DNA of 64,000 nt. Source: Balanoglossus misakiensis. Taxonomy: Eukaryota > Animalia > Hemichordata. A program made the position numbers and the translations under genes. The notes under the pieces are model-generated. The model searched no databases, was not told where the DNA came from, and was given only the letters and a program-made list of their open reading frames with translations. The stretch spans positions 372,001-436,000 of the forward strand of contig CM082588.2 of assembly GCA_040954595.2 (NCBI GenBank). Reading direction: 5' to 3'. Shown in pieces: positions 1-64,000 of the stretch (positions within the stretch are counted from its first letter, which is position 1; the number at the start of each line of letters is the position of its first letter).

Positions 1-3000
1 GACTTCCACTCTATCCTAAACCAAACCAGTCAGCTTTTATATTCAGTCTGGTGAAATTTATACTCCGGCCTTTTTATGTAAACCCAGACCAAGCCTGATA
101 TAGATTGCTACTGCCACTTCACATCAAACAGGGGTTGTCTACAGAGCACTCCAATTTCTACCATCGCAATATACCATCTTCTCTTGCATTATTTAACTTT
201 AATGATAGTATACACATCTATAGACCACCCACAAAAATCAATGGGGTGTATACAGCCCTTATATTTAGCATTAGGATAGCTTTTATTTTCAGTGCCCATC
301 ACATAAGCTGTTGGCACACCCCTTTCTCCTAAATGACATGTGCTGGACTGTTCCGATTCGAACAACATGCACAGAATGCAGAGAGACAGCAAATTGTAAA
401 TTCCGCACAGGTCAAAGGTTGTTTGGATGTGGTTATGATAATTATGCTGCGCCAGCACAAATATTTAGAGTATTAGGAAGCATCATGGGTAATTATATCC
501 ACAATAAATCTGTCAAGGTCAAAGCCAGTCATGACGTAGGCTTGACCCTAATTGTCTGGAGGGCCAGGTCAAGAGCTCGGTCACCTTCATTGTCACTGCT
601 GGACATTTCTTGTTAATCTGCAATAAATGTAGATATGATCTGTACATACATGTACAGCAGAGGACCCCTGCTTACAATTGTCATGATGATGTGCTTAGTC
701 AGAGTACGATCTGCTTACTCAGCAAATGTGTCAAGCAATAAATTTAAAGGGACACTGGATCTCATGAGGATTTCCAGCTGACCTTGCAGTGACTTCTAGA
801 CTCTCTGCACATGTCACAGTCTTGTTATCATCTAATATTATATTCATTAAATCAATACCATCAAAATATTTTCACGATATTTTCCCTTCAGAGCCCATAA
901 ACTTGAAGTAAACACAGTGAACTCTATGGCTTTGCTGGTATTAAAGTTCCCTCAATTATTTACAATAAACAGACTAAGAATGATTTAGATAATCAACCAG
1001 TTTGAGCATACTGATCTTGTCCATAATCCCCATGTGACACATCAAACGCTTCGGAAAAATTTATCGGAAATAAACCAAGTAAAGATTAATCCACTGAAAC
1101 CAAGCGAACATACTTGTCATTCCCGTAACCACACAAGATATTATATTGGAATACCAGTTGTAAGGAGTGACTTTACTGCAATGTAACACCCAAGGCCGAG
1201 GCCAGGGATTTTTCCTCCTTTCTAGAATAAAGGGCTCTTTTTGTTAGCAGCCCTGCGTCAACCACTGACGTCAAATTATTGTTTGTGAACACCAGATATT
1301 AAAGACTTCATTCTTCTCAAAGAGGACCAGCCCTGACCAGGTCATGGTACAGATGTAGCTGTTTGAATCAAACAAGTATTTTCACATGTGCATCATCTTT
1401 GGCCAATTTTTGAATCCCTCCCAAACACACAAACAAATAAACAAATAGAATGTGTCCGGTTTGTTCTGCGCAGGGTCAAGAGCCATCCACTGATGGATTC
1501 TGAAGGACCTGCTTCTTATATTTATGAGAAGTTCAAAGGTTGGTGGGAGGAATGGCATAAACACTGCCATCTTCCCCAGCCAAGCAGAGATCGAGTTTTC
1601 AAGCAGGACCTCTCCTCAAGGCCTAACCAGCCAAGTCGAGCAGATCGGACAACGTAACACTGCATGCATCAGAGGAGACAATGAAGAGATGATGTGTGTG
1701 TGTGGAGTCACTACATTCTGTTTGTAAGCATTTATAAACAAAGCAGGCATTGTCAAGAGAAGGTACGGGCATGAAGGTTCATTAGGGGGGAAATGACACT
1801 TGCCTGGGTATCTAAACAATATTAATTATATTCCTACGTCAGTACGTGACCAGAAAGACAATGTTACTCACCAAGTCATTGGCATGAAGCAAGGAAATGA
1901 AGGCAACTGCGTTCTCCTACTTCAGAATAGACTACACTTTTTCAGGGATCACAACACGAGGACTTAATACTTGATCTGTCAACAAACTGTTTACTCGTAT
2001 TCCTCCCCGGGGAAAAGTTTTACAGGTTTAAATCAAGGACTCTTTTGCGACCAAAAAGCGAGTAGAATGAACCTGCTTACACGGAACACAGCTTGAGCTG
2101 CAGTAAGAAAGGGATCCGATCTGCGACAGGTTAAAGTGTGAAGTGGGTCACATGACAGGGGTTGTCCAGGGTTTTCAGAAAAGTGTGGAGTAATTTACAA
2201 ATGAATGTTGGGAGTGTCACTCGTGGGTTCAGGGGGGGACGCAGTGATTGTGCCTATCATCAGAGGTTGTGTCATCAGACTCTGGCAACTTTATTACCTC
2301 CTCCCTCCCCCGAATCAAAATGCAGCACAAGTTTCCCTTACTTTTATCTGAAAAGTCAGGTACATACAGCGGATGTAATTAGATCAATGTTCCAGACAAT
2401 GCCTGCTTACCTAATATTGTGATGAATTCAGTTCTGTACAAAATGTATGTATGTACATGTACCTATACGTATAGAAACTGAAGTCTCTCGATGGACTATT
2501 CATGTGCTATTACGCAGGTACCACTGTCTTGTTTTGTCTTTTTGTTTCCTGTCATCAGTGTGTCTTTTGTAAGCTTGTTTCAAAATAAGTACATTTTCTT
2601 CCATTGTGGACTACATACATGTATGCTAGCTATCATTACTGTCTCATACTGTCTGTGTGTGGACAAGGATTCTGTGTGCAGCATCAGTGTTGGGTGGAGC
2701 TGAAGGCAATTCCAATAACGTCACGCATGGAGACCTCCTCCACACATGGCTGCATTTTGTGAATAACACCATTATCACACACCCTCCACCTTTAAGGTAG
2801 TACCCGTCTCAGGGACAGATTTTCACAAAAATGATAATCCTCAAACCCTTTGACTTCTTTGATATATTAAGGTGTGTGAAGAGTCTTTTTGAAAGCAAAG
2901 AAGAAAACAGGATGTTTTCATAAAACAGACATAGACAGAGATTGGCAGTTGTGAACTCTTGCAATAAGAGGTTGATAATATGTTTGTGTATACCAAACAC

Positions 3001-3076
3001 ACTATACTACCAGTACTTAAAATCACACCACTGGCTCCTCTGTCATGTAATATTGCATGAGACAAACACCACTGAC

Positions 3077-6000
3077 CTCATCGCAGGATTCGCATCTAGG
3101 CACGATGTTTTCGGCGTAGTGTCGCTCATCGTAAATCTTTCCGTCTTTAGCAAAATAGGCAAGATCCACCAGAAGCTCGTCACATTGACTGCAGCAGAAA
3201 CAGAATGGATGCCAACAGATATCATCACCAAGGTTTTCCGTGAAGACAGCGATTTCACCAGCTTGAATCTTCCCTTCACATTTGTTGCAATCCTGTGGAA
3301 AATTCAAAGTCAATTCTGTTTTAATTCACAAGCATAATGAAGTCCAGCTAAGCTCCCGTATCTTTTGATATTTTCAGTTGTCGACATGTCCTCAGTGTAA
3401 TCTTTTAACTGTACTGTACTTCGTGGAGCATGAGATTAATTTAGAAATTGAAAAATGATATGTGACAGTGTTGGCCCATTCACCAAAGTTTTCTGAGCTG
3501 ATCACGGACAAAATGATACAGTGCCCTCTAGCAACCAATATGAGAACTCAACTATGTAAAACAATAACCTTGGAAGTCAAGTCACAGTCTTTTATAGCCT
3601 GGACCACTGTTAAACTATTTGTATGCTATTAAGATGTGACAATGATTTGCTAAATTTGCTAACCCTGGACAGGCCCAGAGCTGACCCAGTTAACTCTGAT
3701 CCATATTGTATAAACCCACAACGGTTTATGTGTGTATTTAAGCCAAGTCACCTCATACATATAATGTATTGAGTCCATGCTTGGGATACAAGCCCCGATT
3801 GTTGTATTTCCCCATTTATCTCTTCATACGCCCAACCTGCGCTTGTGTTCTATTGGCCTACTTGTTACTACCGGTATAAAACCGCGCTCCTGGCATCACC
3901 CTATTGTTCTCTGTGGTATTTACGATACAGATCAAGTGTTCTTTTCCAATTGTTTTTTTGAGGTTCATGTCATGTTGTTTTCAGTGCAGAGTTACTATTT
4001 CAGAGTCTGCACTATCAGATAACTGCTCTATTTCCAGCTCTGATTTTAAATATCCTCGTTAGAGTTTGCGTCTTTCCTTGATTAAAAGGCCAGCGTTTTC
4101 AAAAGTTGTACTCAGTTTGACATATATTTATTGTGGAACTGAATAATTGGCAACACTTACCATATCCATAGTAATGTGGTCCCGGACATAGCCAATTCCG
4201 AATGCTTTGTTGTCACGATAATCCAGGAAATCCTGGAATTGCTCTATGGCTTCATCTGATTCCAGGTGTTTCAGGTAGTCCAATGCCAGGTCTTGCCTTG
4301 GGATCTGCAGAATCATTTGTTTATCACGGTTGGTCTCACCTGGTGTGTGCAGTTTGGGAATGCTGCTATTGGGCAATGACCCCATGTACTCATCAATCTG
4401 GAAAAAGAATTTGGTGAAAAATAAGCAAAATCATGCCATTTATATTTTAACATTTTTCACTGATATCACGGGTGCGTGCATGTAATATCCAGTATCAAAG
4501 TTTCGTTGGCTGAGCAGGTGAGAATCATCAATACAGTGACCTAGTTGTCACAATCCGGTGATAAAGTTTATAACAGTTAAGTTTTTGTGAGATTTCCCCA
4601 TACAAACTATTGATTTCTGGTGAATGCTTTAGAGGCATTTGAAGCCAGATGCGGAGTTCACCTTTACTTTTGTGAATCTCGGTCACTTTGCTTTTATGTC
4701 TATCCCAAGATGCAACAGCACTGTGTCTCTCATTTCCCAGGGAAAATAGATTACAAGTGGGCCATTGAAAAGTCGGGCTCCTCTATTGAACATGATAGTG
4801 AATGCGTGAACAGGTCTCTAAGCCAAGACCAATTTCTGAACAAAGGACAGTTGTAAGCACAACCATGGCATCGACAACAGGGTGGAAAATTCTTCAAGTG
4901 CTAGTCACTCTGTGCCAGAACACGACTCTGGTGGTGCTTGGCTATGTTTTATTTTTGTAATTGAAGATCACTAGTCTTGATCATTTTCCTCAAATATTTT
5001 AGGCAGAAATATAAGTGTACCTTTTCAGCTGACAATCCAGCTGGTACCCATGAGTATCCATTACTGACTGCTCGATCTTTCTCACTTTTGGTTTCAGCAT
5101 CATCAGCCGATTGCAATCCCATGTGTTCTTTGACAGTCACATAATTGTCGTGAATGACGTCATGATCCAGTCGTAGACAGCGGCAATTCAAGCAGCTTTT
5201 CCTGCAGACAATAAAACAAACACTCTTGATGTCACTAACCCCTTTTCTTCACCAGAATGTACCCCACACAATGAGGGGTCAAAACTCCAAACAAACAGTC
5301 GTGAATAATCTGCACCTTTCACCCCACATCCTTCTAAATGGGCCCAACCTCCTGAAAAAATGTCAGCCTATTCCAAAGCATTGCTGTAAAGTGGTTTCCA
5401 ACACCAAGCTGCCTGGTCAATGAATTATGGGAACGCTTTATTTGACCACAAATCTCACTCCTGTGAAGACAGAGATTTAGTGGTCACAGCATCCCTAGAG
5501 TTTCAATGTCAATCTGACCCTTGAGGACTGAGCTCCAAACACATCAGAATGGAACACTTTCTTTTTTTTCTTACCTCCATGAATGTGGCTGAAAACCTGG
5601 ACACTGTTCATTACAGTTCAAACATGGCTGACTGATGTCCAACTCCTGCACTGTGATTTCCTGAAAAAAATGAGTAAAACAGTATCATTGTTAATTTTTA
5701 ATATTAACATTTAAATCTTTACTTTTATCTATAAGATTGGATAAGAATTCATTGGACTGTACATGCATTTGCCAATGGTATGTTGAAAACTTATACAGGA
5801 TGTTTTAGACCCTGGGTCTAAAACTTCATGTAACTTTATTAGACACTGTATGTGACACCTAACCTTTTGTTTACGAAAAATCGAAAAGTGTATCATCATC
5901 AGGTTTTTTCTCTTGTGGGACGTGAACTGACACCTAGCTCTTCGGTTTCCTTGAGTTGCAGAGTACTTCTCAGACACCTTGCTTCAAACTATCACTGACA

Positions 6001-8703
6001 ATCGGCTACAACTCTTATAATGTAACCGAAAACTACTATAAAACATTATATTTCTGTTTTGATTGGATCTGAACCCTGTTGCTTGATATGAAATTTCACT
6101 AAAACATGAAAGTATGTAAGGTGACCCCTTCTTGATCTTCGAACCTCTGATCTTCCTGCCTGTAGTCATTGCTTGCAATGTTATACAAGGCAGGACCAAT
6201 ATGTATATTGAAAGTTCAAACATCATACAAGCTATATATTAGGGTGAAACTGATGGCATATCATTTTATATATTGAAACTTTTAGTAGAAGATAATCAGT
6301 TCAAGTTTCGGAATCTGCATACCACTATGTGTTAAATTGGAATCTGTTATTGATATTAAAAGCCAAACGTTTCAGTCTGATCTTTTAATCAATTGCAGAT
6401 ATCAATCGTTAAAAGGAAAAAGAATATTCCATTTTTTCAAGTGCCTGCACACAGCCATTTAGAAACTGTCACAAAACTATCATAACTGACCGGATACCAT
6501 AGCAACGGTGATAACGCACTTCAATTTCGGTTGGAAACCGATCGCCATGACTTCACTGTTACTTGACAAGGCTTATTTGACATTAATAAACTGGCGTTGT
6601 TATTACACATTGTAAACAAAAGTCTGTATGTGCCTGAGTCAGGATCCTGTTGCCTCAATCAATATCGCAATGATCCACTAATCAAATTTAGCAAGAAAAA
6701 TTACCTTCTATTCACAATGGGACCCTATTCTGATGTCATGAAGTTAACCAGCTATGACACACACATATTGCCTTGCTCGCTATTCATGATATTAGAGCCT
6801 ATTAGAGCCCAGTTTAATATTTAATCATCAAGTATTCAAACGTGTGATGAAATGATTTCATCCAGACAGTGTAATAAAAATAAATTGGTTTCAGCTTTCA
6901 TTGAAATAGGTTTCAAGCCCCAAGACACAAGTATGTGATGTCATTGAACAGATCACAAATTGATCGCCCTTGGCAACAAATCACACAAGTATGTACCGTT
7001 GAGAATCCAGCCAAATATTCACGCGAAACCTTTCAAAGTCACCAGATAAATTCTAGGCTAGTGTACAGTGTGTGTATCTGCGACTTTACTACTCAAACCT
7101 TGAGAGCACTCTCTTAAGTTGAATAGTCTCCTCTGTATGACCTGCCCTGTTTATCGTTTTCATTCTGTTCATGTTTGGGTTTTCAAGTATCTCCATTACC
7201 ACACAGCAGAAACACAACAGTGATCAAAAGAGCAGTTTGATGATTTTCAATGCCAATTGACATGACCATTGGGTGTGACAATGTCCATGAAAAAATGTGT
7301 TGACTTTTACTCAGGAAATAAAATCACTTTGAATTGATTGTTACTTACCCTCTAATGGGGTAATTATTTATTTTTTGACATTTAATCAAAAGGACAAGGA
7401 AAAAGTGCTCTGAACCCTTTCATAAGTATAAATTTGTTCAATTAGATTGTTTTCATTGGTGTGGTTAGATCAATACATGGAAAAAGTGGGGGTGATTAGG
7501 TGAAGGTTATTACTTGAGGACATAAACTGTTCAACAACTATGTGTTGATTAAAGGACTGAAAACTTAGTGGATGGCTCTACAATTCACAATTTCTTTCTG
7601 CAACAGGTGTCCCTGTATTAGTCACCCTGTATCTGAAATCCTTGGTTATGGATATCTAAAGTTAAATATGTTACACTAGCAATAACATTAATAATCACAA
7701 TTAAAATAGTTTTCCATTCTATTTACTTGTTAACTAGCAACAAATCTTCTGAAAAGTGTAATTTGATCATATCAGAGAGCTTATTTTGTTTGTTTTCTAC
7801 TGTTTTGTGATTACAGTGCATTCTGGGTAGGGATGATTACATAAGATGATTTGCATAAAAAAGAAAGTTGCGTCATGGCGTTATCTCCATGGTTGTTTAC
7901 AAACTGTCAAACCGGAAGACATGGATCTGATCAAACGGGAAAAGCAAGAATACGGCGGGCGAGAATGGATGTGTGTCATGCCAGATTGAAAATGTAAAAC
8001 GCCCTTTATATTTACATTAAAGAGATTAAATACAATTCTTGTGGTGTCGATCGATCTCGCGTTCTCAAAGTTTGTGGCCGCGGCCGGTGATCGGTTTCTG
8101 GACGGGGGCGTGGTCACTTCGTCTGCGTGTAAGACGTCAGACGTCATGCTGGTAAAACAATAATTAAGCGGTCTGTAAGCAATCTGAAAAGGCACGCACA
8201 CAAAACATGAAAGAACGATTGATTGCCTGGCCGACAGACCGTCCCAGTCTATTCCAATCATACAACTTTTAAGTCAAAATAGGGCCTATAGATCGTAGGA
8301 CCACACCATCGCCGGAGTAACACCCTGGTTCTTGGCACAATAAAACATACCATGTCGGAATCACTTCGCTTGTTTGAAAAGATCACTTTCTGTAATAGTA
8401 CTACGGTCGATCGATTGCTGCAGCGGATGTGTATAAGGCTTGGTCGATCCCGTAGAGACCGATCGACTTTCCATAGTACTAGTCTACCCTATGTATACTG
8501 TACCCTGTAACCTGGCATCGCGTCGGACACCTGTTTAGATCGGCAGTAAAACGATCGGCGTTCGCATGAGAGAAAATGATTTGCCTGGACGACTGAATAA
8601 TACTTTCAGCTCCCACCAGGCCAGCCAAAATATCTCTGATGATCGTATAAAAAGTTATACGCACCTTTCTACCAGTCGACGCTACTGGGCCAGACTCCGC
8701 CAT
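3077..8703 (-). CDS. PET + LIM domain protein (Limpet/LIM-9/testin-prickle family), 5' part; remaining LIM exons probably lie left of the window
   Basis: Phase-consistent GT-AG exons: 8665-8703 (MAESGPVASTGRK) or 8351-8353 (ATG only); 5575-5660 (EITVQELDISQPCLNCNEQCPGFQPHSWR); 5021-5201 (KSCLNCRC...GYSWVPAGL); 4161-4397 (PET: ILQIPRQDL...GIGYV); 3077-3292 (LIM1: CNKC...WHPFCFCCSQC...RHYAE..PRCESCDE). The Cys-rich N-terminus + PET + LIM layout and the QxPRQDL motif recall C. elegans LIM-9 and Drosophila Limpet. Confidence 0.88.
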
Positions 8704-10057
8704 CTTGAAACGGTCCGTGTATACTGACAGGCTGCAACCGGGGGTACTCCTACGTTGTAAACATTTTGACCTTCAAAAAAGTTATCATTAACTCTTTGAT
8801 ATCCATGTATTTCTTCCAAAGAAATGCTTGACTATCAGGCGAAGGTGTTTTCTTTATCGATTTGTCGAAATTATGGCGAATTTTACCAGGCGCAAGAGTT
8901 AATATGTCAAATCATTATTGAAATATTCATTTGTGTGTGATATTACAGTGCGTCCCCCGGAGTTGTTAAATTTCGGGAGTGCAGTGACCGGGATTGACCG
9001 CTCCCCTATCGCCGCGTCTAGGTGCGGCAACGGAAAAATAGATCCCGGTATAGTCACTTCCTTTCAAGTGGATGTGGGACTTTTTAATGGGTCAATGATT
9101 GGTTCACCGAAACATTTTTTTATTCCAAATTTGTAATCGATCCGTTCAATTTGAACGGTTGAAATCCATCCCTATAGATATGTAAAAGGAAACTTATGAT
9201 GATGAGACGCAAATAAAAGGCCATCTATATGCATCTACCTTGAATCAATGAACTTTAAGTGCCCTTCATGGTGATATTTGCTGCCAGGGATTTGATAAAA
9301 AACGCTTGCGCGTGTTTGATCAAGTAACTATAGCGACAGAACAAACAACGCCCTTGACAGGAAAAGTAGATTAAACTGTTATGCGCTACCAGGGCACGCG
9401 TCGCGACATTCAATTAATAAAAGTCCCTCTTAAATTATCAGGTTTATAATCAGGAAATTTAGTATTTATATTTATGAAATCGGTCATTTACATCGATGTT
9501 TGATTTTTCACTGAAGCAAACACATTTTGCGGGCGTTTCTGGGACCGCTTTATTTTCTGACCCCTTTTTCGATGTTTTTTTTTATCGATAAAAAATACCA
9601 AAAGCTATGTATATCGAAAATATATATCGAAAAAGGGGGAGAATGTACGTTTCATGCGCGCGTACGCGTGTGTTCATTCCTATCTGATTGAAGGCGACGC
9701 GTTCTACTTTCTTCTCGTTTGCACCCTCTTTTATTCGCCCTTTTTAAGGTGAATCTTGTAAACAGTAAGAAAACACAACAACACACACTGTTATGTATAG
9801 ACCATGGTGTGTAGACATGCAAAACCGGGAGTTTTACAGAGTTTGGTCGTTGCCAAGTCACTTGTTGCTACTGTGGTTATAATTACTGGCATAAGGACTC
9901 CGTTTTTATTTTCTTTCAGTCAACTTGGGAGTACTGCATTATGTCATGACCTCTGCAGTAATGGCCGCCCATTCGCGTGTGTAGGATCCATGATAGTTTT
10001 CGCAAGCAGAGAAACGAATTGAATATTTGGAAATCGAGCGTGAATTATACTGAAACC
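8704..10057. promoter_or_regulatory. Divergent (head-to-head) promoter region between the PET-LIM gene and the DED-TIR gene
   Basis: CpG-rich relative to the flanking introns. Start codons point away from each other at 8703 (-) and 10058 (+). A YY1-like CAAGATGGCG overlaps the minus-strand ATG. Confidence 0.5.
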
Positions 10058-11558
10058 ATGGCGTCCGAGGCAGAAATAGACCCCATAGAAGGCTTTGTGA
10101 TGAACACGTTATCGGCAAACATTACTGAAGGTTGGTATTACTAGTGTGTGTACCGAAGGGAAGTGGCACTTGCACTGGTTGTGAGTGAGGGTGGAATGCG
10201 GAAGTCAGTTAGTGATGATCATGATGATGATGATGATGATAATGGTGATAAAGTTGGTGATTACAGACGCCATGATATTCGCGAAGCCATATACACTGAT
10301 GGCATGTGTTTCTTCAACATCAACTGAAACCTTTGTCAAGCTGAGTCAGTTTCCCCTGTAATGAAAGCTCACACAGGTCTTACATAATGTAACAGTTTGA
10401 AGTTGCCCTTTCATCTTCTCAGATGATCTCACTCAGATGAAGAAACTCTGTCGAGGAGATCACACATTTCAGGGAAATGAATTGGAGATGGTTCCCAGTG
10501 TGTCCGATTTCTTCCTTCTCTTGAAAGGAGACGGTACATGGTCCAAAGACCATGTGGAGTTCTTGGTGGATCTTCTGACCAAGGCCAACAGAGTCGATCT
10601 GGCCAGAGAGCTTCAACAGTATTGGGCTGCCTCCAAAGGTAGATACTGACAACTTTGTAGTATAGAAATTGTCAAGATTGTCGCCTTCACAAATCTTATC
10701 AGAAGTACATTTTGACTATGAGCTCACCATGGCCCACTCACTTTTTTTCTTCTTCAATTCTGACAGATCACAGTGTAGATTTAATAGGATTGCGACACAT
10801 CAGTATCTGGGACAGAGCTTCCTTTCTTCAACAGGAGATCAATATTATTGATACAGGCATTCTGTTTCTTTTGATAATAATCACATTTTTGTCACCCTTC
10901 ATACACAGGCGAGGAGGTTGCACAGCGCACTGCTGATCCCAATCTACCCACAAGACGTCCTTCAGAAACTCCAGGTAAAAAGACAGAACTAATCTGCATG
11001 ATTCAAAGGAAACTCCTCTGATTTGCAGAGTGCTACATGTGGAACAGTCACATGACCCTTCAGTGTATAAAACCATGAAAATTATATGTATCCAGACTCA
11101 GGTTATTAGTATCGTCACCATCTTGAATTTTCTCTACAGATTATGATGTCTACCTGTCTTTCTGCGAGAGTGACAACAACTCATTTGTGCAGCCATTGTC
11201 GGTCGCCTTGAAGTCTTGCGGCTGTGGTGTGTACCTAGATTGCCGCAATGCTCCTCCAAGCAACGAAGTCAAAGAGAAACTCTCACACATTCTCATCAAA
11301 AGCAAGGTCCTAGTGTTTGTTATCTCTGAAAGTGTCATCAATAAAGGTTTCTGGTCCAAGCGGGAACTGGGCACCTACATCCAGTTCGGCATTCCAATTC
11401 TACCAATCTGGATTGGGGTCACTCGGGAACAGGTCAAGAAATTCTCTCCCTATCTGGCCGGCGTTCTGGCCGAAGTGTACGGCGAGAATGAGGCCATCAC
11501 CGAAGAAAGCTGCTCTGCTCTGGTGAAGAAAATTAAGCAGAAAGTTGATGTTTTGTAG
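10058..11558 (+). CDS. Death effector domain (DED)-TIR domain protein, 257 aa, 4 exons
   Basis: Exons 10058-10130, 10423-10638, 10909-10974, 11140-11558; all introns GT-AG and phase 1; 774 nt in frame. N-terminal DED (NITEDDLTQMKKLC...FFLLLK...VEFLVDLLTKANRVDL, with the RxDL motif), Pro-rich linker, then TIR (YDVYLSF...YLD...VLVFVISES...FWSKREL...ILPIWIGVTREQVKKFSPYLAG). Confidence 0.88.
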
Positions 11559-13988
11559 ATGCGAAGTCAGTCATGGGTAGTTTGTCATAGGTAGAGTAGT
11601 TGTGACAGGCATGCTATAGTCTCGCTGCAGTTCAGAGACATAGACACCCATTGGATAGTGTAAGAGAATATAGCCAAGGTATCCATCCTTTCATCCAATC
11701 AGGTCTGTCAGCAGTTTGGCCAGAAGGCCTGCCTACTCTCAGAAGAATACATGACAGAATCTGTTGATGTGATTTGGTTTGATGTGTATTTAAACGCACT
11801 AACTTCAAAGGTTTAAAAAACCCTTTCATGGAGATTGAATGCTGACCAAAATTGATCAGTCTGATAAAAAAAATGTCATATGGAATGTTTTGAAAACATT
11901 CAGAATTTTACTCACCATATTAGTTGCTGACAATATTAAATTGATCAGCAGGCTTTGGAGTACATCTCTGTATGTACATTTTAGACTTTATCCATACAAC
12001 ATGACTTATGCTAAATGCTTCTTTATAATGAAATATATATGTTTTTTATGTATTGTTGAATGAGTTTTTGTCAGTTTTCCTGTTTGCAAGTAGTTTTATT
12101 AAGTAGGTTATTTGAAAACTTGTGGTTTTACTGCCTCGTTCTCTTGTTAATGTGTTGGAAGAAAATGTCAAATTTTCTCTGTCATCACCATGGCAATTCC
12201 ATCTGATAAGTTTCCTTATAGTTGTCATAGTAACATCCCAGTCTTTGCAATGATTTTGTCACCAAATATTTCCACCAAATCAATGGCAAATACCGGTACT
12301 TTTTCCATTTGTCCAAAGCTTAGGTTGGATTGTTTAAAAATCAGGAATGGTTTTAATATTGGAAATGTGTGTCACTTACACCGACACACAGTATACAGCG
12401 TACAAACTTTCAATATGGTGCTGATTATAGCTTGAATATAACCTTCTGAAATATTACAAACAAGAACATCAGAATGTTTTCCAAGATTTTACTCTTGAAG
12501 TTTAGAATATTTTGTATTCATTGGAACAGTTTGTGTATTTGTTTGTGTATGGAATCAACTGAAAAATCTCTTTTGAGCAGAAATAGATATAGTCCAAATC
12601 TGTTGGACTCCTTGCTGATAAAAATTTTCTTTGATGACAAAGCAAGTTTTCTGAAAGGGAGAAAAACTATTATTACAACCAAAATACTCAGAAACTCATT
12701 TTGCACCTTCAATATTCTTATACATAGCAATATTTAACAGCTATTGGTAATGTGACACCTTCCTAATTAATTGATATTATAGCTTATACCTATATTTCTA
12801 TGTTTTTTAAAGTTTTTGCTTTTATATTGGCTTTTATATGCACACAGATATCATGTTATGTAATTATAGTAATTGTAATATTTGAGATGTTTTGAATACA
12901 CAGTATATCATTACAGATATGTGCCAAGCAGAATTGTTGTGCTGTGAACGTTTCTTAGCCTCTGCTGCATCAATTCCCAAGCTGTCACTCAAATGCTTTG
13001 ACCATTACTTGATCGACATTTCATAAACGTGAATCGGGCTCAAACTCGATTCTGAACGGTGGTGGCGCTCTCACCTTGCAAAGTCGGTGGGCCAGGAAAG
13101 GGCGATGGAACATCGAAAACATGTCCGCCCTCGAATGTATAAAAGAAAAAAACTTCATGGCCGATTATGTTTGTGCTGATACGTGTATCTGTTTACTTAC
13201 AGGGGTTTTACAGCTTTCAAACTATTTCTTTTACATCGATTTTGTCTCTTGTATTAGCATTTAATGCGCAACTTGAAAATCGACAAACAAGAAAGTCACA
13301 AAAGAAACTTAGAATCTTCAAGCCCACATGTTGTAAACTAAATGTGCACTCAATGTAATTAACGAAGAGATTGGCATTCCTCTATCGATGTCATACTCCC
13401 GCCAAAACATTAGTATGCAAGTCAACAGGTGACTTTCTTTCATTCGAATTGGATTCTCATGCAAATTTTCGGTGGAAATGCAAATTTGCCAGCCTGAATG
13501 TGTCAAAATCGCTTCTGATCTGGGGAAAACGATCATTCTCACTTTCCCTTTGAACAACCGCGGAAGTCCAGAACCGATCGAGGCACCGAACTTGGCAGTT
13601 TGATACCAGGAGTGGACTGATCGCCTCAGAAAAGACGATTCCAGCGGAGATCGATCGGGAATATATCTAAGGTGGGTGGGTGCGAATGTCGATTGGTGAA
13701 ACTGTTCTGATTTTACCGGTAAACAATGAATACTATTCCATAGTTGATCACAAACGGGCGAAAATGGTTTTTCCTTGGGGGTTTTCTCGACCGAACCTTT
13801 CATGCGTGATTGTGCCACCGGACATCAAGCCTGATCGCCAACTCGAGAAGAAGAAATAAGTCCAAACCCAGTCAACAATCCCGATTTGGAGACGAGACCC
13901 GTCCGATTGATCGTGATCGTGATCGCGTTCTTTCTTTCTTGCAGGACGATAAAACTGACCATTGGCGTTGACAGTCAAAAGCATAACA

Positions 13989-15464
13989 ATGAGAACGATT
14001 ATTGGGAAAAAACTTTCAACGTTCTTGAAAATAGTAATTGGATTTAATATGTGCATGTTTGCCATCCATTACAATACAGGTAAGTACTTTTTTAGTTCAA
14101 CTACCAATTTAGGCCAAAATATCTGCGAGACGAACACAAAGCGCGCTACCAGTACATGTTTTAAATCAGTTTGCGATGATGTAAAGTAGTCACTGATATA
14201 CAGGTGTGTACCAGGTGTACGGATGACAACTGACGACTCAACTGGGGGCGAGGGTGACAGGGGCAAAGCGCAGCGCCTCGGAAGGCCTATCCTCACTGCT
14301 TGAAGCATAAGTCAGGTGCACCTGTTTGACAAAAGAACTGACCAATCACTCCTTTTCTTTCTTTCAGTCAAATTGACACAGCTCAAAGGAGGCATCACTT
14401 CTTTTCATGTATCCAACCGAGATTTTTACTTTGCAATGGTAAGTTCGCGCAGCTTGCAAGACCATGCAGGCTTGTTAACATTTTTTGGAGTTTTTTTGCA
14501 TGTTCGTCACTCAATCCGCTTGTAAATAAACTATTCCAAGAAATATTCTTCTGGAGTGACGTGGTATTTTCTCCTTGATAGAACACTAGCTGGATACATT
14601 TCCTGTTATGCATATGCATACAAAATGGCATGAAACTTGTGGTTACTTTTTCAGAATTCAACGAACGATGTTTATGAAAACAGACGACGGCTGGTACACG
14701 ATGCATGCCTGGACCACTACACAGACAACGACAAGGTGGACTATGGACGGATACTGGTAGACCCGGCGCATTCCATTATGTATTGTCAGGTTGAGAAAGT
14801 AGGCAGTTCCAATTGGCTGCGTACGTTCCTCATTCTGGCCGGCGTGTTTTCGGTCAACGACACCATTCCTTGGAGCAGCATACCCAAAGTGTATGACCAC
14901 TACAGGCGACTGAGCCAACATGTCAACACCGAGCGCTTGGAATTCCTCAAGCAGTACACTAAGTTCATTTTCGTTCGACATCCCTTCAATCGGCTCCTGT
15001 CGGCGTACGCGAACAAGTTTGAGCGTCAACCGAGCAAGGAACTGATCGCCGACATTCAGCAAGAACTCCGGATAACACCGGAGTCGAATTCCTCCTCCGT
15101 TTTGGCTTTCCAAGACTTCGTGCGGTACTTGATCCTGACCCGCGAATCTGCCGAAACCTGGAACATCCACTACCGACCGATCTATTACCTGTGTTATCCC
15201 TGCAACGTTACGTATGACATCATAGGACAAATGGAAACCATCGCCGACGATTCATCATACATCCTAAATAATAAGATGGGCGTCGACTTCGAATTTCCCA
15301 ACTTTGTGCCCGGACGAACCAACAGCTCTCAGTCAGACATTCTCTACAAATACTTCAGTACACTAACAATACAACAAGTGCACGGACTCTACAAGATTTA
15401 TGAACTGGATTTCAAGCTTTTTGGATATCAGATGCCGAGTTTTCTGAATGTGACCATATCATGA
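13989..15464 (+). CDS. Golgi carbohydrate sulfotransferase (CHST8-14/HNK-1ST family, CHST11-like)
   Basis: Exons 13989-14079 (type II signal anchor), 14368-14438, 14655-15464, phases compatible. 5'-PSB motif YCQVEKVGSSNW, 3'-PB motif FVRHPFNRLLSAYANKF, plus HYRP..LCYPC and C-terminal YELDFKLFGY. Confidence 0.92.
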
Positions 15465-16280
15465 TTTTGTCAGAAATACTGTGCAAAACTAGAACACAAA
15501 GAGTTTTTATAGGATAGTTATGAAATAACCAGTTATTATTCTCGCCATCCAAATCCCACCATGAGTTAGAAAACACTTACGCATTCGCCAATATGCAAAT
15601 ATAACTACTGTTACCATGGTGCGGAAAATTAAAATATAGCCAATCAGATTTTCAGCGAGCGGTACACGAGAAAAAAAGTGTGCCATCACATGACATTCGA
15701 AGAGATAAATCATTTGACCATTCAATTGATATATGGACTAGTAAAGCTGATTCCTTTATTGTAAAATAAAACCCATTACAAACGTTTTGAATTATAATAC
15801 AATAAAGCTATTTTGATATATTTGCTTTTCACTCCATCAATTATCAATTGTCTGGGTTCTCATCCTGCGCCAGACTTGCTTTGCACCTTTGACCTACTCC
15901 ATAACTAGAAAGGAGGATTCTGTCACATGCTGGTCGATGATGTTATTTTCGTGTCGTCCAACCATTCATGATTGCAGACTGTTCAGACCATGATGAATGC
16001 GCTGTATGCAACATATTTGCGTTTGTATATCAGTAAACTACTGTTTATAACAATAGGCCGTAATATTGGTTCGGCGAGTGTGTGGGGTGACTGTGATTCT
16101 AGTTATCTCTGGTCACAGGGACTCTACTCTGGTCAATCGTCCTCGACCCTGACCAGTTTTGGTCCTCGAGTACTTCATAGGGGGCGCGCTCGATACCCTG
16201 CCTTATCAGTAACCTTTGACCCTGAAAGTCGATCTTGGTGACTGACCGAAGACAATACCAGTTGCAGGGATTTCCACAGA

Positions 16281-18821
16281 ATGGCGGAGCGGTTTGAAAG
16301 CGGTCCGAAGAAGCCTGCGTTTGAACCAGACACGCAAGGAAGGGAAGATACAGTTTACATGGAAAATGCCACCCTTTGTAGGACGGTGTGTCGGCCGTAT
16401 TGTATCTCGTGGGTGATAATACTTGGGTACATTTTGTTAGGTGGGCTAATCTTTAAGCTAGTTGAAACTCCACCACCGCCGAGTAACGTTGGCGTTGGGC
16501 AAAACTTCAATTCATCACAGCCCGAAACAGAAGTGGCAGTCAGCTCTGACATTCAAGCGAACATCACCAGGGCCAACTTGATCAAAAGTCTCCGTGACAC
16601 GTTGGTGGAGAACGAGACAAACTGGGCTGCCATTGCGGAAGACCTTCTTCTTGAGTACGAGACTCTACTGCGGTCACGGGAAGTCGAACCAAGGCCAATA
16701 GGTGACGACAGTGTTTACCAAACTGACAACGCATTCGCTGACTGGTTAAATTCGTGTTTCTTCTGTTTGACAGTGGTTACTACAATTGGTAAGTCCTTGC
16801 GTGTGTGTGTGTCTCTCTCTCTCTGTTTGTACTTTACTCTACTTTACATAATTCTTCGATGACAGCACGACTTACTAGTAGTATGCAAATTTACTTTGTA
16901 CATGCCTACATGGGTGTGTTCCAAAATTCGTTCATGCGAAACTCTTTCCTGTGAAATATAGCACTGGTATAAAACATGACACGTTCTTGGACGTGAATAA
17001 CATAAGACAATAACTGTAACTGACACTTTACGTCAAGACGGGTTTCCCTTTCGTGTTACGTAATACAATGTAAGGCGTAGGCAAGTAATGCGACGACACG
17101 TCGACATTGTCTAGACTCTCAATACGTTACCACGTGGAAACAGAAATATCGTCGTAGAACACGTTTGCAGTAAATACCATATATTCAGTTGGGGCAGTGC
17201 ACAGTTTCTATATTTTGTTCGGCAGCTGTGCAGTAATCACAATCTTAAGCGTATAATAAAAAAATCGTGTATTGTTAAGTATGCTACCATAGTAGTGTAC
17301 TATTGTTTGGTTTCAATGAGAACTGACATCAGTATGACTGTGTTAGTGATCTGTCAGAAGATAAAAACAATGGAATGCGTGCCCGCTGGTGAAAAGTCAG
17401 CTCATCTCACTGTGGAGAGAGGATAGTTAAGCTGACTATGAGCTGACTTGTTACCATTGTGAATATTGATATGACAGCCAGATGTGACGTTGCGCTGCTT
17501 TTTTTCTCATATACCATTTTGACGGAATTCTTCCGGATCTGGCGCGTTCAAAAGCGGTCTTTCCTATACAAGGAGGAGTTGATCCGTAAAAACCGGCAAT
17601 TCGGCATCTTTAAGAAAGAAGCTAAACGAACCAAAAGAAGCAACAAGAATAAATTAATATATTAAGAAATTAGCGCCCTCTTATTATGCGCATAAGTCAT
17701 TTCACAAGTGATCACGAAAAGAACGTTATATTCAGGTACGTATTTCATGCAATGAAATGCATTTTACACTGTCGAGAGATCCATCAAAGACCATGTTACA
17801 GGTTGTTGCTTCATGTTACCGACATAATTCGTCTACCAACTGGGACAGGAAACCAACTCAGATCCGCTCAATGTAATCATTATTGATCGTGTTTTCTTTT
17901 CTTTCAGGTTATGGCCACATGTTTCCACTGACACCGCTGGGGCAGGTAGTTTGCATATTCTACGCCGGTTTCGGGATTCCCATTTTTTTCCTGTACCTCG
18001 CTAAACTTGGTGAACTTTGTGCCGTCCCGGTGAAAAGAGCCTATGTCCTCTTCTCACGTTGTCTCAAGAGATCCAGCGGGACTGAGAAAACTGAAAAGAA
18101 TGACAGTAAAAGTAAAACTGAACATCACGAGCTTGATGATTTCCCGACAGGTATAGACAACTCAAGTTACGTTGCAGAAAATGACGTAGACAAATTAAAC
18201 CGTGATCTTGAGAATGGCCTGCTTACAGGTATGACGTCAGCCGAATATTTCAAGGACGATTCCCTTCTCTCGGATGACTTAGGATCATCGGACCAGAATG
18301 AAGTTGACCTTGGATGTTCGAATTCAGTTCGCAGCGAGTATTCGTCTGAAAAGGGTAGAAGTGACGATGAGACAGACCCGTTTTTAGAGCCAGAGACGAC
18401 AAATTCTTGTCCGAAACCACCACGCCAAAATTCCCTCTCGTCAATAAACGGTTATAAAAACGATACTTCAGAAGTCGATAGTCTCGACGGAGAAGTTCCT
18501 GTCGTAGTTTTGTCTCTTATACTCCTTGTATATATTCTGATATGTTCGGCAGTGTTTTCGTCCGTGGAGAACTGGTCTTACATCGAATCTATTTATTTTT
18601 GCGTCATCACATTTTCAACCATTGGTTTTGGAGATTACGTACCGGGTCACGACCGTGCCGTAAAACAGCTTTTTGTCGCCTGCTACATCATTCTGGGTAT
18701 GCTCATCACGTCAGCGTGCATTAATCTGTCACAGAAAAGAATCGGAATATTTGCCAGATCTTTTTTTAATTTTAACTGTCGATACTGTAACAAACAGTCG
18801 TCTTGCAGTTGTTGTGGATAA
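16281..18821 (+). CDS. Two-pore-domain (K2P) potassium channel, KCNK18/TWK-like with a long M2-M3 loop
   Basis: Exons 16281-16788 and 17908-18821. The intron splits pore 1 (TTIG/YG), the usual K2P intron position. Pore 2 is STIGFGD; four TM segments; cap region after M1. Confidence 0.93.
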
Positions 18822-20309
18822 TTTCGTTTATGGTCATATCGTCACGGTTGTCAAGGAAACAAATCGGTCATTTTAACGCACAAATGATACGCATGGAGAC
18901 ATTCCAAAATGTGCCTGTAAGAGTGTAGCCTCGTCCTCAACACTTTTATTCATGCCACGGGAACTTTGGCATGGATTTGAACTTTGCCAAGATAATTTTA
19001 ATTTTATTCGGGTTGTGTCAATCCATCCAAAGCTTTTAAAGGTATATTTACGCATGTACAATTTAAGATTTTATATGGAGTTATGTGGAATACCTAAGAA
19101 TATTGAGCAATAAAGGTTTATTTTAATGGTATTTCAGACTCACCCAGCTCTAATGGACTCGTCCAGACATTTTATTCTTAAGTCGTTTGTCACGTTTATC
19201 ACGTAGTCGTGTGTCCAAAATACACCTTTATCTGATAATCTTGAACGACAAATCACGGATGTTTCCTACGCACTTGAATTCCCGAGGGATCCTGTTGCTC
19301 GTTTTCCCAATACTGTTGAAATAGATAATCGGTTCGCCTTCTGTGATAAGGAGGTGTTTGAGGACAACTCTGCATTTCCATGAATAATCCGCTATAAACG
19401 AAGACGTGTTTCAGCCGTGCAGCGTGCTGCATGCCTGATGAAGACGACTTTGAGATTACCATAGTCTACATTGTGATGCGTAAAAGAAACTTTTATCGGA
19501 ACTTTCATGCAAGTATTTTGATGAAAGTTTTATGCATTTATACCATTGCCAGAAAACATGGGTGTACTGCCGCTTGGTGGCGCAATAAACAAATATTTGA
19601 GTGAATGGCACCGTGACCTTTATGATTTATGAAATGAAACTTAAGCTTCGAGAAATAACAAGCTCTCAGTTTACACAGGGACAAACATTTGATATCGCCT
19701 CTTATCTCGCAATCTTGCACTAACCACGATTTATGCAGAGGGTATTGAAGGAGACAGAAAGTAGAGCCTGGGATGTCAGCTGTAAAATGTATAGTTTAAA
19801 TCAGACTCCCGTTGCCGGGGAAACGCCAAGGATGGTGCATTATACTTTACGAATCTCATAAATACTTCACACCAAGAGACAGATTTGGAGCTTGAATTAA
19901 TCAATTCCCTTCGCATTTCCGGATAGTTTTGTCTTAGTAACGATACACTGTCATCGAATACTGGAAAATTAATGTATTTTGTATGTTACATTTATGCGCA
20001 TTATAGCAAATATATCTTCAGCGGTTGAATTATAGTGTTGTTGTTTTGAATATTGGTTCGTTCGCATAAAATTGGCACATTCCAAATATACCCCCGACAT
20101 GAATAGACTGGTTTGCCCTTCCTGGTAATAATCAGGGGTTATAGGTTATATACACGTAACGCCTCGAAACTTAAACATTTTCTCCAACAGCGCAACAGCG
20201 GGTGGCTTGTCCACTCTACCTCTTTAGCTGGTGTCGCTGAACAGAAATCAGGGCGAATCGAATCCACCCACGGGAAAAGTTTTACAAACGAGGCGTGCAG
20301 CTGCGCAAC

Positions 20310-23300
20310 ATGGCTAAGTCTCAGCCCCCGCAACAGTTTTACGTCAGTGCTGTCGCTGGCGTGGTGGCAATTTTAACCGCCGCTGCTCTTGTATCAGGAA
20401 GCGGGTTGCTCGCTTACTTTCTCCGACCATACGGCTGCGAATTGTTGGAAGATGTGCGCGATCCCCGACCGACCGCGAGACCGTCGTCATCGCCGCTACC
20501 GACGACCGCACCGAAAGAACCCTGGGAGAATCACCGGCTCCCAGACACACTTGAGCCGCTCGTTTACAACCTGAAGATTAAAGTCGATCTTGACGAATTT
20601 GTGATTGGAGGGAGCTCGGAGATCACCTTCACTTGTAAAGCAGCAACAAGATTTGTGATTTTGCACACCAAATTGCAGGAGATTGACACGGAGACTGTGA
20701 AAGTATGGCGTCGATCGGACAGGCAAATTTTAGAGCAGTCGGCCACTCCGAGTGTATATCCACAGACCCAGTACCTTGTCATAAAACTGTCGATGACATT
20801 GGAAGAAAATATTGAGTACGTGGTAAAGGTTGAGTACACGGGGGACCTTCAAGATGATTTGATAGGAATATACAGAAGTTCGTATCTGAACGATCAAGAG
20901 GAACGAAGGTTGGTCAACAAAAATTGCTAGCATGACCTGTCTGACTTTTTTGTCGCGCAAGCTTGTTTCTCATAATCACCAATTTATTTCTAGAAACTCA
21001 CTCACTATAAATATTTGTGAACATATGGCATATATAAATAACACTATTATAATAAACGGTACTTGTCTAAACGAAGTTAATAGTGTATTCCATGTTTTTC
21101 AACGATTACACCCACGTATTTCAAGTAAAGATTGAAGCGCAACTTTTCTTCTCAACAGATACTTAGCGGCGTCATTTTTCTCGCCAGCCAACGCACGCAA
21201 GGCTTTCCCTTGCTTCGACGAACCAGCCATGAAGGCCAATATCACAACAACTCTGGTGCACAGACCGGAATACGTGGCGTTGTCTAACATGCCAGCGACG
21301 GGTCAAGTTAGCGACGGTGCTGGGTGGATGGAAACAACGTTTGAACAGACTCCAAAGATGTCCACCTATGTGGTGGGGTTCTTTGTCAGTGATTTTAAAC
21401 ACGTAACGAACACTTCAAGGGACAGAGTTGAGGTATGTTGTCATTCCACACTCGAATGCTTCCACCATGTCTACCATTTAAATGCATTTGACAAATCATG
21501 ACTTTTTACGCTTGTGGGGGGGGGGGGACAATATGGAAAGTGCAACTCTTGTTCTTGCATAGGCATTCGCTAAAGATCCGTGACCGGACGACTTCCTAAG
21601 ATAACGAAAATAAAAGAGCCACTTCTATAATGTTCGATTAACACTATCACTGAAATCCCAACCTATTATCAGACTACTTGTGCTCTAACGAAGTCATAAC
21701 ATTATACGTGTCTGGCTATCTGGACATTTCCCCCATTAAATGATAAAATCAGACTTCTCCAAGATCCCTTCAGTTCGTGACCAGAAAACAAACTCGTGTT
21801 ACTATAATGTGTTGATCACTATGGTAAAGAGAAAAGCCTGACAAGGTTTCCAATGTCTTGTATGTGTTTTTGGTCTACCAATAGTTTCGTATATGGGCAC
21901 GAGAAAACGCCATAGACCAGGTACAATACGCCATGGACATAGCGATTCCTATTCTCGAATATTTTGAAGATTATTTTGACATCAATTTTCCATTGCCGAA
22001 AATAGGTTAGTGTACTGTTCCATTACTACTGAGTATCCGCAAGCATCTTTGGTGCCTCTGAATTCTCTGTTTGTCGTCCTGTTATCGTGTATTTTTCGTT
22101 TCATAGTGCATATGTATGCTGCAGTGCCATAAAATATGAACCTAACTTTGGATCTACATATTCTCCACCAATTTTCTTTCCGTAGACATGGCAGCCACTC
22201 CTGATTATGGTGCAGGGGGCATGGAGAATTGGGGACTCATTAACTACAGAGAAAGTGCATTCTTATACGATCCCCGAAGCACCACGTCGGTTACAAAACG
22301 AAGGATCGCCTCTGTAGTTTCCCACGAACTGGCTCACCAGGTAAACCCATGAACAGTTTGAGTTGGTGGGAATTTTTTGGCTTTACAGATACGTCTAAAT
22401 CTTTAGGGAAGCCAGTACTGCTGCAGTCTAAGCGAGCGCGACGTTGATAGGTCAGACCCTATCTTAACTTTGTTTCCATGACCTGTGGTTTTCCTGCAGT
22501 GGTTCGGAAACTTAGCCACGCACTGGTGGTGGGAAGACCTGTGGCTGAAAGAAGGATTCGCCAGTTTTATGGAATACTATGGCGTTGACTTGGTTGAACC
22601 AAGCTGGAAGATAGTAAGTTTGATCAATGATATTATTAGTGAATGCAATTTGTAACTCACACTGTCAGTGATGTTTGTCAGTCGACTGCACTAAACTGTG
22701 CGTAGAATACAATGCATAATGTAACCGGACAGATAATGATTATTTGATTCGCATTGCAGTTAGACCAATTTTTGATCCTTGATCTTCACAACGCACTCAG
22801 TCTGGACGCGCTGCTGACATCACATCCGATCTCGGTGCCTGTCAATCAAGTGGATGAGATCAATTCCATATTTGATGCCATTTCATACAACAAGGTAAAT
22901 GCCCATGGTTGTATTGAAGGTATACAGTCATCCCCAAATTACATACGCCTATATATTATTTGTAGCTCTACGCAGTGTGAACAGAATCAGCAGTTGTTTT
23001 TTCTTTCAAAACTGTAATTGATTACTGGCAGGCTTTATCCACACAGTGTTGCACAGGTTTTTGTTTTGGTCAGGATAATTAATAAGCTTACATTTAACGT
23101 CCACCATTTTTTTACGCAGGGCGCATCTGTGATAAGAATGCTACGTTATTTCATTGGAGAAAGTACGTTCAAGAAAGGATTGAAAGTAGGTTCATGTAGA
23201 TGAGTCGACACATCATCGTTTTGAGCTTTCACGCAAACAGCTCCAACTGGAATACAAAGGAATGTGGACTCAGTACAATCAGAGACATTGCATCTTGAGA

Positions 23301-26300
23301 TTTTAAAAATCAAAATCGGATATTGTGCGAACAATTGACGTGAAATGAATCACAATTGGACCATATAAATCTGATTTTATTTACTAGTAATGTTTTCTGT
23401 GAGTGTAATTTTAAATGTTTAACCAAATCTATATTTTACCTCTCAGAAATATCTAGAGCGGTTTGCATACAGTAATGCAAAGATGAACGATCTGTGGGAT
23501 GCATTGACAGAGGTGAGTAGTTGTCGTGTGTTTCATAGACTGGGTATAAAACATCTTGTATGCATTCTCCCAGACTGAAAGATTCTGTCCAGTGCGGGCG
23601 CTTTTCGGTGCCCACTTCCCGGCATCCTTTGTGTGGTGACGTCATGTGCGTCCTCAGGCCACCTGTTGTTTTTGCCAGAGAGCTCTCTCTCTGGCGTTTG
23701 CTGTCGTCGAGTGAAGACGTGTTTTCACGCTCGGCGGACTAAAAGACACCCAGAGCCGCTAGAAACTTTTCTACCAGAGATATTTGGTTATCAGACGAAC
23801 GAGTGTTTCTCCCGTTATCTTCCGTGTCTATTCAGTGGGCAGTGAGTCAGCAGAAAGTCGAAATTTTCGTGGCAGTCACCCTCAGGGCATGGTACTCCTT
23901 ACCAGGTCACCGGAGCGAATCGAGTAGCTCCACATGGTGATCAGAGTGCTGTCACGTTATCGACTTTGTTACTCAGGTTAATGTGCAAAGATGAGTTCGT
24001 CTTATAAGTCAGTTGTTGACAGGCCTATTTGAAACATTTGGAGAATAATTTTGTAAGACTTTATTAGAATTTCATATACAATTTTCTGTGGTGACGACCA
24101 TTTCTCTTGTCCTTCACAACAAAGATTCAGAAAAAAAGAACAATATTCACGACTCACTAATTTGCATATTGTATCGACAGCTGTTTGCTCCTACAAAATT
24201 AGTAGTGGTTTGATGCGGGCAGTCACTCTCAGGGCATCGTACTCCTTACCAGGTCACAGGAACGAATCAAGTAGCTCCACATGGTGATCAGAGTGCTGTT
24301 ACGTTCTCGACTTCATTACTTGAGTAAAGTGATTTGCAGTGAAGTGTTGGACTAGTGAATTTGAAACCAACGAGTTTAAAGAAGGGGGGGGGGTCACCAA
24401 GGATGATTTTTGCATTTTCGTGTCCTGGGAGGTTGGTTAGCAAGTCGCCTCTTTTCTCTGAAAAATCAAAGGAAAAAAATGTAAGGCTTCAAAATAGTGC
24501 ATTGTGGAACGGGGGGGGGGGGGGGGGCTGTACCATCTGTATTATATTTTACGTGTCTGGTCTTTGTGCAGTGCCGAGTCAACAAAAAGTCGAGATTTTC
24601 GTGGCAGTCACTCTCTGGGCATGGTACTCCTTACCAGGTCACCGGAGCGAATCGAGTAGCTCCACATGGTGATCAGAGTGCTGTTACGTTATCGACTTTG
24701 TTACTCAGGTTAATGTGCAAAGATGAGTTCGTCTTATAAGTCAGTTGTTGACAGGCCTATTTGAAACATTTGGAGAATAATTTTTGTAAGACTTTATTAG
24801 AATTTCATATACAATTTTCTGTGGTGACGATCATTTCTCTTGTCCTTCACAACAAAGATTCAGAAAACAATATTCACGACTCACTAATTTGCATATTGTA
24901 TCGACAGCTGTTTGCTCCTACAAAAACTTGTATGGGGGGGGGGGGGGGGTTGATTCGGGCAGTCACTTCGGGCAGTGCTGTTACGTTATCGACTTCATTA
25001 CTTAGGTAAACTGTTTTGCAGTGAAGTGTAAGAATAGTAAATTTGAAACCATGGGGCGAGGTTCACCATGGATGTTTTTTGCATTTTCGTGTCCTGGGAG
25101 GTTGGTTAGCAAGTCGCCTCTTTTCTCTTAAAAATCAAAGGAAAAAAATGTAAGGCTTCAAAATAGTGCATTGTGGGACGGGGGGGGGGGGGGGGGGCTG
25201 TACCATCTGTATTATATTTTACGTGTCTGGTCATTGTGCAGTGCCGAGTCAACAAAAAGTCGAAATTTTCGTGGCAGTTACTCTCTGGGCATGGTACTCC
25301 TTACCAGGTCACTGGAGCGAATCGAGTAGCTCCACATGGTGATCAGAGTGCTGTTACGTTATCGACTTTGTTACTTGGTTAAAGTGTTTTGCAGTGAAGT
25401 GTTAGACTAAATTAAAACCAGAGTATAAAAGGGAGGGGGGGGGGGGTCCACCAAGGATGATTTTTACGTATATGGGTCCTAGGAGGTTGGTTAGCCAACA
25501 TAGTCATTTTCACCAACCGTAAGTCACCCGTTTTTGCTAAAAATCAATGAAAACAAATGACTGTATAAAGCCTCAAAATGGCGCATTGTGGGTAAAGAGC
25601 GCCGCGTGTGACTGTTGTATCTTCAGACATGTTTTACCAAAGCAGCAGAAATCCTGAACCGACAATACAAAAGTAGTTTTGAAGTTGTTTTCATGTCACT
25701 TATAGATGGTGTCCTGCCGTTTTAACGTGTATGACGATAGGAACGGTTTCTCAATTGTCTGCGTTTTGTTTCCGTTGTCAGGCCACACGCGAGGATGACC
25801 TTGAACTCCCAGCTCCCATTGATGACATCATGAACACGTGGACTTTGCAGATGGGTTACCCTGTTGTCACTGTCACGCGAGATTACACGAGAAATGGCGT
25901 CATCACTTTCTCTTGTGAGCAACGCCAATTTCTGATTGATCCCTTGGCTGATTTGCAAGACGAGTAAGTCTTGTTCTTAACATCAACAACACCAGCAATA
26001 AAAAACCTGTCATATAACACTTTCGATGACAACTCGTAGATAAAAATGAAACATTCCTGTGATTTTTAAACGCACAAGGCTTTTGATTGGACGTGTACTC
26101 ATAATACGTCACATAGTTGTGGTGGCGTTTGAAATTTCTTTCGTTTTTATCCTGGTAGGCGAACGTGGTACATACCACTGACGTTTACAGATGGATCTGA
26201 TCCCAGTTTTGCCGAAGAGGACTTAAGGCAAATATGGTTGGAAAGAGGCTCAGGCAGGTTTTATTGCACATGACTCTCTCTCTCATGTTAGATACTAGTG

Positions 26301-28923
26301 TTTCTATGCGTGTATGCGGTTTTTAAGTGTATATATTTTGCGCATACAGACAATCCATTCAATGCCGTTTTTCTTTTTGGTAATAATCAGTGCTCGAAAA
26401 AAAGATGTTACTTTAATAAGACAATAGAATTTGGGTGGGGTTCCAGTTCATGATGATGATACTGATGATTTGAAGTCATTGTCTACACTCTTGTGGGTTT
26501 ACTGTCTATTTTACAAATTGTATTTTAGTGAGTATGGATGACGATACCTCACTGTCCGGGGGGAATGAAAACTGGTTGTTGGCCAATATCAACCAAACTG
26601 GCTATTTCATCGTCAACTATGACGAAACCAATTGGGATCTTTTAAAGCGGCAGTTAATTGAACAATATGAGGTAAGACTCATAACTGCCTGTTGTTATTA
26701 AAATAGCTTTTCATGTCGTTTGTTCATATTACGATGACTAAAGTACATATAACAGGTGTACATTATCGATTGGTTGGTGGATGGAGAGGGGGGGGGGGTT
26801 AGAGGGGGGAGACATCTTATTTAACCTGTTATTCTTCTCAGGTTATACCTTCTGCCAGTCGTGCGGCACTTCTCAATGACATCTTCAGTCTAGCTAGGGG
26901 AGAACACATCTCTACTGTGTCTACTTTGGAGTTAAGTCGCTATCTGAGACATGAGCGTGACTACGTGCCTTGGGTGGCAGCAAGCAGGGCGTTTGATTAT
27001 ATGGAAAGTATGCTTCGTACATCCGCGGCTTTCGGTGCATTCCAGGTAGAGTCATAGTCGCCATGATATTTTTAGCACAATTCAATATTAAAGGTACACA
27101 GTCGTTGTTTACATATGCCCATATATGGTCAAAAGGGCACGTCTTGAATAATGTAATGCTGTCATCAGACGGCCATTACCGATCAGTTGTCTCAATTAAT
27201 AATTATACTCGATTACAATCCCAGTCTTATGAAAAATATTTTATTCCATTTTACAAGGAATATGTATTAAATCTTGTAACGCCGTTCTATGAAAGTCTTG
27301 GTTGGGATGATTCGGATTCTGATGACTTGGAAAGGTAAATCATGTCTACTTGTTTTGATATTTGTTTGATTAAATTAACATAGTCACTAAAAATATTCCT
27401 CTAAAAGTGGCCACTGTGAAATCGAAATGGGAATCTCTGTTCCAACTGTTGATTGGCTGACAGGAGAGCAGGTGCTCCATGATTGGTCCAGTTTTACAAC
27501 AGGTGTTGTTGGCTGTTGTAAGCCGGGAAATGCAATGGTGTTGTGCAATCGTTCAGACATTGATCTCAGGCCTACTGTCCTTGTCTTATTAATACTGGAA
27601 TGTTTGTGTTTTAACTTCAGTATCTCCAGAACCTTAGCACTGAACGTGGCCTGTAGCAATGGCCACCAAGGCTGTATACGGGAGGCAGTTAGATTATTCG
27701 AAGAATGGATGTCTGACAGCCGTAATAACCCGTAAGTTAAATTGGTAGAAACCAATTCTATCATTTAAATATGTAGTAATTATACACATGTAGTCAGTCA
27801 GTCAGTCATATTAGCTGACTTAGTTTCTGATCGACCTTTTCAGGATCTCACCCAATGTCAGGGACGTTGTATACTGTGTCGCCATTGGTCATGGCAATAA
27901 ACGTCACTGGGAATTTGCTTGGAATCAATACAAGGCCACTCAAGTCAGTAGTGAAAAGTCATTATTGATGGGTGCGATGACTTGCAGTCGAGAGCCTTGG
28001 ATACTTAGTAGGTGAGGAATATCAATACATTGACTGGTTTTAAAGAAATACAATGTCTGATCAGATGCATAATCAATTGCATGAATTGAATGTCGAGGGA
28101 GCTGGGTTGTTTCTTTGTTTGAAGTTATTTGAGAACTTAGACTATGGTTCGTAACGAGAAAGATAAACGTTTTCATCGGTTGCAACTTTTACCGCAGGTA
28201 TCTTGGATTATGTTTGCAACCAGAAGAAATTAGTCGGCAACATGCCACTTGGATCATTGCAGAGATTGCCGCCAACTCCATAGGAGAGTCACTGGCATGG
28301 GACTTCTTTCGGTCAAACTGGGACTACTTTTTCGCCACGTAAGATTATTACATTGAAACGATAGGCAAGGCTTTGCACACCAACTTTGATAGCAATGCGC
28401 TGATCGCTTGTTGTGTGGACACATACAGTCTTGTTCGAACTGGACCTTGATTGCATCTTACAACTACTTTGCATAAAATGCATATCATTTGACACCTTCG
28501 GACCCTCTCCCCAACAGATATGGAACCAATATGTTCTCTTTTCCTGATCTGGTCAATGGAGTTACTGGTGCATTCTCCAGTGAACTGAGACTGAATGAGG
28601 TAAAGAAATGTTTCCTCGGCGCTTTAACCTTCGGTTTCTTTATTTACGTCATACTCTTATAGTTCAGACAAACAATCGATTGATTTCCCATATTGCGGTC
28701 TGTCAGTCGCCATCCAAACTCTCCAGAGTTGCTCAGTTTCGATGTATCCTGTTTGTTTCAGCTTGAGGACTTTATAGCAGAACATGACAACCTTGGAACA
28801 GCCGCCAAAGCGTTCCACCAAGCAGTGGAGAAAACAAAAGCCAACATCAGATGGAAAGAAACAAATGTCGACAACATACAGGCCTGGCTTGACAATGAAT
28901 ATTACACACCACTTCACGTGTAA
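20310..28923 (+). CDS. Type II membrane M1 zinc aminopeptidase (APN/TRHDE-like), 18 exons
   Basis: Exons 20310-20908, 21159-21432, 21885-22005, 22186-22340, 22500-22613, 22760-22894, 23120-23185, 23447-23512, 25782-25963, 26159-26253, 26529-26671, 26842-27045, 27258-27334, 27621-27731, 27844-28011, 28198-28338, 28518-28599, 28762-28923. Signal anchor, [25 protein letters not shown]...[21 protein letters not shown] and an ERAP1-like C-terminal domain. Confidence 0.95.
23840..25590. repeat. Tandem array of ~2.5 units (periods ~732 and ~670 bp) in aminopeptidase intron 8; the two full units each hold a 131-nt fold-back element plus a degenerate half copy
   Basis: Near-identical copies of GAGTCAACAAAAAGTCGA...TCGACTTTGTTACTC at 23844-23974, 24576-24706 and 25246-25376. 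Partial copies at ~24217-24322 and ~24955-25005. Spacers and poly-G runs are shared between units. Confidence 0.9.
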
Positions 28924-29424
28924 CTCTTTCGTTTTTTAACTCCTCGAGAATCTTAGTTTGTGTGGAAGTGGTCCCTTAATTCTTAATTTTACAAGTCTTT
29001 GGAGGTTGTGAAGATTGACGCTAGGTCACAAAGTCTACAGGGACAAATAAATGAGGAGAAAATGAAAATATGCATCGTGCTACATTAATCACAGGGTTAT
29101 TCCATGTGCAAGTATCCGATCGCAGCTTTGTAGAGTATTCTGTGGTAAATGTCTGTTCACTGTATATGACATGTGCAGCAAACAAAAAAACATCATTAAT
29201 TGTATAGATTGAAGTAAAATATCATAGAAAATACTTATTTTGCTTGTACCCCATTTCATGTCGACTTTATTGAAACATCTATTTGTTTTGTATGACTGAA
29301 TGGCGGGTATCGAAATACATTAATTACTAGTGTAAAATTCTGTGGCGAGCTGCAAATGATGTCTTGTAAGACAAATAAAGTTGTCAAAATGTGCTTTCAC
29401 GTTGATTCGTTTCCCTGTACCAGT

Positions 29425-32400
29425 TCATAAAAGCCTGTCATGAATGTAGGAGACAATGTCACATCGAGTCATTTCCGGATCTTCCAGGAATTCTAGGAGG
29501 TTTCCAACAATGGCGTCTGGACTGGTTCCCCAATCTTTCAAGAGGGCGTCGCAAGGGTTGCTTTCCATTGATAGCAAGTTCACTTCGAGTGCAGTCTTGC
29601 CCATGACAGCTTGGAGAAAATATTAATAGATCTATTTAGTTGATGTGTCAAACATGTCAATTAACCATGAAATCGCAGACAATGAATAGTGCAAAAAACA
29701 TCAAGAAAACAAATAACTTGTCACCTACCAGCTAAACCCGTCCAGTCAGTACCCAATGTCTGTCTGACGTTGAGGGCGGTGCAGATATAACGATATAAAT
29801 CATGTGGTAGGTTCATGACATGCGTGTTCATCCTAACCGAACGCGAGGTAGTCCGTTTGCTCCCACTTTCTGGTGTCATTTCTTGATACGCCTATGGATT
29901 GAAAGGAAACACTGATTCTGTAAAAGGCATTCAACAAGCAGAAACCGTGCGACTGCATAGAAATGATGGGCAGCGTCGACGCTGTTCTTGCACTGGCCTG
30001 TGATTCTTATGATATCTTCTGGACAAAATCACCTGTAATTTACATATGCCTATATATGGTCAAGGAGCCTGTCTAAACTTTTTATCGTGTGGCCACCCAC
30101 TGGAAATGTGGTTGGCTAGATGTCAATTTTACATGGTCAATGTGGCTAAAGTTTCACAGATGACCGGGCACCTTTGGCCAATTTTAACACCGAAAGCTCT
30201 TTGTACAGGGAAATAAAGTAGTCCTTGCCAATTCAGTTCTGTTCTAGTTCATCATTTTCTTCAAGAATGAAATACTGCCGATGGGTCTTACCTTTCCATC
30301 TCGAACCTGCACCCGTCTACCGTTACACCAAAATGTCAATGAACCCAGACTTTCGAGGTCGACTTTGCTACCTGTTGAAAACATCTTGAGAACATGGAAG
30401 TTGTTTTTCTGTGGAAAAGTAAACAGAAAAAGGGTATGATGATATCGGCCATGTATAAAATTCTATTTAAGAACCTTGATGATTTCGGGGTTTCTGTGCA
30501 GTCTATCACTACTGATACTGGACGGAAAGTGGTACATACCGTGTCTCGATTTATCTTGGGAATGTCGTGAGGTGTCTGACATGGACACTTTGGACCCATG
30601 GTATACAGACACTTCTCAAAATCTCGTTTTATAATCCTGTGTATTCTTTCTTGTAGGATACACGCGACCTTCATGGGTTTTTGGCGGGGTGTTGATCTTA
30701 TCACGATCTCGAAAGCGTTCTCTTCTTTCAAGAGCCTTAGTTTATAAATAATGTCATCACTGAAGTGAAAACTCCCGAAATCGCTGAACATGTTGGCATT
30801 GAAGTCGCCGTTTCCTGCTCCAAATCTGTGATCGTGTCGAAGACACTGACACAGAAGTCGCAGGAAAACGGCTCCCGGATGAAACAAACCGAAGTTGACG
30901 AATAGAACCACATCGTTAGGGTTGGACTCCCACTCACAGAGATGCTCGTTTTGGTTGAATGATGGCAATAGTTTCGGAATGGCATAAAGTGTTTCCACTT
31001 CTCTCTTGTCGTCTGCTTCCTCCTCGTGAAGCACAGTTTTGACCATATCATGATCTTGGCAGCGATTCATAGCTATTTTGCATATGAGGTCATTTGACTC
31101 GAGCACTTCGAGAACCAACTTCACAACCAGTCCCCCTGTATCACATTCAACAGAACTGCTCTGAGATTGGACAGCACTCTTAATCACGTGACCCAGGAGT
31201 TCCTGGCGACAAATGCCGGTCTCTTTTAGTTCGTGCCATTGGTCTTTGTAACCGTACTCTTGATTGGCCACTGGAGGGATACTGACGATGGCAGCCATGA
31301 CATCCACAAGGAATTGCGGCGCAAACACTATCACCTGCTCCAGCGTATCGTCATTCCCTTGATAAATAATCTCCCCTATGTTCTGGAAAAAGGCCAACAT
31401 TTCTTTGAACTCACTTTGAGACCTTATTTTGTACTGGGAATCCCCAAGAACAAGTTCTAAGAAATGATTGTAGCGTCCGATAAAGACACCCTGTTGGCGT
31501 TGAGCTCGTATCTCATTCAGAAACGCCCAGAATTTGATTGGCCATTCTTTCTTCATGTATTCCGCGTTCCGAGCCCGACTCCAAACTTCATGACGAAGTT
31601 TGCCGAGGTCTTTGTCGGCTTTAGACCTGTCGACCGAATTTTCAACTTGGAATAAGGCTGAGTCTCCGTCATCGTTCCACACGACAATATTGTGGTACTT
31701 TCGTGGAAGACGTTCCGTGACTATCTTGGCCACATTTGCTCGTTCATTCGGACAAACAGAGTCCCTGTGTGTGCCAACGATGAAGATGGAAGCATTCGGG
31801 TGTTCGGCGTGGCTGTCGATTGAGTTGAGCCAATAAAGAATAGTTTTGAAGGTGGCGTCTATGTCTGCCACTGCCTCTTGCAAATTGAAGACTATAATAT
31901 AAATAGACTGACTGTACATAAATATATGATGCGCAAAATGATACAGCGGGTGTCCGGCAAAATCCCGGATAGTAAGTTCTGTTCTTTTCCTGGGCATTAC
32001 ATGAGCTTTGATCACGTGACTTGACTTTGCAGTCTCGGTTGGTCTTTTCATAGACGTCCTTCCGGAACTGTAAAATATGTGCAGCAATTCCACCATGACA
32101 ATAAATAAAATAGCGAAGACGTACTGCAGTCTGTTGGCGGCGCTAGGCCATCCCCATCCGCACAACAGTGCTAGTAGTAAACCAGACGGGATGCCAGCCG
32201 TGTAGGTGAAGAACCGCCATCCCTGTTTGCCGAATTTCGCTTTTATTTTACCAAACACACTGACGTAGAGCTGTCTGCCCACAGATAGTCCGTTGCCATG
32301 GGTAATCCCTAAACCCAGTCCGAGTATAAAGGTATACAACCACGTCCTGCTTGAAGTGTACTCGTGGATGATCGCAATGACTGGCACGATAAAATAAGAA

Positions 32401-33284
32401 TGAAAACCTGTTTCCTTGTGGCTTCCTAACCCAACAAGTGTGCCAATCATAAAGAGAAAGATGTGTTTAATGCCTTCGTCGCAAAGGAAAGTGAACTCGT
32501 CCACATCCAACGACGGAGGAATCATAACACAGAGTGATATAGCCATTCCTGTTCCAAGGGATGCACCGAACGACACTCCAATAAAACTATCAGTCACGGC
32601 TCCTATGAGAAAACTGGCCACCAAGGCTATGAGGGCGCCATAGTTCTCCGACAGGTTGGCCATGGATTCATGAATCCGCCAACGGATCACGGCGTCTGAT
32701 AGGACGGCCAGTGCGTAGATGCCGATTGCGATTCCAAATCCGTCTCGAACACCAAACTCCAAGGCTGCAATGCCGAATGTACCGATCAGGAGAAATGCGA
32801 ACCAGGGAAACAGCGCTGTCAGACCATACTTCATACCGACGTAGTAAAGCACCATTTTGGTTGACGTTATGAAAAATATTTTAATCATTGTCTTGGCATA
32901 ATGAAATGCCTTCTTGTGTGTTTTGGAGAGCGCTTTGGGTGCCAGGATCCGGAGCGTGTGTTCGCCAACCGCCTCTTCAAACTCATTAGTGCCCATGTTA
33001 TCAATCACTTCCCAAACATCATTAACGCAGTTTGCATCTACTAGATCGTGATCAATCCCTACCGTGCTGACCTCATTAGGGTCAAAGTTTTGCCGACTCA
33101 GAGCTTTGCGCAGACTCGTCTTTCCTTGTCGCTCTTTCCCGACGATGTTGACGATACTCCGATGGCATTGTTCTTTTCCAGTTTCTATTGCTTGATTCTG
33201 TGCCTTGAGTCCTTCGGGTCCCGCTACATAACCGGTGCCTGGTGTCAGACCCATTTCATAAATAGCTCTGCTTTCTTCAGCCAT
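29425..33284 (-). CDS. Roco-family protein: Roc GTPase (with multipass TM insert) - COR - death domain, ~1069 aa, 4 coding exons
   Basis: Exons 30540-33284, 30292-30408, 29729-29891, 29425-29609 splice in frame with GT-AG junctions. G1 GKERQGKTS, G2 STVGID, G3 DFAGH, YIIVFNL, YWLNSI, G4 IVGTHRD, G5 VEN. COR: WPIKF...FFQNIGEIIY...PQFLVDVM...YAIPKLL...FLRLLC. Death domain: LYRYICTALNV...DWTGLAAVMG...NPCDALLKDW...IVGNLLEFLE...RCDIV. The tail of the 982-aa ORF after residue 915 is intron read-through. Confidence 0.9.
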
Positions 33285-34446
33285 TTTGGTGTTAACACTT
33301 CATCGTCAAGAACCACTGATGCACATACTGTGTGTTCTGAAATAAATCAAAATGTGATTTTCCGCTCAGTGTGAGATCCCGTGACGGTGACTCGGTTAGC
33401 AACAGGTTTCTAACTAAGTAATGAAAGTCAAGCTTCCTGGGGTTTGTCTGTGAATTCTTCAGTTTTGATCTTTTCGAACTTTTGTCGTCGAGACCATAAA
33501 CTTGGATCCTGGTCGTGAGTCTCAGTGATCCGGATGTGTCCAAGTCACCCAGTTCACCGATTTATTTGGCGTTTCCTGATCACTTTCTTGCCTTTCTCGC
33601 CGTTATTGAACCATGCATAATACACTAAGGCAACAGGTCAAGGTAGCCTGTATATGTGAAGTGACCAATTTCATTGTTGACAAATGAATTGGTGTCTGGC
33701 CGCTGTCTGTTCACTGTATCACTGGCTCTGTCAAACTTCATAATGGTATCTCGTCATAAAGACAACAAGAAACTTCATTTGATCGCAGGTCACGGCAATT
33801 GCAGCATTAATTGACTACTTAAAATGTGTCAACTTCAAGTGTTTTGCACGATAGTTCGACACCATAGAGAAAATCGTATATATAATCGCCAGACCATAAC
33901 ATATGAGGTGAACGTCGTTGCTATGTACTGACTTCGACTTTTAACACTGGATAAACAAAGACACGACAAGTGAGTAATAAATGTTCTGATTGAATTACAA
34001 ACTTAGCAGTCGGGCAAATATGGTACAAAAACAGGGGAAATATGCGTCATCTTGATATGACAGGTTAATAATAAATAAGGAAGTCCAAAGTTCCGTTACT
34101 ATCCGATGTAATGTTTACGCCTTATTACGTCACGTTATGTGTACGCAATAAAATGCGATTTTCGACGAAATTTGATAAATTCGGTAATCGCCTTCAGTTC
34201 GCAAATAAGATTATGGTTTTCTTTAGAAATTTTGGATCTGTGTATGTTGTCTCGCAAGGCCGTTTGTGCATGGATAGTGAAAAGTAAGCCCACTGAGTTC
34301 TACGGAAAGTATGAGTCACGGATGGGGTGTTCCCATGTTACCACTACAGAGTATATCATTACGCCCCCCCCCCCCCTCACCACTTCCACCAACAAGCACT
34401 CATTCATAACAGATTTTGTCAGTAAGCCTAGTTCATATTTCACGAG

Positions 34447-34528
34447 TGAATGACCGACTGACTGACTGACTGACTGACTGGATGAATGAATGAATGGATG
34501 GATGGATGGATGAACGAACGAATGAATG
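34447..34528. repeat. Compound tetranucleotide microsatellite (GACT)n(GAAT)n(GGAT)n(GAAC)n
   Basis: Directly visible in the sequence. Confidence 0.9.
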
Positions 34529-36328
34529 AAAACCGTGGTTGCCATTACAGGATACTATACCAATAACACATCTTATTACTATCAAGATTCAAAAGATCAT
34601 ATAAAGATATTACTAGGAGTGGAAAACGCAGGCCCCAATAATATAAAGTATAAAGAACACAGTATTACATACCACCATTAATTGAAGTTTCCAACGAGAT
34701 AGATTTAAGAGTAGCAACACTTGTATTGGTGTTTGGTGTCCAGATTACACTGTTGTGTTGAACATGCTAAACTTTGGGAGGCAGCCAGGTAATGTTGTTA
34801 AAGTACACAGGTGTTCCTATCATATACACGATAGGTCACTCACTTAACTGTGTTCTGTACGTCACTGGCATTGTACATACTTCTTGGCGTGTATAAAACG
34901 GGGGGTTTTCCCCGGTTTGACACCGTCCACAACGCGGGCTTGTATAACCAGATAACAAAGATCGACAACTGCAAACTACGTCACTCAGAAGCACTCTGCC
35001 AGGAAGTACGGTCATGGTACGCCTGCGGTCATAGGTCACTCGTAAAGCTTGAGTACATACAGAGTGTGGGGAGACACCAAGGTTAACATTCTGATTGGTG
35101 AATGTACCAGTATATCTCCCCCATTCAAAATAGACTTCGTTGAACGGAACGCAGGCGTAAAGACAAGTCTAAATGAAAAGAAAAAAATGCCAGAGGCTGC
35201 TATCGGTGACGTCAAGTCCGGTTTTCTTCATGGTCCGATCAGAGAACGCTGTAGCTGGTAAAACGCACTTATGTGAATTAGCGATGCGATAATTGGTTAA
35301 ATAGGAACATAGCACTTTCAACTTTGAATTGATATCTTCGAATTCTGGCAAAAGGCTCGAATTTGATAATCGTATCAACCAAATTGTGATTGGAAATGAG
35401 AATACACTTCATTTACATGGCGTATGAAAACGAGAAACACAAGGAATATACTGAGTGTATCATTTCCCATGTGAACAAGAACGTACGATGTATTATACGT
35501 GATGATAATAGACAGAAGCCTTTGGGCCACTGCGCAGTGAGATTTATTGAATAAGAGATAACATTTGCTGCACTTTTGCTTATTGTATATGCACGACAAA
35601 AACGTTACACGTGGGAGATGTATCAACAGGTTCAATAGAATATTCATGTTGCTTCAGGCAGATTGAATTGTCTAATTATCCTCATTGATTAAACGGCATC
35701 TGCCGTTCAATCAAACTTGACAATATAACACGAGAGATAAATTGTATACTTGTATACAAAATTCGAGAACACAAAAGCTATTGTGTATGGAAAAAAACTG
35801 ACATCAAAGGTTTCAATCCCAGATGGTTTCTCGGCGTTTGAACACGTTTGTTTCCGTTAGAAATGAGATATGGTTTGTTGTTGCCATGACACTGTGGATA
35901 TCGTTTTCGATTACTGGCCATACACACCTGTACCTGTGCTGCGATAGACACTGCAGGGCATAACGCACGTCGTAGGGGGAGTAGACCTGCGTCACAAACT
36001 CCACTTTCAATTTGCAAGATGGTTATTACAATATCGACGACTCTTAGAAAACATCAATACGTACAAGGGTCTGTCAAGGCAATAGCTGATTAAAATTTTC
36101 ACTAAAACTATAGCATACATTCTAAGGCATACTTGTACAATCATCAGTGATGGAAGAAAATGTACATATTTTCTCCAACATGATAAAAATACATTAAGGG
36201 GAATATGTCCACTTCATGTATACAGTTATATTTCAAAGTAATCCCACTTTGCGCGCGCGCAGGTTCCAAAATAGTACATGCAAATAGGACATGGAGTGGC
36301 ACCCCCGTGACTTAAAAAGACTCCCCGT

Positions 36329-36424
36329 TATATAAAAGGCATGGCGTAGTCACATTGCTTTATTTCAAAGGGGTTTGTGCTGATACACCATCTAACCTGA
36401 AGTTCACACCAACTGTTTTCGCTG
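36329..36424 (+). promoter_or_regulatory. Probable TATA promoter and non-coding first exon of the GPCR gene
   Basis: TATATAAAAG at 36329, strong donor CTG|GTAAGA at 36424/5, and acceptor TCTCTCTGTAG at 38451, ~105 nt upstream of the GPCR ATG. Confidence 0.5.
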
Positions 36425-36449
36425 GTAAGAAAATTCTATTTATTTTGAG

Positions 36450-37130
36450 TTACACTTTCGCCTGCTCTTGAGTTTGGATAGACAGGATATACGACGAGAT
36501 TAACCATTTTACATGTACGTTTGTCTCTGTTGAGTAACTTTTGACGAACAAAAGAACATCTATGTAGTAGATTTAACTTTGAGGAACTCTGTCTTACCTT
36601 TTTGTATCAGTAAGTTTGACGAGGAGTCCATCGAGATGATCAATATATTCTTCAGGGTTTCAGACGATGTAGGCATACAGCAATTTAGGCCTTGTAAAGA
36701 AATACATGAGTACAATTCAAAATAAGAGTCGAGGATAAATCTAAGGAGAGCTTTCTATTTTTTCCGTCCAGTTGAAATCGATTGTCAGTTTGATAGAGTC
36801 AGGCTTATCAATGATAGACATGAAAGCGTTGGAATTATCAACATATAAAGACAGATTTACGTGTTGAAGGCATTCTGACAGATCATCTATAAATACGAAT
36901 CAAAATTGGCTCTAATGAGGCTGATTAGGTGCACCTGCTGAACAAATTCTCGAAGGTGACAATTCACCATCAGAAAACACCTTTTGTAGAATGTCATTCA
37001 GAGAAGTTAGACAAGTTAGAAGATTATCACCCGAGTCACATGATTGAAGATGGTGACACAGTATGAGTGACAATATCAAACGCTTTTGAAAAATGCATAA
37101 GGATCAACGTGTCCCTCTTAAGAACAGTTG
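36450..37130 (-). mobile_element. Decayed non-LTR retrotransposon (LINE) reverse transcriptase fragment
   Basis: Minus-strand translation gives LILMHFSKAFDIVTH (compare DFSKAFDxVxH) near 37060-37110 and a frameshifted remnant of GVPQGSxLGPxLFxxYIxDL (SAGAP...FVFIDDLSECL) near 36870-36940. Many stops and frameshifts; boundaries are approximate. Confidence 0.6.
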
Positions 37131-38556
37131 AAAAAATAATAGTGAATGTGAGAAATCGGATTTGTTGCGATTTGTTGGAACAACCACTGACAAACGTGTT
37201 GTCGGCTATTGTAAACACTTTCTAGATTGATGACTTTCCCAAATAATTTGCCGAGTAGAAGCAGACTTTATTCAGTACAACTAGAGCTAGACTGTTACTC
37301 GATCGTTTTCCAAACCCAATGCATGCAAAAAACAACAAGATTTGTTTGGCAATTTTCTGTGATCTCCCTGACCCACTTCTTAATCATCACCGTAACTATC
37401 GTCAACTTAAATTCTACAAAAACTCATTCATGCCATCTATTTATTGATTGAATAATGTGTTTTATCTCTCTAGTTTCGTGCGCTGAATTATTTTGAGTCA
37501 TATTTTCATGCGTGAAATTCGATATGCGCTTATCTTAACTTGTTATGCTGGCTTTAATGATATCGTCAACCTCAAATGGAATACAAGATATAGTTGAGCG
37601 GAAATTTTCAATTCAGACACTTGTTTTATCTTCTGTATGTGTAAATGTAAGAAAAGAAAATGTGAAGCCAATGTTATCTGTCAGTCGGACCATCGGTGTT
37701 TGACGGTATACATCAACGTCCATCCGATCGCTTGTTAATTTCATGAAATCGGCAACCGTGTGTGTAGTTGTATTCTATATACAGGAACATGATCGCACAC
37801 TGTGTTCCGATTGTACATAAAGCAACGAACATCAAATAGAAACTTTTTCTCCGATATCAAAAGCAGTTGAAAAAGAAAACTTATCTTAAGAAGCTTTGTC
37901 TTAAATTATAAAGATTGTTACAAAATAACTTGGTTAGCTTTCACAATCGAGGCATATATTCACTCGTTGCAGGAACGTGGGCAACTCGATTGTACCGTAT
38001 CGTGAATTTCCTTTCGTCTGAGTTCCATAGAATAAAGTTTAAAGGTATGTATTTTACGCTGAGATGCGCGGCTTGAAAGATCGATTTCTGAGTATATTAA
38101 AACGAATCCTCCCAGGCCTCTATGAGCTTCGGGATATGGATTGTCAAGCTATGAGTTACCTGTGCGGTCGTTTTCTTTTTCAATTTCTGTAATGGGTGCT
38201 GTTTCTCAGGGCGTTTTGAAGATATTGATCAGACGCTGTTACAGGTATATCCTGAAATCTGCATGACTGGTTTCCTGGCTGTGTGTGGATTCGTGCTGTG
38301 CATATCCGTGTGAAAAACATGGGTTTTAAAGTTGTCGAAAAAATACCCACCGATAGAATAAACGTTACATACACATATGTTTGATGACAAATGCAATATT
38401 GTCATGGATTATCAAATGTCATAATAGGAATTGTCAATCATCTCTCTGTAGGTTTTCTACAGATCTGACTCTCGACCTTACATGTCTGTACTGTGAGGCG
38501 TCAAGCATTCTGTCCAAACAGTCTGGTTCCTGAGTCTTTATCCGTCCGTGTTGATC

Positions 38557-39648
38557 ATGAACAACAGCGACAACTCTACAGTACCATCGAACTGGTCATT
38601 GCACGTTACCATGGAGTCCACGATGTCAACCGAACCTCCAATCCAACTTGATCGACCGATCATCTTCACCTGGGCCGACATTTGTAAAGTCATCATGGGC
38701 ATAGTTGGTATTGTTGGCAACGGTCTTGTAATTCTGACGGTTTTCAAAACCCCAAAATTGAAAACCCTGACAAATGTATTCATAGTCAGTTTAGCTATAG
38801 CTGATCTGATCACATCGATCTTCATAATCCCATATCCATTAAATGGCGTTCCCGATGGTTTTCTTGGCGAGCTTACTTGTCGTATTTACGTTTCTGGGTT
38901 TCTGTTATGGCTTAACTTTGACGCGTCTACTTTCAATCTCATGGCTGTGACCATAGAGCGTTATATTGCCATTGTTCACCCAGTTGTCTATAAAACACAT
39001 TTCACGAAGTCAAAAATCAAAATTATGGTTATTGCCGTTTGGTTGCTTTCAATTATACCACAGAGTTTCTGTCTTTATATTTGGAAATACGATTATGAAC
39101 TACATGATTGTAAGCTGGAATGGCCAGGCACCGCGGAATTCCAACTTTTTGTCGGGGTTGGTCTTTTCCTGTCAACTTACTTCATCCCTCTCATTTTGAT
39201 GTTCATCGTTTACACTCGCATCATGTTGGTCTTGAAGAAGCGCGCCAAGGAGCTGAAAGACAACAAGCAAAACAACCCGGCTCTTTCTTTACTGAGGGCT
39301 CGAGCAAATGTTGTCAAAATGCTTTTGATCGTGGTTATTACATTCGGTGTGTGCTGGGCCCCTGATCAGTTCATGTTTTTGGGTTACAATTTTGGAATGT
39401 ACGTTGATTTCTCCAGTATTTATTATCGTCTGATTATTCTTGTCGCCTTCTGTAACTCCGCCATGAATCCCTTCATATACGCCTTTAAAAACAAGAGCTT
39501 TCGTAACGGTTTCAAGAATTTATTATGGCGGCGAAGTACGGCGGTTGTTGGTACAGAAAGTGGCACTGCCACCACGAAGACTCAAACTACAGCAGTGACG
39601 TCAGTGGCACCAAGGCAACAAGCTGATGACGTCGAAACTATGGCATAA
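38557..39648 (+). CDS. Class A (rhodopsin-like) GPCR, galanin/allatostatin-A/somatostatin receptor-like, intronless CDS
   Basis: Seven TM segments; GN (TM1), SLAIAD (TM2), ERY, ECL2 Cys, CWAPD (TM6), NSAMNPFIY (TM7); N-glycosylation sequons in the N-terminus. First ATG at 38557. Confidence 0.93.
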   Translation: MNNSDNSTVPSNWSLHVTMESTMSTEPPIQLDRPIIFTWADICKVIMGIVGIVGNGLVILTVFKTPKLKTLTNVFIVSLAIADLITSIFIIPYPLNGVPDGFLGELTCRIYVSGFLLWLNFDASTFNLMAVTIERYIAIVHPVVYKTHFTKSKIKIMVIAVWLLSIIPQSFCLYIWKYDYELHDCKLEWPGTAEFQLFVGVGLFLSTYFIPLILMFIVYTRIMLVLKKRAKELKDNKQNNPALSLLRARANVVKMLLIVVITFGVCWAPDQFMFLGYNFGMYVDFSSIYYRLIILVAFCNSAMNPFIYAFKNKSFRNGFKNLLWRRSTAVVGTESGTATTKTQTTAVTSVAPRQQADDVETMA

Positions 39649-41107
39649 TCAACAAATGGATAACATTTTGTCTTTTGCTTGATCGTTTTTCACTAAACAT
39701 TAATTCATATACTATCATGAGAATTTCGTTTACTAGTAACGTGTTTAGTGGAGACCGGTCGAATAATGTGACTTATAAATTTCATCTACTACATATCTGT
39801 ACCATTCTACTTCATATTTCAGTAGTTTAACTACTTTTTACTTATATAAAGACTATATTAACTTATTACTGTTTTTTCTGTATATATTGAACATCAGTTA
39901 ACATAGATAGGCAGTTGATATCTTGCATCAAACATCCTTAATATATTTATATTTAATCACAGGTTTTAATGCACAACTAAACTCATTCACTTGAGACACC
40001 TTTGTATTCAACTGCAACACATTTTTATTCAAATTCTCACAAAAATATTTGCTGTAAAAGTTTCAAAATATATACACTTCTGTTGAACAGATATGTACAG
40101 GACACATATTATTCTTCATCTCCTTTGTAGCAATATATTAACAGTTTACTGTGACATTGATATAAAATACCAGCAAAAAATGATTTTACTTTAAATTACA
40201 GGCTGTATTTTTACATATTTACTCATTCAAATATTGACATATGTATTAGATTGAATTTCTCTATTGTTTTGCACTAAATATGTTTTCATTTGTGTAAACT
40301 TTAATGTGGTATATTATTCAATTAACACTCATTGTAAATTCAAAAGGTAAAAAGAGTGCATTTGCTTTTATGAATGGAATGTGGAAAGGATTGACTTACT
40401 TTAGTCAGAGCGAAACCAAAGATGTTGAATTTCTGATGGACGGATGTAATTTTGAAATAAAGCATGCACAGAATCCAACTGGACGGGGTTACTTTTGAAG
40501 GTCTCTTTTCCTTATTATGAGCCATATCAGTATGATTCTGCTTAGCTAAGTGCAGTGTACAACTAGAAATGGTATCACTGTAATGTTGAAGAAGCCACGT
40601 AACTGGGAAGTGGACATGATGGCCAGGTTCAAACTTGAGTTGTGCACTGTCAGAAGAACCTGAACAAAAGACAGCAGTTTCAATGACGAACAGTTCAGTA
40701 CTGGTTGTGTCAATGAGGAAATTATTTTCTATGTACAAAGATGCGCTTTGAAACTGTCAGATTATGACAATCCATGTCATACAAAGGGTCCCAGATGTTC
40801 CATCTGAAATGCACAGATTCACAGGTCTAATTGCATTCAGATTGCTCCAATCGAGCAGGATGTCTCGACTGCTCACAAAATCCTGAACATGAAAGCTGAT
40901 ACACACGAAGGACACACGTATTCTGAAAAAGAACGTGTAATTCTTGTGGAAGACGCAGCTGCCTTACCATAATTCAATGGGACAAAAATGTTAACAAGAC
41001 AAGCATCAAAAGTCAAGGTGTGTACCACTTTGCAGATAAACACTGAAAATACAGTTCAATAGAAATCATTGAAGAGTATAAGAAAAGCCATTCAAATTGG
41101 ATTAAGA

Positions 41108-44100
41108 CTATTTCTTTTTCTTGCCCGCACTCTTTTTACCCTTGGCGCTTTTACGTCCTTTTGGTGACGGAGAACTCTTTTCTTGCTCTGCTTTCAAAGC
41201 AGCTTCTTGAGCTGCGATTTCCTCAAGACGTTTCCGTTCAGCTTCTAGGAACTTCTGACGGAAGGCTTCTCGAGGCTCATTGATTTTGGCCCTTGCAGCA
41301 TCCAAGGTAGACTGGAAATAAACATAGAACAGATTTGTGGCCTTCTGGTCTTCAGCACTGACATCCTTACACTTTCAATTGGTACATAAGATTGCAAATT
41401 CACAGCCTGTGACATCAACTGCATAGCAAAGGGGATTTGGGAAAATGTCTATTCTATTCACACTTCACAAAGTTGCGCATATGATTGAATGCTTAACTCT
41501 CTCACCTGTAACCTTTCACATTCTTCTATCTGTCTTTCCTTGGCAGCATTCCGTCGCTTCCTGTCATCTTCCCGGACTTCCAACACTTCGTCCCGGAACA
41601 AACGATATTGTTGTATCATCTTCTGTTGCTCCTCTTCCTCTCTCCTCATTTCTTCCTCATCCAACAGCCTTGGTTCAGCGTTGCTTTGTCTACATCAGAA
41701 AAAAGTACATTAAAATGTACAACTGTATCTGTCCACCAAATTGGGTTCCAATTGGATCAGCAATACTTGAGATATCAATGATGCAGAACACATGCACACA
41801 GACAGACATACAGGGTCACATTGCTGGACACACGAGATCTCGCAATCAGCAGAAAATCATCTGCTATAACCCACCTGATGAATGGTGTTTTGTCAATTTC
41901 TCGAAGCATTTCTTTAGGAGCTGGTGGCGGTGGTGGCTCATTTGTGAGTATCATATCTGCCGGGTTCTCTTCTATCTCAGAGGCTGGTGTCTTGGGTGGA
42001 CCGTCACTGATTGGTTCGCTGAACTCCATATCTTTGCTCTCTTCATCTTCACTTTCTTTTTCCACTTTCACCATGTTCTCTTCCAGGAATTTCCTTCTGG
42101 ATTCCTGGGCTTTTGCAGCTCTTCCTGGTTCTGCTGCCTCCCACGCTTGTTTCATGGCACGGATTTCATCTTGTCGTTCAGTGTCCTTCTTGATTTCAAT
42201 TTCCTCCTGAAAGACAACAAGTTTGCTTCCAGTTTTCGGTCTCGTTCAAATTCTTATATCTGAGGCGGTGATGCAAATCACGATCAACAGCACAGAAAAA
42301 ACACCCCAACTATTTCCTTTTCTGCCCTAGTCATCATCTATCAGCGATTATGCATCAATACTCACTGTTGGTGTCTGGTCTAAGACGACTCTTAATGTCC
42401 AATTAGGTTTTGAGATATCAAATTGCTGAGATGACGGTCTTGATCCCTTGTCTTTATCTTTCTCTTTCTCCTTCCCCTTTTCCTTGCCTTTCTTTCCACC
42501 ACCACCTTTGCCCTGATTGGCTGCAGCTTTCTCGCTTTTTGGAGCCGATATCGGTCTGTCTTTGTTGGCTTTCAGTTCATTTTTCTCCAGGTCTTTGAGC
42601 ACCTGTACAAACGCCCAGCTGCTCTCGGAAAGTGGCCAACTTTTCCTCAAAACTTTGGCTTGGATGATGTACTTGTGTGGCTGTAATGAACAAACATACT
42701 CCAATATCAGTCACTGGCGTTAAGATTTCCACCTGTCCATGCCATGCACTGAGCTGGGACTGATTGCCTAGCAAATATGAAGACACCACTCCAAGCAAAG
42801 AATGTTTCAATTGTGTGCTGTTTTAGCGTGTTTGCTGAAAAACATTCTGTCGCTCATTCATTGCACAGCGGAGAGTCCATACTGACTCTGTTCTACTAAT
42901 ATACACTTCTCACCTTAATTTCGTGTTCTTTATCACTTCCACCATCAAGGTCATCATCAGGTCGATGCAATTCAGCCGATCCACGACTTCCTCTTGAACC
43001 CCGACCATCCCGACTACCGGCTGATTCTTGTCTCTTCTTAGCAGAACTCACACTGGAACTGCTCAAAGAAGTGTGTAATTTGCTCCCACCACGTTGTGCT
43101 GGAAATAAAGTCAATACTCCTGTCTATGATGTGTCTTGATTTCAGGCAAAGGACTATGAACTTACTGTATCATACATATGTGATGATGAACTACACGAAC
43201 TGTACTTCAACTCTGCCAAACTTTTGAACTCAACTTTATACACTGTAAAGTATGCTAGTAAGCATGTTAATTGATTCACATAGCGAAATGACCAGTGAGT
43301 ATGATGGGATTGTGCATTTTGTGGTAAGGGATCTCAACTTACATGCTCTGCTGCTCGATCGTCTTGGAGGTTGGTCTTCCCCAGGTTCACGGTCACGCAA
43401 GAAAGTAAAAGCTGGTATAACCACATGTCCCTTCCCTGAGGTTTCTGTGACCTTGACCTCGTTGTCTAGAACTTGCAAGAGAATGTACACATCTGGTTTA
43501 GATGTGCAAAGTTGAATGCTGGCTATCTGGTCTTCAATCACCTTCACTGAGTACCTACAAACAGAAAAGAAAACATGGTCAGTTTCAGTATTGTATCAAT
43601 TGTACACTCAGTAGTTCATATTATTATTATGCATACTTCCATGACAATAAATAGAAGAATTAGAGAGAGATGGAAGATTTGCAGTAGACTGAAAATGACA
43701 GTAGAGTCAATCCCATGTATCATTATTGACTGCTCACACTTTCAACACTATAAAGATATCTGTCTCACCGCAGTATGATATGGCTATCATTTGGTAGATA
43801 GTAGTCTCTGATTTCTTTCACGTTGAATGTGCTGTTGAGATTTTCCCTGATTGGCTGCGGTAATGGACTCAGGGATCCAATCAGCCTCATCCTCCATTTA
43901 CCAGTAGGTAGTGGCATTTCTGTTGTCCGAGCTTCAGCAACAAACGTGTATCCTCGCTGGAAAAAAAAGTCATAAAAACATTTAGAGAATGAATGTACCA
44001 GACTTACAATTCAATAACTGTGTTTAGAAACACAACCCAGTCTTTCAAGACCTAGAATCTGACCACTTCTACAGCTGCAAGATATGCTTAGAAGTCAGAC

Positions 44101-47100
44101 AGCATTACTTGTACATGTTTAGCCAGGTCACAAATTACAGTCATTTGTATACCAATGGATTTACCTTGTTTCTCTTATATTCGTATGGTGCAACTCGCTG
44201 GAAAACTCGTGGTATCTCCTCCCCAGTGTCATTGTCCACAACTCGGAGCATACACGTTGGTATGGACACGTATAACTTGGGAACCAACAGCATTGGTTCT
44301 TGCACAAAGAAAACATCCCTGGAAATATACACACATTATTTACTTACTATTTGCTAACCTATCATAAGACAATGTACTACACTGTTGGCAATGAAGATTT
44401 TTGAATGACATACAATAACAGTAATCCATACTAAAACTAAACTTTGGGTATGTGTCACAGAACATAAAATGAGATATTGCATTACCTGAAGACAACAAAC
44501 CAAGTGTTTGGAGGTTGATCTGGATAGTTGCCTTGGTAATCAGAATAGGAAATCTTATTCCATTCGTCTTGATAGAACGGAAACCTTGGCATCAAGTCTG
44601 GGTCAATCTTGAACATTGTTCTGGAAAATACAAAAACATCTCTGGATCAGACGGCTGTTCACTGAACTAGAAACAAGTTTCCTCCATGGTCTTCTGAGGT
44701 TCTCTGTCAGTGTCATTCTCTCTGTCCATGTTACAATTAGAATTCGATCGTCCAAGACAGAAATGACAGCTGTTTACCTGAATAAAGTGAGTGCATGTTG
44801 CTCCCAGTTTGGTTCAATCAGCGTCCAAGACTTGACCAATATTTCTTTTGCATTGGCATTTTCCTCAGTACCTGTTTTGACGAGTAGATGAACACTGAAT
44901 TACACAGATGCTAAACAAAACCGAATTCTCATGTGCATCATCAGATGTGAGCTGAATATCACAATATATGATACTAGGATCAGTCCTGTTAGCAGACTCC
45001 ATTACTTGCAATCACCTGACATGATAACAGAATCTATTTACCTGGTTCCCTAGCAAGTCTAATCTTTCTCACATAATAACCTCTCCAGTGTTTCTGTACA
45101 GTAATGACTGCTGCTATTTCTTCTTCTGTTGCTTCTCTGTAAGATACAAGCATAAGAATGTCATTGCTATTTTGTACACAACACTCTTCCACTTTCACAC
45201 GTTTTTAAGACGGTTTCTGATCTGAGAAGCTTCAGAACCGTCTTAATGGTGCATGTGTGACTCCCATACAACTCAAGAAATGTGATGATCTAAACACCTC
45301 TCTCTTTATAAGACTCATGGTGATATAAAAGAACACGAAATATGATCTTACCGATTCACCCAAGTTTCAGCAACTTCACCTGTGAGCAAATCAAATGTTG
45401 ACAGATATAAGACACACTGAATGAAAACATCACTGCCAAATGTAACGACAAAATAATCACACACAGAAAAACACACTAACCACAATTTGGAAAGCCACTC
45501 AAGAAAATCAACAAATAGATTAGAAAGAATTGTTACCTGAGATTTTCCTGTCTACAAGGAGACAGTTAAACTACAGCTACTTCTCAATTCAAGGCAGAAA
45601 TTTCAGAATATTCAGTCTACCATGTTTTGTTTTAATATTAAAATTCAAAGCAAATCACGTTAATTATTCAGATTACTTTCAAACTGTGTCTGGATACCTT
45701 GGTGTGTTCCATTGTGGTGATCCGTATGATCTGCGATAATTCATGATTTTATACGTTGTGCAAATATTGAGACAAAAATGACAGATATCTCATTAAACTA
45801 CCACTTCAAACCATGTGCAGAGGAAATACTATAGGAACTGGTACAAGATAGACTACACATGAGCTTTGGAAACATTTCACTTCAAAGAAATCATTTCCGA
45901 TAAGAGACAAGATTACAATATAACTAAACTTACAAATGTAGCAGAGACAACATATTGAACAGTTTCAGGAAAATTGAAGACAAAAGATTGATTGACAGAG
46001 AAGGAAGAAGAAAGGTTTCCCTTTTCTTAATTCTCTGATTTCATCTCAAAATTATAAATTCTTGTATGAGTTTATAAATGAGCTAAAGCTCCCCTCAAAA
46101 CGTCCTTTCTTGACAGTACAAGATTTTAAAAACATCTGGCAAGCTGTCTCCCTTTCAAAGCGATTCAATCTTCAAGTAGATTTTCACGCCAAAATAACGC
46201 ATTAAGCACTGTCACACAAACTTCAACATAAGCTACAAGCTGTAAAAATCTGGTGCATTTTGTTAAATTAGAACTTAAGAGCTGACTTGTCAGTTTGATT
46301 GGAGTTTTAATGGTTAATTTGTTAACTAATCAGTGCAGATTTTTATTTTAATTAACGGGATGTTGAGATACCGGGATTTCATTCTACATTTTTAGACACA
46401 ATACCAGCAGTGTTGCAAAGTCAACTGTGCAGCTTAAATCTTTCAACTCTGCTTGGAGGAAAACTTAATAATATAAGGGTCAACATGGGGTCAGGGATCT
46501 GGGGGTTAATCACTTCTTTATATGATATATTTGACATAAACAATAATTTACGCAATCTATGTTCTTGATTGACAGATGTACAGATGTCCATGTAGTACAA
46601 AGTTTTCAACTGCCCATTTCTTGTCATTTACATGTGTATAATTCATGCCTCTATACATCAATCAATTATTTGTTTATTGCATTGAAGTTTCTTGGGCCAA
46701 ATCGTGTGCAGAGATCTGGATATGTGAGAACAGTAACAGTTGTGGGCAATTCAACAGAAACTATGCTCTGGTTCAATACAGCAACTACATCTTTGAGCCT
46801 ACGGAAACATTTCTGTGTAATAAGTTACTTCAGAATGAATGATTTGATTGAAAGATGCTGAAGATAACATGGCAGTATCTATGGTATAGTATTAATACAC
46901 AGGATAAAATAGGAAGGTTGGCGGCAGGAACCACTGGATTTTTTTTTCAATTAGGGGATACTATTAGCTTGGTGTGCAGGTGATAGGTTTACAAGGCTGT
47001 TGATAGTTGATATTAAGGTCATGAGTCTTATCCTTAACAGTGCGGCAGATTATAGCACTACTAGATTGGCAATGAAATGTTGAAATGAATACCTTGGGGA

Positions 47101-50100
47101 TGGGGGTTGATTTCATCATGACTTTGAGATTGCCTACGTTCTATATGAACACAAGTTGGAAGAAACAGCAACATTGGTCCGTTACTTCATGAAGGAAAAC
47201 TAACACACCTGTCTTGGGGCTAAAATGTCTAATTATTTTGTTAGTTTTCAAGAGATGATTGCTGTTACAACCCTAGAAAGAGTTAAGCCTAAATATGTAT
47301 GCAATGACCATGCTGTACTGCTGATATACACGTGACCTATGCAATTCATCAAAGCCATAGCACGGCACCATTCAGACATATTTGAGAATGTGCTATCAAT
47401 TGCAATCAGGATAGTCCACTTTTTCTTGGCTGTGTTATTTTTTAATATGTCATTGTATGCAGAAACCCATTTCTGTAGTACTATGAAAACAACCAATGAA
47501 AAGGGTATTCAAGATCAAAGCCAAATGTAATTGTGAGGACAAGATGGTCGTCACAATAACATCCAATCACAGATGAATTGATGGAACAGTTTCCACAAAC
47601 TCACAGGTACAGTCTATTCAGCAGACAGCATGTTGTTCATCATTTACTTTTATATGTCAAATGCTATGAACAGATGAAAATGAATGTAAGAAGACAGTTA
47701 CCAACACACACATTCTGTGACCTCTCAGTCACACAATTTTGCGCCTGACACACAAATAACCTGCGTCAAGTGGATACCATGCAACTGATTCATCCTATTG
47801 TTCAACCTATCATTTTTCTTTTTCAATCACAAATGCTTTAAAGTTTCATCAGAAAAATAGAAATAGACGGTAGAGGAATTCATGGAAGAAACAAAATTTG
47901 AGTGAGAGTCAAGAGGTGACAAAAAGATATTTTCTTCTGTTTAAAAAAAAGACAAATTAGTGTAAAGAACATTACAGTGAGACAAAAATAAAATGATAAG
48001 TATTGGCGTACATAAATGCAACTTGAGCATAACCATGAAATGTCCACAGAATGACCAAATGATAAGTTGCATGCAATAGTAGATGAAACAGATGAACATG
48101 GTTGCATGTGCATGCAATGATAGAATGTGAAACATAACAGCATGAATGACATCACATTATAGGAAATATGACAATGGTGATGATAGAACATGAAACAGCA
48201 ACATGATTATCATGAAGACAGCACATGAAACATGTGTTAAACATGATTGGATATGTATACTGTTAAAAGTGCTAAAAGAACATGACAGAGAACATATGAC
48301 AATAATGTAATGTGACAAGAATCAGAAGGCCATGGTGTTAGATTTACATTGATAAAAAGGGTTGTGTTGTATGTATGTATGTGTATGCAGTGCTGTTACA
48401 TGCATTGTTTTGAAACATGAAGCATATGAACAGATACATTGCAAGATCATGGAATATATCATAGCAGGCAGTGAGACATAGAATGAGTTTGAACATTCTG
48501 CAAAGTCCTACATTTAGACAGAAAAGTGAGAAAAAGAGAAGTGAAAATTTAGTAGCAACCAAACAGCTGCCTGAAAATGCAGATATACAAAATGACGGCA
48601 AGCGTAAATAAAAACAAAAACAAATATCCCTTGATTGTTCAGAGTAAGTGCTAAGATTGTTGCCTCATGCTCCAAGCAATGAAGAGAAATTCAAGCGAAA
48701 AACATTGATGTTCCTTCACGCTATATGCAGAGAGAGAGAAAGAGAGAGAGACTTGCAATGGGCAGATAACAGTGAAGTCATCGAGCCCTCCTGTGTTAGG
48801 CTTGAGTAGGTCATATTGCATATGTCAAGACTTAGCGACAGCCTTCACTAAAGAACAACACAGTGCAATGTGCTAGATGTTAGATGGTGAAAACATATGC
48901 AATAGGACTTACGCTTGCGTCCTGCTTTAGCTGATTTCCTTGATGCCCCTGTGGCTAAACCATGAAAAAAGGATTATGGGAGGAAAAAGTACATGTTAGA
49001 ACGTAAAATAATGACAAATTATATATGACATACAAAATTGCATGGCTGGACATCAAAAGTTGCAATGTCTGCACTTTTTTCTGCAAAACAATAAAAATGA
49101 AGTAATTTTGGAGAGATTTGAAACAAAGAATTGAGGAGTTGATGATTGAGAAGCATGTCTTCTTTAGAAAAGTATTTACATCCTTGTATATTCTACAGTT
49201 TTTTCTATGACAGCTGCTAAATCTACGAGTATATCTGAATTACAGAATCTGTCATGTCAATTTCAGAAAAATATCCCTGATACATAATGTCTGTGTAAAC
49301 ATGTAGAATACAAACATAACAACAACTTAGAACAGCCAATGACAAAGTTACAAACACTGTACAATGAGAGCATGGATCAGCACATAGATACATGACAACA
49401 TAAAGTGAAACTATGTTGAGTATGTGCAGAGCTTTTGATATCCAGCAAGACATAATGACATAAAGTGAATAAGGGGTGTGCATAGATACATCATGTAACA
49501 ATATAGTCATGTACATTTCTTCCGTAACACATGATCATCCTGAGTGTGTGACCAGAGACAATCATTGAATGGAGACAATCTATGTGTGGACACAAACATA
49601 CAGAGTCTGAACAACATGAATGTATTGTGAATGTGACTGGATCATGCCAAGGCACAGTAAATGTAACAATGTAGCATTCATATGTTATACATTGTGACAA
49701 ACATAGTTTGTAGCAATTATAAAGTGATCATAACAGACACTATGTAGTGATAATGCAACAATGTAGCAATTAAATAGGTACTATGTAGCAATATTAACTA
49801 GGAGACATGAAGGGAGCAGATGTATTATGTAGCAATTACTGGTACATTACTGGTAGTACATACATAAGTCAAAAAGATACATTTGCAGGTAGTCAAGACT
49901 TAAACAGGCACGTCCATTCATTAGAAGTGTTATTGTGTCTAATATAATATAACCAATATGGCATTGTTTACTTCTCTAACCATGATAACAAAAATGTTGC
50001 ACTTGCTAACTTTTTTTCTGACAAAGGTTTTGCTAGATCTTTTGCATAGCACTGCCAAATAAATAAACTTGGAATGTGGTATGTAATAATACATCGAAGT

Positions 50101-53100
50101 ACAATTCAAACAACACCATACAGACCTTGATTTAAAAAAATATTATTGTTAATATTTCTAAAGCACTAAAAGAAAACAACACACAGTGTATTTACAACTA
50201 AGCAAGACTGCAAGGCAGTGCAAAGATTCTACGTGTACTGATTTTATTTAAACACGGCAAACAACAACCTACCCACCCCATGGAGGACTATGGATTAATC
50301 CACACATAGGAAGTACATGTATGTGCTGTTGGATTATTCCAAATGCTGGCTTTATTTAGGGGTGGGAAGGTACAAAATGATGTTAGGGGAAATATAACTA
50401 CCTCCAGATTCACTGTGTGTGTCCTCTGTGTTATGTGAACACAGACATAAAATGATTGGTGAAAAAAAGAAAAAAATACACAAAATTTGTTAATAATGAT
50501 ATGAAAGGGATATTAAAAATATGATGATCAATTCCAAGCAATGAAATCAATGGTTGAATGTCAAACATGACAGTTTTTGACACGAAATGGTATTTTTCTT
50601 ACAGACTCAACAGTTGTTTTACTATATGAAAAAAAAATCATTAGATATGTTCCCTCAACCTACAATGTCCTATGTACTGATCTTAATTATGCAGATTGCA
50701 CACCAAATACAGGGGAATGTTTTATAGCTAATCATAGGGGATTACATCTCAAAGTATTTGGTTCCATTAATTTGTTTCATTCTTGCTGTTATTCCCTAGT
50801 TGATGTTGCTGTGGGAACTGTTCCCTCTAGTTTTTTTGCAGAATAATAAACACTGCTAGTTTTCTTAACCCATTCACCGCCACATTTTGGTTAAACCCAC
50901 TGTTTCCAAAGGTATGATTGAAACCACACGAAGGAAAATGGGGGCAGCAGAGTTAAGTCCCAAAGCAACAATTAAAATTGCCACTTTGTTAGCTTTTCAT
51001 ATTTATTTGTCATTTCAAAGCCATTTAATTTTACAGTACTGTTTTAGGTTTTATACAGCAGCAAGTTTTCTTTCCAAAGATTTCTCATTTAGATTGAAAT
51101 GCTGCCACACCAATTTATATAATTCCTGTATGCCACAGTGTTGACTTCACCACACATATAAACTATTGCTAAAAATATACATTCATATATGACAACTATC
51201 TGAATGTCAGACTGCTTATTCAAAGTCACACCAGATGTTATACCTCGGAAATTAAAGCTGCACATACTTTGAACATTAATCCATTCCTTACTATATCCTC
51301 AAAAGGTTTATTGACAAACGCTGCACCTTTTAATTCCCCAAAACAACTCCATAACTCATTTACCACTTATAAAATTGTATTGAACCTTAAACACACAACC
51401 AAGAAATATAATTAATGAACCTCAACCCTGATTAGCAATATTTTAAATTTATATTTAATACCTCTCCTAATTTGTGAATTTAACCATGTTTATGTGGATG
51501 AAAGATGAAATTAAAATGAGTTGGCTGTGAACACACTAAACATGTACTATTACTGCTACCATGTTAGGGTGATGTGAACATCTGAAAATAGACTTTTTGT
51601 CAGATGGTACATAGAGATGATGCACCCCACCACCAAAACACTTCAACACGCAGTCAAACAGATTTCTGTGAAGATGACAACAAAAACACATATATTTACC
51701 AGGTCTGCTTCCAGCGCCTTGTATTCCACCGAGAACATTCCTTGTAAGGACGTCGTAGTTGAAGGCTTTCCATGCAAACACCATCTCTAATGTGAAGTTT
51801 TCACCCAAAGCTGCTCGTAGGGTGGCATACATCGCTTCATTGAATACCTAGATAAACAGTGGTAAAGAAGGCAATGGGATTAACATTTAGTTTCCTTTGC
51901 CTATTGCGAGACATCGAAATCATGGAAGGAATCATCTTTCAGGCTATCATTCTTTATCTGGTGTGATACAAAATCATGTCCCCTTTCCATGTAAGTTCTT
52001 CAGGCTTGTGTTGTAAGTTTACAAGAATTGATATGCATATTAAACTTGAACCAAGTTTATCAGCAATCACTCTGTAAACACACGACATCTTTTTGGCAAG
52101 CCCAATAACTGACAAATTAGGAATATGTATAAATATATTCATATACAATCATATAAAGTGGAGTTATATGCAATAAACACACATTTGTGTGAACAAGTGC
52201 TGCCAAAGCAGATTGTGCAGAATGAAATATAATTGTATGCAGCGTGTACAAGAATGATGTGCCCTGTTAACAGGAGATTAATTGTGACATGAATCTGTAA
52301 CCTGTATAGTGCATATGATGAAATGGTATTGTCTGATTAAGTTGTGTTAATTTGATCTGTTACAGCTTAGTAGCGATACAAACTAAAGCCATCACTAATG
52401 ATTAAAGGCAATTTCAATCAGCAAGTTGTTATCTCATGTGAAGGTGAATGCTTTCAGTTATTGCAATGAATGCTATCAGTTATTGCAGTGAAGTAAACAC
52501 CAGAGCAACTGCAGTCAGTAAGTCATTATTGCAGTGAAGGTAACATTATCCCAGACTCCAGCCATAGTCACCTTGTACAAATACCGTTTTTCCAGAGATG
52601 TGAACTGTTGCTGTGTGTTTGAATGAATAAAAATATTTGTGATAAAATGCTGATAACCGGTCCATCCCCATGGTGCAGTTGCTTGATATTGTGATTGTAG
52701 CTCGCAATATCATTTTGTGGTTTAGGTGATTCAGTGATACGGGTGTGTTATGCTTGGGTTTTACTTGCATGGATTTCTCAATGTAATGTGACTTGACAGA
52801 GATACAATAATCTCCACTATTCCCATGTCAAAACATCATCAGTTAAATGCCTGTTTAGCATTCATAATCGTGAAATTCTAAATTTAGTGAGTACTGGTAC
52901 TGGCAATAACGCAGATCAAAATTTGACGGAGCTGTCCGTCCATTACAGGGAAGGGGTGTCACATACCTCAAAGTTGTGCGCTGCAGCTTTGACACCTTCA
53001 GGGACTGGGTAGTGAAGCAATGCTAGTTTACTCATGGCTTCTGTGAAGTTATCCTTGTCATCAAAGACTTGAATGAAGTTCTTGATGGACAGCATGACTT

Positions 53101-56100
53101 GGTTTGCATGGTCAACAAATCGACAACTCTCCTGTGAGGGAAAATGAAGGCAAGAATGCTCACCACACTTCACCAAAGCATCAATACTATAAGCAACTAC
53201 TGGTATACATTTAGTCCATGTCTCCAAAGTGTCTTAAGGTGACACTGATCATCTGCACCAGTATCTCATTATGTCGTATTATCAAAACACATACCAAAGA
53301 ATCATCCTAACTGATTTCACATTGAGAATAATGACTGACCTTTGTAAGATGTGTCATAACTTGCTCTTCTTCACCAAACACAAAATTCACAGTTGAACAG
53401 AGATGCAGATGATAGCCTAATGGTGCATTCATCATGAATCGCAACACATGTCGACTGCAGGGAAATCAAATGACAAATGTTACAGAGTACATTTACACTT
53501 CTGTGCAACACTTGCAGAATGTGACAATCTGGCAGTTTTTGCTTTTCTACACACAAGACCAGGGGAATCAACAAGGCAGATCTCCCTGACTTTGATGACA
53601 TTGTTTCAAATTATGTATACATTACTGAGAAGATATTCACACAAGTTTACAGCGACATGAAAATGTACGCAATCCATCAAAGAAACATTAACCAATCCAT
53701 TATGTGAATATCAATGTTATGTGTAATTACCCAGGTGGAAGAGTGAGAGCAGCAGCCCTAGTGGACGTAGAACGTATTCTCAAGATTGGTTGTCCCACAA
53801 CAAGACTCTTCCAGGAATAAGGCTCAGCTACCAACAGCCCTGGTGATATGTTTGTTGGTGATTCCTTGGTAGCTGTGGAACCAACTAGAACGTAAACAAA
53901 CAAATGATGCTGAATGTCTCCAAATAGGACTGTTTAAATGTTCAATAAATGGAACGTTATACATGAAATACAGCTCCAGTGGAGCTACATAAAGAATCAT
54001 TGGCCAAGACCATGGCTTAGTGACGATCTTCTGTACAAGTGGTTTGTAAGTCAGTACTAAACCTGCGACATACCTTCAACTGGACAATAACCACCCATGT
54101 ACCATCTGATTTCACCAACTGACTTACCAACTAAAGTACTAAACCTGCAACTTACTTTCAAGTAGACTTCCACCACTGGCAGCAACAGAATCCTTATCAG
54201 ACTCTCGATCTTTCTTCTCTCGTATTGTACTATGAGATGTCTTGGGTTGCTCAGGTGGTGGATCAAACCATCGTGATAATGAAGAGAAACTGACGATGAT
54301 TTCTGTCTTTTCCAAGTTATCAACAACTGATATACAAGTTGAGGTCAATGTAAATGTAATCACAGATGGGGTGTGGCTTGTGAAATTGCATCAACCAGCA
54401 ATCCCACAGGCTGGATGAAACAATATAAATTCAAACACTAAAGTAGAGAAAATCACATCATCAATAAAGGATACACAAGTACTGTGGCTGCCGTTCATCT
54501 TGGGTAGACTGCTAAATATCAGACAAAAATGCAAATAAAGAAATCAGTATATTTATTGCAAATTACATTCCAATGATGAAAATAGGTGACAGGAAAGAAA
54601 ACTAATCATTGAACGCTAACTTCTACTTCTAATTAATTCTTTCCATAAAATGACCCACTCATCAAAACTACATCAACATATAACGAAGCATCATCTGTAA
54701 CACATCCTCAAAACACTTCACAAGATGTGCTAGACATGCTTTCTCAAGACTGTAGTATTTAGTGGACAGAATGGGGCACTGAATGGAGAGTTTCCTCTAC
54801 TGCATCTACAGACATCAAACAATAACAGTACACAACAGAACGATTAGATTCAGATTCAGAGCCATAGACAGTGCATTTCGCATAAACCATAATAAAGATA
54901 TGTTTTGAAGTTTATCTTTAAGCGTATGCACTGTCAGTAGCTGTGATCTTCTGGTGGAATGACTGGATAACTTACTAACAAGTTTAATTGCATGTTAACA
55001 TGGCCTCTAAACGATAAGTGAAACCTTTTTCGGGCCATACACTCCTTGGGATCAGTGAAGGCTACAGAGTTACTGATTTTAGTTGATGGATATTCTAAAC
55101 GTGACAACAAAAGTGTACCAACAGTGTTAACAATTTTGTGCTGTTGTGCATCGTATTGTTGAGTTTATTTTTTGTTTCTACTTTTTGCGGATTTAGTAGG
55201 TTATGGAGAATGGGCACACGCACACTAACTGGGGTTTTGCTGGTCACCTTCTCTTTATCTTTTTCCTTTCCTTCCTGAGAAGCAGACAATGAACAAAAGA
55301 GAGAGAGGGGGGGGGGGGACAGAGAGAGGGGAAGACAGACAGAGGACAGTGGCAACAGAGGGAATTAGGGGAAAAAACACAAAAAACATCAATCATGCAT
55401 TAACATATTTAACAGCAAATGCAAGTACCAACTGAACAGCGCAGATGGTGCAATGGTATAGCAAGTCACCTTGGACAGTTATCATCAGAAAATGTCTGTG
55501 TATAGCCAATGTAAACACCATCATGCAAACGTGTTATATCCCTTTGATACTACCACAATTTTATGTCACTTTGTTGTAAGTACATGTACATCCCTATACC
55601 CTTTCACCCTTACAGCCACTGAAATTAGTTCACAAATTTAAAATTTACGCATATATCTGGTGATGAGTGTTGTTATTGCCTATACCATCATTTATGTTGC
55701 TTGTTAAAAAAATACTTCAAAAAATAAAAACGGATGTGTATTTCCCCCTAAGAACGCTGATTCTCTGGTTACACTAATTCAAAACAATGTTTCATGCGTG
55801 TGTTCTTAACCTTGGATACAAGAATTCATGACAAAAACTGTAAACAAAAGGCGCGACTGAGATTCCCAACCCTCACTGTATGCTCACAGAGCCAAGCCTT
55901 CTGTATCTAACATTTGCTAGACCTCATGGAGAATTGTCACATAATAAACACAGTACACAGACCATACAGTGGAGACATGCATTCTGATATTTTATTCTGT
56001 CAAACTGAATAAAATCAACACATACATGTGGGACAGCATACATGTATACATATGTAGATGAACAGCAACCAATCATCACAAAACACACACTCTTTACATC

Positions 56101-59100
56101 ACACATTCAGCTCAAACCAATGAAAACACCACTTAATATATTCATGCTGACATAGGCTGACATCAACACTGACAGACAGGTGCACAGACACACACACAGA
56201 GAATCTTACGTGATGGTGGTGTTGTGGTGATGGACTGAACGGTTGTCTGGCCGGTGTCTGGGCGGTCATGGAACTGGCTTGAGTCGGTCCACCTGGTGCT
56301 GCTGATTTGGTTTTAGCGTTCGATGGCTGGACACTCTGTCAAAAAGAACAGTGTTATTTAGTCAGTGGTACTTTATTAAACTCTGACAGGAACTGACATG
56401 CAAACTTTGTGGTTATGAACAAGGTATCAAGTCTAATCAGTCTGAACTTTGTGCAATGCAGATAACACTCTCCATAATTTATTTCAAACTCTTGTAATAT
56501 GCACGCGCATGCAACCATTTCACCCCCAAGTTCCAAGCATCTTGGTATGGGCCCAGCAATAACACTCACTGGGCCAAGCAACTTCACAAGAAACCAAGGG
56601 TGAGATGGTTGTAACTTTTACAAAAAAGCAGGAGTTTGTGTTTGTGTGCATACAAGCATAAATGGAGAAAACGAAGGACAGCAAAGCAATATTTTTACAC
56701 AAATTAACAAGAAGATACCAGCTGCTTTCAAAACCTTATCATCACATCACACCATGCTATGATAATGTCAATGCATTAATTCTGGGAAGATGAAATGACA
56801 ATGGGAAAGGTAGTGCAATTAATCTGGGAACACGATTATTAAAGCAAAGCGTTACATAATGGCCCATCATTTTCATTGAGTTAGGACATATTTTCATTTT
56901 AAAAAATGTTATGAGTTACAAAGGAGAGTTATGTAATTTATCAAGAGTTTTTAAATACTATAAATTGAGAGCTATCATTCTGTAGAATTAATCTACATTT
57001 CATTTATGTTATACTACCAAGTTTGTATGATGGGCCAGTATTGTCTCTCCGAATGACCAAAACAGGTGTTGATTTGTTTTGTTTTGCGATTTTGATGATG
57101 GTGGTCACACATGAATACACAAAATAAGACAAGATATTACAGAATAACAATATACCTGGGCACCAGCTTGTTGTTTTTGCATTATGAATTGCTCCAATTT
57201 CTGAGCGACAGCATTGTGTGAAAAAAGCAGTTACATCAATAATTAATGTGAATTACAGTTACACAATATATACAAAAACCCGTCCCCTGTTTAAGAATGA
57301 GATGATTCTTAACATAATGGGAAAGGAGACAACTATTATAAAAGTGAGGGGTGGAAAGATAGTGACATGACCAGGTGTTTCATAGATGCAGGAACCAGTG
57401 TTAAAATGAGTGGAAATGACATTTGTGAACTGTGGTGACGATTTAATACTGTGCTTGTATACTTTGTACAGTGCAATATCACATGAAAGGCAGTGGTGCA
57501 GCCTACAAAAATATTATCAAATTGGTTTGATTAATATTAGCAAGAACAGCGACGTATTGAACACATTGTCCACAAAATATATTAATGAAATCAAAACAAA
57601 ATTTCAGATTATTTGATCGGTTCAAAAATCGAGCGTCCTGAGATTAATCAACTCTGCAAAATTTCAAACTGAAAAAGAATCATTCACCAGACACACTCCA
57701 GGCACTTAGGCCAAAATCAATAATACAAAACATTGTGCGAAATCAGATGTATATATCAACTGGTGCTGAGAACAATCTGGGTGTTTTCTTTGCACTGTTT
57801 GTAGTGGAAGTCTTGCTGTATACATGTATACACAAATATTTTCACTGTGACATTATTTTGTGCATGACAAAGGTTTGTGTTCAAAATGAAGTCACTCTTG
57901 CTGTTGATCTTATGTGCTTGTGTCAACATTCATTCATTCATTCATTCATTCATTCTGTGTGTCCTAAACAACTTATCAGTATGCTAACATCTCTGATTTC
58001 ACTCCTACCTGTAAAATAGTTCCTTTCCTATCTTCTCTGTAACACTGTCTTCCTTTCATTCTGCATCTCTCTCTCACTTCATTCACTCAGCACTCTCTCA
58101 CTTTTTATCCTAAACGCTCTGTCTCTCTTCATCTCTGTCTCGGGTTTCATTCATTTACATACACATAAAATACCAATATCTCATCCGGCTATCATTTCAT
58201 TTCATGTGTGTGTGTGTCTCTCTCTCTCCCTCTCTCCCCCCTCTCTCAATTTACATGGGAATATATGTCTTCAATCACTCCTGTCTCATCCCCCAAAACT
58301 TTTACCCTTTCATGTTTCTGTTCAACATGTAGTGACTGTCCTGATTCATATATGTGCTTACCTTCAAGTCGGACATCTTTTGGTTTGAGATGTAAGTGTT
58401 GGGTTTGTGGAAAATATACAGTGTTCTGAAACACAAACAAACACAATAAATTTTAAACATTAGCACCTCATTGGCCAACGTTTTGTTATTTAAAAGGCAG
58501 AATGATATTTCAAACACAGAGTCATACTTGAAACACTTGGCAAAATCTTCGAAATGCATCCAGATGTCTTTCTGTACAGGTCCTTCTTCCTTTTTCTCTT
58601 TTTGTTCTTCTTCTGCAGTTTCTGCCTCGTTTGTGGAGCCTTCTGCTTTACTGGCCGTTTCTGTCAACACCGACATGGCATCCCCTTCAGCCATGTCTCC
58701 TGGTTTCAAAGAACCATCTGCCAAAAATCAGACCAAAAGTCACGTCAACTTCTACCCAAAATTGATCATACCAGCCTCAATGTTTGGTACAAACTGAGAA
58801 GTCACAGCCACTTTTAATATATTTTTCCTTCTTACCTTTATCCTTGGAATCTTTACCCATGGGTGTAACTTTCTCCTTATCAGATTTCTCGGTCTTATCA
58901 CTTTTCAATGATGGTGCTTTCTCTCCGACTCCAAGAATGCTCTCTTTCTTCTTCAATCCTGCACTCACTTTTCTGCCCGGTTTGGGTTCCTGCAAAAGTA
59001 CAAATTTCCATCAAAATAGCTGATACAGCCTACTGTATCCTTCAGCTTCTTAAACCCTTTAATCTTCTTGACCACTGACAACAGCGCTCTGTCCTAAATC

Positions 59101-62100
59101 TGGTCAGACTGAATCATCAGTTTTGAAACCAGCCAAGAATGTGTATCATTGATAACACGTAGTTGACCTGTGACCAGTCACCTACCTCTATCTTTTCCAG
59201 TTTAGCAGCACTTTTCTCTCTCTTGCCGTCTTTCTTCTCAGCAGATTTCTTGTCTTTTCCGTCTTTACTGTCTTTTGAAGGCGTATCTGGCTTTGGAGGC
59301 AGTTCAGTCTTTTAGTACAAATACAAAGGTTTTGTCAGGAATGGGTTTATGTTAAATTCGTGTCTTCAGACACTGTGGTGTGATTCTAAAGAAGAAGTAT
59401 GTTCGGTAGACTGGACAAAACACAGAATATGAGACACAATGAGCTGAAAATCATTTAGTGAACATAAATGTTGATCAAGACATCACCTGCAATTCAGCCT
59501 TTGCTTCTGCCTCTTTCTGTTCAAGTTCTTTCTCTGCTTTTAGTTTTTCTTCAAGTTTCTGTTTCTCTTTGAGCATCATCTCCTCGGCTTTCTCCGGATT
59601 ATCTTCATCCCCTTCATTGACGATCTCACCCATCAACGCCGTGCTGGGACGGGAACCTCCTCCCCTTGACAGTGACGACCGAGGTCTCTTACTGTGTGTG
59701 GAAGAAAAAAGGGTCAAACAAACGCTCTATTGACTTCAATCAAAGGCAGCTTGTTTTTCTGCTAGCGTGCTCAGAATTTTACAGTGCCCTGGCTATAAGA
59801 CTGATCAGAGTGGTAAACTTTTTTTGACAGCAAGCTTTAGTTTTCAGTTTTAGATGTTTGGTATTGCAGGTAAAGAAAAGTAAAAAGACTGTCAGAATGA
59901 CTGGTAATCTAAATACTTACACATCAGTAGGAATTGGTATAGGACTAACTTTATAGTTGACATATGGAGAAGTCACTTCAATCCACTGTTCTGGTCGTTT
60001 GATCTCTGGTTCTGAAATGAATAAGAATGGTGATTTGAGTATAGTATTAGAACAACACTGAGTATATGCATGCAGGACTTACATGTACAGCTATACATGA
60101 GCTAAGCAGATAATGGACAGATTTAGTTACTGTTGGTCTACATCTTGAACACTGACCTGGCGCTTGGTCGTGCGGTGTGGTTTTCTTTTTCTTCTGACGG
60201 ATCAACTTCCACGCCGGTACCTCTGGTGGAGGAGGGGGAGCAACCAACGGACAAGAGCGAGTTCTCGTCAACATGAGTGGATGTGGGAATACGTGTGACA
60301 ATCCCGACTGACGGAGACGCTCGGACGCATCAGCCTGGTGAAAATCATGGCAAATAGTACAGTTATAATACTAGGATTGATATATGACAGATATATGGCA
60401 GGGTTGGCTCATTCTTTCTGAACCACCTGATATCCATGTTTTCATGAGGCATCAAGTTAAAGTTGATTGGCCCTTTCTAAGTCAGATGGAAGTAACTAAG
60501 TGGTAACTGTATGTACAGAGTACAAACTACAACTCACCATTTCACCAAGCATAGAGACTCTTACAGGCACTGGTGGTGGATGTTCATAGCTGACATAGAT
60601 GGCTACTTGAGGACCACCAGCTGCTTCACCTAAACCACCATCTTTATCTAAACATGAAACAACAACAAAAAAGTATCAAAACACAATATTCCATGGGAAA
60701 GTAGACATACTGCAAAACAAAATCTGTTAGTATCATCAAACAATGCAACTCCACAATCATATTCCCCTTGATACTGTTTGTGTATGCATATCAATATGTG
60801 TATAACATTACAGTACATACATATACATGAAGATACAGACACCGACAGTAACATATCAGCCATATCTCAATAATATTTTGAAACAAACAATTAAAACCTT
60901 TCCATATCTTGTCAAATATTAGTGATGTTCCAAATCAATCTGCTGTTTGGATATTATTCACATAGGGTACATGTACAGCTACCAATTGAAATACATACAT
61001 TTTATTTTATGTATTAAATAGTACGCTAAAAAATTATGGTGCAAATTCACCATGTACAGATAATGTGTGTGTATTAGAAACTGGAGTGGTGTCATAGAAG
61101 TGTAGTACTGTGTACCTTCATAAATTAAAATTTAAAAACAAGAGAATGTGCAGAAAGAAATAGTCCCAGGAAAATAAAAAATATATAACAAGTCTAATCT
61201 CTCAAAAATACATGAAATCAAACAACAGAAGATGAAGCTGAAAACATAAGAAAAAATTAATGAATGAAAAATCAGTGTGATGTTTGGAGGGAAAAAATAA
61301 ACTCATTAAAAGGGATCTAGAAACCATAGAAAATCTCTGTCATGGTTAAATGTATGCCTCTCTGTAGGGAAGATCAGTGTGCTTCTATTCTAAGTTACTA
61401 GTAAAAAAATGAAATTATGTATTACCCCTTGAATATGCAATAAAAAATAAATATACACAATTTAATGTAAGGCAAATTCACACACATCTTGTCAGATTTT
61501 CCCAGAGTTGTTCAATATCTTGATATACCAGAGACAAATTGGACAAGGTCATTGTGGCATTGAGACATAACATGGTGGAGTCTATAGTGCCCAGGGGCAA
61601 GAGATATGGGTATTTAATGCAAATACATCATGCAAGTTGCCCATTTACAAGCGAGGTATGTGAGTTATCTTTTACTGCAGCAATTGTCATGCATTGATCT
61701 GCGATATTGGAATCTAGAACGGGAATAGAGGGAGGACGGGTATGTCCGATATTGTACAAGGCACTGGGAAAAGCTGACTGTTACCAATGAGAGGCCACAA
61801 TTGGACACACCTATCGATTGATCCCCCTGGGTGCCTGGTCCTTTTGGGGCAGGTGGAACGTAGTTGATTGGTTGGTTCAGGAAGGACAGTCATTGGCATG
61901 GCAACCAAACAGCCCATTTTGAAGTAGACCAGTTGATACACAATAAATAATCAAATACAAAGAGAGAAATAGAGAGAGAGAATAGTCCCGTAGTGAGCGG
62001 TAGATTTCTTACAGTTTAGTGTGAAGGGTGTGGTCTTGTTTGGATGTGAGACCAGAACAAGCATGGGGAAATAGAAGATGTGATATTTTATCAATTATGC

Positions 62101-64000
62101 GGGATAGTTTAAGACAAAACTTAGCATGCAACTTTACATCACACACCATACATGCACATTTCCACAAATCAGTGACAAGTCAAAAGCATTGTCACTTCAT
62201 GCAGATTTCCAGTGAAAATCAATCATGTGTTGTAATACAGGTGGCTTTACAAGCCATGTATGGGTGTACTTTGTGAATGGATGAACTGACAGCTGTGTTT
62301 TGGTGTGTCTATTTCAATGTGTGTGGATGGGTGGGTAGCCAGTATATTTGATGGTTGGTTGGCTGAAGATACACGTAGACGAGTGTACATGTACTTGGTT
62401 GACAGGTCAAGATAGGAGATCACAGGGAGTAGGTGTAAGTTGATCAATGATGATGGTCATGAGTGCAGCTAGGTATATGGGTAGTTGATGGATCATGGGT
62501 CCTGGGTGCAGCCTGGTGAACTTGATCTTGATGATTGGTGAACATGTAGTTGGATGTAGCTGTTGGACCATGGGTAACAAGTGCAGCTACATGTAGGTGT
62601 AGTTGAGATGGATGATGTGTGAAGTTGGATGTAGCTAGTTGATGGATGAGGGGGTCAAGGGTATGGGTGGGTTGTTGGGTGTCAATGGGTGGATGGATTG
62701 GTGTGTCCAATAGCTAGGTGACATGTACATGTATATTCTACTTTAATGACCTGAGAGTGACTGCTCACCCTGGAGATTTTATTGGTGTGGCCTCACACAT
62801 CTTTTAACGTTTCACCCTTTTGTATCAGACATCATACAAACAGTTTTTCTACAATAATACTACACCATGTATTGCTCTGACCAGATAAATTTGCAGTCTA
62901 GTTTTACTACAGCATGTTCAGCAAGATTATCTGATAATCTACACCCTATTATTATTAGCTGATAATTATACTGCGCTATATCTCTACAGCGTGTTGATAT
63001 AAGATGATACTTTGCCCACCTTAGCTTTTGGAGATTAGTTGATAATGGGTGAAACTCTGAATTCAAGCAGAGTATGGTACAAACAAAACCGAAGCAAGAG
63101 GCTTATTCCCATGGACGCAGTCACCAATACATTTTTTGTTTGTACCATTATCACATGACTGATGTCTACAGTAGAGTCAGTGTGCAAGGTCTTTTTCGAG
63201 GGAAGGCTGACTTTAAAGGCATTTACAAGCTCTACAAGTAATTACCCTGGCTTCTGTTTAGAAGAAATTGATAAGAGCCGATAAGTCTACTGCGCTACTT
63301 GTTGAGTGTGTTTTCATGGCAGTATGCGTATTACATGTGTTTTGCAAAGCGTGCTGGCTTTTGTAGGGTGTCAGGATGTGTGGTGCTGAGTATAATGTTG
63401 TCATTCCACAATGACTTTAAGATTTGGTGAAGTTTTTCTGACAGGACAGTTAGACTCTTTACTGTTACTGTAACAACACACAACAGAACACTTAACAGTA
63501 CAGTCTTTCACATGCAGTAGTCTTTGGGGGAAAAACAACACACAGTGCATGCATTGCATGATGGGAAGGGACAGTGAAGACAGAAAGCACCTACACACAT
63601 CCCCCACCCTTCCCAAAATTAACCACTGGTTACTACGGCAACACATCACAGCAATTTAGTCATTTTAATCTGATATTATAAGTTTCGTCTCCACTGCTGG
63701 AGTTGGCTTACTTTTGTCCTTGTCTTTATCTTTGTCTTTTTTGTCTTTCTTCTCATCTTTGTGATCTTTTTCTTTGGCTGGCTTCTCCGCTTTTTCCGAT
63801 TTTTCTGTCAAAGGAGAAATAACTATCATCATGAATTCAAGTAACAAAACCATTAGAAGTGTACAAATATCAACATACAGTCTGCAAACGTAAACATTTT
63901 AATGTACCAAATGAGGACAAAAATTGAGCAGATCCAAAAGTAACAGCACCACATAAAACTTGCCTTTTTCCTTGTCTTTCGTATCTTTTGCAGCTTTGTC
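41108..64000 (-). CDS. ADGB: Androglobin (calpain-like - permuted globin/IQ - coiled coil), 3' part, about 30 or more exons; 5' end lies right of the window
   Basis: Exon translations include DIWMHFEDFAKCFKTLYIFHKPNTY (~58361-58720), FVDNLEKTEIIVSFSSLSRW (~54154-54328), GLLVAEPYSWKSLV...LTLPPG (~53730-53886), ESCRFVDHANQVM...LLHYP (52967-53131), IQ motif VQKHWRGYYVRK (45042-45136), YPFYQDEW-like FPFYQDEWNKI (~44486-44619), LRVVDNDTGEEIPRVF, WRMRLIGS, HKYIIQA, KDTERQDEIRAMKQAWEAAEPGRA, and a Lys-rich C-terminus with the stop at 41108. These match the androglobin architecture. Confidence 0.92.
45196..45260. repeat. Short palindrome / possible MITE remnant in an androglobin intron
   Basis: TTAAGACGGTTTCTGA ... 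TCAGAACCGTCTTAA inverted repeat (45205-45246), flanked by TCACAC ... GTGTGA. Confidence 0.5.
62270..62730. repeat. GT-rich low-complexity / degenerate minisatellite in an androglobin intron
   Basis: Recurrent GTAGTTGATGGATG, GTTGGATGTAGCT and GTGCAGCTA motifs. Confidence 0.55.

Follow-up and report, generated by a model that had tools for sequence, protein, structure and literature searches.

The 64,000-nt stretch of Balanoglossus misakiensis DNA analyzed here (the window) contains a Roco gene at 29425..33284 on the minus strand, with four exons and an open frame of 1069 aa. Exon 1 (30540..33284; 915 codons) encodes the pre-Roc helices, the Roc GTPase domain's N-terminal half, a predicted membrane insert, the C-terminal half of Roc and most of the COR domain. 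The end of COR is encoded by exon 2 (30292..30408; 39 codons), which was placed by its tblastn match to aa 925-962 of the ortholog, its GT-AG sites and the alignment of the ortholog model with the COR of LRRK2, which reaches ortholog aa 960. Based on tblastn with the ortholog and splice sites, exon 3 (29729..29891) carries a linker and the first half of a death domain. The second half and the stop codon are in exon 4 (29425..29609), as indicated by Pfam, tblastn and splice sites. The three GT-AG introns are 131, 400, and 119 nt long, the frame stays open through all 1069 aa, and the same four blocks are recovered by tblastn with the Ptychodera protein. A preliminary description of this DNA had assigned the gene to one uninterrupted exon. 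This holds for G1, switch I, the hydrophobic block, G3, G4, the putative G5 and most of COR, which all lie in exon 1, but the three further exons encode the last part of COR and the death domain. A candidate exon at 30031-29944 was dropped because it has no counterpart in the ortholog. The ORF runs from 33299 to 30336 (minus strand) with its ATG at 33284, and the in-frame stop noted earlier upstream of the ATG lies six codons before it. Most full-length ortholog models begin at the same Met or within a few residues of it, while one Lingula isoform has 38 extra N-terminal residues. A search within the 64,000 nt of the window found no paralogs.

The Roc domain is readily recognized by Pfam in the window protein (E 1.8e-14, 54.5 bits against a cut-off of 27) and in 16 of 16 family members. 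The G1 P-loop, GKERQGKT (aa 49-56; 33117..33140, minus strand, as are all features below), conforms to the GxxxxGKT pattern found in 36 of 43 family rows and absent from the 7 that are N-terminally incomplete. G2 in switch I, STVGI (aa 73-77; 33054..33068; extended to STVGID at aa 73-78), aligns to switch I of LRRK2. G3, DFAGH (aa 441-445; 31950..31964), places a His at the position of Ras Q61 and LRRK2 R1398, and a His follows D-x-A-G in all 42 rows that hold G3 among the 43 examined. G4, GTHR (aa 504-507; 31764..31775), was assigned by motif and alignment. The putative G5 region, ENS (aa 548-550; 31635..31643), is invariant in the family alignment and owes its label to its position. The match to LRRK2 Roc falls into two stretches, the first ending at switch I and the second starting just before G3, and the G1-G3 span is 389-426 aa in the insert-bearing family. 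The two halves of Roc are predicted to form one GTPase domain under the membrane bundle. In the full-length model, which is of the Ptychodera protein (73% identical to the window protein), 171 of 173 Rab33 residues align over model residues 39-581 with an rmsd of 3.3, and the split G domain thus refolds in the model, a point that the preliminary description had marked for checking. The same model matches LRRK2 Roc-COR over 434 residues (model 37-960) with Z 26.3 and rmsd 3.9.

The COR domain (aa ~576-954; 30292..31559, across intron 1) was identified from Pfam COR-A, which reached E<=1 in 15 of 16 family members, and from a structural match to the COR of CtRoco. In the window protein the COR-A match has an E of 3e-5 and, at 24.4 bits, lies below the cut-off of 35.3. 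The Ptychodera model matches the isolated CtRoco COR (3dpt_B) over 274 residues with Z 15.0. In the model COR directly follows Roc, as membership in the Roco family demands. The death domain (aa ~975-1069; 29428..29831, across intron 3) was assigned from Pfam, profile and structural matches. On exon 4 alone the Pfam Death match (E 3e-4) falls just under the cut-off, at 21.3 against 22.6 bits, while the full-length ortholog clears it with 31.7 bits. The profile matches MyD88 (E 7e-10), UNC5B (E 5e-8), and p75NTR (E 1e-7). The death domain of the model aligns with p75NTR over 84 residues (Z 14.6, rmsd 1.2) and about equally well with MyD88 over 92 residues (Z 14.4, rmsd 1.7), so the partner class is not readable from these scores; the window protein has no TIR domain. 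As read from the sequence, the domain order is Roc N-half, insert, Roc C-half, COR, and death domain, with the G1-G4 motifs intact.

The Roc-COR tandem with G1-G4 is common to the window protein and the Roco family, including LRRK1/2, DAPK1, MFHAS1, and CtRoco, and the ortholog model matches LRRK2, LRRK1, MbRoco2, and CtRoco with Z 19-26. The window protein differs from these proteins in lacking a kinase, LRRs and ankyrin repeats, in carrying a hydrophobic bundle of about 275 residues within Roc and in having His at the Q61-equivalent position. The absence of LRR, ankyrin and kinase domains had been noted at first reading, and Pfam gave no such match in the window protein or in 16 family members. 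Thus, the protein does not conform to the LRRK1/2 subfamily, in which LRRs precede Roc and a kinase and WD40 domain follow COR. DAPK1 is described as having a C-terminal death domain and no LRR, like the window protein (PMC6337361). However, the N-terminal Ca/calmodulin kinase and ankyrin repeats of the DAPK1 subfamily are both missing here, as judged from Pfam, the upstream stop and the ortholog starts.

The nearest relatives found are soluble, cnidarian-type Roc-COR proteins, some with a death domain, which share the D-F-A-G-H G3 and the site of the insert. An example is the ankyrin-Roc-COR-death domain protein XP_028415846.1 of Dendronephthya; others are loci L001-L011. In contrast to the window family, their inserts are short and hydrophilic, and no 19-residue Kyte-Doolittle window exceeds 0.6 in the eight loci that hold both G1 and G3. 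Their G1-G3 span is 149-187 aa in six proteins and 162-171 aa in 8 of the 11 loci. Because these relatives tolerate unstructured inserts there, the site is a permissive loop and need not transmit force. A sister relation between the two groups is not established by the sequence tree, in which long branches meet.

The insert itself is a predicted polytopic membrane domain with ten hydrophobic segments between switch I and G3 (aa ~131-404; 32073..32894), delimited by family hydropathy and model helices. Proteins from 17 named species of hemichordates, brachiopods and mollusks carry this insert at the same site, so the orthologs whose existence the preliminary description had left to a search do exist, in three phyla. 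In the full-length search it was present in 14 of 18 matches, the other four being soluble Rocos. When phmmer was run with the insert alone against 1.84 billion representatives, the 13 matches comprised 12 family members and one Elysia repeat protein (P0026), whose 45-residue match was judged spurious. Between the window protein and its orthologs, identities are 79, 64, 37, and 25-31% in the insert and 64, 51, 32, and 26-30% in COR; by this sequence measure the insert is as conserved as COR, with identities close to or above those of the latter. It could be argued that the block is intronic or stems from faulty gene prediction, and that the true protein is an ordinary soluble Roco. This has almost no probability, as the block reads through in frame without a stop and is conserved, its motifs recognizable, across the 17 species, and sequence comparison confirms it as genuine coding sequence.

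In a tree of Roc and COR-A, all 18 rows with the insert fall into a single clade (99/95) whose branching follows animal phylogeny. A tree of the insert alone is congruent with it, the hemichordate, gastropod and bivalve groups being found again. The family therefore looks like one vertically inherited gene rather than an expanded receptor repertoire. None of the matches in the sequence searches was a protein from a named chordate, echinoderm, arthropod, nematode or annelid; with about 8000 candidates scored in each word-based search, loss in those groups is not demonstrated. Pattern scans of prokaryote genomes and viral contigs, with patterns drawn from Roc and not from the insert, gave 0 of 7 and 0 of 64 related candidates, respectively.

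The count of ten segments is derived from family-averaged hydropathy and model helices, with boundaries drawn by hand. All ten are apolar on family average (mean Kyte-Doolittle value 1.2-2.2). At a cut-off of 1.6 in a 19-residue window, only five segments pass in the window protein and four to seven in 16 family members, against none in six of six soluble relatives. Lys and Arg number 17.5-27.6 per 100 residues in the 'inside' loops and 1.9-13.0 in the 'outside' loops, and the inside value is higher in 16 of 16 rows, a test that was not blind because the segment limits were set by hand. This bias fits an even number of crossings with both ends of the insert in the cytosol, and segments 4 and 5 may form a re-entrant hairpin. 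The AlphaFold2 model of the insert is an all-helical bundle (pLDDT 87.1, pTM 0.86). It is very likely that the insert is a polytopic membrane domain whose two ends lie on the same side, and the integral-membrane bundle first proposed is upheld at that strength. Alternatively, the protein might be soluble at rest and enter a membrane only once activated, as executioner domains that form pores do. Hydrophobicity is only moderate in several segments, as the four to seven that pass the 1.6 cut-off indicate, and the C-terminal death domain would suit such a role; nevertheless, ten apolar segments with an alternating Lys/Arg bias are what a resident membrane protein would have, which makes this behavior very improbable.

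Searches for a relative of the insert fold gave little. With the insert model as query, none of the 500 matches listed by Foldseek against the PDB reached E<=0.001, so the comparison of the insert alone that had been envisaged at the outset gave no significant match among solved structures; likewise, none of the 500 listed from a viral structure library was significant. VIA-align against 48,161 chains found none at Z>=8, the best being Z 6.1 over 73 of 306 residues, and a rerun on 978 Foldseek chains gave a best Z of 5.5. Membrane domains of P-type ATPases recurred with 140-167 aligned residues and Z 4.7-5.4 but were not accepted because these values lie below the chance level for helical bundles. 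At the sequence level, the only Pfam match on the insert was Phage_holin_9 (E 0.051), which was rejected at half its cut-off. NCBIfam gave nothing except single matches at E>0.05, none of the 60 PDB sequence matches listed for either of two family profiles fell in the insert, and the ESM Atlas, queried with two family members, gave no usable match. The lack of a significant match does not prove that the fold is new or that it has no relative; the insert is a candidate new membrane fold.

The hydrophobic segments contain conserved charged and polar residues. Specifically, across 17 non-redundant rows, K135 in segment 1 (32880..32882) is K or R in all 17, and S242 (32559..32561), within a G-x-S-x-G-x-G motif at a predicted helix break, is found in all 17. 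H329 in segment 8 (32298..32300) is present in 16, E399 in segment 10 (32088..32090) in 15, and D or E at position 197 in 16. The most divergent family member has Phe at the H329 position and lacks several other conserved residues. An invariant S242 in G-x-S-x-G at a helix break, together with H329 and D/E197, might suggest an intramembrane enzyme of the Ser-His type, such as a hydrolase, protease or acyltransferase, with the GTPase as its switch. However, small-residue motifs also serve helix packing, and with Phe for H329 in the most divergent member such an enzyme is quite improbable.

A passive role is also conceivable, with the bundle as an anchor and scaffold that keeps a Roc-COR-death-domain adaptor at one organelle, in place of the Rab-dependent recruitment used by LRRK2, and that has no link to the nucleotide site. 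The permissive loop of the soluble relatives is consistent with this, as are the predicted C-terminal anchors described for Ectocarpus Rocos (PMC3341825). For anchoring, however, one or two helices suffice, against ten here, in which buried Lys, Asp, Ser, Cys, His, and Glu are conserved. These residues seem to exceed the needs of an anchor, and a passive role is accordingly rated as unlikely. As an effector, the bundle would be a GTP-gated channel or transporter that opens on Roco activation, for example through the death domain. Gly-rich helices, the helix break at S242 and the buried polar residues would be in keeping with a channel, but death domains are usually outputs, which counts against this proposal. 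Weak in-register similarity between segments 2-4 and 8-9 also hints at an inverted repeat, although it is not significant: hhalign assigned the two halves a probability of 1.4% (11.6% in the best of six sub-splits), and the repeat score of 17.2 compares with values up to 18.2 in 60 column shuffles. Overall, we doubt that the bundle is such an effector. The parallel would be Tmn, a bacterial defense ATPase in which nucleotide turnover is described as coupled to ion loss (PMC13001434).

The preliminary description knew of no account of this architecture. No published description of it was found in the main texts of the largely open-access literature searched, and six ortholog locus names returned no publication there. 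Two partial precedents had been missed, however. Ectocarpus LRR-ROCO proteins are described with a predicted C-terminal membrane anchor, and in one of them Roc contains an inserted repeat region (PMC3341825). As described there, these are members of an expanded, fast-shuffling LRR family with one or two segments after COR, in contrast to the polytopic domain inside the G domain here. The KAP/YobI P-loop NTPases (Kidins220/ARMS, PifA, Tmn) have membrane helices within the NTPase domain and roles in signaling and defense (PMC13001434). They are ATPases of another class with two to four inserted helices and no COR, whereas the NTPase of the window protein is a Ras-like Roc; the design alone is alike. 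No Pfam match to the KAP/YobI families was obtained in 16 family members.

Our preferred reading, to which we give somewhat less than an even chance, is that this Roco GTPase, with a predicted ten-segment bundle splitting its G domain, works as a one-chain membrane sensor that signals through its death domain. When the bundle changes, it would move the GTPase switch and would cluster or expose the C-terminal death domain. The insert would take the place of the turn between the two interswitch strands. A ligand, ion or lipid at K135, D197, S242, C252, H329, and E399 would alter the GTP/GDP state, which would control a COR-based monomer-dimer cycle and hence the recruitment of death-domain partners. 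Such a cycle is described for bacterial Rocos (PMC6337361). In Arf GTPases the interswitch relays membrane contact to the nucleotide site, but the Arf toggle requires a signature (PMC2063696) that is missing from the window family, so the analogy is positional only. Moreover, the full-length Ptychodera model has a pTM of 0.61, and pLDDT is below 50 over ortholog aa 72-98, the stretch with switch I and the first interswitch strand, which places the coupling geometry beyond the resolution of the model. It is possible, but held more tentatively, that the protein unites receptor and G protein in one chain: a new ten-helix membrane fold that has a ligand or ion site of its own would be built into the interswitch of an LRRK2-type GTPase as an exchange or gating device for death-domain signaling. 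This device would go back at least to the ancestor shared by protostomes and deuterostomes. The evidence does not favor an immune role over a p75NTR/UNC5-type role; the one-copy, species-tree-like history looks unlike that of an immune receptor repertoire.

Mussels, abalone and pearl oysters share this conserved signaling gene, which is entered in databases as uncharacterised. For LRRK2, the Parkinson's protein, Roc GTPase activation and the promotion of the dimer cycle by membranes are described as still open questions (PMC6337361). The family offers a predicted membrane domain built into the switch region and, with about 1070 residues and no kinase, a system where the membrane input could be measured together with nucleotide state and oligomer state. 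The His of the protective LRRK2 variant R1398H occurs naturally in this family, as it does in the soluble relatives, and the top PDB sequence match is the R1398H Roc of LRRK2. This variant is reported to have more dimer and less of the GTP-state in both PMC4781896 and the preprint PMC13345514, while its hydrolysis is up in the former and down in the latter.

The Roco gene of the window begins within a minus-strand open frame (30336-33299), with its ATG at 33284 and an in-frame stop six codons upstream. Exon 1 (33284-30540, minus strand) encodes 915 residues, comprising G1 (aa 49), switch I (aa 73), the hydrophobic block (about aa 131-404), G3 (aa 441), G4 (aa 504) and most of COR. The rest of COR and the death domain are reached through three GT-AG introns, and the spliced frame runs for 1069 codons without a stop to 29425, the boundary given in the preliminary description. 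In tblastn, the Ptychodera flava ortholog XP_070567855.1 matched the identical set of four blocks, with no other matches in the window. The earlier claim of one uninterrupted exon thus holds for G1 to G4, the block and most of COR, but not for the end of COR and the death domain, which lie in exons 2-4.

The hydrophobic block, or insert, is a genuine protein feature as had been proposed, being present in 17 named species and as conserved as COR. A query with aa 125-415 of the window protein retrieved both hemichordate orthologs. A second query, covering most of the Ptychodera protein, yielded 18 matches, 14 with the insert and four to soluble Rocos. With the insert alone, an exhaustive phmmer search of 1.84 billion representatives returned 13 matches, 12 to family members or fragments and one to a repeat protein, which was rejected as a member. 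Including cluster members, the alignment covers two hemichordates, the brachiopod Lingula, a chiton, eight gastropods and five bivalves (the Haliotis rubra record begins within the insert). Among eight orthologs compared, conservation of the insert was about equal to that of COR, and higher in the three closest. Beside this distribution, the alternative that the block is an artefact is hardly credible. In the Nucella lapillus gene model (P0021) the final two hydrophobic segments are missing. Loss of such a pair would preserve topology; a prediction error is the more likely explanation. In the annotated Haliotis rufescens isoform X2 (P0014, 705 aa), almost the whole of COR is missing and the membrane-Roc part runs into the death-domain end, which may reflect a genuine splice form lacking the dimerisation domain or an error of the model.

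In a tree of the Roc halves and COR-A (29 rows, insert excluded), the 18 insert-bearing rows form one clade (99/95) whose internal branching matches animal phylogeny; the program warns of long branches converging at the base. Hemichordates, gastropods and bivalves also come out as groups in the insert-only tree (17 rows), whose backbone is open. In both trees the window protein clusters with Ptychodera and Glandiceps, which makes an acorn worm the likely source. Within the scope of the searches run, one insert-bearing gene was found per named species. The simplest history, we infer, is a single gain predating the protostome/deuterostome split. A very divergent member (P0027/P0061) branches outside hemichordates, Lingula and molluscs, which could push the origin deeper, subject to its long branch. 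It carries an additional hydrophilic stretch ahead of segment 1 and lacks H329.

The span from G1 to G3 is 389-426 aa in the insert-bearing family versus 149-187 aa in its nearest soluble relatives (soft coral, Acropora and further records), in which no hydrophobic window was found. Both motifs are present in eight of 11 metagenome loci, with spans of 162-171 aa; the other three have no G1 in frame. In the alignment to LRRK2 Roc, one matched stretch stops at switch I and the next begins just before G3. Since the two interswitch strands of the G-domain fold are joined by a turn, this break indicates that the insert substitutes for that turn. Long Roc inserts have precedent, as algal Roc domains are reported to span 77 to 467 aa (PMC11378527).

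Family-averaged hydropathy resolves ten apolar segments (mean KD 1.2-2.2); a strict single-sequence cut-off gives only four to seven. With alternate loops assigned in or out and segment limits set by hand, Lys/Arg density is higher inside than outside in 16 of 16 non-redundant rows (the 17 minus Nucella). The AlphaFold2 model of window aa 115-420, built from 43 sequences, is all helical (pLDDT 87.1, pTM 0.86), with a break at aa 241-243 and then a ten-residue helix. A re-entrant hairpin may be formed by segments 4 and 5, which keeps the segment count even. Structure searches yielded no significant fold match for the insert model. The full-length Ptychodera model (pLDDT 76.6, pTM 0.61) aligns as one body with LRRK2 Roc-COR (Z 26.3, rmsd 3.9, 434 residues, model 37-960) and, across the insert gap, with small GTPases (Rab33, 171 of 173 residues, model 39-581). 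Therefore, the split Roc domain refolds in the model. Residues 72-98, including switch I, have pLDDT below 50. Very probably, the protein is an integral-membrane Roco in which the G domain refolds.

All 17 non-redundant rows share eight glycines, S242 and C252. The position of K135 is Lys or Arg in all 17, that of D197 is Asp or Glu in 16, and H329 and E399 are kept in 16 and 15, respectively. K135 sits near the cytosolic end of the first predicted segment and E399 near that of the last, and the two could clasp both linkers to Roc. The G1-G4 motifs are intact throughout the family; in some bivalves (P0010, P0011, P0025) V-A or V-C replaces K-E-R in the middle of the P-loop, with G-K-T retained. 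A His occupies the Ras Q61 position in 42 of 42 G3-containing rows, as in LRRK2 R1398H, a variant reported to increase dimerisation and hydrolysis and decrease GTP binding (PMC4781896) or, in a preprint, to form a GDP-state dimer with decreased hydrolysis (PMC13345514). The same residue occurs in soluble relatives and therefore does not reflect adaptation to the insert. Three soluble Roc-COR proteins with this G3 (L010:221-3970, P0078, P0079) have Arg for the switch I Val, and P0078 also has ankyrin repeats and a death domain.

By the tests applied, the window protein is a Roco and not a member of DAPK1, LRRK or KAP/YobI. Ectocarpus Rocos are reported to have one or two predicted membrane segments (PMC3341825; repeated in PMC4104024), but these are C-terminal, whereas the predicted polytopic domain described here lies inside the Roc G domain. 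In YobI NTPases such as Tmn, the P-loop domain is interrupted by two helices (PMC13001434). The word "transmembrane" is absent from the main text of a 2019 Roco review (PMC6337361), and Roco appears in PMC8195603 in a reference only. A literature search that covered few subscription papers found no description of a polytopic domain within a Roc G domain, in agreement with the earlier statement that no description of the architecture was known. The insert-bearing Roco is real and ancient, and apparently undescribed; it extends the Roco family by a variant carrying a predicted membrane domain of no recognised family or fold.

The protein may be a one-chain membrane sensor, the favoured but tentative reading, held at slightly short of even confidence. 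Input would be received at the membrane bundle, relayed via the interswitch and converted through COR into an altered oligomer state, with output from the death domain. In Arf proteins, membrane contact acts through the interswitch on the nucleotide site, but that toggle depends on a signature (PMC2063696) that the insert-bearing family lacks. A GTP-gated channel or transporter and a passive anchor are each unlikely, an intramembrane enzyme is quite improbable, and an inducible pore-former is very improbable. The death domain of the Ptychodera model matches p75NTR and MyD88 equally. An immune role for the proposed sensor stays plausible because Aplysia and sea anemones have Roc-COR joined to TIR and death domains (PMC9334734, PMC5094078); the apparent single copy and the p75NTR/MyD88 tie give this role no advantage over a developmental or survival signal.

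Within the window, no Roco paralog cluster was found. Ordinary neighbours are a PET-LIM gene (3023-5248, minus), a sulfotransferase (14634-15464, plus), a two-pore-type potassium channel (16242-18821, plus), a rhodopsin-family GPCR (38497-39648, plus) and androglobin (about 41100-59000, minus). A short ORF with a TIR domain (11127-11558, plus; Pfam TIR E 4e-9, over the cut-off) lies 18 kb from the Roco gene. An M1 aminopeptidase gene (20241-28923, plus; Pfam Peptidase_M1_N) lies tail to tail with the Roco gene, and about 500 bases separate the end of its apparent last exon from the Roco stop codon.
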